Positions 1-64,000 of a stretch of DNA of 64,000 bases are shown piece by piece (the stretch's first letter is position 1; each line of letters begins with the position of its first letter). The stretch lies in contig NIVC01001879.1 of the NCBI GenBank assembly GCA_002269645.1, positions 62,001 through 126,000 of the forward strand. Reading direction: 5' to 3'. The translations under genes were made by a program, and so were the position numbers. Below the pieces are notes generated by a model. It saw only the letters and a program-made list of their open reading frames with translations. It searched no databases and had not been told where the DNA came from. This stretch comes from Macrostomum lignano (lineage: Eukaryota).

Positions 1-45
1 CAACAGAAATATTAATCAAAATATGAATTTTTATTTATAGACAAG

Positions 46-533
46 CTAAATGCCCCACTATATGATGGATACAGGAGCTAAATACCCCACTATATGATGG
101 ATACAGAAGCTAAATACCCCACTATATGATGGATACAGAAGCTAAATACCCCACTATATGATGGATACAGGAGCTAAATGCCCCACTATATGATGGATAC
201 AGGAGCTAAATACCCCACTATATGATGGATACAGAAGCTAAATACCCCACTATATGATGGATACAGGAGCTAAATACCCCACTATATGATGGATACAGGA
301 GCTAAATACCCCACTAAATGATGGATACAGAAGCTAAATACCCCACTATATGATGGATACAGAAGCTAAATACCCCACTATATGATGGATACAGAAGCTA
401 AATACCCCACTATATGATGGACACAGAAGCTAAATACCCCACTATATGATGGACACAGAAGCTAAATACCCCACTATATGATGGACACAGAAGCTAAATA
501 CCCCACAATATGATGAACACAGAAGCTAAATAC
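46..533. repeat. 32-bp tandem minisatellite, about 15 copies
   Basis: Unit GCTAAATACCCCACTATATGATGGATACAG(A/G)A repeated head-to-tail, degenerating at the right end. Confidence 0.95.
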
Positions 534-689
534 CACATTACAATAGCAAGGATAAAGGACCTAAATGAAGATAGAGACAATCATTGTTCCAAGCCAAGAA
601 TACCTTTCAACTCTGTTTATTTCGGCATTAAAAAAACACTTGAAATTTGAATCTCCGACAGTTTTAAAAGTACATTGCTCATGAGATCC

Positions 690-1124
690 CTACTTCAGCG
701 GGATGAACCGAGAGCTGTGAGTAGCGCCAATACCCGGTCGGCCATGCTTCACAGGCTTGTAGGTGAGCGAGAACTCTCCCAGGTAGTGCCCAATCATGTC
801 CGGTTTCACTTCAACAGCATTGAAAGTCTTGCCGTTGTACACGCCAACAATGGAGCCGACCATCTCAGGCAGCACAGGCATGTTGCGCAGGTGAGTCTTG
901 ACAGTTGCGGGCTTCTCACCAACAACGCATTCCTTCTTAGCCTTGCGCAGCCGCTTCAGCAGAGACTGGTGCTTGCGCTTCAGGCCTCGGTTGAGGCGGC
1001 GGCGAATCCTGCAGGTGGCCAACTCGGAGAACTGATCGATGCTCATGTCCAGCAGCTGGTCCAGCTCCACTCCGCGGTAATAGTACTTGCGGAAGGTCCT
1101 GCTCTTCTTCTGGTCGTCAGCCAT
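690..1124 (-). CDS. RPS15: 40S ribosomal protein S15 (uS19), copy 1
   Basis: 144 aa with typical RPS15 motifs ([65 protein letters not shown]). Pyrimidine tract plus AG (TTCTCTTTCCAG) 8 nt before the ATG suggests a 5' UTR intron or trans-splice site. Confidence 0.98.
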
Positions 1125-1831
1125 TGGTTAGACTGGAAAGAGAATGGGATCAATGTGGAAATGTGTACACCTCGCGTGAGCTTGTGCCTGCCAAGGACTA
1201 CTAAAGTGGACAGACGGGAAACTGCCGGCTTCTCCAAACGAAAAAATACACTACGGTGATAGGAAGTTTTTTTTCAGAAAAAAATTTTTCCTGAAAAAAT
1301 GAATACTTCCTATTTCCGTACTGTATTTGCCTGCCTCCCAAAGTTTTCCAAGAATCGCGGCTTCTCGTCCTACTACCCGAGTAGTCTGAGGTGCCTGCTT
1401 GGGGGGGGGGGCACTTTACGTTGGCTGTGGGTGAACTAATTAAAAATATTTTAATACCCCCTTAGAAAGAGTCAACAAAACAACTGCTTTGGATTTCGAA
1501 GTGTTCCTATTTCGGTAATAATGATATTAAACCTTAAACCTTGGGAAAAGAAACAGAAAATCAATAAATACAACAATGGAAAAACTCAAGCCAACACCAA
1601 AATTAGGCTGGTTTTATTTTAAGTTTCGCCAAAATGCGAAAAAAAATTCCGAAACTGATTTAACTAATTCAAGTTTTTTTCAACGCGACACTACTGGCGG
1701 ACACAAGATTTCGCCAATTTTGCAATTAATATTACTGTTCAATCAGATTTTAAACTCAAGATTTTGCCGCGGACACAAAATAACTATTAGTCAATGCCAG
1801 AAAAATGCTTCAGTTCAAGAAATCGCTAGTC

Positions 1832-3079
1832 TTAAGCGTCAGCAGGTACACGTTTGTTGCTTTTCTTTTTCTGCTTCTGCGGCCGACCGACTTTCTTCTT
1901 GTCGGCAGTCTTCTGCTTCTGCTCAGTGCTAGCACTCTTGGAAATTTTGCCTATCTCTTTTCTCTTGTTCTTTGACTGCTTTAACTTCTTCTCAGCTTGA
2001 GCAGTCTTGGCCTTGGTGGTCTTCTTCTTCTTACCAGCTTTGGACAGCAACTCTTGGTCCCAGAGACTAGCGCTTAGCTCAGCCAGGTCTTTATCCAAAT
2101 CTCTGGCTTCCTTTTTCTTTGTTGTCTTCGCCAAATCGGCGCCGCTAGCAGTCTTTGTAGCGGCTGGATCGGCGACAAAGATTGGCACATTGCCGCAAGA
2201 CGGATAGCGCAGATACAAACCGGCAATTGACAAGCCGTATTGACTAGCAAGTCTCTGAGCTGACTGTTGACAAGCTGACACAATGTTAGCTAATAGTCGC
2301 TGGTCTTCATCCAATCGGTCTTTGTCACTACTACTGCCACCCCGCGATAGCGGAGTCATCTGGCCAACCAAGCAAGACAAAGTGCTACCATTCAAACAGA
2401 CTCTAACGCAGCGCAGAGCGCGTTCAATTTCAGCGGACAAATTCTTTGCTTCCAAATCGACAGGCATAGGCAATTTCCGCCTATTCTTAGCGCCAAACTG
2501 TTTGCCAAGCTTATTGCCTAATCGGTGCACAATGGTCCGATCGGCTAAGAAGTAATCGTAGGCATAGCAGAGCCTACGCTTAGCCTCGTGAGGCATGTAA
2601 GCCACGGTCAGTTCGCGCAGAGGCAGCACCGTTAGACTGGCTTTAACGCCGCAAGATTTCAACAGTTCAGCGTAATGCGCCGATGTAGCATCATAATCTG
2701 CCGGAGCTCTTGGCAAATCTTTTGTGATAAGACAACCGGATTCTGTGTCCGGACAGTGCACCAAGTTTGGCAGCGTCAAGATTATCGTGTTACCATCCGA
2801 GGATTTGATGGATTTCGCTTCTGATGACAAGGTAATAGTGAGCAATAACTCGGACGGTTCAAACAACTGAAGACTCTTTTTAATACTATTGGGAGTTCTA
2901 TAACAAATAGCGCCGTTAGCAACGGAAGCTAGTCGAACTGTGCGCAGAGCGTTCGAAGCTCGTTTAGTAAGTTCGTCCTGCGTCAAGGGTAGCGAATGCT
3001 GAAGTTGTTCAACTGCCGGAGGCTGGGCAGCCTTGACAGATGTTGCTTTCTGGTTCTTGCTCATTTTGGCGACATGCAT
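1832..3079 (-). CDS. RSL1D1: Ribosomal L1 domain-containing protein (RSL1D1/Cic1/Utp30-like), intronless
   Basis: 415 aa. The segment CLITKD...EAKRRLCYAYDYFLAD...LGKQF...KLPMPVDL matches the ribosomal L1-domain pattern of RSL1D1, followed by a Lys-rich basic tail typical of nucleolar proteins. Confidence 0.8.
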   Translation of the reverse strand: MHVAKMSKNQKATSVKAAQPPAVEQLQHSLPLTQDELTKRASNALRTVRLASVANGAICYRTPNSIKKSLQLFEPSELLLTITLSSEAKSIKSSDGNTIILTLPNLVHCPDTESGCLITKDLPRAPADYDATSAHYAELLKSCGVKASLTVLPLRELTVAYMPHEAKRRLCYAYDYFLADRTIVHRLGNKLGKQFGAKNRRKLPMPVDLEAKNLSAEIERALRCVRVCLNGSTLSCLVGQMTPLSRGGSSSDKDRLDEDQRLLANIVSACQQSAQRLASQYGLSIAGLYLRYPSCGNVPIFVADPAATKTASGADLAKTTKKKEARDLDKDLAELSASLWDQELLSKAGKKKKTTKAKTAQAEKKLKQSKNKRKEIGKISKSASTEQKQKTADKKKVGRPQKQKKKSNKRVPADA

Positions 3080-3180
3080 TCAAGTGGACGAATAATTATT
3101 AATTGGGTAGAGTAATTATAATCCATAAATTAAGAGGGAAATTTATTCCTAACGTGTAGAGGGCAATAATCGATGAGGTA

Positions 3181-3910
3181 GATAGAGAGTAGTTATCGAT
3201 AAGATAGAGAGGTTAGTTATCGATAAGATAGAGAGGTTACTTATCGATAAGATAGAGAGGTTAGTTATCGATAAGATAGAGAGGTTAGTTATCGATAAGA
3301 TAGAGAGGTTAGTTATCGATAAGATAGAGAGGTTAGTTATCGATAAGATAGAGGGTAGTTATCGATAAGATAGAGAGGTTAGTTATCGATAAGATAGAGG
3401 GTAGTTATCGATAAGATAGAGAGGTTAGTTATCGATAAGATAGAGAGGTTAGTTATCGATAAGATAGAGAGGTTAGTTATCGATAAGATAGAGGGTAGTT
3501 ATCGATAAGATAGAGAGGTTAGTAATCGATAAGATAGAGAAGTTAGTTATCGATAAGATAGAGAGGTTAGTTATCGATAAGATAGAGGTTAGTTATCGAT
3601 AAGATAGAGAGGTTAGTTATCGATAAGATAGAGAGGTTAGTTATCGATAAGATAGAGAGGTTAGTTATCGATAAGATAGAGAGGTTAGTTATCGATAAGA
3701 TAGAGAGGTTAGTTATCGATAAGATAGAGGGTAGTTATCGATAAGATAGAGAGGTTAGTAATCGATAAGATAGAGGGTAGTTATCGATAAGATAGAGAGG
3801 TTAGTAATCGATAAGATAGAGAGGTTAGTTATCGATAAGATAGAGGGTAGTTATCGATAAGATAGAGAGGGTATTTATTGATAAGATGGAGGAAAGTTAT
3901 CGATAAGGTA
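3181..3910. repeat. 24-bp minisatellite (some 22-bp units), about 30 copies, each with the palindrome TTATCGATAA
   Basis: Unit TTATCGATAAGATAGAGAGGTTAG. I count about 30 ATCGATA cores, 3 of them as the variant TAATCGATAA. Confidence 0.95.
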
Positions 3911-4193
3911 GAGAGGTAATCATATGTAAGGAGTAAACCTTATAAACAATCTAATATACCAAATAATACTTTTAAGGTAGAAAACTCGAAGCAAAAAGTC
4001 AAAGACAAAACAAAAATATTCCAAGCTATTAAACTGTTAGTCGATCAAACTGATCGATATATTATTTTTTTCCAATTCACTGATCCAACTCAACAAACCG
4101 TTATTATTTGGCCAAGAATTCACCGCCAAAGCCTTCTAACTAACAGAAAATCACACTCGCAGTTTTCAGTCTCTTTCCAGCTAGCAGCAAAGC

Positions 4194-4628
4194 TCACTTC
4201 AGCGGAATGAACCGAGAGCTGTGAGTAGCGCCAATACCCGGTCGGCCATGCTTCACAGGCTTGTAGGTGAGCGAGAACTCTCCCAGGTAGTGCCCAATCA
4301 TGTCCGGTTTCACTTCAACAGCATTGAAAGTCTTGCCGTTGTACACGCCAACAATGGAGCCGACCATCTCGGGCAGCACAGGCATGTTGCGCAGGTGAGT
4401 CTTGACAGTTGCGGGCTTCTCACCAACAACGCATTCCTTCTTAGCCTTGCGCAGCCGCTTCAGCAGAGACTGGTGCTTGCGCTTCAGGCCTCGGTTGAGG
4501 CGGCGGCGAATCCTGCAGGTGGCCAACTCGGAGAACTGATCGATGCTCATGTCCAGCAGCTGGTCCAGCTCCACTCCGCGGTAATAGTACTTGCGGAAGG
4601 TCCTGCTCTTTTTCTGGTCGTCAGCCAT
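4194..4628 (-). CDS. RPS15: 40S ribosomal protein S15 (uS19), copy 2
   Basis: Protein identical to copy 1. The CDS differs at 3 synonymous sites and the stop codon (TGA vs TAG). Confidence 0.97.
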
Positions 4629-6850
4629 TGGTTAGACTTCTTGCTTGAAATATATCAAGAGCATTTGCATCATTTTCAGTTAAATGTATGGCTGCTCATA
4701 ATGTAATGATTAAAAGTCAATACTATTGGGTATGAGTATGCTAAAGACTATTATATTTGTATTTAAAAATGCCCAGAAGGTAATTTTTTATAAAAAATAT
4801 ACTAAAAGTTATTTCGCTTAATGCCTGTCTTAACAGGTTTGTTTACCTGGCAAAATAAAAAGGAACTACAATGGATCATAGCTTCAATTATTCTGGCAGT
4901 TTGCAGAGCACCACCAAATATAGTTCCAAGGTCATCAAGAATCTATATCACAATGATTTGGAGGAGGACAAGTTTGAGTGCATTGAAGAATTTTATAGTG
5001 CCCTCTAAACTGTATATTTTAAAGCCCTTTTGCAACATATTTCTTTGTTTCTTTATTGGCAAAATTTTTGTATAAACACCAGTGAAATAAAAGAAGTCTT
5101 TTATTTCAACAAATTTTTATCCTGTTACTTTTGTGTAGATACACAAAATTTACACTTTGAAAATACACTAGATTGTACAATATTGGTTTGTTTTTCCACT
5201 TTTCAGTATGCAATTTTGCTTTTTCTTTAATGCATAAACAAAATTTTACACATCTAAATCAACTTTAAGTATTGTCAACTCTAAGAGATCTAACTCTTAG
5301 TATTGTCAATTACAGTGTGTCTATAGAAATATCAATAATTAATATCAAATATCAAAATATGTCCACTGATTGGCACTTTCTATCCTTTAATTGACACTTC
5401 TTGTCCACTCACTGACAAATCCTATCTATTTACCAATGCCTCCTGTCCACTTACTGACATTCTTAAAATTAAAAAAGAACATTTGCATGGCTATACTTAT
5501 CTTGTGCATAACACAGTATTTTTTCCTATCTACTAGTATGTTTTCTTCTTAAAAACTAAAAGAAAAAATGAAGTGCATGAAACAAAAACAATGGTATACT
5601 ACTTCTATATCTTTTAAAAATATAAAGTTTATTATTATTTTTTTCAAATAAAAATATGTTATAAATAGAAACAAAACTGCTTTTTTTAGTTTTTAGACAG
5701 TGAGTTTTTTATATTAGTACATATTAGGTTTAATGCCATAAAAAAGGGTAAGACCGAGCACTGGGTTTATATACTAGGTTTATACACTATACTCTAGATC
5801 ATTTAGTATATATACAAAAAATTTCAATATGCATTATCCTTGCATAGCAAAAGTAAGTGTGCATAGTTAGCACGCATCATTTCAAAAAATAATGTATATA
5901 TATATACATACCTAGTATGCTTTTTATAGAATCAGAGAAAAATTATTTTGAAGCAAAAAAGTTTGTTTTTTAGGCTTACTAAGTTTTGTAAGTTTATAAA
6001 CCATTAAAAAAATCTTTGCAAATATTGATTTTCTATATATTATTACCAATAAAGCAAAAAAATCTACCAAATTATTTGCAAAAAATGGGTTTATTATGCA
6101 ATTTAAAAGATCATTTAATATTGCAAAATTAATATAGTTTTTGAAAATAGACATGTCGTAAACACTTTTTTCAACATACATTTGATAACTAAGCATATTT
6201 AATTTTTGTTTGGGTATAGATCCTATAGTTCGGAACACCCTGAATATATGCCGGACTAAAATCTCTCACAATATTTTTGGTACGCTAGTGTACGCCAAAT
6301 TTTACAACAATGAATTATTTTGTTTTTAAATTGTGTAAAATAACATTTTTAGCTAATAATTTGGTTAATACTTTTGCTTTTTTGCTGATATTATTTATAG
6401 CGAAAACCTAATACATGCAAAGATTTGTTTAAATTTTTTATTACGAGCTTTAAAAACCCAGAAACTTAAAACTGCTTAAAAATAAACTTGTAATTTTATT
6501 TTATTTTTTATTTTTATTTTATAACTGTTCACGAACTCTTCCGTGTGATTATATTAACTGCATGCACACTATTTTCTTAGACTATTTGATTTGATTCCAC
6601 AACTGCAGGAACATGTACGCTACTTTTTGAATATGAATTTTTATATGCCAGATAGTACGCCAGATTTCAAAAAGTAAAAAATTGTACGCCAAGTGTACAC
6701 CAAAAGTTGTGAATGTATGCTGGATAAATCCGGCATACCACCCTTCTTCCGGACTATGGTATACATTTAGCATGATCCAGACTAGTTTGTATATCAATAC
6801 AAAAAATTGTTATTAGACTATTTATTTAGGCCTACTATACTATTATGTCA

Positions 6851-7345
6851 AGATATATCCAGGTTTCTTGAAGTTTATGTTGATAAAATAGTTGCAATTT
6901 TTATAGGATCATAATTCTGTCTCTATAAAGGTTTTTGATGGTGCTGATTTTAAATTTGAGCTTCATTTTTCGGTAGCTTTAACCCAATTATATGTTGCTT
7001 AAAGCCACAAATATCTAATATCTAATATCTAATATCTAATAGCTTTTTAGATATTATTATTAATATTAATCTTTTATTGGCCTAATGAAGTTCTAGCATA
7101 TGTGCTACTATATTAAAAGTCTAGTGGATACATTTTCAAAAATGTATTTGTAGAAACTTTTGCTTACTGAACCTCATTAAATGAATAGGAAATTGAGTAA
7201 ATTGTGATTGAGTACAGGTAACTTTCTGCTATTTTATTTGCATTTTTGAGATTTTCGGTGTCCCAAAAGTGTCTACCGCAAGTTTTAGAAAAATTGGAAA
7301 ATTGGAAGTATTTTATCAACATAAACTTCAAGAAGCCCATATATC
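6851..7345. mobile_element. Degenerate MITE-like element with about 50-bp imperfect inverted arms
   Basis: TTCTTGAAGTTTATGTTGATAAAATA (6865-6890) is the exact reverse complement of 7309-7334, with imperfect extension on both sides. No clear TSD. Confidence 0.5.
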
Positions 7346-9032
7346 CTAGTATACATTAAAATATTTAGACCTTTGTTATACATTAGGAAATCTTGGTATA
7401 CATGTGTTGCCTTTTGAACTATGGGTATTTAGCTTAAAAATAATAAGAGAAATCAAATAATAGAAAGACTTATAAGACTTAGATTATAGGCCTATTTAGG
7501 CCCCCTATATCTAACAAAAATGGTATTACAAAACTTCACATAGGTATACAATAAAGATTGTACAATAGTATAACCTCTAGTTTAAGTACACACAAGCTAA
7601 AAAGTGAAGAAGATCTATTCTATTGTAATATTTTTATATTTTATTCTTTTATATACAAGGTTGAACATTGAATTAGGGCCTACAATACAAAAAAACAAAT
7701 TAATTATAATATAAATATACTAAATTGTTAATTTAGTGTTTTTTATCTGTCTGTCTATTGTTAATTTTTTTCAAGAACCATCTGGCTAAGTTTTTTTTCA
7801 AATTAGCTTTAAAAAATCTCTATTTTTGGGGGCTAATGGCAAAGTGTAGGCCTAACTCATTTGATAAAAAATTTAAATAGGATCTATTATTTTAAAAAAG
7901 TTCAAAGAGAAATTGTCCATTGGCAAATAGAGTGGCAACTTTTCAATGTTGCGAAGTTCACACAAAATTTTGAACAATAAAATCAATGTGGACATAGGTC
8001 ACATATTCGAAAAAAAACTATTTTTTCATGCTTTCAATGTTTGAATTTTTAATTTGAATGCTCCCCTCCCTGGCCTGGGGACTTAATGCGCTAGTTTAAA
8101 ACTAACTTTATAGATAGCTCATTTTGCCATTTATTATTTTTGCTGCAGATTCCTTAGTTACTATGCTATTATTATTTTCCGATTCCATTGCAGATTCTGC
8201 CTTTCACTGGTTAGGCCTACCTGCTATCTATACCAATTAGTGACTTTGTCAACCATTTGAGAAAAGGCCAATTAATAAAATCACTAGCACCCAAATTTTC
8301 TAGCATAAAGGCTATTTACTTTCTACGTTTCTAGACTTCGCAACACCAGGATTTACAAGCTCGTTTGGGGTAACTACGTTTACTGAAAAAAAAACAGAAA
8401 ATGATTATTAGTAACTTTGAACCTAAATAATTGCGTCAAACCAGTTTAAAAACATTTAAGATATAACAAATTTAAAAAATGCGTTTAGCTTTCAAATGTA
8501 AAAAGGTATATTTGCTTACTTTTTAAAATAACTAATGTAATAAACCGCTTTCAAGATTGTGTTAAATTTAAAAAAAATATAATTTAATAAACCCGTCGTG
8601 TTATAAACTATTCTGTTTGAACAATAACAAAAACAAAGAACTGCGCATATGTAATGAGGGTTTGCCTGCGACATGTTACTTAGGGGATCAATATCACGAA
8701 GGAATAATTACATGTATACTTAAAGATGGTAAATCTCGAAGGAATACATTTACTGTAATGTAATGTTCTACTGTACTGCTTACAAAGTTTGCGTATTTAA
8801 TTTAAGTACATGTAACATGTAAAATGCTAAGAAAGTACGACCAAAGGAGAAAATTACATATACATCGTGACTGTAATTTTGGAGGTTCAACTTTGAATTC
8901 AAGGTTGAAGGCTCAATTTCAGAAAAAAACTGATAAATATTGTTCCTAAATGTATTGGCCATGGAAGAACGAGCACGACTTCATATACATGTACATGTAC
9001 ATTTGGTCCAATTAAGTTTGAAAAACCGGCGG

Positions 9033-9066
9033 ATTGCTATGGCGACGTCGCGGAACGTTGACGTCA
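9033..9066. promoter_or_regulatory. Candidate RFX X-box plus CRE composite element
   Basis: ATTGCTATGGCGAC (9033-9046) fits the X-box consensus, and the TGACGTCA palindrome lies at 9059-9066. Motif match only. Confidence 0.3.
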
Positions 9067-9543
9067 ACAGCCATAAATCAAGGTTAATAGACTTGCTCTG
9101 TCATAAACTTGATCGGGAGCCGTACATTGTGTAAAAAATATCACCCTAAATATATTAATTAATGCATGCATATATGTACGTATACATGTACATGTACGTA
9201 GTAATGTTTACAAGTGTCTGTGCATCATGTATGTAAGGAAAAAGCTTTGCTGAAGCAAACACGTGCATCTAACAATGCAATTTGGAATCTCGATTAAGAT
9301 GATAGAAATATATTGATCATGTACATGTACTATGTGCATTTAATTAATTTTATCGTTCGAGTTGCTTCACTTTTTTCATTATTACATGCAGATCGTCTGT
9401 TTTTAATGAAATAAAACGAATTGTCTCTCCTTAAGTTAAGTTATTAAGTTATTCATCCTTAATTCAATTTGCATACTGAATCTTTCTTGTCAATGATATA
9501 GCGTTAATTTGCATGCAGTTTCAATAATGACGTTGACGATTAA

Positions 9544-11354
9544 TCAATTAAAAAGCGGGCTCATGGCGACCCAGTTGAAATCATAAACCGACGGGAGTCC
9601 AGCGTGGCTCACGTTTGGGAATTGACTCCACGCGAACGGCGACAGCGGGTGGCCTGCGCTGCCTCGAGATGGCCCGCTGATGGCATAGCTTGTCAGATGC
9701 TTGGCCAACTGGAACTCCGTGAACTTCGTGTCGTAGCAACCAAAGGCGCCGGCATCAGAGCCCTTCCTCAGGTCGCCCCGACAGCAGATGCTGTTGCACG
9801 CGTCGCCCTCGGAGTACGGATCGTCGGCGAACTCGTTGAAGCGAAGGACGGCCGCCATGCCGGCTGCGTCGAAGACTCGAGGTGCCTCCCGGCGGAAGAT
9901 TTTCGCTCGGGCGCCATCTGGTAGGAGAAGTCCAGGCCGCGCTGCTTCACCACATCCGGGTAGCCGCTCAGGTTGTAGACCGTCTCGTGGAACGGCACGT
10001 TATAGGAAGGGAAATAGCCGGTGCGCAGCAGGCCCGTCTGATCCGAAGACACCACCAGAGTCGGGATCTGCTCCACGACAGTCAGCGCTCCGTCATCGAT
10101 GGACGCGTTTGGTCGGATTTTGCGTAGATCGATCACCATGTACTGATTGTTGTAGGTCCCGGAGTTCTGCTGAGTCATCACCCACGCCCAGTGGCTTCCA
10201 TTCCTCGCAATCTGATTGGCCACTCGAACCCGTTGCCATGCCAACAGGCTCTGAGGCTTCACCGTTTTGTACAGACTCACATTGAACACGCTGTTCGTAG
10301 TCTGCAGCACTACCATTCCGCTGTCGAGGATATAAAAGTCGTCCAGCGATTCTAGAAAACCGGGATAGCTTGAGAAGGAAATCAAAGGGCTGGACAAGTC
10401 TTTGTCGTTCAACTTGAGGAGGTAATTCTTGAAAATTCGAAGCGCTGCAGCATAAACAAACCAACTGGAGTGTCCCATAAAAATCTTTTCGAGGCCAGGA
10501 GTCACCCGAATCAAAGCGGAACAGTGCCCTGCTTTCTGGAAGAAAGTCGTGAACTCTGACTGCGACATCCTCATAAAGTGATCTTCCTTCGTGTTGTTCA
10601 ACGCCGTCTGCAGGTCCAGCATGTCTCCAACTGCATTGAGCAGGTGCAGTACAAACGGATCCCGAACCACGGTGTCATTCCTAGCCAAGTAGCCATCGAT
10701 GAGTCCTTGGAGCTGAGCCAGAACAAAGCCGGTGTGCCTCGCCACCGCCGACTGCGGATTCGCCGCGGCAAACTGCCGTACCCATTGAAATTGTCGAGTT
10801 AGAAACTGTCGAACTTTGGGTAGCAACACTTTCCTGCTTTGCTCAGTGCCGAAAAAGTTGGCCATCATGTTAGTGTACATGAGAGCGATGCGATCGGCAG
10901 TGAGGTAGCCCTCCACCAGGCCTGCTGCATACATCGAGGCCGTGTCATTCCTCAAAGCAGCGTCAGTTCCACTAATGACGTCGAGAATGTCCCAGCCCGT
11001 TTTGTTAAGCGTCTTAGCCAAAGATCCGTAGGCTACAGAATTTGGCGCCCAAGTGTTTGGCATAATGTTGAACTTGCCGTTCTTGTAAACGATGCTAGCT
11101 TTCACAAGGGCGTCCCGACCGTTTGGAGGTGGTGTAACCCATGGCGGGTAGTTGCGGCTCTTTGTTGGCTCTTGGATAGTCGGCTTATGAGTCAGCTGGT
11201 CCATCTGCCAGACGGTGTTTCTTTGCTTCGGCCAGCGAAGCCTCAACGATCGGTCACCACGATTGTCATGCTCAACAACCGCTGAAGTTGTGAACTCGGT
11301 GAAGCCAGCAATTAGCAGAGCTGCTAGAAGAACAAAGGACAACGTTGATTGCAT
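9544..11354 (-). CDS. PLBD1: Phospholipase B-like 1 (Ntn-hydrolase, lysosomal), intronless, with a 1-nt frameshift near 9909-9911
   Basis: Signal peptide; GHCSALI nucleophile motif; HSSW, FSSYPGFLESLDDFY, NSGTYNNQYM and SYNVPFH motifs. Adding one C to the CCC run restores APRAKIFRR and joins ORF 9768-11354 to ORF 9544-9858 (DPYS...ICCRGDL...YDTK), giving about 603 aa. Confidence 0.92.
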
Positions 11355-12029
11355 TGCGTGTTTGCAGTTTTACGTTCGTATAACTTGGTTGTCCGTTGGT
11401 GCAACAGAAACGCTTTCTTCTCAGCTTTATCTTTCGTTTGACTAAGCCGTTTTTGCTTATATAAACTGCATACATGGAAGTTGCAGTCTGAAAATGATAT
11501 CGAAATAAACGGTTTGCGTTCAAATCTAAAACCTGTTGCTTTTGTGCTTTTAATGTACGAATCGAAATTCAGCAGGCTGTGTATACAGATGCGTTATCTA
11601 TGCGAATTCAACTACGAGTGTACGCTCCTGTAAGTCCACCGAGGTATATGACAATACATGTGCATGTAGAAGTGTATATCGCAGTTCACATACTTTAAAA
11701 ATCTATGCAAATGACATACTTCGAAAGTTCGAAAGTTGCAGATAAACAGAAACAGTTTTTATCACACCCAGAAGGACGTTCGTCGAATAAAAACGACATG
11801 TACGAGCTAAAAGGAAAATTTGAGGTTCAAAGACTAAAGTCATGCCTGTGTGATAAACAAAGTTTTCAAGCAGATATCTGACTAGATTAAGATTTCAGTT
11901 TAACTTCTAACTTAAAAAAATTTAACTTCAACTAGCACATAAATTAACAGGCTTACGTTAAGTTAGGGGTTAGCAATTTTTTACAAAAGGGTCAGAGAGA
12001 CAACCTAGCGCATGACTGTGCATGGGCCA

Positions 12030-12765
12030 GAGAAGGGTGAGAGAGAAGATGAGAAGAGAAAAGGAAGGGGGAGAGAAGAGGAGAGAGGAGAGGAGGGAAG
12101 GGAGACGAAAAGAGAGAAGGGAGGAGGAGAGGAGAGCAAAGAAAGGAAGGAAGCAGGGGAGAGAGAAGAAAAGAGAGAGAGAAGAGGAGAGAAAGGAGAG
12201 GAGAAGAGAGAGAAGAGAGAAACGAGGGAGGGAGAGAAGGGGGATAGGAGAGAGAAGAAAGGAGGAGAGGAGGTGAATAGGAGAGGAGGGAAGAGAGAAG
12301 AAGAGAGGTGGGGAGAGAGAAGAGGAGAGGAGGGGAGAGAGGAGAGGAGAGGTGGGGAGAAAGAAGAGGAGAGGTGGGGGAGAGAGAAGAGGAGAGGAGG
12401 GGAGAGAGAAGAGGAGAGGTGGGAGAGAGAAGAGGAGAGGAGGGGAGAGAGGAGAGGAGAGGTGGGGAGAGAGAAGAGGAGAGGTGGGGAGAGAGAAGAG
12501 GAGAGGAGGGGAGAGAGAAGAGGAGAGGAGGGGAGAGAGGAGAGGACGGGAGGGGAGAGAGGAGAGGAGAGGAGGGGAGAGAGTAGAGGAGAGAATGGAG
12601 GGAAGGTAGAGAGCAGAGGAGATATGAGGAGGGGAGAGAGGAGAGGAGAGGAGGAAGAGAGAGGAGGGGAGAGAGTAGAGGAGAGAATGGAGGGAAGGTA
12701 GAGAGCAGAGGAGACATGAGGAGGGGAGAGAGGAGAGGAGAGGAGAGAAAAGAGAAGAGAGAGGA
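12030..12765. repeat. Homopurine (GGAGA/GAGAG-type) low-complexity tract, about 0.73 kb
   Basis: Almost exclusively G/A on the + strand with rare pyrimidines. ORFs in both strands are low-complexity. Confidence 0.93.
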
Positions 12766-13864
12766 GATCAGACAGCCGGGATCGAGCTCAGAATAGAGCT
12801 AAGAAGAGACACAGACCTTGAGCTGGCCGGATCGCTATTGTGAAGTTTCAAAGGACCAGTGAGATCAGGGGCGGACAGAAAGGCGTTGCGTGCCGCATGT
12901 GGTTGCCAACGGACCGGAGTTTGCGGACCCAGCATTAAATGTACACCCTGATTTTCCCAAAAAGACAGTATTGTAGCAGCCATTTCCAACACGGATACTG
13001 TAAAATTGAGTTACTGTAGTCGAAGTGATCGGTAGGTATAATTTATTCTCACCTAAGATACCGATAAAAATCACTTCGATAACTAAACCGGTATTCAGAA
13101 GCCTCCTGAGTAGAAGTTCGGGTTCAGGGTCGAGATACCGGGTCATGGAGCACTTTATAACAGAACAGATGTGCACAAAAATATTTTTATTACTCTTGGT
13201 GTCTGATTACCTGACAGTTCTTGCACGTCAGGGGTTTCAGTTTCGAATTGGTCCCGAAAAAATTTTTTGATGTATAATTTGCAAGTTTATTTAAACAAAA
13301 AAATCAATTTGTTAGCTCAGACTGTAAATTTGTGTTAGATAATACAATACGATTAGCATGACAATAAGGGTGACACATGTAAATAGTGAAAATTAACATT
13401 CGAAAATACTAGTAAGTGCACTGCAAGTTAAATAACAACAAATACATAACAAATACATCTAATTGTCTAGTAGCGCGTTAAATTAATGCACTTTATTAAC
13501 CTTTTTATTTTTTATAACAGTTTTTAAGTTTCATAATCCCGTAAGTTGTGCAACCGCGCGCATTTTACAGTATTGAAAAATTCAAATTCGTGCCAAAATT
13601 GACTAACTGCAATAGTAGCACCTGGCGTTAGAATTTCTCCTTAAGTTCAAATTAAAGTTTTAAGAACTTGAATTTTAGGTGACTAACAAGCGGAAAAAAC
13701 TTTTGTTAAATTAAAGTGTACATTTCGACACAAATTAAATTGACAAATACTTTGAATTGTTTACTGTTTCATAAAGTCAAGTGTGACTAAATTAAAGTTT
13801 TGTATGTCATTTCGGTAGGTCAGGAATATCAATTTTAAGTGAGAGATTTCTGCATGAACTTCTT

Positions 13865-17357
<3,493 letters not shown>

Positions 17358-18464
17358 ATCTAAAAATGGTAGCTACTCGTAGCTGTTGCTTAGGCTGAGG
17401 CGATACTAGAAGCTCAACAAAAACACACCATGCACAGCTTGCGTTTGCTTATGGCGTTGTGGTTCGAAGCTAATATTTTATATACTATATACGTTGAATT
17501 TCAGCGGACCCCACAGCTGTCCGCACGAACTGGCATGCCAAAGTAAGAATTTTTGTCTTATACAGAAATATAAATTGACAAAAAAACTGAATGTTAACCT
17601 GCGGCAAGAAAGAATGAATGAGATGGAAGGCTCCGACAGACGGAAAGAAAGAGAGAGAGAGACTGGAAGAATGTCAACAAAAATCTCTGCTTCCATATGC
17701 TCATAAATATAGTTTTAGCTATTTTCAGAAACTTTCCACACTGCACAGTAATTCAAGGAGTCCTTGCACTCAGCATCTGGGGTGAAATCTGTGTACAACT
17801 GAACAGCCTACAAATTGATATATAGTTAATCTTGTGGTATAGCTGCGTGGGGTAACGCTAATTTATTGTACTTTAACAATAGTGTAGTCAGGGAGGTAGT
17901 CTTGATGATGGCGCCCCTGTTGTTGGCGCCTCTGCTGCTAGAACCTTCAAATGAAATGGCGCCCCCTCAAAGAAAATGGCGCCCCCTCAAAGGAAATGGC
18001 GCCCTAAAGACGCACCACCAATAATAATCAAGTGAACAGACTATTGTTTTTTAGCTTTGGCCGACAAATATTTTAGGCAGCAGTTGATGCTACAATTCCA
18101 GATATTTTTGCATCTGGAATTCTTTGAACGGAGAGTGTCATGAGGCCGGGAGGAGGTGAAACAGTGGTTAGCTTGCTCGAATGCGAGGTAATTGAAAGAG
18201 AAAGATTAAATTCTACATTGTAATGTCTGACTGTGTCTGACTGTGTATGGCAGTGCAGTATTTACATTAATGCTCTCTGCCACAATCAAACAATAAGCCA
18301 TTTTTTGTCCAGTTGGTGTGCACAAAAAGTTTCACCTATGTTAAAGAGCTACAAGCTTCCAAACTACGTTTCAGGCAACTTCACGACCAGTTCTTGTGGC
18401 CCGAAGGACTGGTACTTGATGACCCCGTACACACCGTATATTAGTCCCTAACAAAGCAGCTATG

Positions 18465-19004
<540 letters not shown>

Positions 19005-19564
19005 TGATTGAATCTGTCTATTTACTCAATGATGCTATCGATGAATAAATAATGAACTGGAGTGCCTGTGCGGTGGCGCCATAAAAAACCCTCTGCTGAT
19101 ACATAGATATGAGCAGCAGAATTAGCAGCATAGCTAATTAGCAGCAGAAGGGTTCGCGTTTTATGGTAGAATCTTATGCGAGCAATAATTGGAATACAAA
19201 TATATCTATTGTTTGTTTGAGTGGGAGCCTCATGCGTCTGATAATCAATTATTTTTTTGCAACCCAGTGACATTTTTTGTCAGCCAGAGGCATGTGATGG
19301 AGACTAGCCACGGCAGCTGTAAAATATTTTAGGCGGCGGTTGAGGTTGCACTGTCTTGTTGGACTGCGTTGGCTTGGTGATGACAGCTAAGTCTGGAGGA
19401 GCTCCCATCTCCCAGCCCCATCCTTCATCATGGATTGGCTGCAGCCTGCGCTCCTAACGGCATAAATGCAGGTTTGCCTGCTTCCCATCAGGTGTCCTAA
19501 CTCCCCGCAAACAATCTATCTAGCTAAAATTCACAGCTTAAAAACTTACACAATCTTGTTGAAT

Positions 19565-21532
19565 ATGAAATTCTCGGTCATTTTGGCGATTGTGCTGATA
19601 TGCAGTGAGTAAGCTCCATTCGATCCATATGCCTTCCTCTGTGGCTTACTGCAATCGTGGCTCACTTATTGGACGGCTATAGGTAAATATATCGATGTGG
19701 ACTGTCCATAAATCTTTGCTCAACTTTTAGTGACGGACGCTGTGGGCAACAAACGCTTCAATCGATTCGTCACCAGCGGCTCCGTTGAGCTGAGTGACTC
19801 TGTGAGCAGCTGGTTGTTCGTCGAGACCGAAGTCGCTTGGGAAAGTCAGTGCCTGCTGCTGTGCCAGCTCAGAGGCTGCGCTGTCGCCGAGCTGAACCAG
19901 ACCGCCAGAGTCTGTCGGGCAGTCAGCCTCAGCAATGAGTCATCGGGGCAGCCCGCCGGTCCAAACGGAAGTCACGTGACGAGACAGCTCGGCTCGCCCC
20001 ACGACAGCGCTGTGATTTTGTGGAAAGCGGAAGAATTTGAGCAGTACCTGATGAGCTTGACGTCGGCTGGAGACTTGCTTAGAAGTGAGTCATGAGATGC
20101 GAAAGTTCAAAAAAAGTTTGCAAAAATCGTTACACACAAAGCTTCATCAGTTATAATGGACATTGCATGAACCCCTGCAGACAGCAGCTCGGGCAGAAAC
20201 GGATCGATCGAAACCTTCACGGCTCCCGCTAGCGGCTGCTACCTGATCGAGGCTGCCGGAGCCAGAGGAGGCAACAACACCCTCACGAACACCACCGGAG
20301 GCCAGGGAGCCCAGGTGAGCGCCAGAGTCAACATGACAGCCGGAACCCAGCTGAGCATCGTGGTGGGCCAGATGGGCGGCTCGACCTCCCTGAGCAGCGA
20401 AGGAGGCGGCGGAGGCGGCGGCAGCTTCGTGTTCCGGACGAACGACCATCTGCTGCTGCTGGCTGCTGGCGGGGCGGTGGCGCCACTCTGTGGAAAAATG
20501 GTGAGATGTCACGCTTGCAGCTAACGGCACAGCAGATGCAATGGTACCTGCATTCAATACGGCAATAGTTAGTACGCCACAACTGTAAATCCTTAGCAGT
20601 TAGCTCGTATGCTTACTAATTATCCTGAGTAGTATGTATTGATTTCAATGAAGAACACTGCTAAGGCCACTCATCGTTGTTCAGGATGAGCGGCATGGAC
20701 TACTTAAGTAGAAGGACGCGACACGCGCAAAAAGTGCAAATTTTATTGGAGGCTGATTATTCAATCTTATGTGGCCCGGCTCCAGAAACTCGCCAAAGTG
20801 TAGTTTTTTTTTCACAGGATGCAAATAATTTAGTCCTCATTCATGTAAGACTTGTAATGTATGGTTTACACGATGCAGAAATTTTAGAAATTAGTTAAAG
20901 TCTAATTTAAAATAGGCCTAATACAATAATAGACGTAAAATATTTCTAAACAATACTAAGCAAAATGGAACAAGCAACAAAAAGTGGCAACCGCGTATTC
21001 TTGAGACATCTAAGCTTGTTTAAACTTTTTGGAACTCTGCGCAGGACGGCCAGGAGAAGTCGGCGTCAACGCTTCCGACAGCATCGGATCTGACTATTCC
21101 GCTACGGGATTCGGTGGCAGCAACGGCCAGCCGGGCTTCAACGATCCGAGCGGCACGCGGAGCGACACCAACCACGGTGGCTGCGGCGCCGGCTGGATCG
21201 GCAGGGCCATCAACTCGAGGCGCAGCTCCGACGATGGCGAGAGAGGCGGCGGTCTGGCCGAAGGCTTCGTCGGTGGCAGCGCCGGTGGTGGCAGCGCTTG
21301 CGACGGCGGCTTCGGCGGCGGCGGCGGAGGCGGCTGCATGTGCGGCAGCAAAAATGGAGCCCCGGGCGCTGGCGGCGGCTTCAGCGGCGGCGGGGCCGGC
21401 GTCGGCTACGGGCACATCGGCGGCGGCGGCGGCTCCTTCTGCCTGGGGGGCTGCGTCTCCGGAACCGTCTCGACTGGCGACCAGGGCTTCGCGTCCATCC
21501 GGTTGGAGTCCGTGTCCGGTAGCTGCGGCTGA
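19565..21532 (+). CDS. Secreted PAN/apple-like + ALK/LTK-type glycine-rich domain protein, 4 exons, about 400 aa, 1-nt frameshift at 20471-20474
   Basis: Exons 19565-19604, 19731-20084, 20181-20500, 21045-21532, all phase 1. Signal peptide MKFSVILAIVLIC; C-x3-C-x4-C-x11-C PAN-like pattern; FTAPASGCYLIEAAGARGG...LSIVVGQMG...GGGGGGGSFV...LLAAGGGGG matches the ALK/LTK glycine-rich region. Exon 3 is 320 nt and needs one more G to stay in frame with exon 4. No TM helix or kinase before the stop. Confidence 0.8.
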
Positions 21533-23176
21533 GAGGCAATATTGGTAGAGCTAAGAGTAAGATCAAGGCAGACAGTTTCACAAGCTCCGAACCTTCTCAA
21601 ATTCCCAAACGATTGAGAGTGCATATTGCGTCTATTATCAACTGCCGCGTGCAAAATGCTTGCAAAGAAATCAGTGAGCGCAATTTTTTGTCTGGAAATT
21701 CCACAAATAATTTTTTTACATGTAACACTACATGTACACACACACGACACACACTTTTTAATTGCAGAGCTCGTAATTGATACTACAAAAAGAAATGCAT
21801 GCATCGCCAAAAGACTGTTCGAACTAATTAACTCAATTTCCATATGCTGAAATGCTGCACTTCTTTTTGTAGTATTAACTGGCTCTTAAATTTAAACTTG
21901 TGCCTTTTGAAAGCTAAACACTGTGAGGATGAATAGCCAAATGAAGTGAAGTTTAGGAATTGTTTACAGATGTGCTGCTGAGAAACCGATAAATAAGACG
22001 AGTGACCCTGTATGAAACTTCTTTCTCTATTTGATTTGTTTTACCTTAATTCAGTTTAACGATTTTTTGAGATCAACGCGTCTTTTCCCTACCAAAAAGA
22101 CCAAAATGTACCAAGTTTGAAATCGTAGCTTATAAAATTTTGCGTAGAAAAAAAACCCAAAATGAAGATATATTCAATGAAACTATATTTTTTTGTCTTT
22201 TTCCGTTACAATAAACTAAAAATAAAACAAAAATTACCACACTTAGCTATTCCCGTATTTTTCTTGTGGTTTTGATCAATCTTCAATGGCTGTACATGCA
22301 TGCTGCAGCTCTGTGAAGATGTTTTTTACGACTAATTGTGATTTGAGTGTACGAGGTTTGCTGCTGGGAGCTATAAGACTCTCCGAGCCTTCTTAGTTCT
22401 GTAACCGTTTTCAACTTCGATCTAACTGCCCGGTGTCAAAAGTCGAGTCCTTCTTCAGACGGACTGGGAACAGACCCCCTTGACAAAATCCATTCAGATG
22501 ATACTGCTCTGAGTAGTCTGCCCAAGGCATGAATTTTATCCCCCGATTTCTGTGGGACAAAGCCAATAATTAAATTGTAGAGGCAGCTGCAACGATTCTG
22601 TATCTCGGCCCTTACTGATTTGCCATTTTGCTGAGGCTTGCTCGAAAATCCAGTTTGTGCTATAGTCCTCAAGGCTTTTTCTAAGACTAAGTCATAGACT
22701 TTGATTATACTCGTAGTTAGCCTAAGCGTGTTCAAACGAAGCGAAACCCTTCGCTTCGATGAAGGAATAGATTCCTTCATCCATGGGTGAAACGTACGTC
22801 AGCCCGCCCGCTGCAAATTGTCTTTGGCCGACTTCAATAAAAAAATCGAATGCATACATAAGTTTTTAGTTAATGTTTCTACAACTTGAATATACTGCTT
22901 AATAATGCTTAGTATCATTATCAGTTACTATTTTTTCGATTCACAAAATTTGGCCATAGACAATTCCTTAGATTTCATTCATTCTTTCTTTCTTTAGAGT
23001 GCTGGTGCGCCAATGTGGGGGCCCCCTTGACCCCGCTGTCTTCTGACTTAATGCCATAGACATCAGCGGGCCGTGAAACCAACTGAATGCATAGGAGTAA
23101 ATGGGATTTTACCATAGACAGTCTCAGCGGGCCGTGAAACGCGGTTTTTCGCTCACTAACTATAACACTGTATGAT

Positions 23177-23259
23177 TATCGAGAGGTAACGCTTCACACA
23201 CAACTGCCATACCGGCCGACGCGGTAAGGCAGTTGTGTGTGAAGCGTTACCTCTCGATA
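23177..23259. other. Near-perfect 83-nt hairpin
   Basis: 32-bp perfect stem (23177-23208 / 23228-23259), one A-A mismatch, 5 further bp, 7-nt loop. Confidence 0.9.
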
Positions 23260-24534
23260 GTGGAATTGTGTTTATTTTCGTCCAAAAACCAATTCAAAAC
23301 GGCTAGGACACAACTTCCCAGACGGGAATTGTTCACTAAGCGATTCTAGGGATTTGTGTCATAGGCATTTTCCACTTGGCGCAAGCCAAGTGATGGCCAT
23401 AGACTAAACGTCTGGAACGAAAAGTTAAGCGGAACAGCCTGAAATTACCATAGACGAAACATGTTAAATGAAGTTGTGGTCTTATAAGCTGGAACTCTGC
23501 AGCAGAGGATACATGTTCCTGTTTCTTCTGTTTGCCCTAACCTCTATTCATGCCACTCATACGAATGATAAATTGGTCGAATTTGCCGATTGAAAGCATT
23601 GACGGCTTGAATGGAATGAGGTCAACTTTCTCAGCGACTTGAGTATGGGTGGACGTGACGAGGCGGATGACGAAGAGTTGTTGGAGTTCATCCGATTCAT
23701 TGAATGCGGTAACGATGACGCTCTGCCACCACTGCCAAGCGAAGAAGAGGCTTGCCCCGAGGATCCCATGCGGAACAAACCATGCAATTCGGCCAATGTG
23801 AGTGTAACGTCTAAAGACATTTCTTATATAAATAAGAAGTTTTGATTTTTATAGTTAGAGATAATGTGGCCCAAACGAAACTAGGCACAATAATATGGAT
23901 GGGCTGCGGAGGGCAGAAACAAGCAGAAACGAGTTGTTGAATGCCTTAACCGCTGGTTGTGCTGTGCGACGATGTCGTAGAAGGAGTTGCCCCAAGGTGC
24001 CCACAACGCTTCTGCAATTATTAATAATATTTTATAATGATCAATATTACTATTAATATTATAATACCTATTATTAAATACAAACTTTTATTTGCAGAAA
24101 ATGAATAAATTAAAATGTCCAAAGGAACTTTGAATGCATGCAACTACAACTACAAGTTTATCGCTTACAAAGAGTCACATTCAGCCAAATTTTAGAGTAG
24201 GGGGGGGGGGTGGCTGAGAAACTTGATCCAGCGTGGGAGGCGTGGTGTGCTCAGAAATCCAGCTCAAGCACTGCAGTTGTGAGCGAATGACTCGAAGGGA
24301 TTACATGTATTGATAGATTTGGAATCGATCCAAAAATGTAGAACTTTTTTTCTAAATTTTTTTAATATAAGTCAAACTTTACTGAGACAAGTATATGCAA
24401 GCAGAAGTCAAGATACTTAACGAAAAGTGCCACGTTTTTTAATGCGTTTTTAGCGTGCAAGTCTTACTTAAATTCTCGAATGCATTGGGTTTTTGTCATA
24501 TTTTTCGTATCGAGTAGTGCATTCAGAATTCTCT

Positions 24535-24735
24535 CACTGACTGACTGACTGACTTAAGTGAATGGGTGACTGACTGACTCACTGACTGACTGACTGACTT
24601 AAGTGAATGGGTGACTGACTGACTGACTGACTGACTCACTGACTGACTGACTGACTGACTGACTGACTGACTGACTGACTGACTGACTGACTGACTGACT
24701 GACTGACTGACTGACTGACTGACTGACTGACTGAA
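24535..24735. repeat. (TGAC)n microsatellite with two TTAAGTGAATGGG interruptions
   Basis: Direct reading of the sequence. Confidence 0.97.
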
Positions 24736-25131
24736 TTGGCCGAAATTGACAAAGCATAGAAAAAAATTACAATGCAAACATGCAATTACTAGTATTTCAC
24801 AATACGTAGCTGTGATTTTATTTGAAGTACTGAGTTTATTTGAATAGTTTTTTAAATCAATTTTCTGTTATCAGAAAGTTGAAAGAAACAGTTAAAGAAC
24901 GGATCTCACAAAGCAGAAAAGTGGATAGTGGGCAGTTAGTTTTCTATGTTATCGTATCGTTGAAAATACGAAATACATGCAGATAGCTATAAATAGAGTT
25001 GTGATTCAATGTGCTTGCTTCAGGCTGAGTCTGAAAAGGATAAACTAAACGTTTTGCGGATTTATTTATCAGCAATTATATGTGCAGACTGCAGTCTTCT
25101 ATGGTGTTCAACGTTTGAATTAAAAATGAAC

Positions 25132-25603
25132 TCATAGTAAGCCGAGCTGCTGGCGGAGTCGTCTGCGAATGAAGTTGAACAGAGGAATGTAGGACGGTCG
25201 GCTCAGTCTGTTCGAGAGTCCTGCGTAGGTATTGTAAGGTTTTTAGAAATTAGCATTGCTAGATGATATTAAAGAAACGTGAAAAAGCCGCACCTTTCTT
25301 GTCTCGTCTTCCAGCAGCAATCGATGACTTGTTAGCAGTCCCGCCGCCTTCTTCGCGATGCTGCTGCAAACCGCGTAAAATTTCGATGCACAATCGCATG
25401 GCAACCAGTTTGTCCACGGTAGCTTTCGTTGAGGCCATCAACTTGTTGATGACATCGTCCGGTGACCACCAATCAGCTCGTTCAACGTCGATCTTGTCCA
25501 TTTTCATCAAAGGCTGGCTGATGGCGATGGGCAGGGCGATGGCAGAAGCGACCGCCACTGCGGCGACGCTGACCAGGGCAAATATGACAAGAAATTTTAC
25601 CAT
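25132..25603 (-). CDS. Secreted prepropeptide paralog 1 (SYIPxFNF family), 2 exons, 132 aa
   Basis: Exon 1 25603-25294 (signal peptide, helical pro-region, ...RRDKK), 73-nt GT-AG intron, exon 2 25220-25132 encoding GLSNRLSRPSYIPLFNFIRRRLRQQLGLL*. TATAAAAG about 60 nt upstream of the ATG. Confidence 0.85.
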
Positions 25604-26082
25604 TGTTGCTTTCCGAGATTGCTAGCTTTTCTCAATAGGAATGCTTTCTACTCATTTTCGAAAACTTTTATAGGCGAATCCAAAGCGAAGGCGGCTTAAC
25701 AGATTAAAATTGTGGGGGTTGCTTGAGGAAGATTGGCTGTCGACGATTTCCAGGGGGGGAGGGAGATGATTAGGCCTAAAAAATTGTGCAAAATTGTTTT
25801 TGAAATAATAAACACGTGCATCGCACCACACGCAGAACAGAACGTCTATCGATTAGGTAGAAGCGATGATCAAATCTCAGACTATTTACGACAGAGATAA
25901 TCGAACACCTGCATGATTTCCCTGCCTAATATGTTTATTTCTCTACGCCAATATCGATCCCTTCACTTGGAGCCAAATAGCTCCTGTTATACCGAAAATA
26001 TGGGGACAAATGGGATAAATGGGGATTTCATGTGATCGGAAACCTTCCTGTGTTATTTTCAGTTTACTCGTAATACGAACAT

Positions 26083-28674
26083 ATGTTTTCATTGTGTAAA
26101 TCCCTTCTGCACCTAGATGGCAACTACACTACCAGTGCCGAAGGTTCGCTAAATCTTCTTTTCTCCACCTGCTTTCCGCAGGTTGACGAACCGGAGTACG
26201 TAGTCGAAGACCACAGGCCTTGTGACCGTCCGCTTTTCCAGCAGTGCGCCAGTCCCCGGCTTCTCCAGCTGGCGGCAAATTCTTTTAAACCGTATAAATC
26301 GCCTGGCCCTGACAATATCGCCCCCTGTATCCTTCAGGAGGCGCTTAAGCTGCAAAACTTTGCTGATTGTCTCTCTAAATTGCTTGTTTACTGTTTTACT
26401 ACAGGTTACATTCCCACAATCTGGAGAATGTCCAGAGTCGTGTTCATACCGAAACCCGCCAAGGGTGACTACACCAATGTGAAATCCTTCCGGCCCATCA
26501 GCCTCACTTCCTTTTGTGTTAAGCTGATGGAGAGGCTCATCCTGTGGAGGCTTCGAGAGTGCGACCTGCGCTCCGACCCCGTCAGTAAGTACCAGTACGC
26601 CTTCCAGCCTGGAAAGACGACTGAGCATGCTCTCCATGCCATTACCTCCAAGATCGAGAGTGCCATCCTTAGCAAACAACTCGCCTGCGGGATGTTTGTT
26701 GACTTCGAAGGAGCGTTTGACAATGTCCTTTTCCGCTCCTTCAGAAACTCTCTTTCCCGCAGGAATGTGAGACACAGCACTGTCCGCTGGATTTATTTTA
26801 TGATCCACAATAGGTTTGCGACATCTACGCTTATGGGCGTTACCTACACCCGGGCGGTGATGAAAGGCGGCCCGCAAGGTGGCGTGCTAACTCCACTTCT
26901 TTGGAATCTCGTCATGGACGAACTTCTAACCGCTGACATTCCCAGCAGTATCACCAGGGCGGGCTACGCCGATGACGTTGCCGCGGTCGTCAGCGGACCC
27001 GACCCCGCCACTCTGCGCAACCTGATGCAGCAATTCGCCGACAAGGCGGCCGACTGGGCTACGCAGCATGGCCTAAATATCAGCGTCACCAAGACTGTCG
27101 CTGTCGTTTTCACCAAGCGCCGTGCGTGGGAGATGAAAAACCTCACTGTCTATGGCAGAAACATCCCCTTCAAGAAGGAGGTCAAACACCTCGGTGTGAC
27201 GCTAACGCATGACCTGCGCTGGACGAAGCACCTTGATAACGTCATCGGTCGGGCAAAACGCTGCTTTGCCCAGCTGCGCAGAGCCATCGGGCCGACTTGG
27301 GGCCTCTCACCTAGAACGGTCCGTTGGATTTTCACCGGCATCATCCGGCCCAGTATCACGTACGCGAGTCTCATCTGGACTAGCGTGCTGGAGCAGAAGA
27401 CCGCCCGTCAGCGCCTTTACCAGCTTCAGGGCAGCATTTGCCGTGCCATCACAGGTGCGTACCAGTCTACCCCCTACACTATCCTTAACCTGCCTCCGCT
27501 TCACCTATTCATTAGGGTGGAGGCTATGAAGTCAGCCTCCCGGCTTATCAGAGATAAAACGTTAAATAACGCACCCTCTGGCTTTATGCCAATGAAAACA
27601 TTAATCCCGCATATGGACTTTGTCCGCCGCGACCTCAACAACATCCACATGGACCTGGGCAATGTGGATAGTCGACCTCCCGCCCTCAACATCAGGAGGG
27701 GCTTCAAGACCGCCATCCCTGGCCGAGACAATATTCCGCTGGATGTCGGTGTGAACCGGCGCAGCCAGGGCATTCACTGCTTCACCGACGGCTCGCTGTT
27801 CAACGGCCGCGCTGGAGCGGGTATTGCCATTTTCCACGAGGGTAAGATGCTTTTCCAGGAAAGTCTGCACCTCGGTGAGAACACCTCAGTTTTCCAAGCT
27901 GAAATCTGCGCCATTGAGCAGTGTGCCCAGCAACTGCTTCAGGCGAACATGAATAACTTTGACATTAATTTCTACACTGATAGCCAAGCTGCTATTAAGG
28001 CCTTAACCACTGAGAATATCTCCGCTGCTACAGTATCTCAATGCCTCCGCAGTGTGCAATCTCTCTCAGTCCTTAACAGGATTAGAATTATCTGGACACC
28101 TGGTCACAGCAACATCCTGGGCAACGAGCTCGCGGACTCTCTCGCCAAGGAGGGCAGCAACCCAGACGGCAACCATCGTCTGATGAGGCTACCCACTCCC
28201 AGGTCGCAAGTCACCCGCCATATCAACAGGTGGCTCCATCAGCAGCACCAGCTCCACTGGAACAGCTGCACCGAGTACAGGCAGAGCCGCTCTGCCATGC
28301 CTAGCCTGAACAGGAAAGTCTCTGATTATCTGATTTTGCTTAACAGAACCGACCTCAGGGAGATGTGCATGGTCCTAACCGGCCATGGATTCTTCCAGAG
28401 ACATATATCGTTGCAAACCGGTTGCCCTCCCACCTGTCCTTTCTGTGGCATAGGAGAGGAGACCTCAGAGCATCACGTCACCTTCTGCCCTTACTTCAAC
28501 AAGGCGCGGCACAAATACCTCGGCCACCCCCAGCGGATGGACGAGCTGACCACCCCGGACAATATCCGTGACCTGCGCGCCTTCGTCCGGGACTCCGGCC
28601 GGATGAGGGTCGCCGATGCCTCCACTGCGAACCTGCCGACTACTGGCGGGGACTGGGCGCACCCCCAGGGTTAA
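26083..28674 (+). CDS. LINE ORF2 remnant: reverse transcriptase + RNase H + CCHC-like motif, uninterrupted 863 aa
   Basis: [32 protein letters not shown]; RNase H FTDGS...QAEI...TDSQAA...[12 protein letters not shown]; CPFC-x8-H-x4-C. Confidence 0.95.
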
Positions 28675-28770
28675 TCCTTGTGCTCTTTTACCTTGGGGTT
28701 GCGATAGGGGCCTCGCGGCCTATTCGCGGCGCCTGCGCCCCCCGTCAGTACTGGTAGTAGTAGTAGTAGT
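26097..28770 (+). mobile_element. 5'-truncated non-LTR retrotransposon (I-group, Loa/Lian-like) with (TAG)n tail and TSD
   Basis: TSD TTTCATTGTG at 26087-26096 and 28770-28779; TAGTAGTAG tail at about 28755-28770; no endonuclease domain present. Confidence 0.9.
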
Positions 28771-29338
28771 TTCATTGTGCTTTTTTCAGGACCTTCTAGC
28801 ATGCAACCATTTATGAAAAATTGCACTAAAACTTGACGCTAGTTACATGAGAACGCCTTAAGCTGCTGTTTTACGCATATCAATGTCTCAAATGTCTTGA
28901 GGACTTCTTTCAGTGTAGAAGATAGGTTAATCACGAGATAAGGTAACAAGCATATACTGTGCAACGGTGCACAAAAAGTACTCCACACTTTTAAGCCTTA
29001 AGTTCACATGAAATCCCAATTTATCCCATTTCTCCCCATAGAGATCGACAAATTCTAAAATGGTTGATTTTCGATATAATGGCTTCAAATATAGCAAAGA
29101 CAGAGGGAAGCGGTCGAGGTGTGAATAGAGTCGGGTCGCTCTTCAACAAAAAGGATTTCAAAAAAGGACACTAGACACACACGGTCCGCCTTTGAGTTGG
29201 CCCTAATAATGGGTGTGATGCGGATGGCACGGCAACACATCAGGCCAAATTTTGTGGCCGAGCAGGGTGGGGCTACTCTGCCCTCTACTGTCTGGCAAAG
29301 CAAGGTATCGTACTACTAATGTTAGCTAGAATCGGTTG

Positions 29339-29707
29339 GAGGGAGGCCGTAGCCCAGCGGTAGCACAGGCTCTGGTGTGCCAGCGACCCAGGCTCGATTC
29401 CAAGTGCTGTCACATTAATTTGGGGCTAAATTGGAATCTCGGCTTGGCTCTGCTCATGCAATTAACGGCCTTGAGAGCCAACCCCCCAAAGCGCAGTGAA
29501 GTGTACATGCCTAACGATAATATAAAGTTAGGGCCGCTGTACACTCCTGTGTGAGTGTGTGCCTGCGTACGTATCCGCGCGCTTGTATGCCTGCTCAGGG
29601 GAGTCGGCGGAATGGGCAGTAATGCCTCTCGCCGGTTGTGTGCCTATGTCGCGTCGCTTAAAGTGCGCCAGGTTGCACACAACCCCCCTGCCTCTAATAA
29701 AATAATA
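29339..29707 (+). mobile_element. tRNA-derived SINE, 369 bp, with 11-bp TSD
   Basis: Pol III A-box (TAGCCCAGCGG) and B-box (GGCTCGATTCC) in the head; A-rich tail TAATAAAATAATA; TSD AGAATCGGTTG at 29328-29338 and 29708-29718. Confidence 0.88.
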
Positions 29708-30119
29708 AGAATCGGTTGAGTGTGTCTAACTTTAGGCGTTTAAGGCTGCTCGCAATTTGCCATAACTGTCGATTCGTGCCTACTAAGTGAAAATCCCAGG
29801 TAAGTGCAAGTACCATTCGTAGAGGATTCGTAGGATTTTCTTGTTACTTCGTGTACAATGAACGTAAAAATACAGAAAGCTAGTGAATATAAAAATACAA
29901 AATACAACAGTTAAAATCTCTTGAGTAAACGGAGTATTCAAGTTCATCATTTTTTTTCTGCACCGATTTGAAGTCGAATTGCAGTTGCCTTCTAGGTTGC
30001 GTGTTGTCTTTGATGAATTTTGCCAGAACTCCCATCTTGATCCACTGGAGTAAGGTTTTTTAATATTCGAAACCTTATATCCAAGATGTCCTGTTTAAAT
30101 TGGTCACCAAGAGCACTAT

Positions 30120-32100
30120 GTAGTTCCAACTGCATTTAACAGAGGCGAACTAAACACCACACCCCAAGGGAAGGGAAGGCGGACGCGAGTGTTCGCGAGC
30201 ATCGAGTACAGTGCGAGTGGATTCAATATCCAAAATCCGAAAAATGATGGGAAAATAGTGAAAGAAAAACGGGGGGGCACGCAGAATGCTGGGACACGCT
30301 TGCAAGTAAAAATAAAATAAACAGTCATTAAAAAAGCACTTCATCGATAAAACAACAGTCATCATTGCAAGAAAAAGATAAAATACTAAATAAGAAAAAA
30401 AACACGAGTTTAGAAGAAAAAAAATTTGAACATTGAGTCCAAGCCAGAGGAAAAAGAAAGCAGACAGCACACCAGCTTCTACCAGAGCAGGCAAACGAAA
30501 AATTATAGGCATTGAGACAGTTTGCGAACAGCCGCCAGCTGGAGGTCGAAGCCCTTTTCCAGCCCCAGGTACACCTCTACCGCCGAGCTCCGCCAGTCGC
30601 ATAGGGCCTTGACGACCGGCAGCGGCACACCGGCGCGGAACGCCAGCGAGGCGCCGCCGCGTCGAAGGCTGTGAGGAGACAGAGACCGGTCTGCCAGGCC
30701 GGCACTGTGGACGACGTGCTGGAACAGGCGACAGAACCGGGTGCCGGTCAGAGGCGTCAGGCCGCCGCTGCCTCGGTAGGCGAAGAGGTGGGCAGCAGCG
30801 GTGCGGTTGGGCTGGTTGATGCGCAGCAGGTGGTGAAGCAGCGCTGCCACGGGGCAGAGCGGGTGCTGCACCGCGTGCCGGAGGCGCGGCAGGACAACGC
30901 GGTGCACTCTCTGGCGGAACTGGTTCGTCTTGGAGCGCCGAATGTGCAGGATGACCAGATCCGGTGATACTTGCAGGTCGCCGCAGGTGACCGCCTCGCA
31001 GGCTGGTGGGAACGGTTTCGAGCAGCACAGATTGGCGCGGTGCAGGAGGCCTCAGAATCCGACCAGGACCGCCGCCCAGAAGGCTGCATCTTGAGGCTAC
31101 TGCAGGCGCAGGGTTCCTCGCAGTTTGAGGAGGTCACCCAGAGTGATGGGTGCCTTGCGCACCGGCGGCTTGGCGAGTTTGCGCTGCACACCGCGGAGGA
31201 GCAGGTCGATGCGGGGGTCGCGAGGAAGGCCGCGGCCGGTCTTGAGCTTGCAGTGCAGGTCTGCGGCGTTAATGTACGCACCGACGCTGGCATGCGAGGA
31301 GAGGCGGTCGGACAGCGCGATGCTGCAGGGACGGTCTCGTGCTGTCGATGCGCATCTACTTGCAGAACCGCTTCCAGGAGTCGATCTGGCAGCGGTAAGA
31401 GCGCGCGGTTGTCTCAGCGAAGGCCAGGTGGCAAAGCTCGCGGTAGCGCTTGCTGAAGTTCGCGCTCGGGACTTGAGGCGGGCGATCTGTAGGGCGAGAA
31501 ATTCTCAGGTGGCTGGCGAGAGGGTGTGCTCTCTAAGGTTGCTAAGGTCAGCGTGAACAGAGCCAAAGAGCCGGAGCAGGAAGTTTGTCAGCTCGCTAAT
31601 GTCATCGGCTCGGCTGCCACTATCAGCGAAGATCTGGAATGTCCCAGGGACGTGGAAGGCCTGGACGGAGAGGTCGCGGTGCGCAGCGAGAAGCATCAGC
31701 TGTTGCAGAGCCGAGTTGACGACCCGATTTGGCGACGAGCCCTTGTTGATGGCGCCGACTGCGGCGGTGCTGTCAGAGTAGATCACAAGCTGGCTGCCCG
31801 GTTGCAGCTGCTGCTAGAAATGCAGGGCCGTAAGCACTGGCGCGAGACTTTCCTTGAAGTTGATGTGCAGCGGCTCGATCTCGGTTGAGTCGCGGTGCCA
31901 GTCCTTGATGAGCCAGCTGGTGGTGTCTGGGCCGCGGATGATGCCGCAGCCGCCCCAGTTGGACGAGTCGGACTCGATGGCCCAGCTGGGCCCGTGGGAA
32001 CGCCAAATTTTGCAGCTGGGGGAGGTGGCCAGGCACCAGCTAAGGATCTCGCGGAAATCATTGTGCACGCGCAGTTTGTGCCGCTGCTGCTTCAACTTCT
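30120..32100 (-). mobile_element. Decayed Ngaro/DIRS-type tyrosine-recombinase retrotransposon (RNase H + YR part)
   Basis: DIRS-type RNase H fragments (ESDSSNWG, HINFKES, YSDSTAAV...NKG, FHVPG) and tyrosine recombinase (IRRSKTNQ, LCPV, PHSLRRGGAS, WRSSAVEVYL). Several in-frame stops and frameshifts; RT and gag absent. Boundaries approximate. Confidence 0.88.
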
Positions 32101-32934
32101 AAACTCACATGGCCTTTTGGGCAGCCCTTAGTCTCGCAGTCTTCTTGTTTCTCATAGGCCATGGCTTTATAAAGTTCTTTCCCATATTTTTTTGGTGGCA
32201 AGATCATCACAGGAGAATTGATATAGATGTAAATAAAATTCACAGCATTATCGGTTATGCTGGTCGCCACACCTTGTAATATTACATTTTGTTATAACGC
32301 GCAGAAGCTTCCAGAATATTCCGATACTCTCGCAGCACAAACTAAAACTACCGCCGATCGCTCTTTCGACATCCGCGACACGAAACGTCAGTCCTCGCTG
32401 GTTGGACGCCTGAAGCGTTAACAGCAGCACCTCCTGCTGTTAATTCCTAATTCATATTTTTTGTCGACAAAACAAGCAGGCTAAAACACCGTCATAATTG
32501 CCGTAGCTAGATTGCTTGACTTCAGCCGTAAATTTAACTCGGCTTCGAAGAGTTTAAACCCGTTTTATTTATTAGTAGACAACATTTAGACAAGTAATAA
32601 AATTCTGGTTACAGGGCTCTGGGATAAGAATGGGTAGAGAGTCTAAGGAACAGCATAGCATCACTACAACAAATATAGTTAATTTTGAATTGCAACACAT
32701 GGTTTGTTTGATTTGGGTTTAAAATTATATTTCTCTTTATAATCTCTTCAAGGGATGCATATATAGCTTTATAAATGTATACTTCTAAAACAGAGTGGGC
32801 CGAGTTTTCAACTTTTTTTAGAGACACTTGGATTTTTTTGAGACAACAAAGTCGTTAAACTACACATTACCATTTTAAAATCTTTTAAAATTGTTACTCG
32901 TCCGTAACGCCCAAGCATCAAAATGGTTGCTTGA

Positions 32935-33348
32935 TTACTGCAGCTTGATGCGAAGCGCGCCGCGTAAAAAGTTGAACATTGGAATGTAAGAGTGCCGGTG
33001 CATATAGTGTTCCATACCTGTGGGAGATAGAAAAACGAATAATCAATTATACAATATGACTAGATTCGAATGCAGTTTCAAAGCGTAGAGTCCAACGGTA
33101 AAAAGGTTGCACACACCTTTCTTGATTCGGGCGCCGGATTCAATTTTGTTGGATGCATCGCTAGCAGATTTTTCACCAGCAGGCAAGTTCTGCTTCAGCT
33201 GGGGCACCAGAAAGACCCTCATGAAATGGTTGGTCAGCCGACTGGCCAGCTGGTCGACGGCAGCGTTCGGCATCGGCCGACCACTGGCCCCACCAATGGC
33301 CACTGCAGACAAGCAGACGAGTGCGACTATCATGATCCGGTGATGCAT
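32935..33348 (-). CDS. Secreted prepropeptide paralog 2 (SYIPxFNF family), 2 exons, 104 aa
   Basis: Exon 1 33348-33117 (MHHRIMIVALVCLSAVAIGGASG...RIKK), 99-nt intron, exon 2 33017-32935 encoding GMEHYMHRHSYIPMFNFLRGALRIKLQ*. Confidence 0.85.
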
Positions 33349-35700
33349 ATTGCTGCAAAACAAATTCTTAAGTCAGAGTTGAGCTGTAAGTTCGCGCCGG
33401 CACAACTTTGCAGTGGTTGTCGAAAGTTACCTGGGTTCCGTATCGGCCTTGCTTATGTAGACGGATTCATCGGTCGGTGCGCTGAGATTGGCTTGCGACA
33501 TCTGTTAAGTTTTCCTGGTAGAGAAATAGCTAAATTTGGATGGACTCTTCGCTGCTTCACATCGACGCAGGTGAATAATTAGCAATTTAACAAAAATTGC
33601 TCGAGCGCCGTTGCCAATTATAATTATAATTCGAAAACTACTGTCGCACGGGCTCTTCTATTCAATTTTTTCCGACCGGTGAGACTTCACTTGCTTCAGA
33701 ATTTTTCTCGTCAGCACGTTTTTCGGCAGCTGGCAAATTAGGGCTTTCTTGTGAGCCATCGAAAGTTACGGGGAAAATTTGAGGTAGCTGCCGAAGACAG
33801 CTTAGATCGAGATAGCTTTCGTTCCAGGCGGTGGACGAGACGGTGAGGTACTCGATTGACTTCTGCCGAGCGCCGGGCCACCTTCAAGATCGGTGACGAG
33901 CGAGTTTCAAAAGCGGTGGCACTTTCTCACCGCGCTAGCCTGGTCCATCCAAGCGATCTGTTGCGCCGTTGGCGACTCCAGCTGGCAAGCCTGACGCACA
34001 CTCGACTGCTGTTGTTGTTATTGTTTTGTTGGCCTAAGAAAAGGGGACGTCAACGAAGCGGTGAAATGGATCAGGACCAAACCGACTGGAATCAATAACT
34101 GACTGGAAAAGTTGACTGCGTCTGTCTGTGATGGTGCCATCATCCGCCGCAACAGCACCGTCTTCAACAATCTATGGTGGCCTCCTCACTTGCCATTTGG
34201 ATTGGATTGGATTGTCCTTGGATTGGCCTTATGGCTGCCAACAGATAAAGCAACAACCTCCCAATAAATCTGGAAGGAATTTCTTTGCTTGCTTTGTCGA
34301 TTCCGGAATTCGTTTGACTCAGTGTTGAGTCCGCACTCTTATTCCGATCAAAGTTTCACATCCATTGATCGACGTCGTCATTATGCGACTGTATCACGAT
34401 CCTCAAGCTGCTGTTTTGGCTGTGGATTTCTAACTTTTTTCTGTTCAAATCTTGTCAGGTGCTCTACTGGGCGAAATGCGTGCGTCATATTCCTCTTAGG
34501 CGCCTCAGCGTGCTGAGCTCATCCAAGTAGACTCACTCCTTTGTAGTCTTAGAAGATCGTCAGATGATAAAAAATTTTGGGTTCACTGCATGGAAGGATT
34601 AACCAGTATAAGCTTGGTAAAAGAAAGTCGGGAGATGGAACAGAAATTTTGTCGAGTATTTCCAACGACGGTACCCACGGCACCGATTAGCAATGAGCAA
34701 TTACTTCACCGCTTCTTTGTCCAATTCAATTGCTGAAGCGCAATTTCCTAAGCACAGCTGCAGTTGAATGCGCTGAGGAAAAAATTATTAAAAACGAACA
34801 GCATCTTGGGTTTTCTAAATCGTTGCCTTTGGGAGAAATTATCAATTTTTCATACACCTGAGCAAGAAAATAGCTTGCAGAATTTCGCTTGTAGACAGCT
34901 TTGGGTGCTGACGCAACTTAGAGACTTGGTACTGCCGAGAGTATTGCTGAAATGCTGTGGCTCGTTGGGGAGAATTTTCTGGGATGTCGAGGCTCATGAT
35001 GCTGAAATGCAATGGAATTTTTTGCTGGCTAATGAAGGAGAACATGTTGGCTAACGCTCCCGACTGCCAGTAATCCCGCGCGGCTGTCCCCTGTCCTTTA
35101 CCTGCCCAAGTTCGTCGGCAGTTTGGTCCTGGCGGTCCTACTGCAGAGCGAGACTGCAGAGTGTCGACCCACGGCAACCCACAGCTGCTGAACTACACGA
35201 CTTATCTGGTTGAGGCTCGTCTGAGTTCGTATAATAACAGCTAAGCTAAAGAACTCGTTACCAAGAGGCTGAATTGAGATCGGGACTCAACAAAACGAGA
35301 ACACATCAAAAATAGCAACAAAAACTGTAAAGGCGGTGTAACAAAATCTGTGTTTTAAGGGGCTCCGTCGAGAGGGTCACAGAACTAGTTACCCAAACTT
35401 CGAAAACTACATACTTAGCCGGTATACCCACGGCAGAACTTCCTCTCATTCGAAGTGGAGTGATAAACCAGTACATGGTTACGCGTTCGCAGAGTTTGGA
35501 GTAGGGATCGAGACGCAGCCCCCTGATAAAGTTCAGCCCCAAATGCACTAAACCCTTGTGCCCTCTGGCGGAGTGGAGATCTTTAACGCATTAGTTGCGG
35601 TAGATTAGACTATATCCGATTCTCTTGAATCTCGATTCTCTTCTCTCTTGGCTTCTCTCCATCACGGTACTTTTAGTCCCTTCATCGTCAACAGTACATG

Positions 35701-37530
35701 TCTTTTCTGTGGCCTTTTCTGAGGCCTTTTCTGTAGCCTTTTCTGTGGCCTTTTCTGTGGCCTTTTCTGTGGCCTTTTCTGAGGCCTTTTCTGTAGCCTT
35801 TTCTGTGGCCTTTTCTGTGGCCTTTTATGTAGCCTTTTCTGAGGCCTTTTCTGTGGCCTTTTCTGAGGCCTTTTCTGTGGCCTTTTCTGTAGCCTTTTCT
35901 GAGGCCTTTTCTGTGGCCTTTTCTGTTGCCTTTTCTGAGGCCTTTTCTGTGGCCTTTTCTGTTGCCTTTTCTGAGGCCTTTTCTGTGGCCTTTTCTGAGG
36001 CCTTTTCTGAGGCCTTTTCTGTGGCCTTTTCTGTAGCCTTTTCTGAGGCCTTTTCTGAGGCCTTTTCTGAGGCCTTTTCTGTGGCCTTTTCTGAGGCCTT
36101 TTCTGTGGCCTTTTCTGAGGCCTTTTCTGTAGCCTTTTCTGAGGCCTTTTCTGTGGCCTTTTCTGTAGCCTTTTCTGAGGCCTTTTCTGTGGCCTTTTCT
36201 GTAGCCTTTTCTGTAGCCTTTTCTGTGGCCTTTTCTGTTGCCTTTTCTGAGGCCTTTTCTGTTGCCTTTTCTGTGGCCTTTTCTGTGGCCTTTTCTGAGG
36301 CCTTTTCTGTGGCCTTTTTTGAGGCCTTTTCTGTGGCCTTTTCTGTAGCCTTTTCTGAGTCCTTTACTGAGGCCTTTTCTGTGGCCTTTTCTGTGGCCTT
36401 TTCTGTTGCCTTTTTTGAGGCCTTTTCTGTGGCCTTTTCTGTAGCCTTTTCTGAGTCCTTTACTGAGGCCTTTTCTGTGGCCTTTTCTGTTGCCTTTTCT
36501 GTGGCCTTTTCTGTAGCCTTTTCTGAGGCCTTTTCTGTGGCCTTTTCTGTGGCCTTTTCTGTGGCCTTTTCTGAGGCCTTTTCTGTAGCCTTTTCTGTGG
36601 CCTTTTCTGTGGCCTTTTATGTAGCCTTTTCTGAGGCCTTTTCTGTGGCCTTTTCTGAGGCCTTTTCTGTGGCCTTTTCTGTAGCCTTTTCTGAGGCCTT
36701 TTCTGTGGCCTTTTCTGTTGCCTTTTCTGAGGCCTTTTCTGTGGCCTTTTCTGTTGCCTTTTCTGAGGCCTTTTCTGTGGCCTTTTCTGAGGCCTTTTCT
36801 GAGGCCTTTTCTGTGGCCTTTTCTGTAGCCTTTTCTGAGGCCTTTTCTGAGGCCTTTTCTGAGGCCTTTTCTGTGGCCTTTTCTGAGGCCTTTTCTGAGG
36901 CCTTTTCTGAGGCCTTTTCTGAGGCCTTTTCTGTGGCCTTTTCTGAGGCCTTTTCTGTGGCCTTTTCTGAGGCCTTTTCTGTAGCCTTTTCTGAGGCCTT
37001 TTCTGTGGCCTTTTCTGTAGCCTTTTCTGAGGCCTTTTCTGTGGCCTTTTCTGTAGCCTTTTCTGTAGCCTTTTCTGTGGCCTTTTCTGTTGCCTTTTCT
37101 GAGGCCTTTTCTGTTGCCTTTTCTGTGGCCTTTTCTGTGGCCTTTTCTGAGGCCTTTTCTGTGGCCTTTTTTGAGGCCTTTTCTGTGGCCTTTTCTGTAG
37201 CCTTTTCTGAGTCCTTTACTGAGGCCTTTTCTGTGGCCTTTTCTGTGGCCTTTTCTGTTGCCTTTTTTGAGGCCTTTTCTGTGGCCTTTTCTGTAGCCTT
37301 TTCTGAGTCCTTTACTGAGGCCTTTTCTGTGGCCTTTTCTGTTGCCTTTTCTGTGGCCTTTTCTGTAGCCTTTTCTGAGGCCTTTTCTGTGGCCTTTTCT
37401 GTAGCCTTTTCTGTAGCCTTTTCTGTGGCCTTTTCTGTGGCCTTTTCTGTGGCCTTTTCTGAAGCCTTTTCTGTGGCCTTTTCTGTGGCCTTTTCTGAAG
37501 CCTTTTCTGTGGCCTTTTCTGAGTCTTTTC
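35701..37530. repeat. 12-bp minisatellite GCCTTTTCTG(AG/TG/TA/TT), about 152 units, with an internal 0.8-kb higher-order duplication
   Basis: The rare variant CCTTTTATGT recurs 792 bp apart (35827, 36619), and the TTTTTTGAG variants recur about 852 bp apart. Confidence 0.97.
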
Positions 37531-38908
37531 CGTGGGCCGGTCCTCATATCCGGTTCTAGTAGCCGGTTCTGCTACAGGTCAATTTGGCTTGCTCAAATGA
37601 TAGAGGGGACTTGGGGCACGTCCTGCTGTTTCTATCTGCTTCGCACTTCTCTTCGCTGGCTTTTTTTCCCTTGTGGCTCTGGAGCTCTTCAATTCAAGCT
37701 TTTATGCATCCGTAGCGATCTGTTGGGACTTCACGAAGATTCCAGCGGTCAGACGGCATCATCCGCGAAGAGAACTTGCTTCCTTACAGCCAGCAGCGGA
37801 GGTGCTGCAGGAGCCACTCGGCGACTGCCTGTTGGATGACGCCCCATGTCCGGTTGGCCCCCTGTGACGCTGCTCTGCCAGTTTCTTAAGACTGTCTGAC
37901 TGCGTCGTTGGACTGATGGAAATTTACCTTACCGTAGAATAGTTGTTAAAACTCAAACGGCAGCAGAATTGGCCCAACTGATATTCATGTCAAAAAAGCT
38001 TCGTGTCTTTAACTTCAAACTTCGTACGTCTCTTGTTTAAATTATGAGACAGATCACTCCTAATACTAAAACTGACGTTTGTCTGTCTGTCCTAATACTA
38101 AAACTGACGCGATGTTTGTCTGTGTGTGTGTGTATTGCAAGTGAACTCCTACAATACTTGCAAGTCAGCGTCGAAATTTATATGGGAAAACTGCAAATTT
38201 TCCGGAGCAGGCTTTAGGCTATTTTAAGAGATGAGAGGAGAGACAGGAGAGACTAGATATAAGATAGCAAAGAAAAGAGAGCAGAGATGAGAGACTAGAG
38301 ATGGAAAGCAGATTAGAGAGAAGAGATAAGAGACTACACTGTAGAGATGAGAGGGCAAAGAGGAGAGCAAAAAAGGCTTTACAGAGGATTTGGAGATGAT
38401 TTGGAAGATGGGATTCAAGTCATGGAGTTTCAGCTGATGGATTTCAGGCAATGGAATTCCGGTGATGGGATTTCTTCCCCTATCTCCTCCGGAGGAGGAG
38501 TTCCACTCGTTTTTTATAAAACTGAAATAGTCTTAGTCAACAAGATGATTTGCATAAAATTCCATCCTTCAAAAAAATTCAAATCTGTATCTATGAAATT
38601 TAAAAAATATATATTTTCAATTATTAAAGCAAATTTTACGAGCGTAGTAAGCATGATCGCAAAATCGATTCGTCTTTTTATTCGCGTGAAACAGAAAATT
38701 CGTATTCGGGACAGTCAAATACTTCTTCAGTAGACGAGAAAGAATTTTTAAATCAAATACAGTTTTGAACTTATTCAGAGCTTTCAATTCAAATTTGAAT
38801 CAGCAATGATAATGTAATATTAAATAGGATTTCGATGAAAATTTAAAAATCAAGCCGCGTTCACTCCAGTCAGATGCACAATGTATGCAACTGACTTGGA
38901 TGGGGTGA

Positions 38909-39095
38909 ACAATCAAGGTCACAAAAATAAAGTAGATAGATCGTTTTACAATCAAGGTCACAAAAATAAAGAAGATAGATCGTTTTACAATCAAGGTCAC
39001 AAAAATAAAGGAGATAGATCGTTTTACAATCAAGGTCACAAAAATAAAGTAAGATAGATCGTTTTACAATCAAGGTCACAAAAATAAAGGAGATA
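38909..39095. repeat. 39-40-bp tandem repeat, about 5 copies, just 3' of peptide paralog 3
   Basis: Unit ACAATCAAGGTCACAAAAATAAAGNAGATAGATCGTTTT. Confidence 0.93.
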
Positions 39096-39136
39096 CTCGT
39101 ACGTAGATCGTTTTTATCAGTCTATCTTGCCAAAAT

Positions 39137-39556
39137 TCATTTGATTTTGTAGCGAAGCGTTCCGCGGAGAAAGTTGAACAACGGAATGTAGGAATTTCGG
39201 CTCAGGTTCTGATCAGTATCTGCGGTAGGAGGTCAGATTTGCAACAGTTGAAACTTTTGTTGTTGAAGCATCAAAATGCTCGCACAATGAATAAGATACT
39301 CACTTTTCTTAGCCCGACGAGAGTTGCGTTCTGGTTGGGGTATTTTCTCCAGGTTGTTCAGTTGTTCAACCACGTAAGCTTTAATGATCTCGCTTGCCAG
39401 CTGAATAGCCATTTGGTTTAACACTGTTTCCAACTGTACCAACTTGTTGTTAGTAGCTGTAGGCCTCTTCAGTCCCTCTTCGACTGGTAGAGCAATGGCC
39501 GAAGACACCACAGCCGAGAAGACCACTAGAGCCAGAAGGATGGATCGATGGTGCAT
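39137..39556 (-). CDS. Secreted prepropeptide paralog 3 (SYIPxFNF family), 2 exons, 111 aa
   Basis: Exon 1 39556-39304 (MHHRSILLALVVFSAVVSSAIALP...RRAKK), GTGAGT donor, 84-nt intron, exon 2 39219-39137 encoding NTDQNLSRNSYIPLFNFLRGTLRYKIK*. Confidence 0.87.
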
Positions 39557-40828
39557 GGTCGATCTTTAGCTTTGGAGCTTTGTTACAAACCTGCAATTGA
39601 AACCTGCAAAAATCGGCTTGCTTATATTGACAACATCGACACTTAATTGGGCTTGGCCTTGGGCCCGGGATTGGTCCAGCAGATCAGCGGTAATTTTGCG
39701 GCGCTGTTAAACGGCAGTTCTGGAGGCAGCTGCAGACGCATAGAGCTATTAAATCCAACAATCACCTGTGGTGCTCAAGATAATAGTTAACCATCCTTGA
39801 TCACCGGGGTATGGGTGGGCAGGCATTCTACAGTATTCAAAGATAAGGCCCAAAACTTTAAAATAAAATAACGCTTCGCCGCGCATTTGCGTCAAGAAAA
39901 GCAATTTTCTCTGTTAGATTGGAAGAATTAAAAAAGATTGCAGATGATTGTTGAAGTTATTTGGCACCTGGGCTAAAATAATTATCCAGGTTCCCGACTG
40001 GAGGGACAGGGAAGAAATACGCCAACAGATTTTCCAGGTACCGAGACTGATTTTTTTAGCGACGAACGCCAAAATTCGTCTTCATTTTTCTGCGTCTTTA
40101 AAGCGGCTTCTTCAACACTACGGATGATAGTCGGGTACCTTTCCCTTACTTTTCCTACTTGATACAGTACATGTAGATTTTCTGCAACGTAAAACTATCA
40201 TGATAAGCATGCGTTTCTCAAAGCATTTTTGAGAAACGGATAGATATAAAATGTTTGAGTAGATGTTGATAGAACGACAGTTTTCTTGAGTAATTTGCCT
40301 GTTTGCACGATCGAGCTCGTAGGTTTCATTAACTCAAGGACGTGACAGTCTCTTCTAACTTTTGCCGCGTGTCCTATCTTCAACTAACAAATGAGTTGAT
40401 CTTCACGATGATCAGACAAGAGACACTCGTGATTCGAAAGGTCACAGGTTTTTTGAAGATCAAAACACATGGTTTTGTAACTAAATTCACAAATACCCAT
40501 GAGAGCCAAGCCCAGAACAAACTGTGTGTTCATGCCTGATGATTAGAAAGTTAGGGTAGCTGTAACACCCTGTACTGGGCGTGTGTACGATTGCGAACCT
40601 GCGTACAGTATTGGTGCGCTATTGTATGTGCTCACTTAGCAGAATGGGTAGAATCGTCTCATCACCGGTTGTGACACGTCAATGCCGCAGGTGCATGTTG
40701 CGCCAGGGTGCCTTGACCCTAAAAAGCTTTGTTGTGAACTGAAGTCGCCAAAACGCCACTGCTGTCCATTATGATTTTGGGAGAGTTACGGACCCGGTCA
40801 CTTAAAAACGGTACTTAAGGCCAAGAAG

Positions 40829-41117
40829 CAGGGGCGGCGTCACCGGGGGAGGAGGGGACATGTCCCCCTAGTAAAAGCTATGGGGGGACATGCCAAAGCT
40901 TTGTCCCCCCCCCAGGCCCGTTTTGAATATGAATAATTTTGCTTCAGGGCGACAAAACAGGGTCTGCGGCGCTAAAATGAGTGCCCGCGGCGCTAAAATA
41001 AGCGCTGACAACACCAATTCTCTAAAAATTGTACATATAGGAATTTAGTCATGTACATGTACATGCATAATTCTTGGCTTTGTCCACCCCACCATAAAAT
41101 CCATAGCGACGCCAGTG
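40829..41117. mobile_element. hAT-type MITE, 289 bp, perfect 8-bp TSD
   Basis: TSD CCAAGAAG at 40821-40828 and 41118-41125; imperfect TIRs CAGGGGCGGCGT / CACTGGCGTCGC. Confidence 0.85.
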
Positions 41118-41255
41118 CCAAGAAGCGTCCCAGCGTCCCTTACCGACTCGTTGCAAGTAATACGTAAATAGGAAAGAAGTGACTCTGCCTTGGTTTGCTC
41201 TGAGGCGCGCTTATCTTCCGGCTCTCGCTAACCTTAGTCAATTTTTTGCTGAATC

Positions 41256-44150
41256 ATGTCTGACTCTGTTAAAGTCCTACGTGAGAGGCTGCAAGGTCTA
41301 GGCTTGCCAACGTATGGCAATAAGGGTGATTTGATAGAACGCCTATTTCAGCATTGTCACACACTGGCCTCTGAACTGCAAAGTGGAGAAGCGGAGGCAT
41401 CAGACCAGTGCGTGAGCGGGGCGAGATCGACGGTAGAAAAAGGGAACGAGGCGGCCGAGCTACCGAGCGACGCGGGGGCAGCGGCGGCAACCGGAGGCCC
41501 AGGGTCTGGCGCGGCTGACGGCCTGGAAGCGGAGCAGCGGATCCGCCTGTTGAAGCTGCCAAAAGAGGAGGTCTGCTCCAGGCGGAGGTCAGCCAGCTGC
41601 AGCAACAGCCGGCCACCTCAGAGCTCCATGGTGAGTTCTTCGATGCCTTTATGTCGGAGGAGGCGCATACTAGGAAGCAAGAGATAGGGCTTAGAGAAGG
41701 CAGTCCCTACCGCATCACTGAGTTCATCGGTGGAGACGTTGACCGATGGGAGACTGGGTAGCTGGCAATGCACGCATCATGCTAAGAATGCTAGATGATG
41801 GCAGACTGGTGAAGCGAGGGGATGGTGGTTGCTCTGATGTGTCGGAGCTACGTGACTACCTGCACTGCACTGTTCGCATCGGTGAGCTGTTCGACTTCGG
41901 TTTCGAGAAGGCGCGGGTGCTGAGATTCGACAATGAGTGCCGGCTTGGTGACTCGCCTGGGAGGCGCGTGGTTCAGACATCGGCCTGGTGGCCACGTACA
42001 ATTGATGGCGCCACAAAAGGGCGAGGTCGCTGCAGAGAGACCGGTTAGGAGGAGCCAGGGCATCTGTTTCGATTTCAACAAGGAGGCTGGGTGCAGCAGG
42101 AGGAACTGCCGGTTTTCTCATCTGTGCCGGCGATGTGGTCAAGGCCATTCGGAAGCGGCCGTGCACGGGGGCCCAGCTGCGGAGGCGGGAGGGCTTCGAC
42201 ACAGACTGAATGGCGGTGAAGTTTTTAATTCCCGGATTTTATCTACCCACATGAATCTGACGGAGTGTAAGGAGGAGCTGAGTGTTGTAGATGTGCCGCG
42301 GGATCGTAAGAGTTTCATTTTGGATGGAATGACCAGTGGGTTTCGTATCACTAACGTTCCGGCCAGCAGCAGCGATAGGATCGAAGTCAGCAACTACAAC
42401 TCTATCAATGTTTTTATGGAGGCGGTGGAGAAGCAGATCGGCAAAGAGGTTGAGCTGGGCTGTTACCGCCTGTGCCCGAAGGGGCAGCGGCCTGAGATTG
42501 TGAGTGCCATCGGTGTCTTGCCGAAAGACAACGAACGGGTGCGCCTGATTCACGACTGTAGCCGGCCGGCCAGTGGCTGCGTCAACTCGATGTGGGTCGG
42601 TCAGGAGAAGCTGCACTTTTCTTGCGCGGAAAACTTTGCCAGGAAGTTGACTAGAGGGTGCTGGATGACCAAAGTCGACCTGAGAGAAGCTCATCGCGTG
42701 CGGTTGGTGTGCACCCTGACGACTTCAGCCGGACTGGAATCAAGTTTCGCGCTTTCGGAACTCCAACACTGCGTCCCACATGTACGACACCAGGCTACCC
42801 TTTGGAGCGGCGGCTTCGGTGACGTGCTTTCACCGGCTCAGCGAGCGATGAAGCTGATGATGGTGCGGAGAGGTTTCATCAGGACTGAGGCGTACTTGGA
42901 TGACTTTGCCTTTTGTGGTTCGCGTGAGGACTGTCAGAAATTTTCCGATTAGATGACTGACCTCGTGACTCGCTTGGGATTTACTTTCAACTGGGGACTG
43001 GGGCTAGTGTCAGCGGCCCTCTCAGCGTATGTCCTTCTTGGGTGTCGAGTTTGACACTCTAACCGGAGTGAAGAAACTGTCGGATGAGAAGGTGGAGAAG
43101 CTTGTCTGTCTGCTGGAGCTGGAAGCGGGAAAAACCAGAATTAGTCGGCGGTCATTGCAGCATGTGATTGGTAAGCTCGGTTGGGCGGCGCGGGTTATCT
43201 GTTCTGGGCGCACATTCATGCGGGAGTTGATCGATTGTTGCAAATGCTCTTCGGCCAGGGCAGCGGATGAAAAATATCGCTGAGCGGCTGCGGAGCTTTT
43301 TTCAGTGGTGGACAGTCTCGTTGAAGTTGTGGCCATCGAGTTGAATGATGTTGCCATCGAGTCGGATGCTTGCGGAAGAAGCAGTGCGGCGGTGCTGCGA
43401 ATGTCCAATGGTTTCTGGGACTGGTGCTATGTGGACTGGTTGATGGCCATGCGGACTTGGCGTTTGTAGAGCTGCCCATCAACTACAAAGAAGCGGTGGC
43501 ACCGCTGCTGGGCGTCATCCGTTGGAGGGAGCAGCTCAAGGGCTCCAGGAGCAGCATCTATTGCGACAACCAAGCCGCCTGCCACATTATCAGCAAGGGC
43601 GTTTCCAATTGTGCGCCACTGCAGCGGCTGCTGCAGACGGTGGCACTCACGTGCCTGCGTTATGGGATTAGTGTTCGTGCTTTCCCCGTGTCGAGCGAGT
43701 TCCAGATTTTTGTGGATGCGGCTTCTCGGCTGCATGAGCCTAGCCAGTTGTTAAACTTTGTCATGGTTCTGTGTGCCAGTGGGCGCTGGCGACTCTGCAC
43801 GTGCATGCTTTCTGCTAGTGGGGTCTGCTCCGCAAGTCTAGCCTGCTTCCCCGCAGAGCTAAGGGCCCAGAACCCATGCAGCGCTCCAACCTGCAGAGGT
43901 ACCCCAGGGGTCTTGTCCTGCGCTGCGATTTCGAGAAGACCATCGGACAGTTTAAGGAGCGCGTGCATCTGTTCCTTCTTCCAAGACTGGCTCGGCGGTT
44001 GGCACTGTGCCCTGACGCCGCCCTCGAGCGACACATCTGAGAATCGGCTGGTGTCGGCTGATCAGCTTCTCTTGTCGCTCTGCTATGCCCGGGGCAACCG
44101 ACGTTTGATGACGGGCCCGCAGTTTCTTTTTATTTCTCTTCGATTTTTAT
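41256..44150 (+). mobile_element. Decayed Ngaro/DIRS-type retrotransposon (SAP-gag, CCCH finger, RT, RNase H; YR largely lost)
   Basis: SAP-like LRERLQGLGLPTYGNKGDLIERL; ICFDFNKEAGCSRRNCRFSHLCRRCGQGH; RT PKDNERVRLIHDCS, KVDLREAHR, YLDDF; RNase H INYKEAVA, YCDNQAA. Many frameshifts. Right boundary approximate. Confidence 0.85.
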
Positions 44151-46011
44151 TCGGCTGTGTTTCAGTGTTGGTCACTAAGATGCAGTGACGTTTTATTGTC
44201 GGAGACTGAGATGACTCCGGAGCGCTTCTATAATGACTCTGCAAGGGCCGTAGAGTCGTACATGTATCTGAAGCGTACCAGAGTCGCTGTAAAATCACCG
44301 AGTAGCCTCTAAAGCGCATCTGCGTCACTATGAGTGTTAAAATCGCATTTTGAATTAATAACAACTCTAGTCTGCTTGAGTTAGTAGAAAGTTAATCACT
44401 GACACGACGACTCTTGGACGATTCTTTCGCGACTCTTACGATTCTGCAGTTCACGTGATGCGCACGTGACTCAACAGTCATCTCTCCGTCGCATTATAGT
44501 CGTTTCAGTCGTTAAAAAGTCACAAGAGCCGCTAGAGCATAGACCTTATACTCGTATTTCCTAGATAAGCCACTCAGCGAGTAGCGACCACAAGCATGCC
44601 CATAGAGCCTTTGTATTTCTTGAAAATTTTTGCGACTACGGTATCAGATCAGTAGCTTGTACGCGTATCAAGGGATTTTTATGGTAAATTTAGCTATTTT
44701 TAGTATAAATGCTTGCAAATGAAGTTTCTTTCACTTGAAGTAACGAACGAAAAACTTATTCAAATAAAACAGTTAAACATGTAAACGAAAATCGAGAGTG
44801 GGAGCAGGAGAATCGCCTATTGAGAGTGGCCTATCTAGGGAATAATGCGCTGTCTGTCTGTCTGTCTATAGAGTTACTAAACATGAGTCGTCTTAAAAGT
44901 CCTTAAAAAGTTTAGAGAGTCGCTGGAGTCACTATAATGAGCTGTTTGTAATGGTAGATTATGTAGTAGGTCAGGGAGGTAAATAATGGCCGAAACACAA
45001 GTGCACATAGCGCGAGTCTTACGGACGTTACTGCGAAGAGGCTAGAGCTCTGTTTGGGAGAAAAGAAGCATAGAAGGTTTGCCGAGGGCCAAAATTTCAG
45101 CAGAGTACGTGGGTTGAACCATAGACAAAAAGCAAAGAAATGCTTGATATGAAAAGGTTCAAGTAACGTAAAACTTAAGTTAAGAAATACCGGTCAAGGA
45201 GTTCTAACAATAGAACTCCCTGACCAGATCATGGTGCTTAATGCGCGTTCTAGGGTTAGAAGTTCGTGGCGAGCGAAGCGAGATCTGATATGAAATCTGA
45301 ATTGCCTTTTTGTAGCTTTCTATCTCCCCCGCATTTCAACCATAGACAAATTTTCAATAAAGTTAAGAATCATTAATGCAAAAATAGTATAGGATTACAT
45401 ATTTCATAGAAAATCATGGCAGTTTGCTGCACATCCATCCATAATGTAATTTTTGACGGCCTTCATTTCAGAGCCCATTCAACGGGTCAGCACTGCTATC
45501 CAGTAGGATTCAGGCTTGGTGCACACAAATTATAGGGATTAGAGAAAGCTAATTAATATAAGAATAAACCAACAAACAACACATTACAACTAATTATTAA
45601 GCGTCGATAAAAAGAGCATTATCGAATAATGTGTAATAATGTAGTCGCTGTGCACGAATATGTATTTAGACACACGCATGTTTATATAGAAGACCAATTT
45701 AAGACGCTTGAAAGATTAAAAGAGCTTATATAAAAAAAGATTTACACATACATCAGGCCAATTCAATTAGTTAAATTATCAATCAAAATCTGAATTAAAT
45801 AATTAAAACAATATCCAGATAATAATGGTAGGTTTTCAACTACTGAGAAGCGTAAATTTAGCACACCAATTAGAAATAGTGCCTGTATCTATAGTCCTAG
45901 AATATATAAGATATAACTAAATCAACTGGAATATTATATAGCCATCTGTCAATTTATTGAGGCATCATAATAAGTTTATAAATAAACATTATTTAGTGCT
46001 TAGTAACAAAT

Positions 46012-46207
46012 CAGGGACGTCGCCACCGGGGGAGGGGGGAAATGCCAATGCTTTGTCTCCCCCACTCCAACTTGAATTAACCCGTTATGGAAATTTATAA
46101 TTTTGCTTCAGGGCGCTAAAATGACGCCAAAACGCCACAATTTAGTCATGTACATGTACAATTCTCGGCTTTGTCCCCCCCACCATAAAATCCATGGGGA
46201 CGCCCCG
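46012..46207. mobile_element. hAT-type MITE, shorter copy of the same family
   Basis: Starts CAGGGACGTCGCC and ends GACGCCCCG; 8-bp TSD TAACAAAT / TAACCAAT (1 mismatch); internal blocks shared with the 40829 copy. Confidence 0.8.
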
Positions 46208-46427
46208 TAACCAATAATTATGAAAAGAGATAATATTAATAGTGCAACAGGCTTATTATAACAGTGATAATGACTCCCCAAACAATACACTGGATAATGG
46301 AAATTCAGCGAACATATTCCTTATTAATATGTAATTTGTTTTTGCCATTATTTGCAAACAGCAGCACCACCCTTTCACTTCATTTCAATGAATCCAAAAG
46401 TGAACGCCAAGCCAGGCAGATTCGACG

Positions 46428-49400
46428 TTAATCCCGACGGAAAGTCCTACCGGACATAGTCTTCTTCTCCTTCTGCTCATTGGCATAGGACGGCCTGGCT
46501 CTATTAAGGATGGACAAGAACTCGTTAGTCTTGGCCCGCATCCGCATATGAATATAGACCTTGCTGCACTTGATTTGATAGTGCAGATAGTTGCGGAACA
46601 TGTGCACCAAGTCGATGGTCTTGTCGCGAGCCTCCGGCGATGTGTGCCGAGGAAACAGCACGAAGGTGACGTAGGCGACATTGTCAGCAACCAGAGCGTC
46701 AGTGCCGGCAATGCTCGACGGCGGATTCTTATGAGAATAGAGCACCTGCGGCGCCTGGTTGAAATCTCTGCGCGATTCAACAAACTCTTGAAGGAACACT
46801 TTGCCAACAATGATATCGTCGGGGTCGCGGAAAACCACGCTAAAGATGACGGTGACGCGGTCTGGGAGCGCCTCGACGTACCTGAATAGATGGGGAAGGT
46901 AAAAATATAACACCTTACTTACACCTGCAACTAAAATACCCCCACCCCCACCGGACGCTCAACGGCCAGAAAATTGTTCGTATAGGGGGAGTGCCTGTGC
47001 CAAGTCGCACCTGAACCGGTTTAATTAGTTAGCTATGTATAGATACACGTTTGCGCTTCAACTGTGGGACTTACCCCATGCCATCCCATTCTTCAGGTCC
47101 ATTAGTGAAACGGCCTATCCTTCAGGCTCTTGAGTATGATGACACCCCACCCCATCCTTCAGGTTCTTCAGTGTGAGTGAAACCCCATCCTTCAGGTTCT
47201 TCAGTGAGTGACACCCCATCCTTCAGGTTCTTCAGTGTGAGTGAAACCCCATCCTTCAGGTTCTTCAGTGAGTGACACCCCATCCTTCAGGTTCTTCAGT
47301 GTGAGTGACACCTCATCCTTCAGGTTCTTCAGTGTGAGTGAAACCCCATCCTTCAGGTTCTTCAGTAAGTGACACCCCATCCTTCAGGTTCTTCAGTGTG
47401 AGTGAAACCCCATCCTTCAGGTTCTTCAGTGAGTGACACCCCATCCTTCAGGTTCTTCAGTGTGAGTGACACCTCATCCTTCAGGTTCTTCAGTGTGAGT
47501 GAAACCCCATCTTTCAGGTTCTTCAGTGTGAGTGAAACCCCATCCTTCAGGTTCTTCAGTGTGAGTGAAACCCCATCCTTCAGGTTCTTCAGTGTGAGTG
47601 AAACCCTATACTTCAGTGAGAGTGACACTTCGTCCTTCAGTGAGAGTGACACTTTATCCTTCAGTGAGAGTGACACTTTATCCTTTAGTGAGAGTGACAT
47701 CTTATCCTTCAGTGTGAGTGACACTTCATCCTTCAGTGAGAGTGACACTTCATACTTCAGTGAGAGTGACACCCCATCCTTCAGTGTGAGTGACACCCTA
47801 TCCTTCAGTGTGAGTGACACCCCATCCTTCAGTGTAAGTGACACCCCATCCTTCAGTGTGAGTGACACCCCATCCTTCAGTGTGAGTAACACCCCATCCT
47901 TCAGTGTGAGTGACACTTCATCCTTTAGTGAGAGTGACACTTCATACTTCAGTGAGAGTGACACCCCATCCTTCAGTGTGAGTGACACCCTATCCTTCAG
48001 GGTGAGTGACACCCCATCCTTCAGTGTGAGTGACACCTTATCCTCCAGGTTCTTCAGTGTGAGTGACGACACCCCATCCTTCAGGTTCTTCAGTGTGAGT
48101 GAAACCCCATCCTTCAGTGTGAGTGACACCCTATCCTTCAGTGTGAGTGACACCCCATCCTTCAGTGTAATTGACACCCCATCCTTCAGTGTGAGTGACA
48201 CCCCATCCTTCAGTGTGAGTGACACTTCATCCTTCAGTGTGAGTGACACTTCATCCTTTAGTGAGAGTGACACTTCATACTTCAGTGAGAGTGACACCCC
48301 ATTCTTCAGTGTGAGTGACACCCTATCCTTCAGTGTGAGTGACACCCCATCCTTCAGTGTGAGTGACACCTTATCCTCCAGGTTCTTTAGTGTGAGTGAC
48401 ACCCCATCCTTCAGGTTCTTCAGTGTGAGTGAAACCCCATCTTTCAGGTTCTTCAGTGTGAGTGAAACCCCATCCTTCAGTGTGAGTGACACCCTATCCT
48501 TCAGTGTGAGTGACACCCCATCCTTCAGTGTAATTGACACCCCATCCTTCAGTGTGAGTGACACCCCATCCTTCAGTGTGAGTGACACTTCATCCTTCAG
48601 TGAGAGTGACACTTCATCCTTTAGTGAGAGTGACACTTCATACTTCAGTGAGAGTGACACCCCATCCTTCAGTGTGAGTGACACCCTATCCTTCAGTGTG
48701 AGTGACACCCCATCCTTCAGTGTGAGTGACACCTTATCCTCCAGGTTCTTCAGTGTGAGTGACACCCCATCCTTCAGGTTCTTCAGTGTGAGTGAAACCC
48801 CATCCTTCAGGTTCTTCAGTGTGAGTGAAACCCCATCCTTCAGGTTCTTCAGTGTGAGTGAAACCCTATCCTTCAGTGAGAGTGACACTTCATACTTCAG
48901 TGAGAGTGACACCCCATCCTTCAGTGAGGGTGACACCCCATCCTTCAGTGTGAGTGACACCCTATCCTTCAGTGTGAGTGACACCCTATCCTTCAGTGTG
49001 AGTGACACCCCATCCTTCAGTGTGAGTGACACCTTATCCTCCAGGTTCTTCAGTGTGAGTGACACCCCATCCTTCAGGTTCTTCAGTGTGAGTGACACCC
49101 TATCCTTCAGTGTGAGTGACACCCCATCCTTCAGTGTGAGTGACACCTTATCCTCCAGGTTCTTCAGTGTGAGTGACACCCCATCCTTCAGGTTCTTCAG
49201 TGTGAGTGAAACCCCATCCTTCAGGTTCTTCAGTGTGAGTGAAACCCCATCCTTCAGGTTCTTCAGTGTGAGTGAAACCCCATCCTTCAGTGTGAGTGAC
49301 ACCCCATCCTTCAGTGTAAGTGACACCCCATCCTTCAGTGTGAGTAACACCCCATCCTTCAGTGTGAGTGACACTTCATCCTTCAGTGAGAGTGACACTT

Positions 49401-52400
49401 CATCCTTTAGTGAGAGTGACACTTCATACTTCAGTGAGAGTGACACCCCATCCTTCAGTGTGAGTGACACCCTATCCTTCAGGTTCTTCAGTGTGAGTGA
49501 CACCTCATCCTTCAGGTTCTTCAGTGTGAGTGAAACCCCATCTTTCAGGTTCTTCAGTGTGAGTGAAACCCCATCCTTCAGGTTCTTCAGTGTGAGTGAA
49601 ACCCCATCCTTCAGGTTCTTCAGTGTGAGTGAAACCCTATACTTCAGTGTGAGTGACACTTTATCCTTCAGTGTGAGTGACACTTCATCCTTCAGTGAGA
49701 GTGACACTTCATACTTCAGTGAGAGTGACACCCCATCCTTCAGTGTGAGTGACACCCTATCCTTCAGTGTGAGTGACACCCCATCCTTCAGTGTAAGTGA
49801 CACCCCATCCTTCAGTGTGAGTGACACCCCATCCTTCAGTGTGAGTAACACCCCATCCTTCAGTGTGAGTGACACTTCATCCTTTAGTGAGAGTGACACT
49901 TCATACTTCAGTGAGAGTGACACCCCATCCTTCAGTGTGAGTGACACCCTATCCTTCAGTGTGAGTGACACCCCATCCTTCAGTGTGAGTGACACCTTAT
50001 CCTCCAGGTTCTTCAGTGTGAGTGACACCCCATCCTTCAGGTTCTTCAGTGTGAGTGAAACCCCATCCTTCAGGTTCTTCAGTGTGAGTGAAACCCCATC
50101 CTTCAGTGTGAGTGACACCCTATCCTTCAGTGTGAGTGACACCCAATCCTTCAGTGTAATTGACACCCCATCCTTCAGTGTGAGTGACACCCCATCCTTC
50201 AGTGTGAGTGACACTTCATCCTTCAGTGTGAGTGACACTTCATCCTTTAGTGAGAGTGACACTTCATACTTCAGTGAGAGTGACACCCCATCCTTCAGTG
50301 TGAGTGACACCCTATCCTTCAGTGTGAGTGACACCCCATCCTTCAGTGTGAGTGACACCTTATCCTCCAGGTTCTTCAGTGTGAGTGACACCCCATCCTT
50401 CAGGTTCTTCAGTGTGAGTGAAACCCCATCTTTCAGGTTCTTCAGTGTAAGTGAAACCCCATCCTTCAGTGTGAGTGACACCCTATCCTTCAGTGTGAGT
50501 GACACCCCATCCTTCAGTGTAATTGACACCCCATCCTTCAGTGTGAGTGACACCCCATCCTTCAGTGTGAGTGACACTTCATCCTTCAGTGAGAGTGACA
50601 CTTCATCCTTTAGTGAGAGTGACACTTCATACTTCAGTGAGAGTGACACCCCATCCTTCAGTGTGAGTGACACCCTATCCTTCAGTGTGAGTGACACCCC
50701 ATCCTTCAGTGTGAGTGACACCTTATCCTCCAGGTTCTTCAGTGTGAGTGACACCCCATCCTTCAGGTTCTTCAGTGTGAGTGAAACCCCATCCTTCAGG
50801 TTCTTCAGTGTGAGTGAAACCCCATCCTTCAGGTTCTTCAGTGTGAGTGAAACCCTATCCTTCAGTGAGAGTGACACTTCATACTTCAGTGAGAGTGACA
50901 CCCCATCCTTCAGTGAGGGTGACACCCCATCCTTCAGTGTGAGTGACACCCTATCCTTCAGTGTGAGTGACACCCTATCCTTCAGTGTGAGTGACACCCC
51001 ATCCTTCAGTGTGAGTGACACCTTATCCTCCAGGTTCTTCAGTGTGAGTGACACCCCATCCTTCAGGTTCTTCAGTGTGAGTGACACCCTATCCTTCAGT
51101 GTGAGTGACACCCCATCCTTCAGTGTGAGTGACACCTTATCCTCCAGGTTCTTCAGTGTGAGTGACACCCCATCCTTCAGGTTCTTCAGTGTGAGTGAAA
51201 CCCCATCCTTCAGGTTCTTCAGTGTGAGTGAAACCCCATCCTTCAGGTTCTTCAGTGTGAGTGAAACCCCATCCTTCAGTGTGAGTGACACCCCATCCTT
51301 CAGTGTAAGTGACACCCCATCCTTCAGTGTGAGTAACACCCCATCCTTCAGTGTGAGTGACACTTCATCCTTCAGTGAGAGTGACACTTCATCCTTTAGT
51401 GAGAGTGACACTTCATACTTCAGTGAGAGTGACACCCCATCCTTCAGTGTGAGTGACACCCTATCCTTCAGGTTCTTCAGTGTGAGTGACACCTCATCCT
51501 TCAGGTTCTTCAGTGTGAGTGAAACCCCATCTTTCAGGTTCTTCAGTGTGAGTGAAACCCCATCCTTCAGGTTCTTCAGTGTGAGTGAAACCCCATCCTT
51601 CAGGTTCTTCAGTGTGAGTGAAACCCTATACTTCAGTGAGAGTGACACTTCGTCCTTCAGTGAGAGTGACACTTTATCCTTCAGTGTGAGTGACACTTCA
51701 TCCTTCAGTGAGAGTGACACTTCATACTTCAGTGAGAGTGACACCCCATCCTTCAGTGTGAGTGACACCCTATCCTTCAGTGTGAGTGACACCCCATCCT
51801 TCAGTGTAAGTGACACCCCATCCTTCAGTGTGAGTGACACCCCATCCTTCAGTGTGAGTAACACCCCATCCTTCAGTGTGAGTGACACTTCATCCTTTAG
51901 TGAGAGTGACACTTCATACTTCAGTGAGAGTGACACCCCATCCTTCAGTGTGAGTGACACCCTATCCTTCAGTGTGAGTGACACCCCATCCTTCAGTGTG
52001 AGTGACACCTTATCCTCCAGGTTCTTCAGTGTGAGTGACACCCCATCCTTCAGGTTCTTCAGTGTGAGTGAAACCCCATCCTTCAGGTTCTTCAGTGTGA
52101 GTGAAACCCCATCCTTCAGTGTGAGTGACACCCTATCCTTCAGTGTGAGTGACACCCCATCCTTCAGTGTAATTGACACCCCATCCTTCAGTGTGAGTGA
52201 CACCCCATCCTTCAGTGTGAGTGACACTTCATCCTTCAGTGTGAGTGACACTTCATCCTTTAGTGAGAGTGACACTTCATACTTCAGTGAGAGTGACACC
52301 CCATCCTTCAGTGTGAGTGACACCCTATCCTTCAGTGTGAGTGACACCCCATCCTTCAGTGTGAGTGACACCTTATCCTCCAGGTTCTTCAGTGTGAGTG

Positions 52401-55400
52401 ACACCCCATCCTTCAGGTTCTTCAGTGTGAGTGAAACCCCATCTTTCAGGTTCTACAGTGTGAGTGAAACCCCCTCCTTCAGTGTGAGTGACACCCTATC
52501 CTTCAGTGTGAGTGACACCCTATCCTTCAGTGTAATTGACACCCCATCCTTCAGTGTGAGTGACACCCCATCCTTCAGTGTGAGTGACACTTCATCCTTC
52601 AGTGAGAGTGACACTTCATCCTTTAGTGAGAGTGACACTTCATACTTCAGTGAGAGTGACACCCCATCCTTCAGTGTGAGTGACACCCTATCCTTCAGTG
52701 TGAGTGACACCCCATCCTTCAGTGTGAGTGACACCTTATCCTCCAGGTTCTTCAGTGTGAGTGACACCCCATCCTTCAGGTTCTTCAGTGTGAGTGAAAC
52801 CCCATCCTTCAGGTTCTTCAGTGTGAGTGAAACCCCATCCTTCAGGTTCTTCAGTGTGAGTGAAACCCCATCCTTCAGTGTGAGTGACGCCCTATCCTTC
52901 AGTGAGAGTGACACTTCATACTTCAGTGAGAGTGACACCCCATCCTTCAGTGAGGGTGACACCCCATCCTTCAGTGTGAGTGACACCCTATCCTTCAGTG
53001 TGAGTGACACCCTATCCTTCAGTGTGAGTGACACCCCATCCTTCAGTGTGAGTGACACCTTATCCTCCAGCTTCTTCAGTGTGAGTGACACCCCATCCTT
53101 CAGGTTCTTCAGTGTGAGTGACACCCTATCCTTCAGTGTGAGTGACACCCCATCCTTCAGTGTGAGTGACACCTTATCCTCCAGGTTCTTCAGTGTGAGT
53201 GACACCCCATCCTTCAGGTTCTTCAGTGTGAGTGAAACCCCATCCTTCAGGTTCTTCAGTGTGAGTGAAACCCCATCCTTCAGGTTCTTCAGTGTGAGTG
53301 AAACCCCATCCTTCAGTGTGAGTGACACCCTATCCTTCAGTGTGAGTGACACCCCATCCTTCAGTGTAAGTGACACCCCATCCTTCAGTGTGAGTAACAC
53401 CCCATCCTTCAGTGTGAGTGACACTTCATCCTTCAGTGAGAGTGACACTTCATACTTCAGTGAGAGTGACACCCCATCCTTCAGTGAGGGTGACACCCCA
53501 TCCTTCAGTGTGAGTGACACCCTATCCTTTAGTGAGAGTGACACTTCATACTTCAGTGAGAGTGACACCCCATCCTTCAGTGTGAGTGACACCCTATCCT
53601 TCAGTGTGAGTGACACCCCATCCTTCAGTGTGAGTGACACCTTATCCTCCAGGTTCTTCAGTGTGAGTGACACCCCATCCTTCAGGTTCTTCAGTGTGAG
53701 TGAAACCCCATCTTTCAGGTTCTTCAGTGTGAGTGAAACCCCATCCTTCAGTGTGAGTGACACCCTATCCTTCAGTGTGAGTGACACCCCATCCTTCAGT
53801 GTAATTGACACCCCATCCTTCAGTGTGAGTGACACCCCATCCTTCAGTGTGAGTGACACTTCATCCTTCAGTGAGAGTGACACTTCATCCTTTAGTGAGA
53901 GTGACACTTCATACTTCAGTGAGAGTGACACCCCATCCTTCAGTGTGAGTGACACCCTATCCTTCAGTGTGAGTGACACCCTATCCTTCAGTGTGAGTGA
54001 CATCTTATCCTCCAGGTTCTTCAGTGTGAGTGACACCCCATCCTTCAGGTTCTTCAGTGTGAGTGAAACCCCATCCTTCAGGTTCTTCAGTGTGAGTGAA
54101 ACCCCATCCTTCAGGTTCTTCAGTGTGAGTGAAACCCTATCCTTCAGTGTGAGTGACGCCCTATCCTTCAGTGAGAGTGACACTTCATACTTCAGTGAGA
54201 GTGACACCCCATCCTTCAGTGAGGGTGACACCCCATCCTTCAGTGTGAGTGACACCCTATCCTTCAGTGTGAGTGACACCCTATCCTTCAGTGTGAGTGA
54301 CACCCCATCCTTCAGTGTGAGTGACACCTTATCCTCCAGGTTCTTCAGTGTGAGTGACACCCCATCCTTCAGGTTCTTCAGTGTGAGTGACACCCTATCC
54401 TTCAGTGTGAGTGACACCCCATTCTTCAGTGTGAGTGACACCTTATCCTCCAGGTTCTTCAGTGTGAGTGACACCCCATCCTTCAGGTTCTTCAGTGTGA
54501 GTGAAACCCCATCCTTCAGGTTCTTCAGTGTGAGTGAAACCCCATCCTTCAGGTTCTTCAGTGTGAGTGAAACCCCATCCTTCAGTGTGAGTGACACCCT
54601 ATCCTTCAGTGTGAGTGACACCCTATCCTTCAGTGTGAGTGACACCCCATTCTTCAGTGTGAGTGACACCTTATCCTCCAGGTTCTTCAGTGTGAGTGAC
54701 ACCCCATCCTTCAGGTTCTTCAGTGTGAGTGAAACCCCATCTTTCAGGTTCTTCAGTGTGAGTGAAACCCCATCCTTCAGTGTGAGTGACACCCTATCCT
54801 TCAGTGTGAGTGACACCCCATCCTTCAGTGTAATTGACACCCCATCCTTCAGTGTGAGTGACACCCCATCCTTCAGTGTGAGTGACACTTCATCCTTCAG
54901 TGAGAGTGACACTTCATCCTTTAGTGAGAGTGACACTTCATACTTCAGTGAGAGTGACACCCCATCCTTCAGTGTGAGTGACACCCTATCCTTCAGTGTG
55001 AGTGACACCCCATCCTTCAGTGTGAGTGACACCTTATCCTCCAGGTTCTTCAGTGTGAGTGACACCCCATCCTTCAGGTTCTTCAGTGTGAGTGAAACCC
55101 CATCCTTCAGGTTCTTCAGTGTGAGTGAAACCCCATCCTTCAGGTTCTTCAGTGTGAGTGAAACCCTATCCTTCAGTGTGAGTGACGCCCTATCCTTCAG
55201 TGAGAGTGACACTTCATACTTCAGTGAGAGTGACACCCCATCCTTCAGTGAGGGTGACACCCCATCCTTCAGTGTGAGTGACACCCTATCCTTCAGTGTG
55301 AGTGACACCCTATCCTTCAGTGTGAGTGACACCCCATCCTTCAGTGTGAGTGACACCTTATCCTCCAGGTTCTTCAGTGTGAGTGACACCCCATCCTTCA

Positions 55401-57520
55401 GGTTCTTCAGTGTGAGTGACACCCTATCCTTCAGTGTGAGTGACACCCCATTCTTCAGTGTGAGTGACACCTTATCCTCCAGGTTCTTCAGTGTGAGTGA
55501 CACCCCATCCTTCAGGTTCTTCAGTGTGAGTGAAACCCCATCCTTCAGGTTCTTCAGTGTGAGTGAAACCCCATCCTTCAGGTTCTTCAGTGTGAGTGAA
55601 ACCCCATCCTTCAGTGTGAGTGACACCCTATCCTTCAGTGTGAGTGACACCCCATCCTTCAGTGTAAGTGACACCCCATCCTTCAGTGTGAGTAACACCC
55701 CATCCTTCAGTGTGAGTGACACTTCATCCTTCAGTGAGAGTGACACTTCATCCTTTAGTGAGAGTGACACTTCATACTTCAGTGAGAGTGACACCCCATC
55801 CTTCAGTGTGAGTGACACCCTATCCTTCAGTGTGAGTGACACCCCATCCTTCAGTGTGAGTGACACCTTATCCTCCAGGTTCTTCAGTGTGAGTGACACC
55901 CCAGCCTTCAGGTTCTTCAGTGTGAGTGAAACCCCATCCTTCAGGTTCTTCAGTGTGAGTGAAACCCCATCCTTCAGGTTCTTCAGTGTGAGTGAAACCC
56001 TATCCTTCAGTGTGAGTGACGCCCTATCCTTCAGTGAGAGTGACACTTCATACTTCAGTGAGAGTGACACCCCATCCTTCAGTGAGGGTGACACCCCATC
56101 CTTCAGTGTGAGTGACACCCTATCCTTCAGTGAGAGTGACACTTCATCCTTTAGTGAGAGTGACACTTCATACTTCAGTGAGAGTGACACCCCATCCTTC
56201 AGTGTGAGTGACACCCTATCCTTCAGTGTGAGTGACACCCCATCCTTCAGTGTGAGTGACACCTTATCCTCCAGGTTCTTCAGTGTGAGTGACACCCCAG
56301 CCTTCAGGTTCTTCAGTGTGAGTGAAACCCCATCCTTCAGGTTCTTCAGTGTGAGTGAAACCCCATCCTTCAGGTTCTTCAGTGTGAGTGAAACCCTATC
56401 CTTCAGTGTGAGTGACGCCCTATCCTTCAGTGAGAGTGACACTTCATACTTCAGTGAGAGTGACACCCCATCCTTCAGTGAGGGTGACACCCCATCCTTC
56501 AGTGTGAGTGACACCCTATCCTTCAGTGAGAGTGACACCCCATCCTTCAGTGAGAGGCACGGGACTCCAACGCAGAATAACTCACAGGGTCTCATCATCA
56601 CGATAGTGAATCACAGCCCTCTGCTCGGCGTCTCCACCAGCGGCTTGCAGATTAAAATATTTTTCAAAAACGCAGGCAAAACAGTTGCGCTTAAGCATAG
56701 ACGCCTGCATAACGAGTTCTTTGTAGTTGTCTGGCAGATCGGTTAGGCGATAGCAAAGCGTCACATTGTAGCCTGGTTCGGTAGTGTCCAGCAGATAGTT
56801 GCCATATCTGGCTTTCAACAGATCGTGGGCACCATGGTCCTCCAGTTCCTTGAAGAATTTCAAGCTAATGCTCACCTGCATGTAGATTTTGTTTGATTTT
56901 ACATACGATGAAAACGGGACTTTGACCAGAATCGTTGCAGGTAACACAGGTAAAATAGGAAATAAGTGACTCTAGACGACTCTAAAACGACAAGATGTCT
57001 CGGCAAAAGTCACTAAAAACTCGCCTAAGCATACATGCGCAACAGTCGGCCGAGTCGGCCGACCGATTTGGCGGCCAATCAAGGAAGTCGCAAAAATGCG
57101 ACTTTTTTGGTAGTAAAAAGTACTAAGTAGTAGTACTAAGTAGCTGACGAGGCATTTTGACTTAATAAGACAGTCATAGTTACTCTTGCCGTTCACCCAA
57201 AGGGTTTTTTACATGTAAGTCGCATTTTGGCCAAAAACTACGTCGCATTTTTGTTAAAACTAAGTCGCATGGCCAACCGAATTTTGGAGGTTGCGCATGT
57301 ATGCGCCTAAGAGTCAATTTGAGGCTTTTTGAATTAGAATTGCATTTTGCAATTTTAATGCCAACTTTGATTCTTGTCATACTAACGCTTTCAACTGGAA
57401 TCACAAGATAAAGCATTTCAACTCACCCAGATGACAAAACGATCCTGACCGGGATTGCTAATATGATAGATGGCGCCATCAAAGTCGGCCACTTTGATGT
57501 CCACACTGTCGGGTTTGGAG
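46428..57520 (-). CDS. ARPC2: Actin-related protein 2/3 complex subunit 2 (p34-Arc), exons 2-4; first coding exon not located
   Basis: Exons 57520-57427 ([23 protein letters not shown]), 56875-56586 ([11 protein letters not shown]...[13 protein letters not shown]...IHYRDDETL), 46881-46428 ([14 protein letters not shown]...FVLFPRHT...[10 protein letters not shown]...NRARP). Splice phases are consistent. Confidence 0.96.
47140..56555. repeat. 9.4-kb intronic satellite of 24-bp and 33-bp units with higher-order organisation
   Basis: Unit TTCAGTGTGAGTGACACCCCATCC, with or without TTCAGGTTC. The rare variant CCCTATAC recurs at about 47604, 49635 and 51624 (about 2-kb period). Lies entirely within the last ARPC2 intron. 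Confidence 0.98.
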
Positions 57521-58214
57521 CTGTTTGGAAGTAAAATTGAGTGACATAGAATTTTCTTATTTCAGGTTTTTGCTTTACCAGGATGCCAGATAACATTAGT
57601 CAATAAGTTCAACAGTACCCTTTACACTGCTGAGCCTGTCTGACCCAAAAAAAGTTTGCAGAATTCATGTACTTACAGATTACTTTAAATTTGGCAATTG
57701 ATAGAAGTCTTGAAATCCTAATAATTATAAAACTATTGGTAGTAAACTAATTATTAAATTGTGAAGAATTGAACTCTAAATCAAATAAAAAACTTAAATT
57801 AAATTTGATCTAGGTTAGAAAAAAACTAGGTACCATTTTGGCTTTTAGGATTTAATTGGCTTTTAGGATTTAAATTTAGGATACTAAATTAATGTTGATG
57901 TATCTTAACATTCTATAGCAAAAAATCTAGTTGGCAAGTCTAAAATAAACTAGTTATATATTTTATAGACTTACAATACCTAGGACTTTTAGAAGAGCTC
58001 AATATATACAATCTAGCCTATCTGGCTAAGTTAAGACTATATTCTAGCCATAGATCAAATCAGATTTGGTCTAATTAGATTTTGAAATATATTTTAAAAA
58101 TACAAATGACCTAAACAATTGTAATGTGTTAGTATAAGCTGCCACACCACTGGTACTATTTTGCTTCGATTGCTTAAACTGACACCCCATATTGCAAAAG
58201 GTATCCTGTTGGAA

Positions 58215-60690
58215 AAGTTATGCACTTGTGTAGGCATAAAAGGTGAGAGAGGTGCACAAAAGAGGCACTTTAGTGGCCTATTTTGTGTGTGTTTTGGAAA
58301 TGCAACTGAGTGCACCTTTTATGCCTAAATGTTACCAATATTTTTTAAAAGAGGCATGAAAGATGTACAATCAGTAAAGTGGTCAGGCATTAGGGGAATT
58401 ATCATTTCGAAATTTTGGTTATATTTTAACAATTTAGACATTGATGATCATGCTACACAAGAAAGAAAATCTATAGGAAGTGAAAGGAAGTGCGGTTCAA
58501 AGACTCAGTGGGGAGGTGAGAATTGCCTTTTCTACAAGAAAAGATTGTGCGGGGCACACTGTTCCAGGCCTTGTGCTACACCCACCTCAACCTCCACAAG
58601 CCCACTGGCTGAACTCATCGGCGTGGATTTTAATTGGCTAAAGACTTAAAGCCTTAATGAAATGGATATAGGCTACTTGCATCTAGATCTTCAGCTTAAA
58701 CAGTGGTGAAGTATAATACAACTTCTACTATATTTCTATGTACAAGTGTATAATACATATAATACACCAGCATTTTCTATTTCGTATTTTTAAAGTAAAT
58801 TAAATCTTAAGTATTCTGGTTTAAACATATCAAAGATACTTTTTATAAAACATGTAAGCTTATACATGCAGAGGCAAGGTGTTAACCTTTTTGCATGATT
58901 AGTGAAAAAGTAAAAATTTGTTAAGCTCAAAAATTTCGATTTTGATTCTAAGAAACCAAAAATTTTGATTTCGATTTCGATTTGAAAAATAATTTCAATC
59001 CATCACTACATTAGTGAGGAAAAGTTTCAAATCTTTCCAAAGAATAGTGAGAAATAGTAGCAAAGCAATTTTGCAAGTTGGAACGCCCCTTGCATTGCTT
59101 CTATGCCTAAAATGCCCACTGTGCACCTTTTGTGCCTCCAATGCACACTATATACATTTTTATGTACCTCTACTATAGTGCAACTTTTGTTTACCTTTCA
59201 CTCTATTAATACCCCCAATTCCTACTTTGTTCACCTTTTGTGTCTCCAATGCATACTGTGCACCTTTAATTCACCCAACTCCCCTATGACACCTGTGCCC
59301 CTACCACCTACTTTGTTACGTTCCAAAATCAAAATTGAAATTGAAATTTTATGAAATCAAAATTCAGAAAAACAAAGTATAGCATGACAAACACTCACTT
59401 TTTACTATTTATTTACTGCTCATGCAAAACAAAATACACGTGTATATATAGTGGAAATTAGTTTATTTTCAGCCACTGAATAAGTAGAATCCCTCATTGC
59501 CACTTTGAATACAAAAACTTTTTTCAACGTGAAAACTATATACGACCATTGCTGCCCAGTTGTGTGTATATATAATGCAGTCTAGTATATACATATAGTA
59601 CCCGTTGGATTTTGAGTTTTTAAAGTAGGCATGAAAGGTGAAGAGTTTTACACCTTCTGCCTCACTTTCGCCTCTTTTATGCCTATTTTGTGCCACTTGT
59701 GCACCGCATGTTCACCTGAGTGGCTCTGCAGGGTCAGAAGGTGAATATAAGGCACAAAATAGGTGGTAGGGGCATAGGTGTCATAGGGGAGTTTGGTGTA
59801 TTAAAGGTGCACAGTGTGCATTAGAGGCACAAAAGGTGAACAAAGTAGGAATTGGGGGCATTGGTGGAGTGAAAGGTGAAAAAAAGGTGCGCTGTGGTGG
59901 AGGTGCATAAAAAGTGTACCTGGTGTGCACTGGAGGTACGAAAGGTGAATAAAGGTGCACAGTGTGCATTGGAGGCACAAAAGGTAAACAAATGGTGCAC
60001 AGTGGGCACTTTAAGTGTAGAGGCAATGCAAGGGGCGTTCCAACTTGCGAAAGTTCTTTGCTACTTTTTCTTATTATTCTTTAAACAGATTCAAAGCTTT
60101 TCATCATTTTTCGGAACTTTTTTGAGTATTTGAAAGTTATTAAAACTTATCAGTATAGGAAATGTTTACTTTTGTGGTTTGTCAGGATCAGGAAGGGGAT
60201 AGCAGCGATTAGTATAGGTATAAATAAAGCTTTTCTATGTTCAATCTGTGTGTGCAATGTACGAGTATGTAACTCTCAGTTAATTTTTGTTACTGATTAT
60301 TAATGCGTTAATTTGTGCATAGGCATGAAAGGTGAGCGAGGTGCACAGAAGAGGACTTTTGGGGTCTATTTCGAGCGTGTTTTGGAAATGCACCTGTATA
60401 CATATTTACGCTGCAACATGTACACCTTATACACCTCTAATTCACCTTTTGTGCACTTTCTGCGCCCCTTCAGCACCTTTACTGCCCTTACCGCAGCCAA
60501 TCAAAATTGAGAATTCACCTACTGCCTGACCACTTCACCAATTTTACACCTTTCATGCCTCTTTTCAAAAATATTGGTGACATTTAGGCATAAAAGGTGC
60601 ACTCAGGTGCATTTCCAAAACACACACGAAATAGGCCACCAAAGTGCCTCTTTTGTGCACCTCGCTCACCTTTTGTGCCTCTGCAGGTGC
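58215..60690. mobile_element. Foldback-like nest of long inverted repeats with GTGCAC-rich modules
   Basis: About 59020-59325 is the reverse complement of about 59755-60105; about 58215-58360 is the reverse complement of about 60545-60690; 60315-60400 is a direct copy of about 58226-58305. Boundaries approximate. Confidence 0.75.
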
Positions 60691-60857
60691 ATAACTTTTA
60701 CAACGGGGTAGTGGTAACTGTATGAAAGGATAGATAACTGCATGAACTATATGGAGGTTGTGCATGTATATCATAGAAGCAAGCAGTAATATATATGTAT
60801 TGATTACCATATGACAACTAGCAATAATTGTGATAGTGTAAATCATACTCATGTTTA

Positions 60858-61015
60858 GGCGTAACCTTGGGATTTACTCAGCCATTTCTATTGGCAACAC
60901 ACACATGTAAGTTGCTATTGGATGGAATAGTAGTCACATGATTGCTCTTAGCCAATAGTGACTTGAATGTGTATATTGTCAATAGAAACAGCCAGATGAT
61001 TCCCAAAGTTACGCA
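60858..61015. mobile_element. Small (about 160 bp) palindromic MITE-like element
   Basis: GCGTAAC(C/T)TTGGGA and TTTCTATTG(G/A)CAA blocks recur in inverted orientation at the two ends. Confidence 0.5.
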
Positions 61016-62734
61016 TGTATGACCATACTGCATGTATAGGCCCTATGTATATTTTGTATATATTTCATGGCAGAATAGCCAACTCTCAGTTCAAATACAC
61101 GCACTCTATACTTGTGGCAATCGGGTTGCCACTTCGATTTTTTGGCCGAGCCCCTGCCAGCCATGGCTGCTATTGATGTGGAAAGTGCAAGGTTTTGCAG
61201 ATTTTTTTGTAGGGCATCCCCACGCATGTGGCAGTTGCCACTTCGATTTTTTTAAATTACTTTAATAATTTTTGCATTCAATTTACTAAGTTTTTATGAA
61301 TTTAATTGCGTGCCCCAACTCCCAGAAATTTTTGCATATTGTTTTCCAATAGTTGTTTATTTAGTCACTTTCCCGTATGTTGTCCTTTGTCCCAATTTTT
61401 GTTCCTCCAATTTGTCCCACCTATGAATCCATGTTTCCCCACTCTTGTTTGTTATTTTCTTTTCTTTAAATTTCTGTGTAAAACTGCCTTTGCTCAACCT
61501 TGTGCCCACTCCTTTGCCCAACCAGCTGCCTAGCTACCCGTCCAAGTTTTGCCCCTATAGTTGGAATTTATACTAACTATTTATATTGCATGTTTCAAGC
61601 GCTGCTAATTCAGACTTGCTCTTTGTCTTTCACACTCACTCTCTTTTTATTTTTGCATTTTTAGTTTGTTCATCTACCTTACTCCGGCTCTGCTTGTCAA
61701 ATAATTTTGATTGCCTGCTAAATGTTATTTTAATACTCAGTTAATAATAATAATAATTAATATTAAGCAATAATACTTTCATTAACTAATAGGAAGCCAA
61801 TAGCCTATTTTGAGTCTTTTGCCCATGGGGCATAAAATAACCAAAGTCTCATCTCAAAGAAAGCTCTAAGACCATACATTCCATAATATGTAAATTACGG
61901 TGGTGGCAGCAACTACCCTATTGAAAGTAACAAGCTCGACAAGCCAACGCATTAGATTACAGTGTCAGAATCTCCGGTGTTTATCAATTGAATGACCGCA
62001 CTACTATACAACCACTCTGCTACAATTGCAACTACCCTCCCCCCAGAACTTGAGGACCTGGCTGTCGGAGTAAAACAGGAGAAAGTAATTTGTTGTGATT
62101 CTTCTACGCAATTTTCTAGAACCATTTGTGCAAACTCAACGCCAGCAACAATTCAAACGTGGAATCCACCTTACCTCACTAGTGTTAGCAACTAATTTTC
62201 AAATAAACCCATTCCAAAAAAACTTTCTCTGCCTCCACCTTATACTGTAATATGCAATATATTAGCAAATGCTTTTACAGCTATTTAAAGTTCTACAAAA
62301 TTTATGAAAATTTACCATTTCAAAAACTGCATGTATGCAAGCTCAAAGAAATAGCTTATTAAAAATTGTTTTTTGACTAGGACCTAGGTTCAAAGCTAAC
62401 CTATTGAAAAAGTTAGCTTTGAAACAATGAAAATTTTCTTTTAAGCTTATGCTGTATCTAGTACAAAAGATTTGTTAAGAATTGAAAAAAGTATATTATA
62501 TTATTATGTTTGCATATTAATGACTGGCAATCTTCAAGTTTCGTTTGTTAAATTATTTTTTCAATGATTCCTGAACTATCTTGCTCTGAGATGATTATTT
62601 TCAAGCTCTCCAGTGTATCCAGCCCTTTCCTAGCTGAGAAAGTAGCAGCTTTGTTAATATTAACCTCTAAGGTACCATAAAGCCAGAAATATAAGATGCA
62701 AACAAGCAAAGCTAACATGTAATGCTGAGTACAA

Positions 62735-62967
62735 ACAAAGCGGTCACCTTGACAGAGCTGCAGCCTAAGTTGAGTGGCCAGACAATTGGCACACACTTGC
62801 TGGTTGGCAATTAGATGGTATTTGGCTATCCAATTCATGGTATCCCTTGTTGTTGCTGTAATCACAGCCAGTTCCTGCATTGTCAAGGTGATGTCGCACA
62901 AAGCTGCAGCTAGTTGCACTTGTGCTATTGGTACAATAAAAGTGGGTGCCGCTGGTTGTCCTGCCAT
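62735..62967 (-). pseudogene. 5' fragment (about 78 codons) of a Merlin/ISXO2-like transposase
   Basis: MAGQPAAPT...LCD...M.WIAKY.LI...C..C...LRLQ..QGDRFV aligns with the N-terminus of the + strand copy at 63045; similarity then stops. Confidence 0.75.
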
Positions 62968-63044
62968 AGTGTATTAGTCGGCTATCCTGCATTTTCGTTC
63001 ATTAAATTATTTTTTCATTTTTTTCAGCCACACTGCATATCCAA

Positions 63045-64000
63045 ATGGCGGGTCGTCCAGCTGCTCCCACTACTATCATCACACCAGCTGAGATAAGACC
63101 TACTGCGGAACTATGCGACCTGCCACTCATAAGGATGCGGGACTTGGCTTTTTTGACCACTGACACACTGTCTCTGATGCGCTGGCTGGCCAAATACCGG
63201 CTGCTGTGAAACAAGCGTCGGTGCCATTGCCCTGCTGCACCTCAAATGCGCCTTCAGCGTCGTCAGGGTGACCGGTATGTGGATGGCTGGGCTTGGGCTT
63301 GCAAGGAGTGTCACGGCCAGGAGTCCATAAGGAAGGGCTCCTTTTTCGAGAGAAGCCACCTAGCGCTTAACCAACTGGTGGACTTTGTGTACTGGTGGGC
63401 ACTGAAGACACCACTGAAGGACATCATGCTGCAGTGTGACATCCAGCAGCCGCATACCAGTGTCGACTGGGCCAACTTCTGCCGCGATGTGTGTGCCCAG
63501 GTACTTATTGACCACCCAATGCAGCTTGGTGGCCCAAACATTGAAGTGGAGGTGGACGAGAGCAAATTCTTCCACCGCAAGTACCATGTTGGCAACTATC
63601 GTGAGGGCCACTGGGTGCTTGGAATGGTAGAGTGTGGCAGTAACAAATGCATGATGGTGGTGGTTGAGAATCGACGTGCCAAAACACTGCTGCCTATTCT
63701 GCAGCAGTACATCCTGCCCGGTTCCCGAGTCATCACTGACGGATGGCAGTCGTACAACGGCCTTGCTGCCATGGGCTTCAACCATGTGAGTGTCAACCAT
63801 CAACTCAATTTCGTGGACCCACAGGACCCGACAGTGCACACCAACACAATCAAGGGCAGCTAGGCGCACTGCAAGGCCAAGCTGCGTCAGGGGCATGGTA
63901 CCAGTGATGGGCTTTTCGAGTCGCACCTGCAGGAGTTCCTGTGGCGCCGGCTCTATCCAAATGAGCATCATTTCGGCAACTTTCTGTACTGGGTGACCCA
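63045..64000 (+). pseudogene. Inactivated Merlin (IS1016/ISXO2-like) DDE transposase, running off the window end
   Basis: VEVDESKF, WVLGMVE, ITDGWQSY, VNHQLNFVDP, HTNTI motifs. In-frame stops at 63207-63209 and 63861-63863. The expected catalytic Glu reads Lys (HTNTIKGS*). Confidence 0.9.

Follow-up and report, generated by a model that had tools for sequence, protein, structure and literature searches.

A lineage-restricted family of small, prohormone-like secreted precursors with a SYIPxFNF core in the flatworm Macrostomum lignano

Introduction

Planarian prohormones have been defined as precursors of <200 aa that carry a signal sequence and in which basic cleavage sites flank the peptide (Collins et al., 2010; PMC2953531). 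Among the “secreted peptide prohormone” (spp) genes of Schmidtea mediterranea, the Planarin family (Smed-spp-6, -7, -8, -9 and -17) consists of clustered, lineage-specific paralogs with similar peptides, which are thought to be tandem duplicates (PMC2953531). cDNA has confirmed the Planarins, and mass spectrometry many planarian peptides.

In CRF/DH44/ELH- and PDF-type precursors, the active peptide is C-terminal after a dibasic site, and a poorly conserved spacer precedes it. Some antimicrobial peptide (AMP) gene families (e.g., frog-skin peptides) keep the signal and pro part conserved while the mature peptide varies.

Here we analyze a 64,000-nucleotide stretch of the Macrostomum lignano genome (hereafter “the window”; contig NIVC01001879.1, positions 62,001 to 126,000), which carries three related genes, g1 to g3. 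This flatworm is a laboratory model that has been studied by RNAi and in situ hybridisation (PMC4490696, PMC5977470), and research on it covers stem cells, regeneration, adhesion and sexual conflict. Like the Planarins, g1-g3 are lineage-specific flatworm genes encoding <200 aa, with a signal peptide and basic site(s) flanking a conserved peptide, and the paralogs lie near one another in the genome and encode similar peptides. Unlike the Planarins, they each have just one KK site, with one C-terminal peptide that is not amidated, appear to be old (dS ~1) rather than recent duplicates, detectably resemble no database protein from other species, and are known from gene sequence alone.

Results and Discussion

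Three predicted spliced genes

An initial annotation of the window had described three minus-strand genes, each with a phase-1 intron after KK and a short second exon, and all of these elements, coordinates included, are present in the sequence:

25132..25603, minus strand: gene g1, 132 aa; start codon ATG 25603; exon 1 25603-25294 (310 nt), phase-1 intron 25293-25221 (73 nt, GT..AG), exon 2 25220-25132
32935..33348, minus strand: gene g2, 104 aa; start codon ATG 33348; exon 1 33348-33117 (232 nt), phase-1 intron 33116-33018 (99 nt), exon 2 33017-32935
39137..39556, minus strand: gene g3, 111 aa; start codon ATG 39556; exon 1 39556-39304 (253 nt), phase-1 intron 39303-39220 (84 nt), exon 2 39219-39137

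Up to their stop codons, the products end in ...RRDKK followed by GLSNRLSRPSYIPLFNFIRRRLRQQLGLL (g1), ...ARIKK followed by GMEHYMHRHSYIPMFNFLRGALRIKLQ (g2) and ...RRAKK followed by NTDQNLSRNSYIPLFNFLRGTLRYKIK (g3), three exon-2 peptides that agree letter for letter with those first proposed. Each exon 1 length is 1 mod 3, hence the phase-1 intron in each gene, and all three introns are GT...AG, placed one base after AAG-AAA (KK). The g1 intron length is itself 1 mod 3, so that exon 2 of g1 lies in a different genomic frame and is reachable by splicing alone, and the introns of g2 and g3 contain an in-frame TAA and TGA, respectively. Reading on past the donor meets a stop codon after 9-33 codons in g1-g3; in the exon-2 frame, an upstream stop lies 6-11 codons before the peptide, with no ATG between the two in g1 and g3. 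Judging from these frames, splicing is the sole route to the conserved exon-2 peptide. The ORF list for the window had been said to miss this design, and indeed it holds read-through ORFs only, which run through the donor (25259-25603, 33043-33363 and 39233-39556).

A degenerate DNA pattern for YIPxFNF occurred three times in the window with no mismatches, for a chance expectation of ~0.16 matches even allowing two mismatches, and neither tblastn, this pattern nor an MHHR-start pattern found a further family copy in the window. We found none of the three products in the NCBI M. lignano protein set, so the genes appear to be an annotation blind spot, which we ascribe to the conserved part being a tiny second exon.

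Selection on the exon-2 peptide

The second exons share the consensus R-x-SYIP(L/M)FNF(L/I)-R-x-x-(L/I)-R:

25153..25200, minus strand: conserved peptide core of g1, R-P-SYIPLFNF-I-R-R-R-L-R
32950..32997, minus strand: conserved peptide core of g2, R-H-SYIPMFNF-L-R-G-A-L-R
39152..39199, minus strand: conserved peptide core of g3, R-N-SYIPLFNF-L-R-G-T-L-R

Across a 12-codon core of the three window genes, dN was 0.11-0.16 and dS 0.85-1.43 (dN/dS ~0.1), and exon 2 was 66-69% similar between copies vs. 57-59% in shuffled controls. Exon 2 was the sole part above this null; the similarity of exon 1, the intron and both flanks stayed at the shuffled level. Since exon-2 similarity exceeds the null and core dN is far below dS, these comparisons indicate that exon 2 of g1-g3 is translated in that frame, with its core under purifying selection, and selection is thus focused on the exon-2 peptide, as had been claimed. 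Conservation is confined to a 16-residue C-terminal stretch, and a core of eight residues is almost invariant at saturated synonymous divergence; the ~8 residues directly after KK vary among paralogs. A dS of ~1 suggests that g1-g3 are old tandem paralogs.

A single relative, also from M. lignano

The initial annotation had proposed a search for the family across databases. Two database searches, one word-indexed (5.8 billion proteins) and one an exhaustive HMMER run (1.84 billion representatives), detected no relative outside M. lignano; the sole database relative was a fourth M. lignano paralog, UniProt A0A1I8HG52 (A0A1I8HG52_9PLAT), encoded outside the window. This contiguous protein model from an independent annotation is uncharacterised, its name (“Secreted protein”) being automatic only, and has the same KKG...SYIPMFNFLRG design. 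As in g1-g3, it has an MHHR start, a signal peptide and R-x-K-K followed by ...SRRSYIPMFNFLRGAIRKQLQ. Its closest window gene is g2 (63% identity), and it differs from g1-g3 in its longer tail (34 residues after KK) and in RR directly before SYIP.

A Pfam-A hmmscan of full proteins and exon-2 peptides at E<=10 matched no peptide family, CRF and PDF included; its hits (PepSY_2, CRPV_capsid, DUF6332 and DUF7919) all fell well short of their cut-offs and were noise, as were those of a PDB sequence search with the family proteins. Full-text literature searches for SYIPLFNF, SYIPMFNF or shorter strings gave nothing relevant, the Macrostomum neuropeptide literature turned up neither a description of a SYIPxFNF family nor an M. 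lignano neuropeptidome, and the motif is absent from the supplements of the planarian prohormone paper (PMC2953531). From its sequences, we conclude that the SYIPxFNF family is real, undescribed and lineage-restricted, and that it looks prohormone-like. Its novelty, as first claimed, holds with respect to Pfam, PDB and the literature, with the qualification that one paralog was already in UniProt as an uncharacterised protein.

Precursor architecture

The three products begin with a predicted signal sequence, in which a hydrophobic core (residues 5-17, mean Kyte-Doolittle 3.0-3.2) sits between basic residues on its N-terminal side and small ones after it (ASA, ASG, AIA), and Kyte-Doolittle profiles contain no second hydrophobic segment. 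With the shared gene design, these predicted signal cores bear out the earlier view of a paralogous, secreted-type family; the signal-cleaved intact proteins would be ~9-12 kDa. Next to the donor, exon 1 encodes a predicted proprotein-convertase cleavage site:

25295..25306, minus strand: R-x-K-K site of g1, R-D-K-K (codons cga gac aag aaa), with one base between it and the donor
33118..33129, minus strand: predicted R-x-K-K cleavage site of g2, R-I-K-K
39305..39316, minus strand: predicted R-x-K-K cleavage site of g3, R-A-K-K

The dibasic KK first annotated is thus present, and is part of an R-x-K-K motif whose R, K and K are invariant in 4/4 known paralogs, directly before the peptide exon, from which the peptide runs to the stop. 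Of the eight columns that are invariant in the stretch linking the signal peptide to the peptide exon, these residues make up three; apart from R-x-K-K, the pro-regions are 16-25% identical, and only the two nearest relatives, g2 and A0A1I8HG52, reach 53%. KK is the least favoured dibasic pair for convertases, and furin-type enzymes want Arg at P1. Exon 1 ends in ...AAAG or ...AAAA before the GT of the donor, and donor-site consensus could explain part of the KK conservation, though the invariance extends to R at P4 and the first K, which lie outside that consensus.

The post-KK peptides of the four paralogs are ~26-34 residues long with net charges of +6, +3, +4 and +6, and contain no Cys (<=1 per protein). 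They end in ...GLL, ...KLQ, ...KIK and ...NQS, consistent with the lack of an amidation signal noted at the outset. For the window genes, the computed [M+H]+ of peptides starting after KK are 3484.03, 3345.71 and 3271.77. With a single basic site, one copy of the peptide and no glycine for amidation, the prohormone-precursor signature is minimal.

An AlphaFold model of low confidence (pLDDT 56, pTM 0.21) has a pro-region helix and, beyond a disordered linker (residues 54-88) that contains the KK site, a second, C-terminal helix spanning the conserved core, which suggests a non-globular precursor with no compact fold. The helical pro-region annotated earlier is thereby predicted, by this low-confidence model only. 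An amphipathic character of the C-terminal helix is not supported statistically: its hydrophobic moment is 0.41-0.44 vs. 0.30-0.35 on average in shuffles, of which 22-28% score as high as the real peptides.

A putative prohormone-type family

Set beside the planarian definition, the family has a signal sequence in silico (the hydrophobic core, and a paralog named “Secreted protein”), in silico basic sites flanking the peptide (R-x-K-K in 4/4, with the peptide ending at the stop), and products of 132, 104 and 111 aa with no similarity to otherwise-annotated genes. Our best explanation, to which we give about an even chance, is that g1-g3 and at least one more M. lignano gene encode lineage-restricted small secreted prohormone-type precursors that would release a C-terminal signalling peptide. 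In this scheme, splicing of the conserved phase-1 intron would join an exon for the signal peptide and spacer to a short exon holding the only conserved part, and the predicted signal peptide would send the product into the secretory pathway. A subtilisin-like proprotein convertase could then cleave after the invariant R-x-K-K (a PC2 homolog is present in M. lignano by sequence annotation; PMC4490696) and so free the C-terminal 26-34 residues as a cationic peptide without amidation.

The invariant core would be the receptor-binding part of this peptide. Variable residues right after KK would be unusual if the whole 27-34-mer were the ligand, and extra trimming at the invariant arginines on either side (RR in A0A1I8HG52, RRR in g1) may yield a 9-10-residue xSYIPxFNF(L/I). 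The peptide might act as an extracellular signal, i.e., a neuropeptide, a hormone or a secreted allohormone, with paralog-specific flanking residues. It is tempting to go further, and we do so more tentatively, in suggesting that the non-amidated SYIP(L/M)FNF peptides make up a signal family not recognised before, specific to macrostomids or flatworms and with a receptor of its own; the paralogs, arising from a tandem cluster, would serve as distinct ligands.

Alternative explanations

The products may instead be small secreted proteins that stay unprocessed, such as a gland or seminal-fluid component, with KK uncut and the C-terminal helix an interaction or anchoring motif; we regard this as unlikely, if a serious contender. 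Reproductive and gland secretions, too, typically combine a signal peptide with a body that evolves fast, and M. lignano has dozens of gland or seminal-fluid components without annotation. Moreover, 76 transcripts are prostate-limited in this species, with predicted signal peptides in 38 of the 65 that have a translatable ORF (PMC5977470), which fits such a secretion. SYIP, FNFL/FNFI and the coding DNA were, however, absent from three supplement files of that M. lignano prostate screen, which may hold no sequences. The weakness of KK as a convertase site and its overlap with the donor consensus would fit an uncut protein, and the variable residues past KK are compatible with a linker; against this stand the invariant R at P4 and first K, the predicted disorder around KK in a model that lacks a compact fold, and a conserved C-terminal stretch whose dN/dS suits a ligand better than a structural protein.

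The initial annotation had also offered a cationic amphipathic antimicrobial or toxin function, in which the peptides would be released from the precursor and act on membranes as host defence. As in cecropin- or dermaseptin-like AMPs, a small precursor with a signal peptide carries a cationic, Cys-free, helix-prone C-terminal peptide (helix is predicted over the core), and diverged paralogs form a tandem cluster. Nonetheless, the share of shuffles reaching the observed moment implies no designed amphipathicity, the pro-regions are net basic rather than anionic, and conservation lies in the peptide core and not in the prepro-region, the reverse of the pattern known from some AMP gene families. 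This option is thereby weakened, and we consider it improbable.

It is very improbable that the family is a highly diverged flatworm member of an ancient bilaterian one, of CRF/DH44/ELH or PDF type. All that speaks for it is the shared layout, with a C-terminal peptide after a dibasic site, and a loose pattern resemblance, to CRF/DH44 as first remarked and to PDF. The CRF/DH44 resemblance is weakened by comparison: CRF/DH44 peptides have ~40 residues and a C-terminal amidation signal (Gly then basic residues or the end), and PDF/cerebrin peptides are amidated and ~18 residues long, whereas the SYIPxFNF peptides have 27-34 residues and no such signal, match neither the Pfam CRF nor the pigment-dispersing hormone profile at E<=10, as whole proteins or alone, and have no relative in other phyla among the HMMER-searched representatives.

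Finally, decaying pseudogene copies or chance ORFs, to which the apparent lack of NCBI annotation and the repeat-rich surroundings might point, are hardly credible given that the ATG, signal sequence, GT-AG, phase and open frame are kept in 3/3 genes though neutral sequence is randomised (dS ~1), and that a fourth paralog of the same design is in UniProt.

If the peptides prove to be signals, as in our preferred prohormone-type explanation, the ligand families of a basal rhabditophoran would include a lineage-specific one, which would help to ask how fast flatworm peptide-signalling repertoires turn over; general concepts would be left unchanged. The core conserved in four paralogs is a concrete and cheap target, with predicted masses, three genes within 15 kb that suit joint knock-down, and a peptide short enough to synthesise and suited to receptor deorphanisation.

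Genomic neighbourhood and putative regulatory elements

Transposons and satellites surround g1-g3. Homeologous copies were sought for a low-divergence dN/dS test; neither A0A1I8HG52 nor the ARPC2 protein had a record in the contig collection, and two NCBI contigs with the phospholipase B-like (PLB) gene end ~4.7 kb before reaching g1. There is a paralogous PLB gene at a distance of 100 kb. An intervening EF-hand gene model was dropped, five exon chains being equally possible.

Upstream of each gene, pattern matches mark a putative core promoter:

25667..25736, minus strand: putative core promoter of g1, with CCAAT 25736-25732 and TATAAA 25672-25667, 69 nt before the ATG
33452..33491, minus strand: putative core promoter of g2, with CCAAT 33491-33487 and TATA-like ACATAAGCAAGGCCGAT from 33458
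39621..39674, minus strand: putative core promoter of g3, with CCAAT 39674-39670 and 39650-39646 and TATA-like ATATAAGCAAGCCGAT from 39627

By pattern matching, a candidate AATAAA lies 66 nt past the g1 stop (25066-25061), and a ATAAGCAAG(G)CCGAT element at the putative g2 promoter is also common to g3.

Gene models and database relatives

All three genes follow one design, as the initial annotation had described: a signal-type N-terminus, a KK site, a phase-1 intron and a small last exon, here confirmed by coordinates and spliced translations. Read on the minus strand, each has a TATA-like box, an ATG and a hydrophobic N-terminus followed by an open frame (exon 1, 232-310 nt) that ends in AAG AAA plus one base, then a GT...AG intron of 73-99 nt (phase 1 in three of three) and finally exon 2, which spans 83-89 nt up to the stop codon. 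The exon-2 peptides agree exactly with those first reported.

Predicted structure of the three paralogous genes (positions in the window)
g1, minus strand: ATG 25603; exon 1 end 25294; intron 25293-25221 (73 nt); exon 2 25220-25132; 132 aa
g2, minus strand: ATG 33348; exon 1 end 33117; intron 33116-33018 (99 nt); exon 2 33017-32935; 104 aa
g3, minus strand: ATG 39556; exon 1 end 39304; intron 39303-39220 (84 nt); exon 2 39219-39137; 111 aa

A degenerate DNA pattern for YIPxFNF matched the window three times with no mismatch, precisely at these sites (chance expectation ~0.16 even at two mismatches), and tblastn with all family members revealed no further copy in the window.

The one database relative is UniProt A0A1I8HG52, a 104-aa M. 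lignano "Secreted protein" that shares 63% identity with g2, which makes it a fourth paralog rather than an allele. This contiguous protein model has its parts in the same order (MHHR..., signal sequence, ...SRSKK-GAVATYVSRRSYIPMFNFLRGAIRKQLQKSINQS), and lends independent support to the predicted gene models. None of the g1, g2 and g3 products occurs in a set of 5.8 billion proteins that includes NCBI's M. lignano proteins, so that the genes appear to lack NCBI annotation. The family had been reported as unassignable, and this stands: it matched no Pfam family, PDB sequence or protein outside M. lignano, and neither motif nor family was described in the literature searched. It is thus undescribed, with one paralog already in UniProt as an uncharacterised automatic entry, but it belongs to a well-known kind, that of lineage-restricted gene families for secreted propeptides or prohormone-like products.

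Selection on exon 2 and anatomy of the products

Exon 2 is the sole part of the loci that rises above the similarity of shuffled sequence (66-69% between copies vs. 57-59% for shuffles), exon 1, intron and the 200-nt flanks on each side all being at the shuffled level. Across the 12-codon core, dS was 0.85-1.43 (synonymous sites near saturation) and dN 0.11-0.16, which bears out the selection on the peptide that had been suggested from its near-invariant core. Read-through from exon 1 meets an intronic stop codon in all three genes, the exon-2 frame is shut 6-11 codons 5' of the peptide (with no intervening ATG in g1 and g3), and the 73-nt intron of g1 shifts the frame. These closed frames, the confinement of similarity to exon 2 and the low dN at near-saturated dS show that exon 2 is under purifying selection and translated in this frame, to which splicing to the upstream signal-peptide exon is the sole route.

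The predicted products share a hydrophobic core at residues 5-17 (mean Kyte-Doolittle 3.0-3.2), with no second hydrophobic segment. No product has more than one Cys, and the peptide itself is Cys-free. Past the signal peptide, the invariant columns of the four-way alignment are P, A, L, Q, R-x-K-K and R-x-S-Y-I-P-x-F-N-F-x-R-x-x-x-R, whereas pro-regions are 16-25% identical for most pairs, the sole exception being g2 and the UniProt paralog at 53%. None of the four paralogs ends in Gly or Gly plus basic residues, and hence none carries an amidation signal. Gene structure, paralogy and the secretory-type N-terminus, all read from the sequence, uphold the secreted prepropeptide family proposed initially. 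A low-confidence AlphaFold model of g2 (pLDDT 56, pTM 0.21) comprises a signal helix, a pro-region helix (29-53), a disordered stretch (54-88) including the KK site, and a separate helix (89-103) covering PMFNFLRGALRIKLQ, the top-scored block (~75). This shape weakly suggests a processed precursor more than a compact small protein.

A proposed prohormone-type precursor and its alternatives

The best-supported reading of these sequences is a prohormone-type precursor, whose cleavage and signalling function are putative. The product would be secreted co-translationally and cut by a subtilisin-like convertase after R-x-K-K, setting free a cationic, non-amidated C-terminal peptide with the invariant core as its binding determinant. 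About eight residues after KK vary among paralogs, and the core is bracketed by invariant arginines on both sides (RR in the UniProt paralog, RRR in g1), so that the final product may be a 9-10-residue xSYIPxFNF(L/I) peptide. Calculated [M+H]+ values are 3484.03 (g1), 3345.71 (g2), 3271.77 or 3143.68 (g3) and 3900.12 (UniProt paralog) for the longer version, and 1210.65, 1268.61, 1227.64 and 1131.55 for the short cores.

A PC2 homolog has been annotated from sequence in M. lignano, with an in situ pattern suggesting nervous-system-specific expression and a knock-down that is lethal during postembryonic development (PMC4490696). Planarian prohormone genes were defined in silico by a signal sequence, by basic sites that flank the peptide and by a length below 200 aa (PMC2953531), and g1-g3 show all three features, which places them in the flatworm prohormone class on in silico criteria only. 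The closest precedent is the Planarins, likewise a lineage-specific family of paralogous prohormone genes close together in the genome (PMC2953531). Orphan secreted-peptide families are common and nothing in the SYIPxFNF genes is mechanistically surprising, but these genes are a clean candidate for a new peptide family of flatworms, and one that can be tested in a tractable model.

It is possible, if less likely, that the product stays an intact secreted protein with the C-terminal helix as an interaction motif. Of the dibasic pairs, KK is the one that convertases favour least, and the final bases of exon 1 are also part of the donor consensus. Many secreted gland products of M. lignano are without annotation (PMC5977470). 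However, the donor consensus does not extend to the invariant P4 Arg and first Lys, conservation is confined to 16 residues, and no compact fold is seen in the predicted structure.

An antimicrobial or toxin peptide, an option raised by the initial annotation, is weakened to the point of being improbable: the charge fits (+3 to +6), but the hydrophobic moment (0.41-0.44) is matched by 22-28% of shuffles, the pro-regions are net basic, and conservation lies in the peptide core and not in the prepro part, the reverse of the pattern in some well-known antimicrobial peptide gene families. The resemblance to CRF/DH44 noted earlier found no support, and a diverged CRF/DH44- or PDF-type peptide is very unlikely: profile searches at E<=10 gave no match, the length is wrong, an amidation signal is lacking, and other taxa yielded no relatives. 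Pseudogenes are hardly credible, as frames, splice sites and signal sequences are intact at saturated neutral divergence.

Genomic context

Upstream, g2 (33452-33491, minus strand) and g3 (39621-39674, minus strand) share a short element, CCAAT ... (A/C)ATAAGCAAG(G)CCGAT, in otherwise randomised sequence; g1 has instead CCAAT and a canonical TATAAA. A 39-nt tandem repeat (38909-39095, 4.8 copies, 95% identity) starts ~40 nt past the g3 stop codon and lies inside its likely 3' UTR; the 400 nt that follow g3 contain no AATAAA.

The cluster is set among mobile elements and satellites:

26083-28674, plus strand: intact retrotransposon ORF, 863 aa, RVT_1 and RNase H domains
35702-37535: satellite between g2 and g3, 1.8 kb, 12-nt unit CTTTTCTGTGGC
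47149-56556: satellite, 9.4 kb, 24- and 33-nt units, CTTCAGTGTGAGTGACACCCCATC...

The first, which we read as a non-LTR retrotransposon ORF2, lies on the strand opposite to g1 and begins 480 nt upstream of its ATG. Both satellites contain spurious ORFs, of 619-644 aa in the shorter (TRF periods 36, 48 and 60) and up to 3114 aa, on both strands, in the longer. An ORF at 63246-63863 (plus strand) encodes a DDE transposase domain of the ISXO2/IS1595 type (E 7e-16) and is presumably a DNA transposon remnant. Two long plus-strand ORFs (339 and 272 aa) occupy a GC-rich stretch (53%) at 41933-44188; neither matched Pfam at E<=0.01, and a YLDDF motif in one suggests a retroelement.

Positions 1-20400 are collinear with two contigs of GCA_002269645.1, NIVC01000251.1 and NIVC01000175.1, and share 95-99% identity with them without matching either exactly; satellite array sizes differ. 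This fits duplicated (homeologous) regions of the M. lignano genome or a different assembly, the window thus being a further copy, or a second assembly, of such a region. A phospholipase B-like ORF (9768-11354) shares 99% identity with M. lignano BOX15_Mlig008036g1. Two intronless minus-strand ORFs (692-1134 and 4196-4637), whose translations agree throughout the 145 codons read, correspond to NCBI-annotated Ribosomal_S19-family loci (144 aa) and flank a ribosomal-L1-domain gene (1832-3079); the plus-strand ORFs 675-1259 and 4221-4706 are antisense artefacts of these two. The C-terminal half of ARPC2 (Arp2/3 complex 34-kDa subunit, Pfam positions 109-241) lies at 46428-46913 (minus strand), 99% identical to UniProt A0A1I8JC12; the 9.4-kb satellite starts 236 nt upstream, and the exons for the N-terminal half must be located within or past it. 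Homology to 2956-6962 of NIVC01000251.1 places an EF-hand protein gene (282 aa in the NCBI annotation) at ~13600-17400 (minus strand), with microsatellites and satellites in its introns, among them (ACAG)n (15913-16292) and a repeat with a 22-nt unit (16590-17201) that is greatly expanded in NIVC01000175.1.
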